Part shown: one piece after another, positions 1 through 19,006 of the stretch
How the letters are laid out: the number at the start of each line of letters is the position of its first letter
How positions within the stretch are numbered: position 1 is the stretch's first letter
Assembly: GCA_030587475.2 (NCBI GenBank)
Contig: JAUQYZ020000017.1
Span: 1-19,006 of the forward strand
Direction of reading: 5' to 3'
Source: Candidatus Sigynarchaeum calidifontis
Lineage (GTDB): Archaea; Asgardarchaeota; Lokiarchaeia; Sigyniarchaeales; Sigyniarchaeaceae
Length of the DNA stretch: 19,006 nt
The notes under the pieces: generated by a model
Told to the model about the DNA's origin: nothing
The model's input: the letters and a program-made list of their open reading frames with translations, nothing else
The model's database searches: none
Program-made: the position numbers and the translations under genes

Positions 1-1701
1 CCGGCGGTTGGTCTCGTCGATGGCCGCCTTCATGGACCGGGTCATCGTGTCGGCGTACATGATCACGTGGCCGTTCACGTTGCGGCTCGCGCGGCCGATG
101 GTCTGGATGAGCGACCGCGTGTCCCGGAGGAAGCCTTCCTTGTCCGCGTCGAGGATCCCGATGAGCGACACCTCGGGGATGTCGAGCCCCTCGCGCAGCA
201 GATTGATGCCGACCAGCACGTCGAACTCGTCGAGCCGCAGCTTCCGGATGATCTCCGCGCGCTCTATCGTGTTGATCTCGTCGTGCAAGTACTCGGCCCG
301 GATGCCGATCTCCTTGAAGTATTCTGACAAGTTCTCTGCCATGTTTTTCGTGAGGGTCGTCACCATTGCCTTTTCCTTGTTATCGACGACCTTGCCGATC
401 TCCTTCACGAGGTCGTCGATCTGGCCCGCGCTCGGGCGCACTTCCACGTACGGGTCGATGAGGCCGGTCGGGCGGATGATCATCTCGACGACCTGGGTCG
501 ATTGTTTCATCTCCCAGTCGCCCGGCGTGGCCGACATGAAGATGGCTTGCGGGATCTTCGCCAGCCACTCGTCGAACGTGAGCGGGCGGTTGTCGTAGGC
601 TGACGGGAGGCGGAAGCCGTAGTCGACCAGGTTCTTCTTCCGGCTGCGGTCGCCGTCGATCATGCCATGCACTTGAGGCACCGCGATGTGGGACTCGTCA
701 ACGACGAGGAGATACTTGTCGGGAAAATAATCCATGAGCGTGCGCGGGGCCTGGCCCGGCTTGCGACCGTCGAGGTACCGGGAATAGTTCTCGATGCCCG
801 TGCAATAGCCGAGTTCCTTGATCATCTCGAGGTCGTATTTCGTGCGCTGCTCCAGGCGATGCGCCTCGAGGAGCTTGCCCTGCGCCTTGAGCTCGGCGAC
901 GCGGTCCTCGAGCTCGTTCTCGATGCCCTGGATCGCATCGTCGAACCGGTAGTCGGGGATGATGAAATGTTTTGCGGGGAAGAGGACGAGCTTGTCCACC
1001 TTGCGTACCTTGTTGAGCGTGACCGGATGGATCTCGTGGATCGACTCGATCTCGTCGCCAAACAGCTCGATGCGGTAAGCGCGCTCCATGTAGGCCGGGT
1101 AAATGTCGATGATGTCACCCCGGACGCGGAATTTGCCCCGCTGGAAGTCGATGTCGTCCCGCTCGTGAAGTGTCTTGATAAAGCCCTTGATGAGGTCGTC
1201 TCGAGATATATGCTGCCCCGTTTCGATGAGAAACTGGAATTGCTTCCATTCCTGCGGATTGCCGAGCGAGTATACTGCGGAAATGGAAGCGACTACTATC
1301 ACATCGTTGCGAGTTAATAAAGAATAACAAGCCGATAGACGCATGCGCTCGATCTCGTAATTGATGTCCATGTCCTTCTCGATATAGCGATCTGTCGCCG
1401 GCATGTAGGCTTCTGGCTGGTAATAGTTGTAATAGGAAACGTAATATTCGACCGCGTTGTCGGGGAAGAGCTCCTTGAACTCGTTGTATAGCTGCGCGGC
1501 GAGCGTCTTGTTCGGGCTCATGACGAGCGTGGGGAGCTGGATTTCCTGGATGACGTTTGCTATCGTGTATGTCTTGCCCGAGCCCGTGATGCCGAGCAGT
1601 GTCTGCATCCGGTCGCCCCGCTTGAGCCCGTCGACCAGCTGCGCGATGACCTTCGGCTGGTCGCCTTTCGGCTGGTAATCCGACTTGATATAGAATTTCA
1701 T
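1..1701 (-). CDS. uvrB: Excinuclease ABC subunit B (UvrB), 3' end runs off the window
   Basis: Absent from the ORF track because there is no stop in the window. Hand translation from ATG at 1701 gives MKFYIKSDYQPKGDQPKVI...LLGITGSGKT (Walker A)...SPNKTLAAQLYNEFKELFPDNAVEYYVSYYNYYQPEAY, and later IIRPTGLIDP, all UvrB hallmarks. Confidence 0.97.
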   Translation of the reverse strand, partial: MKFYIKSDYQPKGDQPKVIAQLVDGLKRGDRMQTLLGITGSGKTYTIANVIQEIQLPTLVMSPNKTLAAQLYNEFKELFPDNAVEYYVSYYNYYQPEAYMPATDRYIEKDMDINYEIERMRLSACYSLLTRNDVIVVASISAVYSLGNPQEWKQFQFLIETGQHISRDDLIKGFIKTLHERDDIDFQRGKFRVRGDIIDIYPAYMERAYRIELFGDEIESIHEIHPVTLNKVRKVDKLVLFPAKHFIIPDYRFDDAIQGIENELEDRVAELKAQGKLLEAHRLEQRTKYDLEMIKELGYCTGIENYSRYLDGRKPGQAPRTLMDYFPDKYLLVVDESHIAVPQVHGMIDGDRSRKKNLVDYGFRLPSAYDNRPLTFDEWLAKIPQAIFMSATPGDWEMKQSTQVVEMIIRPTGLIDPYVEVRPSAGQIDDLVKEIGKVVDNKEKAMVTTLTKNMAENLSEYFKEIGIRAEYLHDEINTIERAEIIRKLRLDEFDVLVGINLLREGLDIPEVSLIGILDADKEGFLRDTRSLIQTIGRASRNVNGHVIMYADTMTRSMKAAIDETNRR

Positions 1702-1822
1702 GCGTCACGATCTCCGCAGAAATCATCAGAAAAATGACATGTTGGACATAATATAATGAGGTAGGGGATACCGAATTCGTGATATGGGTTCTCGAAGAGC
1801 CAATGCCTCTCTGACGGGGCAA

Positions 1823-2098
1823 TTAAAGTTCCCGTTTATAGGCTTTCTTTCTTGGTAAAACGGAAAGGATGATTATGGTATATTCAGGTTGTAAATCGAA
1901 TATTGCTCGATAATCTCCCACTCTTAGGCGATAATAACTTTTGTATCCTTTCAATTTTTTGATGTCCAATTCAGGGGAGAATCCGTCTCTTAGCTTGCGC
2001 AATTGTTCGGTTATACGCTCGCGGGTTGAAGAATCAAGGAGCTGGAGTTCTTTTTCCGCATTCTTCTCGAGAAAGACCTTAAATTTCGTGGAGCTCAA
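1823..2098 (-). CDS. relE: RelE/ParE-family toxin (mRNA interferase)
   Basis: 91 aa basic protein with IKKLKGYKSYYRLRVGDYRAIF and a C-terminal PRKKAYK, typical RelE motifs. TTG start overlaps the upstream small ORF. Confidence 0.9.
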   Translation of the reverse strand: MSSTKFKVFLEKNAEKELQLLDSSTRERITEQLRKLRDGFSPELDIKKLKGYKSYYRLRVGDYRAIFDLQPEYTIIILSVLPRKKAYKREL

Positions 2099-2249
2099 GC
2101 TGTCCTTTCCTCTTCAAAGATTCATACCTTTCAATTGCTTTCTTTTCATCGTCATCTGGCTCAACGACCCCGATGAGGCGCGAGTCGATGATGGCCTCTA
2201 TTCGTTCGAGCATGGCTTTTATTTCTTGAAGAGGTTTGTCCTCCACCAT
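2079..2249 (-). CDS. Putative cognate antitoxin (RelB-like), 56 aa
   Basis: Below the ORF-track size cutoff. Hand translation: MVEDKPLQEIKAMLERIEAIIDSRLIGVVEPDDDEKKAIERYESLKRKGQLELHEI*. Small with an acidic patch, directly upstream of the toxin and overlapping it by 20 nt. Confidence 0.75.
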   Translation of the reverse strand: MVEDKPLQEIKAMLERIEAIIDSRLIGVVEPDDDEKKAIERYESLKRKGQLELHEI

Positions 2250-2365
2250 TTTCTATCAGCTCTGCAGTACACATGCGAACCTATTGATTTATATTTGCTG
2301 GGTAAAACCTTTCGGTTAATCACACTTCTGAAAGCGACTTAGTTTAATTATGATGCAGACTCCCT

Positions 2366-3565
2366 TCAGCGCTTGAAAGCATCGCTGCAGAACTTGAACG
2401 CGGGCAAGATGTTTGTCCCGCAACCCAGGACATGCGGCGAGATGGCGACGGCCGGATCGTCGGGGTTGTGGAACTCGTGTTCGATGCCGTGCGCGAGTAA
2501 TGTCTCGTGCAATTGCCGCGTCGGGGGGCACAGGCCAAACTCGTCCTTCGCGTCGACGTAGATGAAGACCGGTTTCCCCTTCAACGCGCCCGGGTGCTCG
2601 TTAACCATCTCGCTCAAGTCGAACTTGCGCCAGTTCGCGATCGCCGCGTCGCTGGCGCTGGTGATCTTCCCTGCATCGTCACGTTTTATTGAAGGTACCA
2701 GTGGCGTGTCCTTTGAATAGATCATATCGATCGTGTCGACGATGTCGCTCCACTCGTGCTCCCCTTGCTTTTTTGCATATCTTTTACCAAGGAGCCGCTC
2801 GTACAAGGGCGAGTACAGCTTCCAGTCGACCATGGTCCAGAGCAAGTTGCCCGGCGCGAGCGATGCGACCGCGCCGAACACGCCCGGGTACTTGATCCCG
2901 AGATACATCGCCCCGTACCCGCCCATGGACGCGCCAGACACCGCCCTGTGGCCCGGATCGGCGAGCGTCCGGTAGTTGCGATCCACGTGGGCGACCACGT
3001 CGCGGGCGATGTAGTCCGCGTAGTTGCCCGAGTGCGGCGAGTTCACGTAAAAGCTCCCTTTCACGTTCGGCCTGCCCGTGATATCCTTGCCCCCACCGAG
3101 CCGTGGGAGATGGAGGCTCCCGTCGGGCTGCACGAGGATGAACGGCTCGATCTCGCCCCTGGTGATGAGCTCATCGAGCATCTCGTAGGTGGGAATCTTG
3201 TCGAGGTTGAACTCGCGGGCCATGCGCGCGGGAATCGCGTCGAAGGGAAAAGGGGCCTGGTCGATCTCCCGCCGGGACGTTATCGTCCATGACTTGTTGT
3301 TGGACCCGTACCCGTGCAAGAAATAAATGACGGGGTACCGCTCGTTCGTTTTTTCGTGATAGCCAGGTGGCAAATATATCCGCAAATCCCTGTCCGCGGG
3401 GCTGTCGAGCGGGTTGTTGTCCAAGCTCGCGGCGTGGATCGTGTCGATGCGATACCGGTCAGCGGATTGTCGGAATTTCTCGATCTTTCTCTTGCTCGAT
3501 TTCAGCTTGACCAAGAACGCGATGAACCGGAGCGCGATTTCCAGTTTTTCCATGGCATCATCCAC
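2366..3565 (-). CDS. Alpha/beta-hydrolase, putative esterase (Fes/S-formylglutathione hydrolase/feruloyl esterase-like)
   Basis: IYLPPGY...YPVIYFLHGYG, nucleophile elbow GASMGG, and candidate catalytic Asp (DAKDEF) and His (SPHVLG). Confidence 0.88.
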   Translation of the reverse strand: MDDAMEKLEIALRFIAFLVKLKSSKRKIEKFRQSADRYRIDTIHAASLDNNPLDSPADRDLRIYLPPGYHEKTNERYPVIYFLHGYGSNNKSWTITSRREIDQAPFPFDAIPARMAREFNLDKIPTYEMLDELITRGEIEPFILVQPDGSLHLPRLGGGKDITGRPNVKGSFYVNSPHSGNYADYIARDVVAHVDRNYRTLADPGHRAVSGASMGGYGAMYLGIKYPGVFGAVASLAPGNLLWTMVDWKLYSPLYERLLGKRYAKKQGEHEWSDIVDTIDMIYSKDTPLVPSIKRDDAGKITSASDAAIANWRKFDLSEMVNEHPGALKGKPVFIYVDAKDEFGLCPPTRQLHETLLAHGIEHEFHNPDDPAVAISPHVLGCGTNILPAFKFCSDAFKR

Positions 3566-3592
3566 CCTTTTCGTTTTGTTTGGAAAAAAAGG

Positions 3593-5041
3593 TCATGCCG
3601 GAGGCACGGCCGAACGCTTCTTCGCGTGCAAGGCGTCGAGCTTCTCGCGGATTTCTTGCAATTTCTTCCCGTGTATCGGATACTTCCAGAGCGCGACCAG
3701 GCCAATGGCAAGCACGATGGCTGGATAGACCCCGATGAGGATGCGGAGGAGATTGACCTGATCGGGACCGACCGACCCGGGTCCGAACACGCTCCATCCA
3801 GCACCCGAGAACGTGAGCCCGACGACGAGGTAATTAGCGATCGTCGAGAGCCGAATGATGAATGTTATCACGCCGTAATATGCCCCCGACCGCCGTGTTC
3901 CGAGGTTGACCTCGTCCTCGTCGATGATCTCGGCGATGCACTGGTCGTAAAAATAGATGGAACCGCCGGTGCCGAATCCCACGAAAACCATGGCGACGAA
4001 GCCGGATTGCAGGTCCCAAGCCATCATCAAGACCAGCAGCGATCCCGCCCACCATGCGAGCGCGACGATCCCGACGTATCTGGCGCCTTTAACCTGGCGT
4101 ATCTTTGTCCAAACAGGCATCGTCACCGCGCCGACGATGAACGAGAAGAGGAGGAGGATACCGCTCATGACAGAATCATTCTTGTTTATGCCGAGCGCGT
4201 AGGTGGCAAAAAGAGGGAACATGCTCGGGATGATGCCGTTGCAGATCCAGTAGGCAAAACCGGCGATCAGGAATATCCGGAACGACTTGTTCCTGAACGT
4301 TTGCTTGACCGAAGCCCCAAAGCTCAAGGCAGATTCGCTGTCCCTGGAAAACTCCACGCGTTCCTTGACACCAAACTTGATCACGAGAGTGTAGATCACG
4401 ATAACGATGATCCCGGCAAGAAACCCGCTGAGGATGTACTGGCTAGCGGTATATGGAAGGCCTCTATCATTCGCGATGTCCTCGATGATGATCGAGGGCA
4501 TGACGAACGCGAGGACGAGCGCCACGACGACAAGCATGCTGCGTAAACGGCCGACCTCCGACCTGTCTTTCATCGAAAGAAACATCTCCGAAAACAAGGC
4601 GTTGTAATTCACGTTGAACAGCGAGTACACGCCGTCGAACATAAAAAGCACGCAAGTAAAGTACACGAATTGGATTATCTTGTCGCTTGGCGTGTTGCCG
4701 GGCGGAGGGGTGAATAATAATACCATCATGATGGCCAGCGGAATGGCCCCGGCGATCATCCACGGGCGCCGGCGACCAAGGCGCGATTTCGTGCGATCCG
4801 ACAAGTTGCCGATGAGATTGTCGTTGATCGCGTTCCAAAAGGACCAGATGATGAATCCGACCGAGATCCACCGAACATCGAGCCCGATGACCGTGAAATA
4901 ATACGTGAATATGAGGAACGAGAATGTCTGGTACGCGACGTTGTCACCGACCTCGCCGAGTGCGAAAAATCTCTTGGCTCGCTTCGGCATGTCGATTTCC
5001 TTGCTTGTATCACCGCGTGATTCGCCCATGTTTTGCACCAC
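3593..5041 (-). CDS. MFS transporter, glycoside-pentoside-hexuronide (MelB-like) family
   Basis: About 12 hydrophobic segments, WNAIND...IGNLSDRTKSRLGRRRPW motif and AEIIDEDE...GTRRSGAYYG. The start may be the ATG at 5029. Confidence 0.92.
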   Translation of the reverse strand: MVQNMGESRGDTSKEIDMPKRAKRFFALGEVGDNVAYQTFSFLIFTYYFTVIGLDVRWISVGFIIWSFWNAINDNLIGNLSDRTKSRLGRRRPWMIAGAIPLAIMMVLLFTPPPGNTPSDKIIQFVYFTCVLFMFDGVYSLFNVNYNALFSEMFLSMKDRSEVGRLRSMLVVVALVLAFVMPSIIIEDIANDRGLPYTASQYILSGFLAGIIVIVIYTLVIKFGVKERVEFSRDSESALSFGASVKQTFRNKSFRIFLIAGFAYWICNGIIPSMFPLFATYALGINKNDSVMSGILLLFSFIVGAVTMPVWTKIRQVKGARYVGIVALAWWAGSLLVLMMAWDLQSGFVAMVFVGFGTGGSIYFYDQCIAEIIDEDEVNLGTRRSGAYYGVITFIIRLSTIANYLVVGLTFSGAGWSVFGPGSVGPDQVNLLRILIGVYPAIVLAIGLVALWKYPIHGKKLQEIREKLDALHAKKRSAVPPA

Positions 5042-5349
5042 TTAGCCATTATCCCTCGCGCCTATTTTAATTACCCACACCAGTTCCACGGACGAAGGTG
5101 GAATGATCGCCGGATAGTTCAGGGGGAGGCAAATTATCGAACGGGTATCGAACAGCCCCTGATCCTCACGTGGACCGCGAATCCAAAAGGGCCTGGGAGA
5201 AAAATTTCGACGGCTGCCCGTTTTCCGCGGCCTGGTTTCGTTACTAGCCCCCGTGTCAAGAATGAACAAGGCAAACGAATGGCCATGATTGCGATTAATA
5301 TTTAAAGGATACCATAGATCAGTTTATCTAGCGCCTAGAAATGGGTTGA

Positions 5350-5847
5350 ATGAAGGTGGCGAGTAGCTTCAAGAAAGTGAAGGACGCTTTCGTGCGGTTT
5401 TTCGAAGCGATCGCCGCCTTTTTCAAGAACTTGTTCAAGAAAAGAAGTGACGACAAAATGGGAGAAAACCCGGATTTCGACGAGGATTTGGGACCGCCAG
5501 CAGAGGAACCCGCGGCACCCAAACCCGTTTCGAGCAAGACCCCCGCCGGCACTGCGCCGAGGTCGATCGCGTCGAAGACACCCGCCGCAAGTGGTGGTAA
5601 AGATGTCTCCGTTTATTTTCAATCAACCATCGGGCCAGGCGAGAAGAAACAGAAGCTGCTCGTGAATACCGGCAATCAAGTTGGCGCCATCAAGCAGACG
5701 GTTGGCAACATGTTCGGCTTGGACCCGAACGATTTCCATCTCTCGCATGGTGGTGTCACGTTGGACGAGGGAGCCCCCTTGAGCAATTACAACGTGAACG
5801 ACGGGGACACCTTGCTGCTCATCCCGGCAAGCACCGCGGGCATGTAG
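5350..5847 (+). CDS. Ubiquitin-like modifier with N-terminal amphipathic helix and disordered linker; C-terminus IPASTAG-M
   Basis: The C-terminal ~80 aa align by eye with ubiquitin (DFHLSHGGVTLDEGAPLSNYNVNDGDTLLLI vs [31 protein letters not shown]). First gene of the E1-E2-JAMM-RING operon. Confidence 0.88.
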   Translation: MKVASSFKKVKDAFVRFFEAIAAFFKNLFKKRSDDKMGENPDFDEDLGPPAEEPAAPKPVSSKTPAGTAPRSIASKTPAASGGKDVSVYFQSTIGPGEKKQKLLVNTGNQVGAIKQTVGNMFGLDPNDFHLSHGGVTLDEGAPLSNYNVNDGDTLLLIPASTAGM

Positions 5848-5869
5848 AATCTCTCCGATCATTGCGGGG

Positions 5870-5893
5870 AAAAAAGACTCTTGTCTTTTTTTT
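5870..5893 (+). terminator. Inverted repeat with T-run between the Ubl and E1 genes (possible terminator/attenuator)
   Basis: AAAAAAGAC-TCTT-GTCTTTTTT perfect 9-bp stem ending in a T8 tract. Confidence 0.45.
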
Positions 5894-5912
5894 ATTCAAA
5901 TCATGACGGAGA

Positions 5913-7142
5913 ATGACGAACGTGGATAAATCCGATTTCTTCAACACGGAGCTGACGGAAAAGGAACGGGAACTGTACAACAGGCAATTCCGGTACGAAG
6001 GGTGGAACCAGTCCATCCTCAAGCGAGCCAGGGTGCTCGTCGCCGGCGTCGGCGGGCTCGGGTGCGAGATCGCCAAGAACCTGGCCATGGTAGGCATCGG
6101 CCATATCGACCTGGTCGATCTCGATGTCATCGAACATTCGAACTTGAACCGCCAGTTCCTGTTCCTCGAGGCGAACATCGGGGCGCCGAAGGCGACCGTC
6201 GCCGCCGAGAAGCTGCGGGGGATCAACCCCACGATCGAGATCACGGGCCATCACTCTGCGCTCGAGCGGCTCGACCCGGACATCTACCGGCGGGCGGACG
6301 TGCTGGTCGGGGGGCTCGATTCCGTCCTGGCACGCCAAAACCTGAATGCCCAGGCCATCCGCTTCAGGAAACCGCTCGTCGACGGCGGCGTCGGCGGGTA
6401 CAATGGCCACGTCTACACGATCATGCCGTACGAGAACGCTTGTTACGAGTGCCAGCCACATCCATCCGGCCCGAGCGACGAGATGGCCGCGTGCACCGTC
6501 GTCGGCGTGCCCCGCAAGCGCGTGCATTGCGTTTTCAAGGGAAACATGCTATTTCAAGACACGTTCAAGCACGACCCCGACCCGAAAAAGCTCGATGACG
6601 TGGAATTCGTGCGGAAAGAGGCAAACCGGCTCGCCCGCGAGTATAATTTTCTCCCGGAATTTTCCACGGGGGATGTCGTGAAGGTCCTCGACCGCCACGA
6701 CCCGGGCCTCATCACGATCAACGCGGTCATCTCGGCAATCCAATCGCACGAGGTGATCAAGATCGTGAACTGGAAGGCCGGGAACAAGGCGCTGGGAGAA
6801 CCGATGAAAACGTACCTGATATTCAACGGCATGACCATGAAGTTCTATTATATCGAGAAACCTCGAAACCCGGCTTGCCCGCAATGCGGCGACAACGTCA
6901 AGCGCGTGGGCATCGAGCTTGCGAGCACCGATCCTTGCCAGAAAATCATCGACATGCTGGTGGCAATGGGATTTAAAACGAGCCCGGACATGGAGCCGGT
7001 GCTCACGATGAACGATTTCAAGGGCGTCCGGGTGCTCGACTCGGAAAAGTCCGTCGCGGAGAACGAGCTGCGAACCTACGACCTCATCACCGTGGCCGGC
7101 TTCGCGGACGGGGAAGTGTTTATTACCTTGAAGATAAAGTGA
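5913..7142 (+). CDS. Ubiquitin-like activating enzyme E1 (ThiF/UBA3-like, with catalytic Cys and probable C-terminal ubiquitin-fold domain)
   Basis: YNRQ, VAGVGGLGCE, DLDVIEHSNLNRQFLF, Zn pairs CYEC and CPQC, catalytic-Cys motif MAACTV, and an ~80 aa C-terminal domain ending EVFITLKIK. Confidence 0.95.
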   Translation: MTNVDKSDFFNTELTEKERELYNRQFRYEGWNQSILKRARVLVAGVGGLGCEIAKNLAMVGIGHIDLVDLDVIEHSNLNRQFLFLEANIGAPKATVAAEKLRGINPTIEITGHHSALERLDPDIYRRADVLVGGLDSVLARQNLNAQAIRFRKPLVDGGVGGYNGHVYTIMPYENACYECQPHPSGPSDEMAACTVVGVPRKRVHCVFKGNMLFQDTFKHDPDPKKLDDVEFVRKEANRLAREYNFLPEFSTGDVVKVLDRHDPGLITINAVISAIQSHEVIKIVNWKAGNKALGEPMKTYLIFNGMTMKFYYIEKPRNPACPQCGDNVKRVGIELASTDPCQKIIDMLVAMGFKTSPDMEPVLTMNDFKGVRVLDSEKSVAENELRTYDLITVAGFADGEVFITLKIK

Positions 7143-7195
7143 AACAATAATAAAAACCGACGCGATTCAAGAACAAAGACCAGAAGTGAAAAAAC

Positions 7196-7723
7196 ATGAG
7201 CTTGAGAACCACCAGGATCTCGCAAGATTTTGCAGCGTTGAAGAAAATGCTGAGCGAGGGAACCATCGTCCAGCTGAAAGGATTCGACAAGGATAGCAAG
7301 TCGATCGACCACCTTGCGGTGACGCTCGTCGGGCCAAAGGGAACGGCGTACCAAGGCGGCTTGTTCAAGCTGGAGATCAAGTTCCCGCCAGATTACCCCC
7401 AGCAACCACCCTTCGTGCGCCTGCATACCCCGATCTGGCATCCAAACTTTTGGCCGAAGCCATCCGAGTTTCCAGGCCAGCGGAACATCTGCCTGGCACT
7501 CGTCGACCCCTCGCTGGTCGGGACAAAAGGCGGGTGGAGCCCATCCAAGACCATCGTGACCGTCGTCCAGGCGATTATTGCCATGCTGAACACCAAGGGC
7601 CAGTACATCAACCCGACGGACGTGTTCAACAAGAAAGCAGCCGAGGAAATGCTTAGGGATCCGAAATCGTTTGACGAGAAGTGCAGGCAATTGACGAAGA
7701 AATACGCCACGGAAAAATGGTAA
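7196..7723 (+). CDS. Ubiquitin-conjugating enzyme E2 (UBC fold)
   Basis: GPKGTAYQGGLFKLEIKFPPDYPQQPPFVRLHTPIWHPN...ICL...WSPSKTIVTVVQAIIAML; HPN motif and catalytic Cys intact. Confidence 0.96.
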   Translation: MSLRTTRISQDFAALKKMLSEGTIVQLKGFDKDSKSIDHLAVTLVGPKGTAYQGGLFKLEIKFPPDYPQQPPFVRLHTPIWHPNFWPKPSEFPGQRNICLALVDPSLVGTKGGWSPSKTIVTVVQAIIAMLNTKGQYINPTDVFNKKAAEEMLRDPKSFDEKCRQLTKKYATEKW

Positions 7724-8574
7724 TGGTAATGGACATGGCAGAACAGCGAGACGGGGCTGGTAGCAAGGAGGATGCCCGGGAGCGCAAGCTCAAGGAAGAC
7801 TTGAAGCAAGAGCTGAAGGTCGAGCTTTTAAAGGAGATCTATGCCGAGCTGAAATCCGAGAAATCCGAGAAGGTCGACGTGGCAACGACGACGAAGGACA
7901 CGGTACTGCACATCAAGGAACACTTGCCCAAGATGGAAGTCCCTCCAGCAACACCGATTGCAGTGGCTGCTCCTTCAACGTCTTCCACTCCAGCCACGCC
8001 TTCCCCGCCTCAGGAACGCATCACGTTGACCGCGAAGGTGTTTCTCAAGATTGCCGCCCACGCGCTGAAATACGCTAACAACGGTATCCCCCGGGAGAAA
8101 TGGGTGGAGGTCATCGGCTTGCTTGCCGGAAAGCTCGACAACAACGGGGCCGTGCTGCACGTTGAGGACGCCTACCCGATGGGGCATGGAAATGCTGTTT
8201 ACGCCGAGATCAAGGAATACAAGAACTTTGTTCGTGCTTACAACGATTTGCGAGGACAAGGGCTCTTTGTTGCGGGTTGGTATCATTCTCATCCTGCGTA
8301 TGGCCTGTTCTTGAGCGACGAGGATATGGGCACGCAGGCCCGCTACCAGAAATTATGGGACAAGTCCATCGCCCTCGTCATCGACCCGTACCAGATCAAC
8401 GGCACCTCGTTCGGGTTCAACATCTTCAGAGCGAATTTAAAAACGAGGAAATGGTTCCCCGTGCCGTTTTCCTTCAAGAACGAGCTGGACACGAAAGTAA
8501 TCCCGGAACTGGTCGAATTCATCAATCCTATCGTGGATGGGAAGGCGCTTTTCATGGAATACGACCAGGGGTAG
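7723..8574 (+). CDS. JAMM/MPN+ metallo-isopeptidase (Rpn11/CSN5-like) with N-terminal extension
   Basis: EVIGLL and GWYHSHPAYGLFLSDED (E...HxH-x7-S-x2-D), then TQARYQ and ALVIDP. Start uncertain: in-frame ATGs at 7717, 7723, 7729 and 7735; 7723 overlaps the E2 stop (TAATG). Confidence 0.93.
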   Translation: MVMDMAEQRDGAGSKEDARERKLKEDLKQELKVELLKEIYAELKSEKSEKVDVATTTKDTVLHIKEHLPKMEVPPATPIAVAAPSTSSTPATPSPPQERITLTAKVFLKIAAHALKYANNGIPREKWVEVIGLLAGKLDNNGAVLHVEDAYPMGHGNAVYAEIKEYKNFVRAYNDLRGQGLFVAGWYHSHPAYGLFLSDEDMGTQARYQKLWDKSIALVIDPYQINGTSFGFNIFRANLKTRKWFPVPFSFKNELDTKVIPELVEFINPIVDGKALFMEYDQG

Positions 8575-8577
8575 AAC

Positions 8578-9714
8578 ATGGCACGTTTACGATGGTTCCA
8601 TTACTTGATCGTCCTTCTCATTTTCCTGGTTCTCGCAGTCCTGGCTGGCGTCCCCCTGGAACCCCCAGCAACGAACGATTTCTGGTCGTGGATGCTCGTC
8701 GGCGCCTGGACCATGCTCGGCATGAAGCTCGCCGACAGCGCCGCCTACCTGCGCTCGTTCAACTCGATGCAGAACCACGCGCTGTTCGTGTTCTGGACAA
8801 ACTTCGCCGCCCTCGTCTTCGGTGCATGGGGCAACTTCACGACCATCCCGTATCTCGCCGAGCCGGTCGTGGAAGTGCCCGCCGGCTGGATCGTGGTGAA
8901 CTGGTGGTCGCTGCTCTTTTCGGTCCCGTACTTCCTTTATGGAACCTACGCGATTCACGCGTGCTTCCGCCGGTACTTCTACGTGTACATCTTTGGAAAA
9001 TCGGTGAACTCCAAGAAATTCGGCGTCTTCGTCGTCGTGTTCGATGTCGTCTTTGAAGCATTGTACCTCGCGTTTTTATTTTTCTGGTTCGGCTCCGTGG
9101 ATGCCCCGCTCGACCTCGTCTCCCGGCACGTGGACCCGGCCGGGATCCTGTTCTTGCTCGTGTCCATCATCATCGCGGCCAGGTACGGGCGGTCGCCGTC
9201 GATCCCCGACATCAGCGCCCCGCTGCCCTCGCCCGTCCGGGCACGTCCCAGGCCGCAACCGGCCGCGCCGGAGCCCGTCCAGCGCGTTGCCCAGCCCGTT
9301 GCCCAGCCCGTTGCCCAGCCCGCACGGCCCGTCCAACCGGCCAGGAGCTGGGACGCGGGCGTGGCGCGGCGGGTGAGCGTGCGGGTGGCCGCGCCGGAGG
9401 CGGTCCGCGTCGAGCGGGTCAACATCGACGAGTTGCGCCCGAAAGGCAGCGTGCTCTCGAAGGAAGACTTCAAGTGCATTTTTTGCTTCAATTTATTCAA
9501 GAGCCCGGACGATGACAACCGGGGGGTCGTGATCTGCCCGTCATGCCGCCATCCGGCACACGCTGACGAGTTCCGGGAGTGGGCGCGGAATTCGAGCTTG
9601 TGCTCCCGCTGCGACGCCAAACTCCCCGAAAATTTCCGGAAAAGGCCGCGGATCGTGAGCGTGAAGGTGTACCTGGACGGGATGAAGCGTTTATCGAGCC
9701 AGATCAAGGGCTGA
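8578..9714 (+). CDS. Polytopic membrane protein (~6 TM) with Pro-rich linker and C-terminal RING-like zinc finger; putative E3 ligase
   Basis: Six hydrophobic segments in the first ~200 aa, then CIFC-x16-CPSCRHPAHADEFREW-x6-CSRC at 9475-9612 with the conserved RING Trp. Last gene of the Ubl-E1-E2-JAMM operon. Confidence 0.82.
   Translation: MARLRWFHYLIVLLIFLVLAVLAGVPLEPPATNDFWSWMLVGAWTMLGMKLADSAAYLRSFNSMQNHALFVFWTNFAALVFGAWGNFTTIPYLAEPVVEVPAGWIVVNWWSLLFSVPYFLYGTYAIHACFRRYFYVYIFGKSVNSKKFGVFVVVFDVVFEALYLAFLFFWFGSVDAPLDLVSRHVDPAGILFLLVSIIIAARYGRSPSIPDISAPLPSPVRARPRPQPAAPEPVQRVAQPVAQPVAQPARPVQPARSWDAGVARRVSVRVAAPEAVRVERVNIDELRPKGSVLSKEDFKCIFCFNLFKSPDDDNRGVVICPSCRHPAHADEFREWARNSSLCSRCDAKLPENFRKRPRIVSVKVYLDGMKRLSSQIKG
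9286..9322 (+). repeat. 12-bp tandem repeat x3 (GTTGCCCAGCCC) encoding VAQP repeats in the E3 linker
   Basis: Three perfect copies directly visible. Confidence 0.9.
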
Positions 9715-11448
9715 TCGGCACCAGATACCCGACTTGCCAGCTGTGCTCGCCGGGATGATCAATATCGTGTCCCCATTTTCCACGTGGTACACCTTGATGG
9801 CACGGTTCTCGTCCATGGTAATCCCGCCGTAGACCAGGTGAAAGTCGGGAGGGAAAAGGCCAAAAATGTTGCCCACCGTATGCTTCAAACTCTCGATTTG
9901 CACGTTTTTATCTATTTCCAACTCTATTTGCTTCTCTCCGGGGCCTATCGTAGCTTGGAAAAAAACTTTAATGGTTTCTGTCTTGGAAACAGGCGTCTTG
10001 CTCGTGATCGCGATGCCGGCGCTATTTTCGGGCGTTTTCGCCCGTGGGGTCGCGGGGGGCACGCCGGCCATGGCTCCTGGCTGGCCCGCGGGCGCCGGCT
10101 CGGGCGTGGACGTGGCCGGGCCAGCAGGTGCGGACGTGACGCTGCTGCCGGGCTCTGCGTCCTTCTTGGGCCTGATCGAGAACGCGAACGTCTTGGCGAG
10201 CTCGTCGTAGAAGCGCCAGAGCTGCAGCAGGCTGGTGGCCTTCAAGTAATCCCCGCGGCCGATATCCCGCCCGAGCTTTTCCATGAGCAAGTCGTCCGCC
10301 TCCCCTAGGCCGATTGTGTAGATCACGACGCCTTCCTTCGTGAGGAATTCCCTCGCGACCGGGATGGGGTTCACGGGTATGCCGCTGGCCTCGTCGCCCT
10401 TGTTCGGGTTCCCGTCGCTGAGGAGGATGATCATGGTCGGGTCGGGCTTGCCCGTGCGTGGATTGACAGGAAATTGCGCGATTTGCTCCGCCGCGATCTT
10501 CAGCGCCACGCTCATCGCGGTCAAGCCGACCGCTTTCTTGGTTTTCTCCGTGATGTAGTATGCTAGCGTGTTCAAGTTCAAGTCTCGCAGCTTCCCGCTG
10601 CATTGTATCACGGGGGACAAGACCCCGTTGGTGTCCTCCATCTCGAGCACCTCAACCTCGTCGCCGAACGCGATGACTTGCACGTTCTCGCCGAGGCCAC
10701 GCTTGGCCTTGAGGCTCAAGTAAAGCAGCGATGCAGCCGCCGCGCTCGCGATGCGTGAGACGGTCGCCCCGTCCTGGAACTGGTTAAAGAACTCCTCCAG
10801 GTGGGATGCCATGGCATACTCGCCCTTCAGATAATCGATGATGCTGCTAACATCTTGCACGACGAAGTCCTCGCTGAGCATGGATCCCGAAACGTCGATG
10901 CACAAGATCGTGTTGAACCCCATCTCCTTGGCGGGCACGAGGTCGAACAAGATCTCCATGCCCGAGCTGTCGACGACGGCGACATCCCCGTCGCCGATCG
11001 ACGGGTTCGTGTCGATGATTTTCAATCGCAGCGGGCAGATCTCGGCATCTTTCCACTCGAGCTCCATGCCCTTGAACACCGGGCGGCGCTTCAGCAATTT
11101 CTGGATGCCGCTCACGTGCTCGGACACCCAGACGATGGCAGATTCGATGGGCACCTTGCCTTGCGAGTCGACCGAGATTTGCAGTTCCGTGATGCCGCCC
11201 CGTGTCGCGATCTTCCGGATGTCGACATCGGGCGAGCCGCCCATCTCCAACGAGGCGATGATCTCCTCGTCGACCACCATGGTACCGGGCGAGCAATCGT
11301 CGTCCGACACGACTTGCATGGCTGTCTTGATGCGTCCATCATCGCTCGGGATCACGACGACGTCAAAATCCTCCAATTTTCGGGTCTCCATGTCCTGGCG
11401 GTTCAGCTTGGCTTGGCCGCCCATGTGTCCTCCATTGATGAGCTGCAT
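9691..11448 (-). CDS. Cdc48/p97 N-domain-like + VWA (MIDAS) + linker + C-terminal ubiquitin-like domain protein
   Basis: The N-terminus resembles the archaeal Cdc48 N domain (GQAKLNRQDMETRKLEDFDVVVI...PGTMVVDEEIIASLEM...VDIRK; LKRRPVFKGMEL...LRLKIIDTNP). VWA motifs LCIDVSGSM, VIAFGD, GLTAMSVAL, ILLSDG and IYTIGLG. The C-terminal Ubl (9736-9966) is 43/77 identical by hand count to the free Ubl. Confidence 0.85.
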   Translation of the reverse strand: MQLINGGHMGGQAKLNRQDMETRKLEDFDVVVIPSDDGRIKTAMQVVSDDDCSPGTMVVDEEIIASLEMGGSPDVDIRKIATRGGITELQISVDSQGKVPIESAIVWVSEHVSGIQKLLKRRPVFKGMELEWKDAEICPLRLKIIDTNPSIGDGDVAVVDSSGMEILFDLVPAKEMGFNTILCIDVSGSMLSEDFVVQDVSSIIDYLKGEYAMASHLEEFFNQFQDGATVSRIASAAAASLLYLSLKAKRGLGENVQVIAFGDEVEVLEMEDTNGVLSPVIQCSGKLRDLNLNTLAYYITEKTKKAVGLTAMSVALKIAAEQIAQFPVNPRTGKPDPTMIILLSDGNPNKGDEASGIPVNPIPVAREFLTKEGVVIYTIGLGEADDLLMEKLGRDIGRGDYLKATSLLQLWRFYDELAKTFAFSIRPKKDAEPGSSVTSAPAGPATSTPEPAPAGQPGAMAGVPPATPRAKTPENSAGIAITSKTPVSKTETIKVFFQATIGPGEKQIELEIDKNVQIESLKHTVGNIFGLFPPDFHLVYGGITMDENRAIKVYHVENGDTILIIPASTAGKSGIWCRSALDLAR

Positions 11449-11454
11449 GGTCGA

Positions 11455-12573
11455 TCACGTGGGATGCTTGGTGCGAATCGAGTCCGAAGGCGCCTTCTCC
11501 CGTATCGCCCGCTTCTCCAGGTCGCCCCGGTACTTGTCGAGCGCGTCCCGCTCTTTCCGCAATTTCTCGTATTCCTTCTGGAGGCCATCCCGGTCTCGGT
11601 TGAATTTCTCCCGCTCCCGGTCGAGGTTATCGCGATCCCGCTGGATGTTATTTATTTCCTTCTGGGCGTCCTTCAATTCCCGGTTCTTCCGCGCGATCTC
11701 GTCATCCAAGGCATCGCGTTTTCTCGAGAGCGCGGGTATCTCGTCGTTGATACGCCGCAACTCGTCCCGTGCCTTGTCTTTTCGCCTCTCCAGGTCGTCG
11801 ATCTCGTTCTTGAGATGCTTCACCTTGTCCTGGTACCTTTCTATCTCGTTATCGAGGTCCCGCTTTTTTCTCTCGAGCTGCTTCTCGGCCTCGTCGACCC
11901 GCCTCGCCCGGCGATCGAGATCTTCCTCCATGTCACGGAGCTTGCGCTTGGCATCCTCGAGTTGCTTGCTGTTCCTCGCGAGGTCTTGCTTTTCCTTCTC
12001 GATCTGGCGCTGGACATCGGCGAGGTCGTCCTTGAGCTGCTTGTTGCGGTTGGCGAGTGCCTCGTTCTCGGCCGCGAGATTTTTTTTCCACTTCTCGAGC
12101 CCCTCTTGCTCGTTGCGCAGCACCCGGATGCGCCCCTCGCGCTCCTCCTTCTCGCTCTTGTATTTTTGCACGTCGTCGATCAGCTTGTTAACTTCTTGAT
12201 CGAGTCTTTTTTTATCTTCCCGGAGGTCCTCGATATCCTTTTCCATGATGCGCGATGCTTGTCTCTTCCGCTCGAGCTCGCGTTCCTCGTTCGCGATGAG
12301 CTTGCGCACGCCGCCGAGGTCGTTGGTGGCCTTCTCTTTCTCCTTGAGCAAGGCCTTGATCTCGTCCTCCTTTTCCTTCCGGCTGGCTTCCAGCTGCGCG
12401 ATGACATTCTTGTGGTCCTCGATGCGCTTCAAGATCTTCTCCCATTCCCGCCGCTCGCGTTCTAGCTTTGCACGCTCCTCTTCCATCCGGCGAGTCGCTT
12501 CATCTGGCTCTACAGCGTCGCCGGGTGTCTTGCTGGAGACTTGAAACTTCGGAGGGGGCTTGTTTGACATCAT
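11455..12573 (-). CDS. Long coiled-coil protein, unknown function
   Basis: About 340 aa of nearly uninterrupted E/K/R/D/L-rich heptads, no TM and no globular domain. Ends 6 nt before the VWA-Ubl gene. Start at ATG 12573 or 12570, or GTG 12576. Confidence 0.85.
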   Translation of the reverse strand: MMSNKPPPKFQVSSKTPGDAVEPDEATRRMEEERAKLERERREWEKILKRIEDHKNVIAQLEASRKEKEDEIKALLKEKEKATNDLGGVRKLIANEERELERKRQASRIMEKDIEDLREDKKRLDQEVNKLIDDVQKYKSEKEEREGRIRVLRNEQEGLEKWKKNLAAENEALANRNKQLKDDLADVQRQIEKEKQDLARNSKQLEDAKRKLRDMEEDLDRRARRVDEAEKQLERKKRDLDNEIERYQDKVKHLKNEIDDLERRKDKARDELRRINDEIPALSRKRDALDDEIARKNRELKDAQKEINNIQRDRDNLDREREKFNRDRDGLQKEYEKLRKERDALDKYRGDLEKRAIREKAPSDSIRTKHPT

Positions 12574-12735
12574 CACACCTTCATGAAACGCGTGAATGGC
12601 CTAGCCGGAATCCGGGACATCGGCGGGAATCGAGATCCTTAGTTCTTGTAGGTTTTTAGCCTAATAAATCATGCTCGCTTGCCGCGATGACTTTCAAGAC
12701 GAATGGAATGGTGGGGAAATAAAAAAAAAACAAGT

Positions 12736-13983
12736 CTATTCCATCGTTAGCCCGTAATAGATGCCGATCACGAAGAATGATGCCAGCGAATTTGCGAGAA
12801 ACTGCGGGTTGAAGAAATTACGCAGCAACAAGATCGACATGAAAGTTACGAGCAAGGAAACCAGGATGATGATCGCCTTTTTCCGCAAGATGCCCGTGGA
12901 CTGCCTCGCGACCTTGATGTAGGTGAGGACAATGTTCACCCCGACCAGGCCAAGGGCGACGACCCACACGTAAATGATCACGCCGAGCACGTCTTTCAAG
13001 CCCGGCGCGACCAGTAACACGAAAGCGAACACGATGATGAGCACCTCGGTGATCAACAGGAAGAAAGTCAGGTACGGGATTTTTTTGTTCTGGATATCCT
13101 TCTCGATCGTGTTGCTCATGAACATGAGGCTGCTACCGAGACATATGAATGTTAAAAATGTCAGCACGTTAGTCGTGAGAATCCCACCGAGCACCCATGT
13201 CGGCATGGCATTGAACGCCATGATGCCCGACCAGTCAAACGCAGGATCGAGGGCGCTCCAAAATGCCGAGAATTGCCAGGCGAACATGCCGATGCCACCC
13301 GCGATCAAGCCCCACGCGTAGTTCATGTACGAGTGCGCTTTCCCCTGTCGATCGGGATTTTTCCGCTCCTTCATTGCCTTGTACAAGAGCATGAACCCGA
13401 AGATGAAAAACATCATGTAAACGAGATTGAAAAAGACCGTCTCCATGGCATCGACGACGGGATTCCCCGTTCTCCACTTGAAAGAATACTGGGTGAGGGA
13501 GTCCAGCTCGTTCACGATCACGATGTAGAACACCATGGTGTAGAGCGGCTTCCCCTCCTTGTCGACCGTCGTGAAGTTCTCCATGCCCCAGTCCATCTTG
13601 AAATGCTGGTACGTGAGGTTGGTCTCAATGATGGACGTCTGGTGGGCCCAGGTTTTTTTCGGCACGAATTGCGACGAGTTCCAGTTCGAATTCAAGCCCT
13701 TGACCATCTCGGTCTCGTTGACGGCGTAGACCGACACCTTCTGTGTCGACCGGATCACCATGACATTCGTATCCGGCGTCAGCGTTATCCTCACTGGCGG
13801 GCCCGGCGGTTTCCCGTCCCACGTTTCGGCCAGGCGCTGCACGACGATGGCGGAGTTGGTCTGGCCTTTCGGGGCCAGATCCCCCCGGATCTCGTCCAAA
13901 GCTGCGACATTTTGCGCGATAAAAAAGAAAACAATGAAACCCGTGCATAGAATGAGCGCACGGGACCGGTTCGTGATTTTCAT
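12736..13983 (-). CDS. Membrane protein: signal peptide, ~150 aa extracellular domain, seven TM helices, no cytoplasmic output domain
   Basis: N-terminal hydrophobic stretch ending in VAA, a soluble beta-rich region with several NxS/T sequons (NET, NSS, NLT, NFT), then seven hydrophobic segments to the C-terminus. Confidence 0.75.
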   Translation of the reverse strand: MKITNRSRALILCTGFIVFFFIAQNVAALDEIRGDLAPKGQTNSAIVVQRLAETWDGKPPGPPVRITLTPDTNVMVIRSTQKVSVYAVNETEMVKGLNSNWNSSQFVPKKTWAHQTSIIETNLTYQHFKMDWGMENFTTVDKEGKPLYTMVFYIVIVNELDSLTQYSFKWRTGNPVVDAMETVFFNLVYMMFFIFGFMLLYKAMKERKNPDRQGKAHSYMNYAWGLIAGGIGMFAWQFSAFWSALDPAFDWSGIMAFNAMPTWVLGGILTTNVLTFLTFICLGSSLMFMSNTIEKDIQNKKIPYLTFFLLITEVLIIVFAFVLLVAPGLKDVLGVIIYVWVVALGLVGVNIVLTYIKVARQSTGILRKKAIIILVSLLVTFMSILLLRNFFNPQFLANSLASFFVIGIYYGLTME

Positions 13984-14201
13984 GTCGTTCCCTTTTCTTT
14001 GCCGTTATGTCTGGTTCATCAATTGAGAAATCGGTAGATAATTGTGAAAACGGGTAAATAAAAAGTCGCGCGATTCTCATTCGTTGGGATGGCGATGAGC
14101 CGCATCGTCTATCGAAGGAATTTACGAGGTATTTCCAAACTTAATTAAATCTCGCTTCACGGGTAACAACACAATATATTCCTAGATTCGAGCTGCAACC
14201 T

Positions 14202-14669
14202 ATGTCTTCCTCCACAGAGGCTATCACTTACCGGGTGAACATTTCGAGCAAAAACCGGAACGTGCAAATCACGATCGAGCCGCAAAAATTCATGAACGCG
14301 TTCCTCGGCAAAAAAATCGGGGATACCGTGAACGGCGGCCTCTTCGGATACGAGGGGTACGAGTTCACGATAACGGGCGGTTGTGACACGGCCGGTTTTC
14401 CGATGCGGAAGGACGTGCAAGGCGGCGTCAAGAAACGAATACTCGTCGGAAAGCCGAGTACCGGCATCAAGGCCAAGCGTTTCAACGAAGGTGATCGCAT
14501 CCGCATCCTCGTGCGAGGCAACACGGTCACCGACCAGATCGTGATGGTGAATTGCGTGGTATCGAAGGAAGGCAAGGTGAAACTCTTCGTGCCCAAGGAG
14601 GGCGATGCCGCCGCGCCCGCGGCCGAGGGTGACGAGAAAGACAAGGGCAAGAAAAAGAAAGAGAAATAA
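14202..14669 (+). CDS. rps6e: 30S ribosomal protein eS6
   Basis: FLGKKIGDTVNG, GYEFTITGGCDTAGFPMRKDVQG and VRGN motifs of S6e. Confidence 0.96.
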   Translation: MSSSTEAITYRVNISSKNRNVQITIEPQKFMNAFLGKKIGDTVNGGLFGYEGYEFTITGGCDTAGFPMRKDVQGGVKKRILVGKPSTGIKAKRFNEGDRIRILVRGNTVTDQIVMVNCVVSKEGKVKLFVPKEGDAAAPAAEGDEKDKGKKKKEK

Positions 14670-14685
14670 TAAAGGCGAATGACCC

Positions 14686-14868
14686 ATGGTAAAGAAACAA
14701 GTTTGCTCGTTTTGCCGGAATGAGATAGAATTTGGGCGAGGAACGATGCGCATCCTGAACGACGGCACGATCTTGGTTTTTTGCAGTGTCAAATGCAAGA
14801 CAGCAATGATAGAGCATAAAAAGAACCCGCGCAAGACGAAATGGACGCGCATCTACGGAACGGACTGA
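14686..14868 (+). CDS. rpl24e: 50S ribosomal protein eL24
   Basis: CSFC...GRGTMRILNDGTILVFCSVKC...KNPRKTKWT. Confidence 0.97.
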   Translation: MVKKQVCSFCRNEIEFGRGTMRILNDGTILVFCSVKCKTAMIEHKKNPRKTKWTRIYGTD

Positions 14869-14966
14869 ATTTTTCTCGTTATCCCCTTGTCTTCTAACAA
14901 ATGCGAGGTGCCCCGCCCTTTGCGAGGTCTTGACTTTCTGGCTTTGACAAGTTAAGTTAAGATAAA

Positions 14967-15749
14967 TTAAACGAACAAACGCCCGCCCGTCACGAGCAAC
15001 GACTGGCCAGTCATGTAATTGCTGTCGTCAGACGCCAGGAAGAATGCCACGCCCGCGACGTCGTCGGGCAGCCCCACGGGCTTGTGCTTGAAACATGGCT
15101 GCTCCCACTCGTTGGCCGATGCGAGATCCTCGACCGACGCCATGCCGTAGATCGGCGTCTTGATCACCCCGGGACAAATGCAGTTAACGGCGATGCGATA
15201 GCTGCCAAGCTCGGCCGCGAGCGTCTGCGTCAGGCTCACCACGCCGAACTTGGACGCAGAGTACGCGCCGAATAGCGCTCGCCCCCGCTTGCCCCGTTGC
15301 GACGACATGTTGATGATCTTCCCGCGCAGCATCCCGTCTGGTACTTCGCGTTTCATCATGCGCTTTGCGAAATATTTGCACATGAGGAAGACCGAGCGCA
15401 AGTTAACCGCCATGACCTTGTCCCAGTCCTCCTCCTTGGTCGAAATGACCCTGGCCATCGGGCCGCCGATACCTGCATTATTGACCAGCACGTCGAGCAC
15501 CGGGAACGCCGCGTAGTATTTCTCGACCATCTGTTGCACTTGCTCGCTGTTCGTCACGTCGGCGACCAGCACCAGGCTCTTCCGTCCAAGCGCCTCGATT
15601 TCCCGCGCGGTCGCCTCGGCCGCTTCCACCTTGATGTCGTTCACCGCCACGTCCGCACCTTCTCTCGCGTAACGCAAGGCGATAGCCTTGCCGATGCCCG
15701 ATCCCGCCCCTGTTATGAGCGTCGATTTCCCGTCTAGCCGATGTTCCAT
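14967..15749 (-). CDS. Short-chain dehydrogenase/reductase (classical SDR)
   Basis: TGAGSGIG, NNAG and YSASK catalytic motif, plus the C-terminal YMTGQSLLVTGG. Confidence 0.95.
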   Translation of the reverse strand: MEHRLDGKSTLITGAGSGIGKAIALRYAREGADVAVNDIKVEAAEATAREIEALGRKSLVLVADVTNSEQVQQMVEKYYAAFPVLDVLVNNAGIGGPMARVISTKEEDWDKVMAVNLRSVFLMCKYFAKRMMKREVPDGMLRGKIINMSSQRGKRGRALFGAYSASKFGVVSLTQTLAAELGSYRIAVNCICPGVIKTPIYGMASVEDLASANEWEQPCFKHKPVGLPDDVAGVAFFLASDDSNYMTGQSLLVTGGRLFV

Positions 15750-15926
15750 GCAATTTCACCCGTAGCTATGTTGGGTCAAGCTTTGAAATACCTATACATT
15801 ATGTCTTTGATGGCCTTTTTATATCGTGTTTCCAAGCCAAGGATGGATCGCGCGTGATGCCGGCTAACTAGGCAGGTATCGATGCAATCTAGATGTGAGA
15901 TAGGTGCTAAATGCACCGAGAATGCT

Positions 15927-16580
15927 TCATAAGGTGTGGATCAAGATGGCGCGGATCAGCTCGCGGGTCGTCTCGTCGTCTTCCGTCGTCTCGGTCTTGA
16001 GCACCGCCTTGAGATCCTCGATGGCCTCGAGCACGTCCCCCATCTCCTTCTGGATCGACTTCGTGTTGTCGGGGAGACGCCCGTCCCATTTCGCGATGTA
16101 AGCATCGACGGCCTTGGTTGCGGCATCCTTGTCCAGCGTCAAATCGAGTTCCTTGATCCACAGCTCGACCTCTCGCCTTGCAGCATTTATCGACCCCGAT
16201 GCGTGAACCGCGTTGACCCCTTTAGCTATGCCGTACTTGCCACGGAGGCAACCCTTCACGCGCTTGGCGTCTTCGACGAATCGCGGGCCGATCAGATCGC
16301 GCATGGCGCCCACGATGCCGTTTCCCTCGACGACCAGGACGAGCACGCCGACGGGGACGGTCATGATGGCCATCAAGCCTTGGAAGTACGGCTGGCCCTC
16401 GTGTTCCGAGAAATGTCGCTTGGCGAGATCCAGGGTGACTGGCGCCTGGGCGAAGGCGATTATCGACGAGCCAGGTAGTTTTTTTATGGCTTTCAGCACG
16501 TTCACGCCGATCTGGCGGCGCAGCACGCCATCAGGCTTCACGAGCACGAGCGTGCGCTCGATCTTGGTGTCGTGGCTCAT
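15927..16580 (-). CDS. ndk: Nucleoside diphosphate kinase-family protein with C-terminal helical extension
   Basis: ERTLVLVKPDGV, LRGKYG and NAVHASGS (phospho-His). True start is likely the ATG at 16580 (MSHDTKIERT), since the longer ORF would overlap infB. Confidence 0.88.
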   Translation of the reverse strand: MSHDTKIERTLVLVKPDGVLRRQIGVNVLKAIKKLPGSSIIAFAQAPVTLDLAKRHFSEHEGQPYFQGLMAIMTVPVGVLVLVVEGNGIVGAMRDLIGPRFVEDAKRVKGCLRGKYGIAKGVNAVHASGSINAARREVELWIKELDLTLDKDAATKAVDAYIAKWDGRLPDNTKSIQKEMGDVLEAIEDLKAVLKTETTEDDETTRELIRAILIHTL

Positions 16581-16667
16581 GAGATGTCCCTCGAAACCGT
16601 GGTTTGCTAGACCTCGCCCTTCGCGAGATTTATCATTTGCCGCGCCTTCTAGCACCAGTGATAGCCC

Positions 16668-18476
16668 ATGCCAACCCCCGCTTCCGAGCAAAAAAAGGTC
16701 AGGGCGCCGATACTATGCGTTCTCGGCCACATCGACCATGGTAAAACGAGTATCCTCGATTTTATCCGTGGAACGGTCGTGCAAAAGCGGGAAGTCGCAG
16801 GCATCACGCAGCACATCGGCGCATCGTTTTTACCCATCGATGACATCGCGAAATTCTGCAAATTGAGCCCGGAAATAGCTAGCAAGCTCATCGTGCCGGG
16901 ATTGCTCGTGATCGACACCCCGGGACACTCTGCTTTCGTCAATCTACGGAAACGGGGAGGCGCGGTCGCCAACATCGCCATCCTCGTCGTCGAGGTAACC
17001 TCGGGCCCGATGCCCACGACATGGGAGGCCGTGCGCATCTTGCGCGAGCGCAAGGTGCCGTTCGTCGTCGCGGCCAATAAGCTCGACCTCATCGATGGGT
17101 GGCGATCGGATCCGAACGTCCGTGGCTTCAAGCAAGCCTACGCTAAACAAGACCAGCGGACGCGCGAGCTCCTCGACAACGTGATCTACCAGTGGATGGC
17201 AGATTTCAATGCCGAGGGTTTTAAAAACGTCGACCGGTACGACAACATCAAGGACTTCACCCAGAGCCTTGCCATCGTTCCCACGTCTGCCCGCACGGGC
17301 GAGGGCATTCCCGACCTCTTGCTGGTGCTCATCGGCCTCGTCCAGCAGTACTTGCAAAAGCACATCATCTACACGGACGGCCCTGCAAAGGGCGTCGTGC
17401 TGGAGGTGAAATCCACGCAAGGGCTGGGAACCACGCTCGACGCGATCGTGTACGACGGGTACCTCAAGAAAAACGACACGATCATCGTCGGCACGCTCGG
17501 CGAGCCCATCCAGACGAAGATCCGTGCACTCTTGCAACCGAAGCCAATGGACGAGATACGCGACCCGCGATTCAAGTTCAACAACGTCGACATCGTGCAC
17601 GCCGCCGCGGGCGTGAAGATCGCCGCCCCCGGTCTCGAGACCGTGTTGGCTGGAGCCCCGTTCATGTCCGTGTGGTCGGATGCCGACAAGGAGAAGGCCA
17701 TCGAGCAGATCACGGCCGAGATGAGGGAAATCGCCATCGAGGTCGAGGACAAGGGTGTCGTGCTCAAGGCCGATTCGATCGGATCGCTCGAAGCCACGGT
17801 GCAGCTGTTCAAGGAGAACGGCGTGAGCATCCGGCGCGCCAGCGTGGGTGACATCGCGAAAAAGGACGTGGTCGATGCCGCGGCGAGCCAGTCGGATGCA
17901 TCGTACCTGGCCGTCGTTCTGGGTTTCGGCGTCAAGGTCTTGCCGGACGCGCTTGCCGAAGCGAACAAGCAAGGGATCCGGATCTTCACCAACGACGTGA
18001 TCTATCGTCTTCTAGAGGATTACAAGGCATACGTTGATAAGGTCAAGGAGGACGAGAAACTCGGCGTGTTTTCTGCCCTCATCAAACCAGGCGTGCTCAA
18101 GATATTGCCAGAATACGTGTTCCGGCGCTCGAACCCCGCCGTGTTCGGTGTCCGAGTTGAAAAAGGCAGCGCGATACCAAAAATTGGCCTGGTGAACCAG
18201 GACGGCGAGAACGTCGGCAAGATCCACCAGATCCAGGCCGACAACGAGTCGGTCAAGCTGGCGAAGATGGGGCAAGAAGTCGCCATCTCCATCAACGACA
18301 TCACGTTTGGCCGGCAGGTAAAGGAGACCGACACGCTGTACATCGCGGTGCCCGAATCGCACGTCCGCGTGCTCAGGACCAAGTTCCGGGACGATTTGCG
18401 GCCGGACGAGCTCGAGGCGCTGCTCCAGTACGTGGAAATAATGAGAAAGAAAGAATCTGCCTGGTGGGGCATTTAA
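16668..18476 (+). CDS. infB: Translation initiation factor aIF5B (IF-2)
   Basis: RAPILCVLGHIDHGKT, AGITQHIGA, IDTPGH, NKLD and KADSIGSLEA; 602 aa, the archaeal size. Confidence 0.98.
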   Translation: MPTPASEQKKVRAPILCVLGHIDHGKTSILDFIRGTVVQKREVAGITQHIGASFLPIDDIAKFCKLSPEIASKLIVPGLLVIDTPGHSAFVNLRKRGGAVANIAILVVEVTSGPMPTTWEAVRILRERKVPFVVAANKLDLIDGWRSDPNVRGFKQAYAKQDQRTRELLDNVIYQWMADFNAEGFKNVDRYDNIKDFTQSLAIVPTSARTGEGIPDLLLVLIGLVQQYLQKHIIYTDGPAKGVVLEVKSTQGLGTTLDAIVYDGYLKKNDTIIVGTLGEPIQTKIRALLQPKPMDEIRDPRFKFNNVDIVHAAAGVKIAAPGLETVLAGAPFMSVWSDADKEKAIEQITAEMREIAIEVEDKGVVLKADSIGSLEATVQLFKENGVSIRRASVGDIAKKDVVDAAASQSDASYLAVVLGFGVKVLPDALAEANKQGIRIFTNDVIYRLLEDYKAYVDKVKEDEKLGVFSALIKPGVLKILPEYVFRRSNPAVFGVRVEKGSAIPKIGLVNQDGENVGKIHQIQADNESVKLAKMGQEVAISINDITFGRQVKETDTLYIAVPESHVRVLRTKFRDDLRPDELEALLQYVEIMRKKESAWWGI

Positions 18477-18537
18477 ACCGGGCATGAATAACGGGTAACG
18501 AAACAAATAAGGAAAACAAAGCAAGAAAAAAGATTCC

Positions 18538-19006
18538 TTACGTTTTCTTGACCTTCATGCCGAACGTGCCGACGAGATCCTTCGTGTCCTTGATGTGATC
18601 CTTGAGCGTGAGTGGTTCCTCGGTCGGCTGCGTTTCGGAATATTCCGACGCCTCCTTCTTGAGAAACTCGATCGCCAGCACGACGCCGTTTTCAACGAGA
18701 ACGCGGGGCGAGTAACCGTCCGCGAAAAACACGCCCTCGGGTAGCGAGCCGATCGGCTCGAGCGTGCGTTCGACCTTCTTCTTGCCAAGGAACACTTGTT
18801 CTTTTACCGAGATGCTATAAGCCGCGCTCCCGATGATGACCATTTCCCTGATAAACCCGGCGGGAACCTTCAAGTTGCTGAGGATGCCCAGCACGCGATC
18901 AACGCTGACGTCCGCGCCGAGAGCCGCGGCTGGCGCTACAGGCGCGGGAGCGGGGGCTGCCGCGGGCGCGGAACGAGCCACCGGCGCGGGAGCGGGGCGC
19001 GCTGCT
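18538..19006 (-). CDS. Hypothetical protein, C-terminal part (Pro/Ala-rich linker followed by a globular domain); 5' end outside the window
   Basis: The frame stays open from the window edge to the TAA at 18538 and reads as a plausible protein. No family recognised. Confidence 0.7.
   Translation of the reverse strand, partial: AARPAPAPVARSAPAAAPAPAPVAPAAALGADVSVDRVLGILSNLKVPAGFIREMVIIGSAAYSISVKEQVFLGKKKVERTLEPIGSLPEGVFFADGYSPRVLVENGVVLAIEFLKKEASEYSETQPTEEPLTLKDHIKDTKDLVGTFGMKVKKT

Follow-up and report, generated by a model that had tools for sequence, protein, structure and literature searches.

The window, a 19,006-nt stretch of DNA from the Asgard archaeon Candidatus Sigynarchaeum calidifontis, closely related to eukaryotes, carries a compact locus for ubiquitin-like (Ubl) conjugation, in which we confirmed the seven open reading frames and the coordinates given by a first-pass annotation. 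Five genes lie on the forward strand: a Ubl modifier (165 aa; 5350..5847; PF00240 above cut-off), a single-subunit E1 (409 aa; 5913..7142; ThiF), an E2 (175 aa; 7196..7723; UQ_con), a JAMM/MPN+ metalloprotease (7723..8574; JAB with a zinc motif), and a membrane RING protein that is a candidate E3 (378 aa; 8578..9714). A TATA-like box at 5301..5306 on the same strand, recognized by its sequence and identical at two congener loci, is the inferred promoter of the Ubl gene; a sigma-70 promoter scan is unsuited to archaea. Two genes on the reverse strand converge on this core operon. One, assigned by domain matches and motifs, encodes a Cdc48N-like barrel/VWA/Ubl fusion (9691..11448), and the other is a gene for a long coiled-coil (CC) protein (11455..12573) with a lysine motif at both ends, the candidate main substrate and scaffold. 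The earlier statement that the window holds no ESCRT or proteasome genes was borne out, and Cdc48 is also absent from its 19,006 nt.

The Ubl modifier is composed of an amphipathic helix, an acidic/Pro tail, and a beta-grasp core ending in Ala-Gly164 plus one residue. Its model (pLDDT 92) has CsUb, ISG15, and ubiquitin as the nearest listed folds, and the top Foldseek match is Caldiarchaeum subterraneum ubiquitin (TM 0.82). The terminal Gly is invariant in 29/29 alignment rows. Lys99 and Lys115 of the core are invariant too, and the core is about 70% conserved across Lokiarchaeia. All 114 stand-alone Ubl copies and all 120 best database homologues end in Ala-Gly, and none of them has a C-terminal di-glycine. 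The N-terminal helix (5350..5445, forward strand), annotated at first as membrane-binding, is real in this organism; its hydrophobic moment of 0.71 was equalled by 0/800 sampled N-termini, and changes in codons 2-36 relative to a congener are mostly at third positions, with no indels. However, it is confined to Sigynarchaeum-like sequences and is not a general trait, being found in just 5 of the best 120 homologues; in most homologues the start lies at the position matching Met37 (5458).

Both the E1 and the E2 have an invariant catalytic Cys. The E1 has an intact GxGxxG motif (at 45) and catalytic Cys194, together with a C-terminal extension. Its best PDB match is UBA3 (E 4e-44), with UBA5 only at E 2e-12, and it is far nearer to UBA3, UBA2, and UBA1 than to Atg7. 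Operon E1s carry an invariant Tyr168 at the Ubl-selectivity position, where other Asgard E1s mostly have Gln and UBA3 has Arg. In a quick tree with groups named from four Pfam scans, the operon E1s formed one group (SH-aLRT 94) apart from other Asgard E1s and within an Asgard group (98), while UBA3 (99), UBA2 (97), and UBA1 (99) formed separate groups; the tree divides along Asgard classes. Direct ancestry of UBA3 was thus rejected, since UBA3, although the best PDB match, did not group with the operon E1s in this quick tree. A predicted E1-Ubl complex scored 0.23 against a mark of 0.32, which speaks neither for nor against the pairing. The E2 retains HPN (at 82) and Cys99 with a spacing identical in 56/56 sequences, carries an aromatic insert specific to the family ahead of the Cys and another insert behind it, and is about 72% conserved across Lokiarchaeia. 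The JAMM protein has a helical N-terminal extension and an HSH-x7-S-x2-D zinc motif (at 188), intact in 54/54 homologues, and is a candidate maturase and deconjugase.

The RING protein is made up of a six-helix membrane domain, a disordered linker, and a RING variant whose ligands in the alignment are C300, C303, C320, C323, H328, E331, C342, and C345, with W335 in addition. The model (pLDDT 83) contains the six helices, the structure search returned RING/U-box folds for the RING domain, and loop charges put the RING on the cytoplasmic side. Compared with HRD1, the membrane domain gave Z 7.4, an rmsd of 3.6 over 113 aligned residues, and 9% identity, tied with unrelated bundles; outside its own family it had no above-background match in the PDB or the Atlas, which does not imply a new fold.

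The fusion protein comprises the Cdc48N-like barrel (a match below the cut-off), a VWA domain with intact DxSxS, a linker with two KTP motifs, the Ubl, PASTAG (Gly571), and a 14-residue tail; a search against PDB sequences gave no useful match. The two Ubl cores of the locus are alike at 43/81 residues and both end in PASTAG, in agreement with the earlier proposal of a shared Ubl paralogue. Complete VWA-Ubl fusions keep the Gly in 8/8 cases, with tails of 0-14 residues. Taken as a general feature, this fusion did not hold up, because it occurs in close relatives only and belongs to a set of interchangeable fusions: the Ubl, with its Gly kept, lies behind VWA, HerA-like, zinc-ribbon, and Roadblock domains and one unassigned domain. 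Such fusions arose independently at least three times.

Across Asgard loci, the order Ubl (with the Ala-Gly end)-E1-E2-JAMM-six-helix RING is retained in 51 of 77, so the synteny of the five-gene core is conserved, and the CC gene is present in 47 of those 51. The convergent layout, on the other hand, is a local rearrangement, the CC gene usually being upstream and divergent. Among the recurrent neighbours of the 77 loci, no UEV/ESCRT gene was recognized, no Cdc48 or proteasome-ATPase gene is conserved, and a proteasome-beta-like gene adjoins only 8 loci; the gene flanks are stable within families. The Ubl profile matched 122 of 301 genomes and the RING profile 118, with both in 114, counts that overstate independence because the genomes are related. 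They include Hodarchaeales, the proposed sisters of eukaryotes; no eukaryotic orthologue of the system was found. Ca. Lokiarchaeum ossiferum carries the operon (NEF87_002992-002996), and in one study, whose depth cannot rank genes, no L. ossiferum RNA contig covered the CC-Ubl interval. Several Loki genomes, including two that are single-contig, yielded no copy of the system, which means that any scaffold would be dispensable.

The proposal in the first-pass annotation of a modifier that lacks di-Gly and is served by an E1, E2, JAMM, and membrane RING of its own was supported, and the E1 tree and separate loci set this system apart from the canonical Asgard cascade. One Helarchaeote and one Borrarchaeum genome carry both the operon and the di-Gly Ub-ESCRT cascade at different loci, and the E1s and Ubls of the two fall in different groups. 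The alternative that this E1 charges a canonical ubiquitin found no backing, as the di-Gly ubiquitins of the genome are encoded on contigs that carry different E1s. We are largely confident that the operon encodes a second, dedicated membrane-localized pathway. Single Asgard genomes hold three modifier families and separate E1s, which indicates that parallel, mutually selective Ubl pathways already ran in Asgard archaea.

The Ubl tail and the two termini of the CC protein carry the motif hydrophobic-x-x-K-[T/I/V]-P. The tail has twin KTP motifs (5536..5583, forward strand), whose Lys63 and Lys76 are candidate acceptors for chains; on the reverse strand, the CC gene encodes an N-terminal KTP motif (12523-12531) and a C-terminal K-x-P motif (11461-11469). 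Four of the 12 SKTP occurrences in the genome fall in the locus (Poisson P about 5e-9, on a base of about 1.49 million residues in a rough whole-genome gene set). Motif counts were 96, 84, and 87, whereas the means for shuffled sequences were 0.7-2.7, and no motif was found in 51 RING linkers. When the search anchors left both residues free, Lys was present in 205/207, 21/21, and 88/88 cases and Thr in 87, 76, and 80%. A nearly invariant Lys beside a variable Thr is as expected for an acceptor lysine and disfavours a Thr-Pro kinase site; it also fits non-covalent docking or another lysine modification. The twin motif is retained in the Ubl tails of Heimdallarchaeaceae and Hodarchaeales, where the gene next to the operon encodes a basic protein that contains 11-14 K-x-P sites. 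Genome-wide, SKTP is not enriched (12 versus 12-16 in shuffles) and looser patterns are so only slightly at most; consequently, a wider substrate list could not be made. Conservation of the Lys motif is limited to proteins that belong to the system. The CC gene occurs in 44/46 Ubl-positive relatives and 0/15 Ubl-negative relatives. By its sequence distribution, the CC gene is a dedicated member of the system, and the assignment of both the gene and the SKTP motif to the system was upheld.

These data suggest a mechanism in which the JAMM protein would trim the Ubl and the Ubl fusions to expose Ala-Gly, and the E1, probably a homodimer, would activate the Ubl on Cys194 and pass it to E2 Cys99. 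The six-helix RING would retain the Ubl-loaded E2 on the cytoplasmic side of the membrane, where the Ubl Gly would be joined to the Lys of the hydrophobic-x-x-K-[T/I/V]-P motif. Because this motif occurs both in the tail of the Ubl and at each CC end, conjugation could give chains and branches on the former and cross-links through the latter, and hence a scaffold that is covalent yet reversible. Proteins that end in a Ubl domain, such as Cdc48N-VWA in this locus, would be attached to it as cargo, and the pathway would act mainly on its own components. SUMO is a precedent for consensus lysines read by the E2 and for chains on an N-terminal tail (PMC12687455). We infer the catalytic steps, the acceptor role of the lysines, and the scaffold from what the sequences contain: the genes and catalytic residues, synteny, co-loss, motif conservation, and repeated fusions. 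The motif analysis adds support to the covalent scaffold raised earlier, although the structure itself is still inferred. Some features weigh against it: Ala replaces the first Gly of the di-Gly; the sixth ligand of the RING is Glu, and its last Cys pair is not followed by Arg; and in the HerA-like and one other fusion the linker is without the Lys motif. On balance, we see even chances that the whole mechanism, a SUMO-like conjugation onto motif lysines that builds a reversible membrane scaffold bearing fused cargo, is correct. Tentatively, we extend it to an ancient Asgard pathway that may polymerize the Ubl together with a coiled-coil rod, through the Lys motif, into a sub-membrane lattice that is covalent but reversible; any protein could be loaded by 3' Ubl fusion, and fusions of this kind arose repeatedly. 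If true, ubiquitin chemistry would here be a means of construction and of positioning proteins, not of signalling or degradation.

Four other readings compete with the scaffold. ERAD ligases combine a multi-pass membrane domain with a cytoplasmic RING, a layout like that of the present RING protein, which might pick damaged membrane proteins to be marked by the Ubl for Cdc48 and the proteasome, with the CC protein as adaptor. HRD1 is among the weak structural neighbours (Z 7.4 for the membrane part, RING E 0.05), and the fusion has the below-cut-off Cdc48N-like barrel; however, this Z is at background level for helical bundles, the neighbourhoods of the 77 loci hold no conserved Cdc48 or proteasome-ATPase gene and few proteasome-beta-like genes, the Lys motif is restricted to the system's proteins, and the repeated cargo-Ubl fusions are left unexplained. 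We consider such ERAD-like quality control unlikely. Short linear motifs of disordered tails are usually docking sites, so KTP could instead be a site for non-covalent docking or other modification that gathers the CC protein, Ubl, and fusions at the E2/E3, with regulatory mono-modification of true substrates elsewhere. A Gly-less membrane-anchored Ubl copy sits in many loci as a common neighbour of the operon, indicating that non-covalent Ubl binding matters too, and the invariant core Lys99 and Lys115 could serve chains. The variable Thr and constant Lys are contrary to a Thr-Pro kinase site, and the repeats at both CC ends and the many sites of the Heimdall partner fit multiple acceptors, though they would also fit avidity; this reading, too, appears unlikely.

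A role in antiviral defence or conflict, as for CBASS Cap2, Bil, and Bub, with the Ubl or effectors fused to it being ligated at the membrane to proteins of a virus, would account for the patchy loss and the lineage-specific fusion partners, one of them a HerA-like ATPase, and bacterial Ubls with varied N-terminal domains are known (bioRxiv 2024.11.21.623966). Against it, the Ubl core and E2 are well conserved, the E1 tree follows Asgard classes with stable flanking genes, PADLOC gave generic E1 and coiled-coil matches only, and no relative was found in viral contigs, so we judge it very unlikely. Least probable of all is Atg8-like lipidation, in which the single-Gly Ubl would be linked to a membrane lipid through its amino head group. 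In yeast, ubiquitin can be attached to phosphatidylethanolamine by a membrane RING, and the single C-terminal Gly, membrane E3, and coiled-coil partner recall the Atg8 system, but the E1 is not close to Atg7, the E2 is a standard HPN enzyme, and the Lys motif would be unexplained.

The core cluster is not undescribed. An orthologous E1 from Lokiarchaeote CR_4 (OLS16232.1) is listed in Supplementary Table 2B of Hennell James et al. 2017 (PMC5654768), so that, going by this table, the cluster had already been seen. Beyond this known core, our sequence comparisons appear to add the dedicated CC gene, the Lys motif, and the repeated Ubl fusions; a literature search, with most subscription journals outside its scope, returned no description of the Ala-Gly end, membrane RING, motif, or fusions. 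The 2017 survey (PMC5654768) reports only small RING proteins in archaea, and the multi-pass membrane RING ligase would be a class with no archaeal example there. The pathway is directly testable, as the motif points to lysines, the CC protein to a substrate, the fusions to cargo, and L. ossiferum to a host with the operon.

Compared with known systems, the operon resembles the canonical archaeal ubiquitin operon in its Ubl fold, Cys E1, HPN/Cys E2, and intact JAMM motif, whereas di-glycine, a small soluble RING, and UEV/ESCRT linkage are absent. Clusters I and II in the accessible parts of PMC5654768, including C. subterraneum Ub-E1-E2-srfp-Rpn11, likewise group a Ub-fold modifier, Cys E1, HPN E2, RING, and JAMM; the present system differs from them in Ala-Gly instead of Gly-Gly, an acidic tail with Lys motifs, a six-helix RING protein, a dedicated CC protein, and cargo-Ubl fusions. 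The Asgard Ub-ESCRT cascade (Hatano 2022, PMC9192718; Lu 2023, bioRxiv 2023.07.25.550441) operates in these organisms with matching classes of enzyme, but with a di-Gly ubiquitin, a small RING, modification of UEV-Vps23, and an ESCRT-linked cluster at another locus. A Ub region apart from ESCRT is reported in Lokiarchaeota (Hatano 2022, PMC9192718) and may be the present operon. SUMO is similar in its disordered N-terminal tail with candidate acceptor Lys, a candidate consensus, and extra E2 loops near the Cys; here, however, there is no di-Gly, the single-subunit E1 is outside the UBA2 and UBA3 groups (quick tree), the consensus is different, and the E3 is in the membrane, and the two are not orthologues. 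UFM1 has a single terminal Gly with Ile-Pro-x4-Gly spacing, as does the present Ubl, and a membrane-associated ligase, whereas the E1 here is not of the UBA5 type and the E2 is a standard HPN enzyme, not of the UFC1 type. Orthology with UFM1 was rejected on negative Pfam searches: PF03671 had no match in the Sigynarchaeum genome and none over the cut-off in 151 Asgard genomes, and 7 weak matches fall in families without the present Ubl. Two structure searches also did not list Ufm1 in their top 50 matches, although an unlisted family is not thereby excluded. Asgard Ufm1 homologues are treated in PMC12962969. Bacterial Bub/Bil-type Ubls (bioRxiv 2024.11.21.623966,.623953) similarly place varied domains before a C-terminal beta-grasp and are co-encoded with an E1, E2, and peptidase. 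Bub, however, proceeds through oxyester intermediates without an E1 catalytic Cys; the present operon has separate Cys-type E1 and E2 enzymes, with none of the markers of CBASS Cap2, Bil, and Bub (E1-E2 fusion, CD-NTase, and oxyester E1/E2), and it differs further in its membrane RING and in an inheritance that looks vertical.

All seven open reading frames claimed in the first-pass annotation were present as described when the window was checked by sequence, ORF, and Pfam analysis. The forward strand encodes a ubiquitin-like protein (Ubl, 5350-5847), E1 (5913-7142), E2 (7196-7723), JAMM (7723-8574), and a membrane RING protein (8578-9714), and the reverse strand encodes a Cdc48N-like/VWA/Ubl fusion (VWA-Ubl, 9691-11448) and a coiled-coil protein (CC, 11455-12573). 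The 14-residue VWA-Ubl tail and the RING gene's 3' end, on opposite strands, share 24 nt (9691-9714). Among named homologues, the Ubl is closest to that of Ca. Sigynarchaeum springense (97% identity), so the window comes from a Lokiarchaeia genome; the predicted Ubl structure is a confident beta-grasp most similar to Caldiarchaeum ubiquitin, ISG15, and ubiquitin. Alignment showed that the catalytic residues of E1, E2, and JAMM are all retained and invariant among homologues. The E2 also carries two inserts around the catalytic Cys, an invariant aromatic one immediately before it and another following it, where a substrate peptide could bind. The fifth product is predicted to have a membrane part of six helices, followed by a disordered linker and by a RING/U-box-like domain whose sixth zinc ligand aligns as Glu331 instead of Cys. 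Positive charges at the N-terminus and in the loop that follows helix 4, together with acidic loops after helices 1, 3, and 5, place the RING in the cytoplasm.

The N-terminal amphipathic helix proposed for the Ubl proved to be coding and strong, but it was found in just 5 of 120 homologues; it may add membrane affinity in the Sigynarchaeum-like lineage and is outside the core design of the system. The congener has TTG at the Ubl start, and translation might alternatively begin at Met37. A three-codon upstream ORF (5341-5349) stops directly before the Ubl start, and a similar tiny ORF overlaps the TTG start in the congener. The flanks (1-5041 and 14202-18476) look ordinary, with an esterase named by Pfam and genes that we take to be UvrB, a RelE/RelB-like pair, an MFS transporter, ribosomal S6e and L24e, SDR, NDK, and IF5B. 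A 415-aa multi-pass membrane protein (12736-13983) matched nothing in Pfam or NCBIfam, has a paralogue (30%) on contig C158, and is not a conserved operon neighbour.

Among 77 loci fetched by the Ubl core, 51 showed the gene order Ubl-E1-E2-JAMM-RING, which in 47 cases was accompanied by the CC gene, located upstream and divergent; many of the other loci were short or cut by contig ends, and a few were separate Ubl copies. The full set of seven genes is present in two family-level relatives, where CC and VWA-Ubl run divergently to Ubl, and one relative has this pair away from the operon. Thus, the convergent arrangement of the window, shared with the congener, is a local rearrangement. A single RNA contig of Ca. 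Lokiarchaeum ossiferum spans the operon from Ubl to RING and stops close to its limits, although this assembled contig, from one of four RNA-library runs in one study, is no proof of a single transcript. A second Ubl copy directly followed by a shorter RING paralogue (about 225 aa), which is without most of the membrane domain, was observed at L076:9902-11035, G230:C6, and G300:C341.

A profile search of 301 Asgard genomes detected Ubl in 122, RING in 118, and both in 114, with matches in Hel-, Sif-, and Borrarchaeota, Heimdallarchaeaceae, and Hodarchaeales. The same search found the system in none of the 76 genomes of one large family, suspected to be Thorarchaeia, which are reported to be without ubiquitin (PMC9192718). 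Among 61 close relatives, whose counts are non-independent owing to kinship, CC was present in 44 of the 46 genomes with the Ubl and in none of the 15 without it. In five Ubl-negative genomes, including three assembled as single contigs (63, 92, and 93% complete), solely an E2 paralogue (41-45% identical) is present. Therefore, the unit disappears as a whole, and some lineages can do without it.

The system is also separate from canonical ubiquitin cascades. The host genome (5.0 Mb, 89% complete) carries further ubiquitin-family genes as well as two more E1s on contigs C61 and C192, and each of these contigs also encodes a di-Gly-type ubiquitin of its own. Helarchaeote and Borrarchaeum genomes have a di-Gly cluster at a distinct locus, which in the Helarchaeote includes a small RING and adjoins ESCRT-like genes. 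A quick maximum-likelihood tree placed the operon E1s in one group (SH-aLRT 94), which falls within an Asgard group distinct from UBA1, UBA2, and UBA3. The operon group divides into a Loki/Hel/Sif/Borr half and a Heimdall/Hod half, a pattern suggestive of vertical inheritance since a deep Asgard ancestor. The E1 position selecting modifier residue 72, Arg in UBA3 and Gln in UBA1, is Tyr in all 26 aligned operon E1s and Gln in most other Asgard E1s, and residue 72 of the Ubl is Ala, Ser, Val, or His; this combination fits, but does not prove, a dedicated E1-Ubl pair. On C61, the TQAGG-type ubiquitin gene (5975-6260), intact in the congener, is broken by a 30-nt insert with an in-frame stop (a 25-nt hairpin plus a 5-nt duplication, occurring once in the genome), which may reflect either a true lesion or an error of assembly. 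About 1.4 kb away lies an E1 (1613-4555; database relative P0230, 800 aa) with two tandem adenylation domains in a UBA1-like layout, which groups with Asgard E1s and not with UBA1. Further Ubl-E1-E2-JAMM clusters near Vps22-like genes in Freyarchaeia and Hodarchaeales (L207 and L208) carry a di-Gly ubiquitin family that differs again, and upstream in each cluster lies an unannotated gene (260-280 aa).

The SKTP motif noted in both halves of the locus turned out to be the conspicuous version of a broader pattern, hydrophobic-x-x-K-[T/I/V/K/A]-P. Ubl tails contain about two copies each (K-x-P in 216 of 217); the motif also lies at the CC N-terminus, where Lys and Pro are the sole invariant columns, and at the CC C-terminus, where it is often repeated. 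Counts were 96, 84, and 87 in the Ubl tail, CC N-terminus, and CC C-terminus, and shuffling gave means of 0.7, 2.7, and 2.5; no copy occurred in 51 sequences of the RING linker, which is just as disordered, and no enrichment was found elsewhere in the genome-wide gene set of the host. With anchors fixing neither residue, Lys occurred in 205/207, 21/21, and 88/88 cases, and Thr was replaced in 13-24%. The twin motif is kept in Ubl tails of Heimdallarchaeaceae and Hodarchaeales, in whose loci no CC gene was found; a nearby basic low-complexity protein (216-255 aa, 11-14 K-x-P sites; L153:5195-5854, L167:4843-5493, and L169:4129-4809) may replace the coiled coil in Heimdallarchaeia.

A Cdc48N-VWA-related protein occurs in 56 of the 61 relatives, and the fused VWA-Ubl copy was found in close relatives only. 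The unfused family, widespread in Asgard archaea and mostly single-copy in Lokiarchaeia, includes a host paralogue (C178:798-2096); it has no sequence relative in the PDB. All eight complete VWA-Ubl examples keep the terminal Gly and the linker motifs, with tails of 0-14 residues, and because the Ubl gene's acidic leader survives in one of them, a whole Ubl gene was captured. The same Ubl is fused behind a HerA-like ATPase in Borrarchaeum, behind a further domain without assignment in a Helarchaeote, and elsewhere behind a zinc-ribbon protein or a Roadblock-like domain (below the Pfam cut-off). VWA, HerA, and zinc-ribbon fusions form three supported groups in a Ubl tree of only 85 columns. Nearly all fusions end in Gly, one zinc-ribbon copy ending in Glu. 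Retention of Gly despite free tail drift suggests that the fusions are processed and ligated. A membrane-anchored copy at 44 loci has lost the Gly; at these loci of one Loki family (L041:10272-11836 and 43 others), it lies with a winged-helix regulator between two Ubl copies.

Building on the observed genes, residues, synteny, co-loss, motif, and fusions, we propose that JAMM would mature the Ubl, E1 and then E2 would form thioesters with it, the RING variant would act as E3, and motif lysines would accept the Ubl, so that a covalent scaffold carrying fused cargo could form at the membrane. In the SUMO pathway, the E2 recognizes a consensus and the modifier's tail carries chains (PMC12687455); by analogy, we infer that the motif lysines are acceptors. 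The main alternative for these lysines is docking, with other substrates modified. Membrane-protein quality control is an unlikely explanation of the system, though the leading rival, and the docking reading ranks just behind it as doubtful. Antiviral defence appears improbable, and lipidation highly so.

The covalent scaffold is the preferred reading, about as likely as not. The system itself is a real, ancient, and dedicated variant of the archaeal ubiquitin cascade. Lokiarchaeote CR_4 OLS16230-16232 are orthologues of its E1, E2, and JAMM, and the CR_4 Ubl is annotated as hypothetical. The survey of Hennell James et al. 2017 (PMC5654768) lists the CR_4 E1, classes archaeal clusters via E1 and E2 trees, and describes archaea as then known for small RING proteins only; later work concerned an ESCRT-linked di-Gly cascade (PMC9192718; bioRxiv 2023.07.25.550441). 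In a search of largely open-access literature, no publication came up that deals with the Ala-Gly end, the membrane RING, CC, the motif, or the fusions. The core cluster is partly known already, and the substrate-motif and cargo-fusion logic, which is directly testable, is new.

What the first reader, a model, noticed from the sequence alone, without database searches (positions are those of the whole stretch)
5527..12540. Recurrent linear motif [IV]-[SAT]-S-K-T-P in three proteins of the locus: candidate conjugation acceptor site
Seen: VSSKTP (5527-5544, K63) and IASKTP (5566-5583, K76) in the free-Ubl linker; ITSKTP (9991-10008) plus a weaker RAKTP just before the fused Ubl; VSSKTP (12523-12540) in the disordered N-terminus of the otherwise unrelated coiled-coil protein. 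I did not find SKTP in the other proteins I annotated. The Ubl has V and D at the positions aligning with ubiquitin K48 and K63. Established: SUMO2/3 forms chains through a consensus Lys in a disordered N-terminal extension. Inference: SKTP is the acceptor-lysine consensus, allowing Ubl chains and making the coiled-coil protein a dedicated substrate. It could instead be a docking motif or a Thr-Pro phosphosite.
Basis: partly seen in the sequence, partly recalled or inferred. Interest (0 to 1): 0.8.

Follow-up and report, generated by a model that had tools for sequence, protein, structure and literature searches.

The report
Conserved Lys-x-Pro motif, Asgard ubiquitin-like module
In an Asgard archaeon (Sigynarchaeum), a ubiquitin-like tag and the proteins encoded beside it share a short lysine-x-proline motif in their floppy ends; its lysine is never swapped for arginine across about nine Asgard families, so it most likely marks where the tag is attached, though nobody has tested this.

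Summary
The four hexamers sit exactly where stated. All four genome-wide matches to [IV][SAT]SKTP lie in these three proteins (0.38 expected).

The window is from an Asgard archaeon (97% match to Ca. Sigynarchaeum springense). It carries Ubl, E1, E2, a JAMM protease and a membrane RING-H2-like E3, plus a vWA-Ubl fusion and a coiled-coil protein.

The motif recurs across about nine Asgard families, including cultured Ca. Lokiarchaeum ossiferum:
- Every Ubl examined with a recognisable core carries it in its N-terminal extension, usually twice.
- The neighbouring protein carries clusters at both ends. It is a coiled coil in Loki-type lineages and a Lys/Pro-rich disordered protein elsewhere.

The core is K-x-P. 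K and P are invariant. T is replaced by K, V, I or A, and R never replaces K in the Ubl extensions or coiled-coil ends.

This disfavours a Thr-Pro phosphosite. It fits a SUMO-like acceptor-lysine consensus (my best reading, about 0.5), but a docking motif is not excluded (about 0.28). No direct evidence of conjugation exists.

This scan reached the same reading on at least six other genomes. I found no paper describing the motif.

The parts
5350..5847 (+). Free Ubl precursor (165 aa). It has an N-terminal amphipathic helix (res 3-34), a disordered extension (res 35-84), a ubiquitin fold (res 85-160), and the tail ...IPASTAG followed by Met.
   Evidence: Pfam ubiquitin PF00240, E 9e-6. AlphaFold2 secondary structure and pLDDT. 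722 homologues, best hit 97% to Ca. Sigynarchaeum springense.
5476..5490 (+). Acidic F-D-E-D-L motif in the Ubl extension (F43-L47). This is a second conserved short motif, found only in the Ubl.
   Evidence: D44, E45 and L47 are at least 90% conserved in alignment A1 of 50 homologues. The same pattern is seen in all orthologues printed.
5527..5544 (+). Motif copy 1 in the Ubl extension: V-S-S-K63-T-P.
   Evidence: K63 is at least 90% conserved and P65 is invariant in A1.
5566..5583 (+). Motif copy 2 in the Ubl extension: I-A-S-K76-T-P, nine residues before strand 1 of the Ubl fold.
   Evidence: K76 and P78 are invariant in A1; T77 is not.
5913..7142 (+). E1-like activating enzyme (ThiF family).
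   Evidence: Pfam ThiF, E 3e-58. Orthologues at 54-87% identity in the same order and 40-44% in other Asgard families.
7196..7723 (+). E2 (UQ_con) with HPN...C99 and two conserved insertions flanking the catalytic Cys.
   Evidence: Pfam UQ_con, E 3e-26. The closest solved E2s are Ubc15, UBE2R2, UBE2T and UBE2G1; the alignment shows a 7-residue insertion between HPN and Cys and a loop after Cys. These loops are invariant or nearly so in 26 orthologues.
7681..8574 (+). JAMM/MPN (Rpn11-like) protease, the probable Ubl tail-processing and deconjugating enzyme. Its start codon is uncertain: the GTG at 7681 overlaps the E2 gene.
   Evidence: Pfam JAB, E 6e-14. Orthologue alignments begin at query residue 19 or later.
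8578..9714 (+). Polytopic membrane protein with a Pro-rich linker and a C-terminal RING-H2-like zinc finger; the probable E3.
   Evidence: Sequence. A profile of 21 orthologous C-termini hits RING fingers: RNF24 at E 5.6e-6, then RNF165, RNF4, RNF38, and Hrd1 weakly. C31, C34, C51, C54, H59, C73 and C76 are invariant, with Glu at the ligand-6 position.
9691..11448 (-). vWA-Ubl fusion (585 aa). It has an N-terminal domain, a vWA domain with an intact DxSxS MIDAS site, a linker, and a Ubl ending STAG followed by a 14-residue tail.
   Evidence: Pfam VWA and ubiquitin. The orthologue in the same genus is 78% identical.
10030..10047 (-). Weaker motif copy in the vWA-Ubl linker: P-R-A-K471-T-P.
   Evidence: It is kept as K-A-K-T-P in the same-genus orthologue.
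9991..10008 (-). Motif copy in the vWA-Ubl linker: I-T-S-K484-T-P, ten residues before the Ubl fold.
   Evidence: It is kept as I-A-S-K-T-P in the same-genus orthologue.
11455..12576 (-). Coiled-coil protein (373 aa) with short disordered ends that carry the motif; the candidate dedicated partner or substrate.
   Evidence: Pfam gives only generic coiled-coil hits below threshold. Orthologues sit next to a Ubl gene in families f1, f2, f3, f4 and f18, with KTP repeats at both ends.
12553..12570 (-). Degenerate N-terminal copy in the coiled-coil protein: S-N-K6-P-P. The same-genus orthologue has D-K-T-P-P here.
12523..12540 (-). N-terminal motif copy in the coiled-coil protein: V-S-S-K16-T-P.
   Evidence: It lies in the conserved context K-x-P-P-K-[YF]-x-[IV]-x-x-K-T-P in orthologues.
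11461..11505 (-). Two degenerate C-terminal copies in the coiled-coil protein: I-R-E-K361-A-P and I-R-T-K370-H-P-T-stop.
   Evidence: Orthologues end in I-[KR]-[ST]-K-T-P-x repeats, for example IKSKTPGIRSKTPGW-stop.

Best explanation
The motif is best written hydrophobic-x-[S/x]-K-[T/K/V/I]-P and has an invariant K-x-P core. I read it as the preferred acceptor-lysine consensus of this Asgard ubiquitin-like conjugation module.

Proposed path (inferred, not shown):
1. The JAMM protease trims the Ubl to ...STAG.
2. The E1 activates the Ubl and passes it to the E2.
3. The E2, helped by the membrane RING E3, transfers the Ubl onto motif lysines that sit in disordered segments.

Two such lysines lie in the Ubl's own N-terminal extension. 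That would allow chains through the tail, as SUMO2/3 does through K11. Further copies lie at both ends of the coiled-coil protein and in the vWA-Ubl linker, which would make those proteins dedicated substrates.

Shown here: the motif, its placement in disordered segments, its conservation, its restriction to this locus, and the strict use of Lys. Inferred: that the lysine is conjugated, and that the E2 or E3 reads the motif.
For: 1. Specificity. All 4 genome-wide [IV][SAT]SKTP matches are in this locus. K[TV]P pairs are almost confined to it. Across 41 related genomes, in-frame hits of a 3xKTP DNA pattern fall almost only on the coiled-coil or Ubl genes of this module.

2. Conservation.
- 120 of 120 best Ubl homologues carry K.P in the N-extension, and 109 of them carry KTP.
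- In alignment A1, K76, P78 and P65 are invariant and K63 is at least 90% conserved.
- All 95 Ubl ORFs from 78 GTDB species loci carry at least one K.P, and 85 carry exactly two.
- The same holds in distant Asgard families where the E1 is only 40-44% identical.

3. Lys is never Arg.
- Ubl extensions: 258 K.P against 0 R.P. Shuffled sequences give a mean of 61 K.P and a maximum of 81.
- Coiled-coil ends: 55 K.P against 0 R.P, although those ends hold 126 Arg and 236 Lys.
- Ends of the disordered partner proteins: 92 K.P against 2 R.P.

4. The partner's ends are conserved while its middle is not. The middle is a coiled coil in Loki-type families and a Lys/Pro-rich disordered chain in f7, f16 and f24.

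5. The motif lies in disorder, with no docking back onto the Ubl fold in the model.

6. The membrane Ubl-domain proteins of family f4 lack a terminal Gly and also lack a conserved copy of the motif.

7. The E2 has conserved insertions on both sides of the catalytic Cys. Its nearest solved relatives are loop-bearing E2s of the UBE2R/UBE2G/Ubc15 type. From general knowledge, in Cdc34 and UBE2G2 that loop helps choose the acceptor lysine.

8. Precedent. SUMO2/3 K11 lies in a consensus in the flexible N-terminal tail and is read by UBC9 (PMC4869838).
Against: No experiment or structural model shows conjugation at these lysines.

RING-dependent ubiquitin-type E2s usually have no linear consensus.

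The ends and extensions hold other lysines, so a consensus is not obviously needed.

In families f7, f16 and f24 the copies repeat every five residues, (K-x-P-x-x)n. That spacing looks as much like a multivalent binding or structural repeat as like separate acceptor sites.

One Gly-ended Ubl paralogue (L113:9005-9376) and the ATPase-Ubl fusion of family f18 lack the motif or nearly so.

The RING E3 has no evident substrate-binding domain, so the motif could be its docking site and not the modified residue.
Confidence: 0.5

Rival explanations
1. The motif is a docking motif only. K-x-P would be a short linear motif bound non-covalently by one conserved component: the RING E3, the E2 backside, the JAMM protease, the E1, or the Ubl fold itself. 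The Ubl and its partner would then be recruited to the same site, and any modified lysine would lie elsewhere.
For: The motif is conserved, sits in disorder, and comes in tandem multivalent copies at both ends of a rod or flexible spacer. Five-residue spacing in some lineages suits rebinding and avidity. The E3 has no other obvious substrate-recognition domain.
Against: Arg never replaces Lys in the 313 K.P sites of the Ubl extensions and coiled-coil ends, even where Arg is abundant next to the motif. A purely electrostatic or pocket contact would be expected to tolerate Arg at least sometimes. No receptor has been identified. The AlphaFold2 model shows no docking of the tail onto the Ubl fold of the same chain.
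Confidence: 0.28
2. The motif has a function unrelated to the Ubl. The Lys/Pro repeats would be basic, polyproline-II-like segments that bind a polyanion such as an acidic membrane, nucleic acid or a filament. Alternatively, the lysine would carry another modification such as methylation or acetylation.
For: The partner proteins in f7, f16 and f24 are very basic, Lys/Pro-rich and disordered, somewhat like histone H1 tails. The module is membrane-associated: it has a polytopic E3, and in this genus the Ubl has an amphipathic helix.
Against: The Ubl extension that carries the motif is net acidic. Polyanion binding would tolerate Arg, which is never seen. The motif is tied to Ubl genes and their neighbours and is not spread through the proteome. 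No lysine-modifying enzyme other than the E1/E2/E3 set is conserved in the module.
Confidence: 0.1
3. The motif is a proline-directed Thr-Pro phosphorylation site, like the KSP and KTP repeats of neurofilaments and tau.
For: Thr-Pro is present in 74% of copies, and the copies are tandem and lie in disorder.
Against: Thr is replaced by K (13%), and by Q, I, V and A. Whole clades close to this genome use SKKP, and other lineages use KIP, KVP, KYP or KLP, while K and P stay invariant. Ser almost never replaces Thr: KSP occurs 2 times against 188 KTP. No kinase is conserved in the module.
Confidence: 0.03

Closest known systems
[quoted passage not shown]
   Same: A short lysine-centred motif lies in the modifier's own disordered N-terminal tail and in substrates. 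One Ubl paralogue without the motif would resemble SUMO1 acting as a chain terminator.
   Different: The consensus is K-x-P with a hydrophobic residue at -3, not psi-K-x-[DE]. The E2 is not Ubc9-like; its nearest solved relatives are Ubc15, UBE2R, UBE2T and UBE2G. The Ubl ends in a single Gly (STAG). No conjugation has been shown.
Caldiarchaeum subterraneum E1/E2/small-RING/Rpn11 ubiquitin operon (PMC5654768), and the Helarchaeial E1/E2/RING cascade that modifies K201 of UEV-Vps23 (bioRxiv 10.1101/2023.07.25.550441)
   Same: An archaeal, eukaryote-like operon with Ub, E1, E2, RING and a JAMM protease, and a pro-Ubl whose tail needs trimming. In the Helarchaeial case the substrate is encoded in the same operon.
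   Different: Here the E3 is a polytopic membrane protein. The Ubl has a long N-terminal extension with two conserved motifs and ends in STAG, not GG. The linked partner is a protein with K-x-P repeats. A term search of the Helarchaeial preprint returned no mention of such a motif; I did not open the Caldiarchaeum paper beyond its abstract.
Cdc34/UBE2R and UBE2G2 E2s, with a loop inserted next to the active site
   Same: The E2 here has an insertion after the catalytic Cys at the same place.
   Different: It also has an extra 7-residue insertion between HPN and Cys, and its loop is not acidic. The idea that the loops read K-x-P is inference only.
Neurofilament KSP repeats and tau KTP sites (proline-directed phosphosites)
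   Same: Tandem K-[ST]-P repeats in disordered ends of coiled-coil proteins.
   Different: Here Thr is dispensable, Ser is almost never used, and Lys and Pro are invariant.

Membership tests
Eukaryote-like archaeal ubiquitin cascade (Ubl, E1, E2, RING E3, JAMM) | A ubiquitin-fold modifier with a C-terminal Gly that processing can expose | tested here: met
   Pfam ubiquitin. AlphaFold2 beta-grasp fold with pLDDT about 90 or more. Ubiquitin G76 aligns with G164. Tails after Gly vary among homologues, and 40 of 120 have none.
Eukaryote-like archaeal ubiquitin cascade (Ubl, E1, E2, RING E3, JAMM) | A ThiF-type E1, a UQ_con E2 with HPN and a catalytic Cys, and a JAB/MPN protease | tested here: met
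   All three are above Pfam gathering thresholds. HPN and C99 are invariant in 26 orthologues.
Eukaryote-like archaeal ubiquitin cascade (Ubl, E1, E2, RING E3, JAMM) | A RING-type E3 with eight zinc ligands | tested here: inconclusive
   The profile hits RING-H2 fingers, with RNF24 at E 5.6e-6. Seven Cys/His are invariant, but Glu sits at the ligand-6 position and there is a spare Cys. Zinc binding and E3 activity are untested.
SUMO-type consensus acceptor site | The sequence psi-K-x-[D/E] | tested here: not met
   The consensus here is [IV]-x-S-K-[TK]-P-A, with Pro and no acid at +2.
SUMO-type consensus acceptor site | A consensus lysine in the disordered N-terminal tail of the modifier | tested here: met
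   K63 and K76 lie in a segment with pLDDT 45-54 just before the fold and are conserved.
SUMO-type consensus acceptor site | An isopeptide bond formed at the motif lysine, with the motif read directly by the E2 | not testable with these tools
   This needs reconstitution and mass spectrometry.
Proline-directed [ST]-P phosphosite | A Ser or Thr before Pro that is conserved and interchangeable | tested here: not met
   Thr is present in 74% of copies and is replaced by K, Q, I, V or A. KSP occurs 2 times against 188 KTP.
Conserved short linear motif (generic) | Lies in disorder, is conserved beyond its flanks, and recurs in unrelated proteins | tested here: met
   (observed 258 against a shuffled mean of 61). 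It recurs in the Ubl, the coiled-coil protein, the disordered partner protein and the vWA-Ubl fusion.

The most novel reading that the evidence does not exclude
K-x-P is a true attachment code for an Asgard ubiquitin-like system, read by its loop-bearing E2 or its membrane RING E3. The Ubl carries one donor Gly and two acceptor lysines, and its partner carries acceptor clusters at both ends of a long rod or flexible spacer. The module would therefore build covalently cross-linked Ubl-partner polymers or meshes at the membrane. That would be a structural use of ubiquitin-like conjugation, and it would give the first natural consensus and substrate for an archaeal ubiquitin-type cascade.
Probability: 0.15. 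Interest if true: 0.9.

Novelty: new variant of a known kind. Interest (0 to 1): 0.7.

Why it matters
The natural targets and site rules of archaeal ubiquitin-type systems are largely unknown. These systems are the closest prokaryotic relatives of eukaryotic ubiquitin and SUMO signalling.

A lysine-strict motif that is shared by the modifier's tail and by a genomically linked partner, and that is kept across much of the Asgard archaea, gives a concrete hypothesis. A handful of recombinant proteins and peptides would test it. The module is also present in a cultured species, Ca. Lokiarchaeum ossiferum, so proteomics is possible.

If the reading holds, consensus-directed conjugation and chains through the modifier's tail would predate eukaryotes or have arisen in parallel. 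The result would also name the first dedicated substrate family of this module.

Tried and rejected
1. Complex prediction of the E2 (26-row alignment) with Ubl residues 48-90 (50-row alignment) gave no answer: score 0.06 against a mark of 0.32, and the controls were not run. This is neither support nor evidence against binding.

2. I asked whether the tail docks back onto the Ubl fold of the same chain. The AlphaFold2 model leaves residues 35-84 disordered, so there is no sign of docking.

3. I looked for other proteins with KTP repeats in this genome. Only two turned up: an IleRS N-terminal Lys/Pro/Gln-rich extension (C210) and a HEAT/TPR protein linker (C140). Both are low-complexity and lack the hydrophobic residue at -3, so I judged them unrelated.

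4. Hits of the 3xKTP pattern away from the module in relatives are simple Lys/Pro linkers: a CheR-like protein, an RNA polymerase subunit tail, and others. Their number is about that of the reversed-pattern control.

5. I rejected a DNA-level repeat or gene conversion as the cause, because the codons differ between copies.

6. I tried to use the roughly 580-aa Ubl fusions of family f18 as vWA-Ubl orthologues. They turned out to have a P-loop ATPase N-terminus, so I dropped the alignment and did not fold the vWA-Ubl protein.

7. Three literature searches found papers on the Asgard and Caldiarchaeum ubiquitin cascades, and none of the listed titles or abstracts describes this motif. I term-searched only one of them (the Helarchaeial preprint) for related wording, without a hit.

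8. The ORF at 14157-14852 (minus strand), first taken as a module gene, is spurious. It is antisense to ribosomal protein S6e. The membrane protein at 12736-13983 is absent from the same-genus locus and is not counted as part of the module.

Full report
**What is in the window**

The window is contig C26 of a 4.99-Mb, 89%-complete assembly. The free Ubl is 97% identical to a protein named from Candidatus Sigynarchaeum springense. Neighbouring genes such as aIF5B and ribosomal protein S6e fit an archaeon.

The locus holds a plus-strand operon:
- Ubl, 5350-5847
- ThiF-type E1, 5913-7142
- UQ_con E2, 7196-7723
- JAB/MPN protease, 7681-8574
- a polytopic membrane protein with a C-terminal RING-H2-like finger, 8578-9714

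Converging on it from the minus strand are a vWA-Ubl fusion (9691-11448) and a coiled-coil protein (11455-12576).

**The observation**

All four hexamers are at the stated coordinates. I also found degenerate copies in the coiled-coil protein: NKPP near its N-terminus, and IREKAP and IRTKHP at its extreme C-terminus.

I tested chance on a crude proteome of the whole assembly (4,429 ORFs, 1.51 M residues):
- Plain SKTP is at background (12 seen, 13.6 expected), but four of the twelve are in these three proteins.
- All four genome-wide matches to [IV][SAT]SKTP are here, against about 0.38 expected.
- Only four proteins have two K[TV]P within 25 residues. Two are in this locus; the other two are low-complexity linkers.

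The copies use different codons, so the likeness is at protein level. The AlphaFold2 model of the Ubl, built on a 50-sequence alignment, gives a helix at residues 3-34, a disordered segment at 35-84 (pLDDT 45-54) that holds both motifs, and a confident ubiquitin fold at 85-160. An ungapped alignment to ubiquitin puts V136 and D151 at the K48 and K63 positions and G164 at G76.

**Conservation in relatives**

The E1 has orthologues at 54-87% identity in most genomes of the same order. The gene set Ubl-E1-E2-JAB-membrane RING is kept there.

Every Ubl orthologue has an N-terminal extension built the same way. An acidic [DE]-F-[DE]-[DE]-L motif comes first, and then usually two copies of hydrophobic-x-S-K-T-P just before the fold.
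- Among the best 120 of 722 database homologues, 109 have KTP in the extension. The other 11 have SKKP, SKVP or SKAP.
- In a 50-sequence alignment, K76, P78 and P65 are invariant and K63 is at least 90% conserved; the Thr is neither.
- Over 246 K.P sites, position -3 is I or V, -1 is S (62%), +1 is T (74%) or K (13%), and +3 is A (55%).
- A scan of one genome per GTDB species found 288 relatives. In the 78 loci kept, all 95 Ubl ORFs have at least one K.P in the last 45 residues before the fold. Eighty-five have exactly two, and there is a single R.P.
- These loci include the cultured Ca. Lokiarchaeum ossiferum Loki-B35 (CP104013.1).

**The partner protein**

In families f2 and f3 the coiled-coil protein is the divergent neighbour of the Ubl gene. 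In family f4 it sits next to a second Ubl paralogue that itself carries three KTP copies.

Its orthologues carry one to five copies at the N-terminus and one to three at the extreme C-terminus, for example IKSKTPGIRSKTPGW-stop. The motif therefore marks both ends of the rod.

A DNA pattern for three KTP within short spacing, run over 41 related genomes, hit in frame almost only these coiled-coil and Ubl genes. The remaining hits were simple Lys/Pro linkers, about as many as a reversed-pattern control gave.

In more distant Asgard families (f7, f16, f24; E1 40-44% identical) the same five enzyme and modifier genes are present, and the Ubl tail still reads [IV]-x-S-K-T-P-x-x-S-K-T-P. The neighbouring protein there is different. 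It is a 155-290-residue Lys/Pro-rich disordered protein with (K-x-P-x-x)n clusters at both ends. The ends are kept while the middle is exchanged, which places the function in the K-x-P clusters.

**Which residues matter**

Lys is never replaced by Arg in the Ubl extensions or coiled-coil ends:
- Ubl extensions: 258 K.P against 0 R.P. Shuffled sequences give a mean of 61 K.P and a maximum of 81.
- Coiled-coil ends: 55 K.P against 0 R.P, although those ends contain 126 Arg and 236 Lys, and Arg often sits two residues before the Lys.
- Ends of the disordered partner proteins: 92 K.P against 2 R.P.

Related sequences are not independent, so these counts overstate significance. Even so, the pattern holds across about nine families.

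Thr is dispensable. A clade close to this genome uses SKKP, and others use KIP, KVP, KYP or KLP. Ser almost never replaces Thr (2 KSP against 188 KTP). That argues against a proline-directed phosphosite.

**Mechanism**

The simplest account of one Lys-strict motif shared by the modifier's tail and by its linked partner is that both are acceptors for the Ubl. This works like the SUMO system. There, UBC9 reads psi-K-x-E, and SUMO2/3 forms chains through K11 in its flexible N-terminal tail (PMC4869838).

Other features fit this reading:
- The E2 has two conserved insertions flanking its catalytic Cys, and its nearest solved relatives are loop-bearing E2s.
- The membrane Ubl-domain proteins of family f4 have no terminal Gly and lack a conserved copy of the motif.

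None of this shows conjugation. A docking motif for the RING E3 or another component remains a serious rival, and the five-residue tandem spacing in some lineages fits it well. The two readings can also both be true if the motif docks in the E2 or E3 active-site region. One structure-prediction attempt on the E2 with the Ubl tail gave no answer and counts neither way.

**What is particular to this genome**

- The Sigynarchaeum lineage adds an N-terminal amphipathic helix to the Ubl. It is conserved in the closest homologues and has pLDDT 73-90.
- The lineage has a vWA-Ubl fusion that keeps two motif copies in its linker, both here and in the same-genus genome.
- The coiled-coil gene lies downstream and convergent here. 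In most relatives it is divergent from the Ubl gene.
- Its C-terminal copies have decayed to KAP and KHP but keep K and P.

**Comparison with what is known**

Archaeal E1/E2/RING cascades have been reconstituted for Caldiarchaeum (PMC5654768). A Helarchaeial cascade modifies UEV-Vps23 (bioRxiv 10.1101/2023.07.25.550441).

In three literature searches, none of the listed titles or abstracts describes this motif or the partner protein, and a term search of the Helarchaeial preprint found no related wording. The held library is incomplete, so this is absence of a find, not proof.

This scan's own earlier follow-ups on at least six other Asgard genomes reached the same reading. They are AI notes and not independent evidence.

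**Verdict**

The phosphosite alternative is disfavoured, an acceptor-lysine consensus is my best reading (about 0.5), and a pure docking motif is next (about 0.28).

I class it as a new variant of a known kind: consensus-directed ubiquitin-like conjugation with a different code, in Asgard archaea. It is directly testable in vitro and in a cultured species.

Noticed in passing
window 14157-14852 (-) and 14202-14669 (+): The 231-aa minus-strand ORF looks like a gene next to the module and is 59% conserved in the same-genus genome. It is spurious. The plus-strand ORF inside it is ribosomal protein S6e (Pfam E 1.4e-28).
   Followed up: yes
window 5476-5490 (+): A second conserved short motif, [DE]-F-[DE]-[DE]-L, opens every Ubl N-terminal extension (D44, E45 and L47 at least 90% conserved). 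It is absent from the partner proteins. Its role is unknown; it could be an E1, E2 or E3 handle, or an acidic counterpart to the basic partner ends.
   Followed up: partly
window 5356-5451 (+): An amphipathic helix (residues 3-34, pLDDT 73-90) sits ahead of the Ubl extension. It is conserved in the closest homologues (P0010-12, P0014, P0015) and absent from the other lineages sampled.
   Followed up: partly
L119:11072-12814 (-), L120:1910-3718 (+): In family f18 the large Ubl fusion next to the module has a P-loop (GxSGSGKT) ATPase N-terminus where this genome has a vWA domain. Its linker has lost the motif or nearly so. Different large domains have therefore been fused to a conjugatable Ubl.
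   Followed up: partly
L021:7139-7927 (+) and 13 similar loci (family f4): Membrane proteins of about 265 aa carry a C-terminal Ubl domain that ends ...IPSRKEKN, with no terminal Gly and no KTP. They lie between the two Ubl genes of the module.
   Followed up: no
L060:1488-2645 (-), L038:13827-14855 (+) and other coiled-coil orthologues: Within the rod, short breaks of the form [KR]-K-I-P-x-x-E-[KR] recur one to three times, for example IKTKIPGMERR and NRKIPSAENR. The window's protein has DEIPALSRKR at the matching place, with E where the relatives have K.
   Followed up: no
window 7441-7510 (+), E2 residues 82-105: The E2 has a 7-residue insertion between HPN and the catalytic Cys and a further loop after it (HPNFWPKPSEFPGQRNIC...DPSLVGTKGGW). 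Both are invariant or nearly so in 26 orthologues.
   Followed up: partly
window 7681-7723 (+): The JAB ORF, if it starts at the GTG at 7681, overlaps the E2 gene by 43 bases. Orthologue alignments start at residue 19 or later, so the true start is probably one of the ATGs a little further downstream.
   Followed up: no
G000 contig C210:4572-6113 (+): Isoleucyl-tRNA synthetase has an N-terminal Lys/Pro/Gln-rich extension of about 50 residues with QKTP, QKAP and SKAP repeats. It lacks the hydrophobic residue at -3 and is probably an unrelated basic appendage.
   Followed up: partly
G011 (4.4 Mb, one contig) and G021, same order: Two closed genomes of the same order have no orthologue of this module's E1 (best E about 1e-40, a different ThiF protein) and no 3xKTP hits. 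The module is therefore not universal in the order.
   Followed up: partly

Follow-up and report, generated by a model that had tools for sequence, protein, structure and literature searches.

A recently added, clade-restricted amphipathic helix on a ubiquitin-like protein of Candidatus Sigynarchaeum calidifontis and its possible role as membrane anchor

The ubiquitin-like protein (Ubl) of Candidatus Sigynarchaeum calidifontis and a few close relatives carries a cationic, Phe-rich amphipathic helix in front of the N-terminus that is ancestral to its family. Judged by its codon-level conservation, the helix is translated throughout the clade that bears it and, judged by its distribution, it is a recent addition restricted to that clade. 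We suggest, by analogy with known membrane helices and with a probability of roughly 0.5, that it serves as peripheral in-plane anchor on the cytoplasmic membrane and would thus concentrate the Ubl there. The gene lies within the window, i.e. the whole stretch of 19,006 nucleotides that was analysed (contig JAUQYZ020000017.1), and the features of the locus are collected in Table 1.

Table 1. Features of the Ubl locus (positions in the window; residues numbered from the ATG at 5350).
Feature	Position	Strand	Basis or remark
TATA-box-like element atttaaaggata	5300..5311	+	~45-55 nt upstream of the long-form start
SD-like motif GGGTTGA of the long-form start	5343..5349	+	6 nt upstream of GTG 5356
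Predicted mRNA hairpin, long-form SD/GTG pairing with codons ~19-26	5346..5426	+	MFE; weak evidence
Start codon GTG of the putative long form	5356..5358	+	Codon alignment of five intact sequences
Cationic, Phe-rich amphipathic helix, residues 7-32	5368..5445	+	µH, AlphaFold2 helix 3-33, dN/dS 0.07-0.37, codon-position bias
Retained ancestral ribosome-binding site (AGTGA, then 7 nt) and Met37 (5458-5460)	5446..5460	+	
Disordered N-terminal tail, residues 33-84, acidic and then Pro/Ser/Thr/Lys-rich half	5446..5601	+	pLDDT 45-51
Conserved acidic-aromatic motif D-F-D-E-D-L, residues 42-47	5473..5490	+	
Two S-K-T-P motifs, residues 62-65 and 75-78	5533..5583	+	
Beta-grasp (ubiquitin-fold) domain, residues 85-159	5602..5826	+	PF00240, AlphaFold2, dN/dS 0.02-0.09
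C-terminal tail A-S-T-A-G, one extra residue (Met) and stop codon	5827..5847	+	
E1-like (ThiF) gene	5913..7142	+	PF00899, E = 3e-58
E2-like (UQ_con, UBC-type) gene	7196..7723	+	PF00179, E = 3e-26
JAB/MPN metalloprotease gene, start uncertain	7681..8574	+	PF01398, E = 6e-14
Polytopic membrane protein with C-terminal Cys/His RING-like finger, 378 residues	8578..9714	+	Translation

Architecture of the Ubl and properties of its helix

The open reading frame 5350-5847 (+) encodes a Ubl of 165 residues, the best protein database match of which is from Candidatus Sigynarchaeum springense (93% identity), the other named matches being from Loki/Promethearchaeota, Hel-, Hod- and Sigynarchaeota. In the AlphaFold2 model, which is based on an alignment of 34 sequences and has an overall pTM of 0.48, a helix (residues 3-33, pLDDT ~65-82) is followed by a region devoid of secondary structure (residues 34-84, pLDDT 45-51) and by a beta-grasp (residues 85-159, pLDDT 84-92) with the order strand-strand-helix-strand-strand. 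Pfam PF00240 (ubiquitin) matches residues 101-157 with E = 9.1e-6, the 25.8 bits being barely above the cut-off of 25.4. The order initially proposed from the sequence, i.e. an amphipathic helix, a disordered stretch and then the Ubl fold, is thus borne out by hydrophobic moment, structure prediction and Pfam. At the C-terminus, the family (34 homologues) ends with LIPASTAG and 0-4 variable residues, i.e. there is no Gly-Gly end and the family has Ala-Gly, with both A163 and G164 being invariant; as the C-terminus reads A-S-T-A-G-M and contains no Cys, a CAAX box is absent, too. Besides the only free Ubl gene of this family, the assembly, which is 89% complete, contains a copy that is fused and a small Ubl ORF that is unrelated.

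Hydrophobic moments (µH) were calculated with the Fauchere-Pliska scale at 100 degrees, and their significance was estimated from sequence shuffles. The best 18-mer of the helix has a µH of 0.712, a hydrophobicity (H) of 0.62 and a charge of +3, and 0 of 5000 shuffles reach this moment. The spacing of Phe, Val, Ile and Leu noticed in the sequence-only reading is therefore indeed that of an amphipathic helix. For the entire 26-mer on which that reading had focused, Ubl residues 7-32 (5368-5445), µH is 0.615 at a net charge of +6, a value attained by a fraction of 0.00045 of the shuffles (n = 20000), and the moment has a sharp peak at 100 degrees. The hydrophobic face, i.e. the residues no more than 60 degrees from the moment, is formed by F7, V10, F14, F17, F18, I21, F25 and L28, with K8, K9, D12, R16, E19, K26, N27 and K30 on the opposite, polar face; 7 of the 26 residues are Phe. 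The property is shared by six homologues (µH 0.71-0.80, H 0.41-0.62, 18-mer charge +2 or +3), where at most 2 of 5000 shuffles match. Thus, the helix has the sequence features of an in-plane amphipathic membrane helix: a length of at least 18 residues, a high moment, a bulky and continuous hydrophobic face and positive charge.

The disordered tail behind the helix is found in 34 of 34 aligned homologues. In its acidic motif L47 is invariant and F43, D44 and E45 are nearly so, and the DFDEDL unit is repeated in some lineages, e.g. EFDEEFDEEFDDEF; in its S-K-T-P motifs there is no variation at K76 and P78 and hardly any at P65. The tail was originally regarded as an acidic/Pro-rich tether. It is disordered and comprises about 50 residues, as expected, but it is not a plain linker: its conservation identifies it as the ancestral N-terminus of the family, already functional before the helix was added in front of it, an addition by which a formerly terminal motif became internal.

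Translation of the helix and the ancestral start at Met37

The helix-bearing set consists of the window, L031, L021 (identical to L002), L025 and L026, plus P0006, which is represented by its protein only. For the helix segment (34 codons), four orthologues give dN/dS values of 0.07-0.19 at dS 0.7-1.2, similar to the Ubl core of the same four orthologues (0.02-0.09); with L031 added, i.e. for the five intact orthologues, the pairwise values do not exceed 0.37, resulting in an overall range of 0.07-0.37. The columns that vary among these five are distributed over codon positions 1, 2 and 3 as 9/6/21 (chi-square p = 0.005). Moreover, substitutions on the hydrophobic face are limited to F/L or I/M, and changes in charge or polarity (K/E, V/R/K, D/E/G, A/E, A/T/N) are almost all located on the polar face, while the reading frame of the helix is open into the Ubl in 5/5 intact sequences. 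The helix region evolves as coding sequence, which argues that the helix is translated in the clade that carries it. RNA structure was also considered as the main cause of the conservation and is ruled out, as the variation is concentrated at third codon positions.

The counterpart of this conservation is provided by a sixth locus, L022, which is identical in one NCBI assembly and two Logan assemblies, maybe of the same sampled population. L022 has the same synteny and a complete operon, its Ubl being called from Met37, and the DNA upstream is homologous to the helix-coding segment (local alignment z = 19-40). However, the GTG start is lost and one base is deleted so that the frames no longer join, and Pro, Thr, Cys and Ser are found in place of residues of the hydrophobic face. 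Compared with L025, L022 differs at 26 of 77 sites (34%) plus an indel in the helix segment, at 24% of the sites in the intergenic region and at 21 of 237 sites (9%) in the Ubl core. As L022 is nested within the group of L025 and L026 (bootstrap 91, codon tree rooted with L029 and L030), the tree argues that the helix is secondarily lost here, and the divergence indicates decay at about the neutral rate. That the segment decays once the frame is broken argues that the constraint in the other lineages acts on the peptide, not on DNA or RNA. Likewise, the loss of the helix from a lineage that has kept the whole operon marks it as dispensable, i.e. as not integral to the conjugation system.

The sequence-only reading had itself pointed out that the true start might lie downstream at Met37, the helix being untranslated; Met37 would then be the sole start and the upstream frame would be fortuitously open or conserved at the level of DNA or RNA. 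Met37 is in fact the start in nearly all homologues, gene callers choose it for the Ubl of L022, and other 'long' database entries (P0096, P0107) resemble artefacts that translate the region of a TATA box. Nevertheless, this possibility is very improbable given the codon-position bias of 9/6/21, the low dN/dS at dS values reaching 1.2, a frame that five sequences keep open and the near-neutral decay of the one frame that is broken. What holds of the objection is that Met37 is an ancestral, family-wide start with a retained SD-like motif, but selection on the codons upstream speaks for translation of the helix all the same.

The long product likely starts at the GTG at 5356 and would then comprise 163 residues. 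This GTG is common to all helix-bearing orthologues, and database orthologues are called from there; an in-frame ATG at 5350 is present in the window and L031 only, and the helix is located downstream of both candidate starts. A few nucleotides 5' of the shared GTG there are SD-like motifs, namely GGTGAT in L021, GGGTTGA in L025 and L031, and GGGTGG in L026, that of the window being imperfect. Further upstream, a TATA-like element with the consensus TTTA(A/T)AGGATA is kept as TTTAAAGGATA, TTTATAGGATA or TTTTAAGGATA in 5/5 aligned orthologous upstream regions as well as in L031. It is the combination of shared GTG, SD-like motif and TATA-like box that favours 5356, and from its consensus we infer that the TATA-like element is an archaeal promoter. 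A scan for bacterial-type promoters and terminators gave no matches, as expected in an archaeon.

In the alignment of 34 homologues Met37 hardly varies, and most of the sequences start there, typically with M-x-x-D-P-x-D-F-D-E-D-L. Three other families of the order, represented by 16 genomes, have an upstream frame that, counted from the Met37 equivalent, is closed or start-less within 2-39 codons and encodes AT-rich noise, and in these genomes GGTG, AGTGA or GTGA is found 6-9 nt before this Met. Comparative evidence thus identifies Met37 as the ancestral start of the whole family and the upstream start as the novelty. In the helix-bearing clade the ancestral motif, AGTGA, falls within codons S33-D34, and it is present at similar spacing in L010, L012, L014 and L017. 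Codons 31-36 show no third-position change among the five intact sequences, vs 21 of the 29 preceding codons; none of the five codons around Met37 that could vary synonymously does so, which by our own estimate, with the earlier codons as neutral rate, has a chance of ~0.002. A nearby synonymous change in L031 (AGA to AGG) creates GGAGTGA, nearer to the SD consensus. Retention of the SD-like motif together with invariant synonymous sites suggests that the mRNA probably yields a helix-less, soluble isoform via Met37 as well. As the assembly contains only one free Ubl gene of the family, such a soluble form may be needed.

The production of two isoforms from one prokaryotic mRNA by internal initiation is known, e.g. 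for ClpB, IF2 and CheA. As in these cases, a second start with an SD-like motif of its own follows the first one in frame within the Ubl gene. In contrast to them, it is this internal start that is ancestral, the upstream one being new, and dual use is deduced here from conservation of the sequence.

The mRNA around the long-form start is predicted to form a hairpin with a minimum free energy of -45.9 kcal/mol (z = -2.9; none of 200 shuffles being equally stable), which is also predicted in 4/4 orthologues with 92% of cells paired. Covariation is not significant, as the 4 compensatory pairs among the four sequences are reached by 58 of 500 shuffles, and an Rfam scan of 5040-5920 gave no match. 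Lys/Glu codons and Phe codons are mutually complementary so that some of the pairing may simply follow from the amino-acid composition. We hypothesize from this folding model that the hairpin may tune the ratio of long to short isoform. One might go further and propose that the extension mainly regulates synthesis of the Ubl from Met37, the peptide being a by-product or a short-lived pro-sequence. The retained SD-like motif, Met37 and the invariant synonymous sites would agree with this idea, as would the hairpin across the long-form start in four orthologues and the leader of ~150 nt that the outgroup L029 apparently has already (see below); yet a regulatory leader peptide would require neither that the frame runs into the Ubl without interruption in all five lineages nor that an amphipathic pattern is conserved, with conservative changes only on one face, and the hairpin signal suffers from the lack of significant covariation and from the composition effect. 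We therefore consider a mainly regulatory role unlikely and regard the extension as a part of the protein.

Distribution and origin of the helix

Among the 34 aligned homologues the helix is found in P0002-P0006 only, and altogether it is limited to about six protein clusters that form one small clade. Here, a search with residues 1-40 against 5.8 billion proteins matched three orthologous Ubl clusters and nothing else; the number of about six results from this search plus P0003 and P0006 from the full-length search. A degenerate DNA pattern for the helix revealed one further orthologue in metagenome contigs, L031, whereas in 185,579 species genomes it hit only the contig of L021, which was already known. 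A second metagenome match, L032, is AT-rich and lies within a long, unrelated phage-like protein; it was taken as a chance match. In the window's own genome a search for relatives of the helix returned the helix itself and one insignificant match (E = 2). The helix is not a trait of the Lokiarchaeial Ubl family as a whole, being absent in the 16 genomes from three other families. Conservation in homologues, proposed as a check on the initial observation, is thus given as far as the moment is concerned (µH 0.71-0.80 in six homologues), but it is confined to a narrow clade and the helix is lost in L022.

Borrowing of the helix from another protein is rejected, as no other protein matches among the 5.8 billion. 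The N-terminal extensions of P0014, P0048, P0096 and P0107 are unrelated to the helix; at least that of the P0096/P0107 type reads as translated AT-rich promoter region, and its nucleotides recur upstream of the L016 gene, with the frame closing 5 codons short of the Met. The outgroup L029 has its nearest TATA-like elements ~150-175 nt 5' of the start and thus seems to possess a long leader of ~150 nt. This leader shares a 13-nt exact match, TTTTTCAAGAATT, with the helix segment (z = 3.5-4.2 vs two orthologues, not significant vs the others), while the leader of L030 shares nothing with it. The most economical reading suggested by these data is that a frame opened within a pre-existing long leader, the 13-nt match being the only support for homology. 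By its phylogenetic distribution the helix is a recent N-terminal addition restricted to one clade, i.e. a local innovation and not an ancestral Asgard or proto-eukaryotic trait.

Operon context, putative function and related systems

The Ubl gene heads a cluster of genes on the same strand that continues with the E1-like, the E2-like and the JAB/MPN gene, an order also found in L022 and L029. The protein encoded next (8578-9714) contains several hydrophobic segments, a Pro-rich linker and a C-x2-C ... C-x2-C-x-H-x2-H ... C-x2-C cluster, Pfam giving no match for it; a VWA protein that ends in a second Ubl is encoded on the opposite strand. The helix had been proposed to fit a membrane E3. A polytopic RING-like protein is indeed present, but an un-annotated gene that agrees with it in size and position is found behind the JAB gene of L022, where the helix is lost, and an un-annotated gene is located downstream of the JAB gene in L029, which never shows the helix, too. 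The presence of an E3-position gene in the helix-less L022 argues that helix and E3 are not specifically coupled.

Ub-E1-E2-(RING)-JAMM operons are known from Caldiarchaeum subterraneum and Asgard archaea (PMC5654768 as cited in PMC9192718; PMC9192718). Compared with these operons, the present locus likewise combines a Ubl, a ThiF-type E1, a UBC-type E2, a JAB/MPN protein and a RING-like protein, and its modifier is likewise a precursor with residues beyond the last Gly; it differs in the Ala-Gly instead of Gly-Gly end, the conserved 50-residue tail and the clade-specific helix of the modifier as well as in the polytopic nature of the RING-like protein. A text search of PMC9192718 found no mention of an N-terminal extension of the modifier, and full-text searches of the literature revealed neither a Ubl with an amphipathic helix of its own nor a description of an N-terminal helix or extension on Asgard Ubls.

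What might the helix do? Its large moment, the Phe-rich face, the Lys/Arg flanks, the charge of +6 and its N-terminal position are the reasons for which we favour the membrane anchor, at the even odds given above; the polytopic RING-like protein of the operon supplies a membrane context. One N-terminal amphipathic helix of this kind from an Asgard archaeon contributes to membrane targeting in yeast and to binding of liposomes, including those of archaeal lipids (PMC11914678), and the µH values of the Ubl helices (0.71-0.80) exceed the range of 0.236-0.636 used to recognise Arf-type membrane helices (PMC11914678). Similar to Arf/Sar1, including the Asgard Arfs, and to α0 of ESCRT-III/PspA, the Ubl helix is N-terminal, has at least 18 residues, a bulky hydrophobic face and basic flanks. 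Judged by the search of 5.8 billion proteins, however, there is no sequence relationship to any of these, the Ubl helix is higher in moment and charge, and it is joined by a 50-residue disordered tail to a conjugatable beta-grasp rather than to a GTPase switch or a polymerising core. Some observations count against the membrane anchor, i.e. the strongly acidic stretch directly after the helix, which could neutralise or mask it, the narrow distribution, the loss in L022 with the operon being kept, the imperfect SD-like motif of the long-form start in the window, and the E3-position gene that is present regardless of the helix.

Basic amphipathic helices also serve in protein binding or oligomerisation, with calmodulin-binding peptides as a classic example. 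The helix might thus be translated and yet be an element for protein binding or self-association that docks onto the E3, the VWA-Ubl or the coiled-coil protein of the locus, bundles Ubls or masks the DFDEDL tail. Selection and amphipathicity fit this alternative as well as they fit a membrane anchor, and the helix with its charge of +6 directly precedes a family-conserved acidic tract that presumably binds something basic. On the other hand, the face is dominated by Phe with Lys/Arg flanks and lacks a Leu/Ile/Val heptad pattern, AlphaFold2 packs the helix neither on the beta-grasp nor on the tail (tail pLDDT < 51, pTM 0.48), and no partner gene co-varies with the helix, L022 having the same operon without it. 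A protein-binding role is thus possible, but rather doubtful.

Based on the anchor reading the following sequence of events can be outlined. The extension of 34-36 residues would have been gained when a frame opened in the long mRNA leader upstream of Met37, and, translated from GTG 5356 (or ATG 5350), it folds into a single long, cationic amphipathic helix. The JAB protease would trim the residue after Gly164, and E1 and E2 would activate the modifier. From membrane binding onwards, we infer that the long isoform would be held at the membrane beside the polytopic RING-like E3, raising the local concentration of the modifier, and that after transfer a substrate conjugated to Gly164 would be kept at the membrane. 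More tentatively, and with clear reservation, we speculate that the Ubl may be a modifier with a protein-encoded anchor, the long isoform of which would be conjugated via Gly164 to target proteins by the membrane RING E3 and would pin these to the membrane, or crowd and deform it, whereas the soluble isoform would serve ordinary tagging, the two possibly being balanced by the hairpin.

Comparison with eukaryotic Ubls underlines the unusual arrangement. Like ATG8-PE and prenylated MUB/UBL3 (PMC7198486, PMC4996978), the long isoform would be a ubiquitin-fold protein that sits on the membrane. ATG8, however, spends its C-terminal Gly on the lipid, while the C-terminus of the present Ubl stays free for conjugation, and MUB/UBL3 has a C-terminal CAAX Cys and no Gly conjugation, while the putative anchor of the Ubl is an encoded N-terminal helix. 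Membership in either family is rejected: the Ubl helix is separated from the fold by ~50 disordered residues and not packed on it like the two N-terminal helices of ATG8, the neighbouring genes encode a ThiF-type E1, a UBC-type E2 and a JAB protease and not a machinery of the ATG7/ATG3/ATG4 type, and the C-terminal CAAX Cys of MUB/UBL3 is lacking. In the ATG8 pathway, a membrane-sensing N-terminal amphipathic helix does exist, but it belongs to the E2, ATG3, and not to the modifier. The tail of the Ubl, in turn, is reminiscent of SUMO, as SUMO-2/3 chains are formed on a Lys of the N-terminal tail and the Ubl also combines a disordered N-terminal tail that contains a conserved Lys with a conjugatable fold. 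The motifs, however, are DFDEDL and S-K-T-P and not psi-K-x-E, and SUMO is without an amphipathic helix.

The very narrow distribution and the secondary loss limit the importance of the helix, and its membrane role is deduced from analogy. Even so, the locus represents a clean natural experiment in gene evolution, with an ancestral start and ribosome-binding site kept, purifying selection in five lineages and decay in one. If the helix is indeed a membrane anchor, its emergence would be a recent and traceable case of a 5' leader giving rise to a membrane-targeting module, and this in a close prokaryotic relative of eukaryotes. To our knowledge, all known membrane-bound ubiquitin-fold proteins are lipid-anchored, the lipid using up or replacing the conjugating C-terminus. 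An N-terminal peptide anchor combined with a free C-terminal Gly could confer membrane affinity on any substrate, and such an anchor would constitute a different logic for ubiquitin-type membrane signalling in the archaeal group closest to eukaryotes.

Two putative translation starts of the Ubl gene

The longer reading frame of the Ubl gene, which starts with GTG at 5356 and encodes the N-terminal amphipathic helix, still contains the ancestral start of the family, Met37, and its Shine-Dalgarno (SD)-like AGTGA. In the surroundings of Met37, five codons capable of synonymous change are identical among the five intact orthologues, and L022, a close relative lacking the helix, shows no change in them either. 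Thus, the retention of both elements together with these invariant codons suggests that Met37 serves as internal start and that two Ubl isoforms are made. The long-form SD and GTG are predicted to pair with helix codons about 19-26, i.e. both would be buried in an mRNA hairpin. The predicted hairpin is present in four orthologues, among which covariation is not significant.

Features in the window and in L022
Feature	Position	Remarks
Predicted mRNA hairpin	5346-5426	z = -2.9
Ancestral SD-like AGTGA and Met37	5446-5463	retained within longer reading frame
Tail motifs D-F-D-E-D-L and S-K-T-P (N-terminal)	5473-5490 and 5533-5583	common to whole Lokiarchaeial Ubl family
C-terminal end L-I-P-A-S-T-A-G, then 0-4 variable residues	5827-5847	family-wide
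378-residue protein after JAB gene	8578-9714	several hydrophobic segments, Pro-rich linker, C-terminal Cys/His cluster
Decayed helix-coding segment	L022:5830-6003 (also L023, L024)	close relative, same operon as window

Loss and possible origin of the helix

L022 represents a secondary loss of the helix within the helix-bearing clade. Its helix-coding segment has lost the start, carries a 1-nt deletion as well as helix-breaking substitutions, and has diverged by about 34%, as compared to 9% for the Ubl core. In the helix-less outgroup L029 (named Sigynarchaeota archaeon) the leader 5' of the Ubl gene appears to measure about 150 nt (region L029:4820-5003), and L029 has one exact 13-nt match (TTTTTCAAGAATT) to the helix-coding segment. 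The long leader and the match give a weak hint that the helix may have arisen within a leader.

The long N-termini of the database homologues P0096 and P0107 probably reflect wrongly called starts, with the additional residues being translated from the AT-rich TATA-box region. Upstream of the Ubl gene in L016, a genome from another family of the order, the corresponding frame closes five codons before the conserved Met. On an unrelated, AT-rich metagenome contig (L032:1945-1985, minus strand), F-L-D-G-I-A-K-F-F-K-N-L-F-K is encoded within a long phage-like protein, a match judged to be due to chance as the search pattern is AT-rich.

Other genes and conserved ends of the Ubl family

The Cys/His cluster of the 378-residue protein, which has no Pfam match, resembles a RING. 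Elsewhere in the genome, a separate ubiquitin-family ORF of 77 residues (G000:C61:5975-6208; L034:1976-2209) ends in T-Q-A-A, without a terminal Gly, about 230 bases upstream of the contig end.

In certain lineages the acidic-aromatic D-F-D-E-D-L motif takes the form of repeated EFDE units. The S-K-T-P motifs include an invariant Lys. The tail could serve as a binding element or supply a Lys as acceptor. Based on the family-wide C-terminal sequence, the mature Ubl likely ends in Ala-Gly, uncovered by proteolysis.

Follow-up and report, generated by a model that had tools for sequence, protein, structure and literature searches.

The locus raises the question of whether a protein of Candidatus Sigynarchaeum calidifontis that ends in a ubiquitin-like (Ubl) domain could itself be attached, whole, to other proteins; to our knowledge, the archaeal ubiquitin systems tested so far all use small single-domain Gly-Gly tags. 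The window (the whole stretch of DNA analysed, 19,006 nucleotides) contains at 9691..11448 an open reading frame that the first-pass annotation took for a Cdc48-N-like, VWA and Ubl fusion of about 570 residues. Analysis confirms a 585-residue protein (P0001; minus strand; ten full or partial orthologues) that comprises a two-lobed Cdc48/p97-type N domain (residues 1-175; 10924..11448); a VWA domain with an intact MIDAS site (residues 176-425; 10174..10923; D185, S187, S189, T310 and D345); a Pro/Ala-rich linker in which orthologue alignment reveals a conserved SKTP-type motif (residues 426-494; 9967..10173); the Ubl (residues 495-571; 9736..9966), with its tail at residues 566-571 (9736-9753); and a 14-residue extension with the stop codon (9691..9735), all on the minus strand. 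A cut at Gly571 would leave 571 residues.

Pfam matches both the Ubl (ubiquitin, 29.8 bits; cut-off 25.4) and the VWA domain (25.5 bits; cut-off 23.8), the latter having been expected at residues 175-425; its Rossmann-like fold (DxSxS...T...D) also matches known structures at Z about 21. The MIDAS residues are invariant in eight aligned fused orthologues, and invariant or nearly so across the 62 members of the Cdc48N-VWA family. The Pfam CDC48_N match of the fusion is weak (E 0.025), and 47 of the 62 family members match CDC48_N (best E 1.3e-10). Modelling gave pLDDT values of 92.8 for residues 1-430 and 93.9 for residues 1-175, and VIA comparison of the latter recovers the anticipated double-psi-barrel fold: the N domain of CDC48A is matched at Z 15.0 (rmsd 3.0; 162 residues aligned), with matches also to PEX1-N, Sec18/NSF-N, UFD1 and VAT-N, and Foldseek matches p97-N at TM about 0.68. 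The AAA+ ATPases Cdc48, p97 and VAT share this two-lobed N domain, whereas the fusion has a VWA domain in place of their AAA modules; neither D1 nor D2 is present, the remainder being linker and Ubl, as the first-pass annotation had supposed.

A complete set of cognate conjugation genes, with catalytic residues, is encoded alongside on the plus strand: a free Ubl (5350..5847) with an N-terminal amphipathic helix, an acidic/SKTP leader and an end in STAG plus one residue; a UBA3-like E1 (5913..7142) whose catalytic Cys194 aligns with that of UBA3; an E2 (7196..7723) with an HPN motif and Cys99, the sole match in the genome to this E2 as query; a JAMM/JAB protease (7681..8574; the true start is possibly a few codons downstream) with an intact Glu...His-x-His-x7-Ser-x2-Asp motif; and a putative E3 (8578..9714), a membrane protein conserved in the operon, with hydrophobic segments and a C-terminal RING-like zinc finger (RING-like Cys/His pattern; weak Pfam matches, E 0.014-0.042). 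Directly upstream of the fusion on the minus strand lies a coiled-coil gene (11455..12576) that, throughout Lokiarchaeia, neighbours the Ubl operon in divergent orientation. The operon adjoins the fusion in all nine orthologue clusters with context, in two gene arrangements. The SKTP-type motif is common to the fusion linker, the free Ubl and the coiled-coil protein; 13 SKTP words occur in the approximately 4,300 open reading frames of the genome, four of them in these three genes.

Residues 495-571 of the fusion are identical to the free Ubl at 43 of 77 positions without a gap, exactly the figure first counted by hand, and BLASTP extends the match into the SKTP-containing linker (56/111; E 1e-33). 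The Ubl family profile matches ubiquitin chains of the PDB, and an ungapped alignment anchored at the C terminus places Gly571 at the position of ubiquitin Gly76. The IPASTAG tail and the 14-residue extension are as originally described; the perfect conservation claimed for the tail holds for Pro566, Ser568, Ala570 and Gly571, which are invariant, but not for positions 567 and 569, which vary in one and two of the ten orthologues, respectively. The Ala-Gly end is kept in all ten fused orthologues and in all 51 free Ubls of this STAG family, of which 24 end at Gly and the others carry one to six residues more; it also recurs at every junction of tandem, polyubiquitin-like genes of the family. 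Since a Gly-Gly end is absent from fusion and free Ubls alike, the fusion Ubl is not canonical ubiquitin.

In eight fused orthologues, invariant columns make up 4 of 6 in the tail, 21 of 71 in the Ubl body, 2 of 69 in the linker (K484 and P486) and 0 of 14 in the extension. The expectation that homologues would keep the Ubl tail while the extension varies is borne out: the extensions, unrelated in sequence, are of 0, 0, 1, 2, 2, 5, 5, 6, 6 and 14 residues, so that two orthologues end exactly at Gly. The 14-residue form recurs unchanged in a second record (P0200), and in the window the last 24 nucleotides of extension and stop codon overlap the antisense of the 3' end of the RING gene. As these lengths and DNA comparison with locus L008 indicate, the extension is disposable, and in this genome it is partly read-through into RING gene antisense; being unconserved and partly antisense, it was rejected as a functional peptide.

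With 585 residues and three domains, the fusion departs from the small, single-domain form of conjugatable (type 1) modifiers. The terminal Gly is as a rule lost from integral (type 2) UBL domains, whereas here the Ubl sits within a multidomain protein and yet the reactive Gly is invariant (10/10); in contrast to UBX domains, the fusion Ubl keeps the tail of a free modifier. Another Ubl of this family, fused to a membrane protein (L071:5776-6585), has lost the tail, indicating that the Ubl fold does not need it. Of the positions equivalent to those of ubiquitin, 8, 68 and 70-76 are kept or conservatively changed in the fusion, and 4, 12 and 14 have diverged. The equivalent of Ile44 is Ser in all 35 free Ubls and Val or Ala in all ten fusions, Val539 in that of the window, and several further positions fixed in free Ubls are altered in the fusions; recognition by E1, E2 or E3 may therefore differ.

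The ten orthologues come from independent assemblies and are 47-85% identical. A last search yielded no further fused orthologues, and word-based searches miss known members, so that ten is a lower bound. The fused Ubls form a single clade (support 99/96, in a tree of 80 columns whose bootstrap is unsettled), and their cargo forms a single clade (93) that is sister (100) to the Ubl-less paralogues of the family, in a quick tree for which the long-form family was reduced to 14 rows. Between the fused and free Ubls of this genome, 14 of 22 fourfold-degenerate sites differ, and among fused orthologues 50-81% differ, which is near saturation; thus the match of the fused to the free Ubl does not reflect recent copying. 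Compared with L004, the fused Ubl body of the window is identical at 45 of 77 positions and the free Ubl at 62 of 77: the fused copy drifts faster and the tail stays. As judged from these comparisons, the fusion arose once, long ago, by duplication; being related, the ten sequences count as a single origin rather than as ten tests. The gene of the free Ubl is only 4 kb away and the extension is junk read-through, as might be expected of a neutral relic of recent duplication or of an assembly artefact whose tail is unchanged for lack of time, but near-saturated silent sites, monophyly and the divergence of ten orthologues already refute that explanation, to which we give almost no credence; given the silent sites and the Ubl clade, neither a recent duplication nor gene conversion accounts for the identity of the tails.

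The domain anatomy, the position of the reactive Gly, the disposable extension, the single old duplication and the constant operon linkage being established, the conservation of the attachment glycine in every relative, with tagging genes alongside, makes covalent attachment of the entire protein to other proteins probable. We consider it somewhat probable (roughly 55%) that the entire fusion is a conjugatable, cargo-bearing modifier of the operon's Ala-Gly (STAG) family, resembling avian OASL. The JAMM protease would cut after Gly571, which orthologues ending at Gly can do without; the UBA3-like E1 would adenylate Gly571, form a thioester and pass the protein to the single E2; and the membrane RING protein would steer transfer to a target lysine, possibly on the coiled-coil protein or SKTP-bearing partners. 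Through the Cdc48N-VWA docking module thus gained, the modified target might recruit partners at the MIDAS site and the N-domain cleft; the GCS2 ligase and the amidohydrolase found with the parent gene are plausible candidates. Transfer to a target and the docking that follows are the weakest steps. The link could be reversed by the JAMM protease. A literature search found no biochemical work on any STAG Ubl.

The conserved tail could, however, reflect active-site binding without transfer. The main rival explanation, a serious one to which we give distinctly lower odds, is an integral Ubl that is never ligated: a docking handle or decoy for the E1, JAMM or RING protein or for a receptor of the Cdc48/proteasome type, its tail perhaps trimmed or charged in an active site, in a protein that serves as adaptor or regulator bringing Cdc48N-VWA to the cascade. 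Cdc48-N and VWA domains are binding modules, the genome encodes three Cdc48 paralogues, and the faster evolution of the fused Ubl, with substitutions peculiar to the fusions at the Ile44-equivalent and the strand 1-2 face, is consistent with such a role. Against it stand the habitual loss of the terminal Gly from integral domains, with L071 as an internal example, and the two orthologues that end at Gly, which together with extensions that copy the free-modifier pattern point to a required free carboxylate.

There are two further explanations. In one, a cut in the linker upstream of the Ubl would release a second, paralogous tag with an SKTP leader and leave Cdc48N-VWA to act apart. The linker is long and unstructured and finishes with the SKTP leader known from the free Ubl, and Cdc48N-VWA stands alone in most Asgard genomes; we think this explanation unlikely, given a linker without a conserved cleavage site (2/69 columns invariant), JAMM proteases that cut after the Ubl rather than before it (PMC6043591), and a fusion that is intact in all orthologues seen. 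Alternatively, the charged protein might use SKTP lysines to link chiefly with itself or the free Ubl, forming a polymer or scaffold rather than modifying other proteins. For chicken OASL, self-conjugation predominates (PMC8764230), the concentration of SKTP words (4/13) in the fusion, free Ubl and coiled-coil genes would suit such a scheme, and the Lys48-equivalent in the fusion Ubl is Val or Ile; the SKTP motif could instead be a phosphorylation or binding site, and self-directed linkage appears improbable.

Several known systems bear on the preferred reading, attachment of the whole fusion. The gene set is the same as in the pro-ubiquitin, Rpn11-JAMM, E1, E2 and small RING operon of Caldiarchaeum subterraneum, whose JAMM protease trims pro-ubiquitin (PMC5654768, PMC6043591), and in the Helarchaeia cascade (10.1101/2023.07.25.550441); there, too, the modifier carries a short disposable C-terminal peptide past the reactive Gly, with a tail of ubiquitin length. 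Those modifiers are single-domain and end in Gly-Gly, whereas the window has an Ala-Gly end, a membrane E3 and a second modifier copy bearing a 494-residue cargo. Avian OASL is the best functional precedent: the 61-kDa chicken protein is conjugated whole via its C-terminal Ubls (PMC8764230), and, like the fusion, whose conjugation is predicted from sequence, it is a multidomain protein of about 60 kDa with a C-terminal Ubl and an intact tail. OASL differs in being eukaryotic, with tandem ISG15-like Ubls, an LRLRGG end and an OAS enzyme as cargo; the cargoes are not homologous and common origin is not implied. The bacterial BilA and BubA modifiers also carry N-terminal domains (10.1101/2024.11.21.623966) and are encoded in operons with E1, E2 and JAMM, but these domains are coiled coils, disordered tails, DUF1508 or more beta-grasp domains rather than Cdc48N-VWA, and their Ubl is the sole modifier of the operon, whereas here a free Ubl coexists with the fusion, the E1 is UBA3-like and there is a RING E3.

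The cargo has a wider history. DEPDC5/Iml1 belongs to GATOR1/SEACIT and scaffolds the longin GAP subunits NPRL2 and NPRL3 on Rag GTPases. Its N-terminal half (NTD and SABA) has the domain order of the fusion, a Cdc48-type N domain followed by a VWA fold and no ATPase, and DEPDC5/Iml1 gives the top Foldseek matches over about 430 columns (E 1e-10), with TM only 0.35-0.37 and rmsd about 11. Each fusion domain alone is nearer to Cdc48-N or to a generic VWA than to DEPDC5 (for the N domain, Z 8.8 to 9o5a_B versus 15.0 to Cdc48-N), and the SHEN, DEP and CTD regions are absent from the fusion, which ends in linker and Ubl. No DEPDC5 chain was identified among the best 50 VIA matches of the whole model, in which the KICSTOR-GATOR1 chains 9o5d_E and 9o5a_D give the longest alignments (267 and 258 residues; Z 16.7). 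Pfam IML1 has no match in this genome or the 62 family members, and nothing near cut-off in five genomes. NPRL2-like proteins are reported by Liu et al. (10.1101/2020.10.19.343400), in whose passages matched by the search no DEPDC5 homologue is named. Common ancestry of Cdc48N-VWA and the DEPDC5 N-terminal half is plausible. The literature searched, outside which most subscription papers fall, yielded no published account of the fusion architecture, a Lokiarchaeal Ubl-VWA or an Asgard DEPDC5.

Of 400 Asgard genomes, 251 encode the Cdc48N-VWA module without a Ubl; most of the loci examined have it next to a GCS2-type ligase and an amidohydrolase, not ubiquitin genes. By its relationships, the fusion cargo is a duplicate of this widespread protein, normally found beside a GCS2-type amide ligase; the original partner of Cdc48N-VWA is thus more likely that module than a Ubl, and the earlier suggestion that the Cdc48 N domain reads Ubls finds no support. 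A predicted complex of residues 1-430 with the Ubl scored 0.00, which counts neither for nor against binding. An Atlas feature search without VWA clusters returned scores of 0.81 or less only. A role of the Ubl-less proteins as Pup-like, Glu-ending tags for the GCS2 ligase gained no support: a terminal Glu occurs in 19 of 112 and is absent from the closest paralogues. The same Ubl was acquired independently in another lineage by a zinc-knuckle gene that lies within the ligase-hydrolase operon. We tentatively entertain, as a possibility that may well prove wrong, the broader idea that Asgard archaea install whole docking proteins through their ubiquitin cascade and that two modification systems are thereby coupled: a Cdc48N-VWA protein laid out like the DEPDC5 N-terminal half, drawn from the Asgard-wide amide ligase/amidohydrolase module, would be ligated through its built-in Ala-Gly Ubl.

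If the predicted attachment is true, E1-E2-E3 attachment of a functional module, known from avian OASL, would extend, in an Ala-Gly version, to the prokaryotic relatives of eukaryotes. The system is compact, with five small genes in one operon, and some orthologues are mature as made. The fusion would then also open to experiment two Asgard gene sets so far undescribed: the STAG Ubl cascade, and the Cdc48N-VWA/ligase/hydrolase module, which includes the closest look-alike of the DEPDC5 N-terminal half as its docking protein.

The fusion gene (9691-11448, minus strand; 585 aa) and a coiled-coil gene (11455-12576, minus strand) converge on plus-strand genes for the free Ubl (5350-5847), E1 (5913-7142), E2 (7196-7723; HPN and Cys99 present), JAMM (7681-8574; motif complete) and a RING-like-finger membrane protein (8578-9714). 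UBA3 is the best match of the E1 (E 4e-44), the catalytic cysteines of the two being in register, and judged by their sequences the operon enzymes look active; a single E2 was detected in this genome (5.0 Mb, 54% GC, 89% complete), whose contig C26 opens with the window. In all nine orthologue clusters with context the fusion adjoins the Ubl operon and follows the coiled-coil gene. Fusion and RING gene meet tail-to-tail in the window and at the related loci L002, L008, L116, L117 (where an insertion separates them) and L118; at L004, L090 and L006 the fusion instead stands head-to-head with the Ubl gene. In Lokiarchaeia that lack the fusion, the coiled-coil gene is still the divergent neighbour of the Ubl operon. 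Close homologues of the fusion protein are assigned to Ca. Sigynarchaeum springense, Ca. Sigynarchaeota and Ca. Lokiarchaeota, which places the source in the Sigynarchaeum group of Asgard archaea; orthologue P0009 was labelled Hodarchaeota by its depositor, yet lies inside the same clade in both the Ubl and the cargo tree. The coiled-coil gene is immediately preceded by a gene for a 415-aa membrane protein without a Pfam hit (12736-13983, minus strand), which has a counterpart of equal length in the same place at L117. The ordinary neighbours at 1-5041 and 14202-18476, identified from ORF translations (the esterase alone by Pfam), are UvrB, a RelE-type toxin-antitoxin pair, an esterase, an MFS transporter, ribosomal S6e and L24e, a short-chain dehydrogenase, nucleoside diphosphate kinase and aIF5B.

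The order Cdc48-N, VWA and C-terminal Ubl proposed in the first-pass annotation is borne out by Pfam, where ubiquitin and VWA exceed their cut-offs and CDC48_N matches weakly (47 of 62 family members match it), and by structure prediction. The model of residues 1-175 (pLDDT 93.9) aligns with CDC48A-N over 162 residues (Z 15.0, rmsd 3.0), followed by PEX1-N, Sec18/NSF-N, UFD1 and VAT-N, and matches p97-N with a TM of about 0.68; residues 176-425 form a VWA domain (Z about 21) with an intact MIDAS, and the protein has no ATPase domain. The suggestion that the Cdc48-N domain reads Ubls may hold, though it gained no support. For the two-domain model, DEPDC5/Iml1 heads the Foldseek list (about 430 columns, E 1e-10), at a TM of only 0.35-0.37; taken singly, each domain is nearer Cdc48-N or generic VWA, and the Pfam IML1 profile gives no match. 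The common domain order is a lead towards common ancestry rather than proof of it, and the protein is neither Cdc48 nor DEPDC5. Across lobe two of the N domain and the VWA domain, two KICSTOR-GATOR1 chains, 9o5d_E and 9o5a_D, align at Z 16.7 (258-267 residues); 9o5a_D is, from its length, probably SZT2, which would then share part of the layout.

Cdc48N-VWA proteins without a Ubl are present in 251 of 400 Asgard genomes, and among the GTDB representatives in that set the fused form turned up in this genus only. The fused cargo forms a clade (support 93) whose sister group (100) consists of Ubl-less paralogues from the same family; this genome encodes one of them on contig C178 (locus L084, 783-2096), near a GCS2-family carboxylate-amine ligase (3003-7007; 1,334 aa) that has a long beta-rich C-terminal region. 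Ubl-less copies lie near such a ligase, which resembles YbdK and retains its conserved motifs, here and at 13 other loci from several lineages (two near-duplicates included), and an amidohydrolase accompanies them; in this genome C207 carries a second, shorter ligase and C88 encodes the amidohydrolase. Nearly all other Lokiarchaeia possess a longer version of about 660-780 aa, in which additional barrel-like repeats and a Pro-rich tether precede Cdc48N-VWA (L015-L038; C63 of this genome, 64366-66081).

Residues 495-571 match the free Ubl without gaps at 43 of 77 positions (BLASTP E 1e-33), exactly the count previously made by hand. Anchored at the C-terminus, the fused Ubl aligns ungapped over 76 residues with ubiquitin (reference hit P0052), and Gly571 equals Gly76. 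Ala-Gly is kept in all ten fusion orthologues found, and their extensions (0, 0, 1, 2, 2, 5, 5, 6, 6 and 14 residues) have no common sequence; the first-pass annotation had proposed checking for just this, a kept tail beside a varying extension. All 51 distinct free STAG-family Ubls collected likewise have Ala-Gly (24 stop directly after Gly; the others add 1-6 residues), as does every junction of the tandem genes, so this family evidently uses the Gly as its functional terminus. The extension is disposable, because it shares no sequence among orthologues and its final codons in the window run antisense to the 3' end of the RING gene, where L008, a relative from the same genus, instead has a stop and short spacer; a second record, P0200, carries the same 14 residues. 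The two- and three-unit tandem genes (P0036, P0047, P0181-P0189), in which every unit brings an acidic/SKTP leader and an Ala-Gly terminus, read as an archaeal polyubiquitin-like precursor in their sequence organization.

Recent copying is ruled out as the source of the tail match by divergence at fourfold-degenerate sites: 14 of 22 differ when this genome's fused and free Ubls are compared, and 50-81% differ among fused orthologues. Fused Ubls form one clade (99/96; in this tree of 80 columns support elsewhere is rough) and drift faster than the free ones in their own organisms (45/77 versus 62/77 identities between the window and L004). In the tail 4/6 columns are nevertheless invariant; the Ubl body has 21/71, the linker 2/69 and the extension 0/14. 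A membrane protein with a C-terminal STAG-family Ubl (L071, 5776-6585), located between two free Ubl genes, has lost the tail, which is thus not required by the fold as such. Positions equivalent to ubiquitin 8, 68 and 70-76, which we take from established E1-Ubl structures to be the E1-facing side, are retained or conservatively changed; positions 4, 12 and 14 differ, and at the place of ubiquitin Ile44 35/35 free Ubls have Ser and all fusions Val or Ala. Thus, the fused Ubl keeps its activation end and presents a different surface.

At the N-terminus of the free Ubl is a strongly amphipathic helix (5350-5450, plus strand; hydrophobic moment 0.65-0.76, against a rough genome 99th percentile of 0.57) that may be a membrane anchor; it is conserved in three relatives (including L004, 8204-8677, and L076, 548-1108), is absent from L090, and is often missed by gene callers, which place the start downstream. 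SKTP-type motifs, candidate acceptor lysines or phosphosites, occur in the free Ubl leader (5350-5847), the fusion linker (9967-10173) and both ends of coiled-coil orthologues (11455-12576 in the window); these three genes hold 4 of the 13 SKTP words in the whole set of about 4,300 ORFs.

STAG Ubls also terminate other cargoes. A zinc-knuckle/coiled-coil domain with a C-terminal STAG Ubl retains Ala-Gly in 15/15 cases, as do single fusions to roadblock, HerA-like ATPase and longin-like (by eye) domains; the single roadblock, longin-like, HerA-like and unknown cargoes P0085, P0096, P0111, P0090 and P0199 all stop at Gly, and P0089, which joins a Ubl to the N-terminal part of a reductase, is possibly a chimera of assembly. 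One other genus (five genomes: L069, L070, L072, L073, L075) has the zinc-knuckle-Ubl gene between a GCS2 ligase, immediately upstream, and an amidohydrolase downstream, all on the same strand; a relative at L074 is near the Ubl operon instead, and this genome has the zinc-knuckle gene alone, without a Ubl. Zinc-knuckle Ubls branch apart from VWA-fused Ubls, so two lineages have independently placed a STAG Ubl on a gene linked to the ligase-hydrolase module; as a pair of events, this link between the Ubl system and the module is suggestive and no more. A second ubiquitin-like gene on C61 (L110, 1447-1735), head-to-head with a two-domain E1, is seemingly interrupted in this assembly by a short insert with a stop, its Gly-Gly end lying downstream, which may reflect either pseudogenization or misassembly.

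The anatomy, the selection on the tail and the linkage to the operon are observed, and we favour, with a probability of about 0.55, a pro-modifier whose whole Cdc48N-VWA module is transferred to a target lysine; we infer the target and every enzymatic step. JAMM would trim the protein after Gly571, E1 and E2 would charge it, the membrane RING protein would transfer the module to serve as a docking platform, and JAMM would later remove it. In the main rival, clearly less likely, the fused Ubl would bind or block the cascade without being transferred; the fusion-specific surface changes favour this reading. Cleavage ahead of the Ubl to free a small tag is improbable, and self-polymerisation via SKTP lysines slightly more so; a neutral relic is very unlikely.

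The pro-modifier as proposed would resemble the Caldiarchaeum pro-ubiquitin, which is trimmed by the operon JAMM and then charged (PMC5654768, PMC6043591), and would share its cargo principle with chicken OASL, a 61-kDa protein conjugated via its C-terminal Ubls (PMC8764230), and with bacterial BilA/BubA, modifiers with N-terminal domains (10.1101/2024.11.21.623966). Unlike canonical ubiquitin, it ends in Ala-Gly and is multidomain. The searchable literature yielded no description of a Cdc48N-VWA-Ubl fusion; cargo-bearing modifiers as such have precedent. The fusion is real, confined to one Asgard family, old within it, and under selection at its reactive end.
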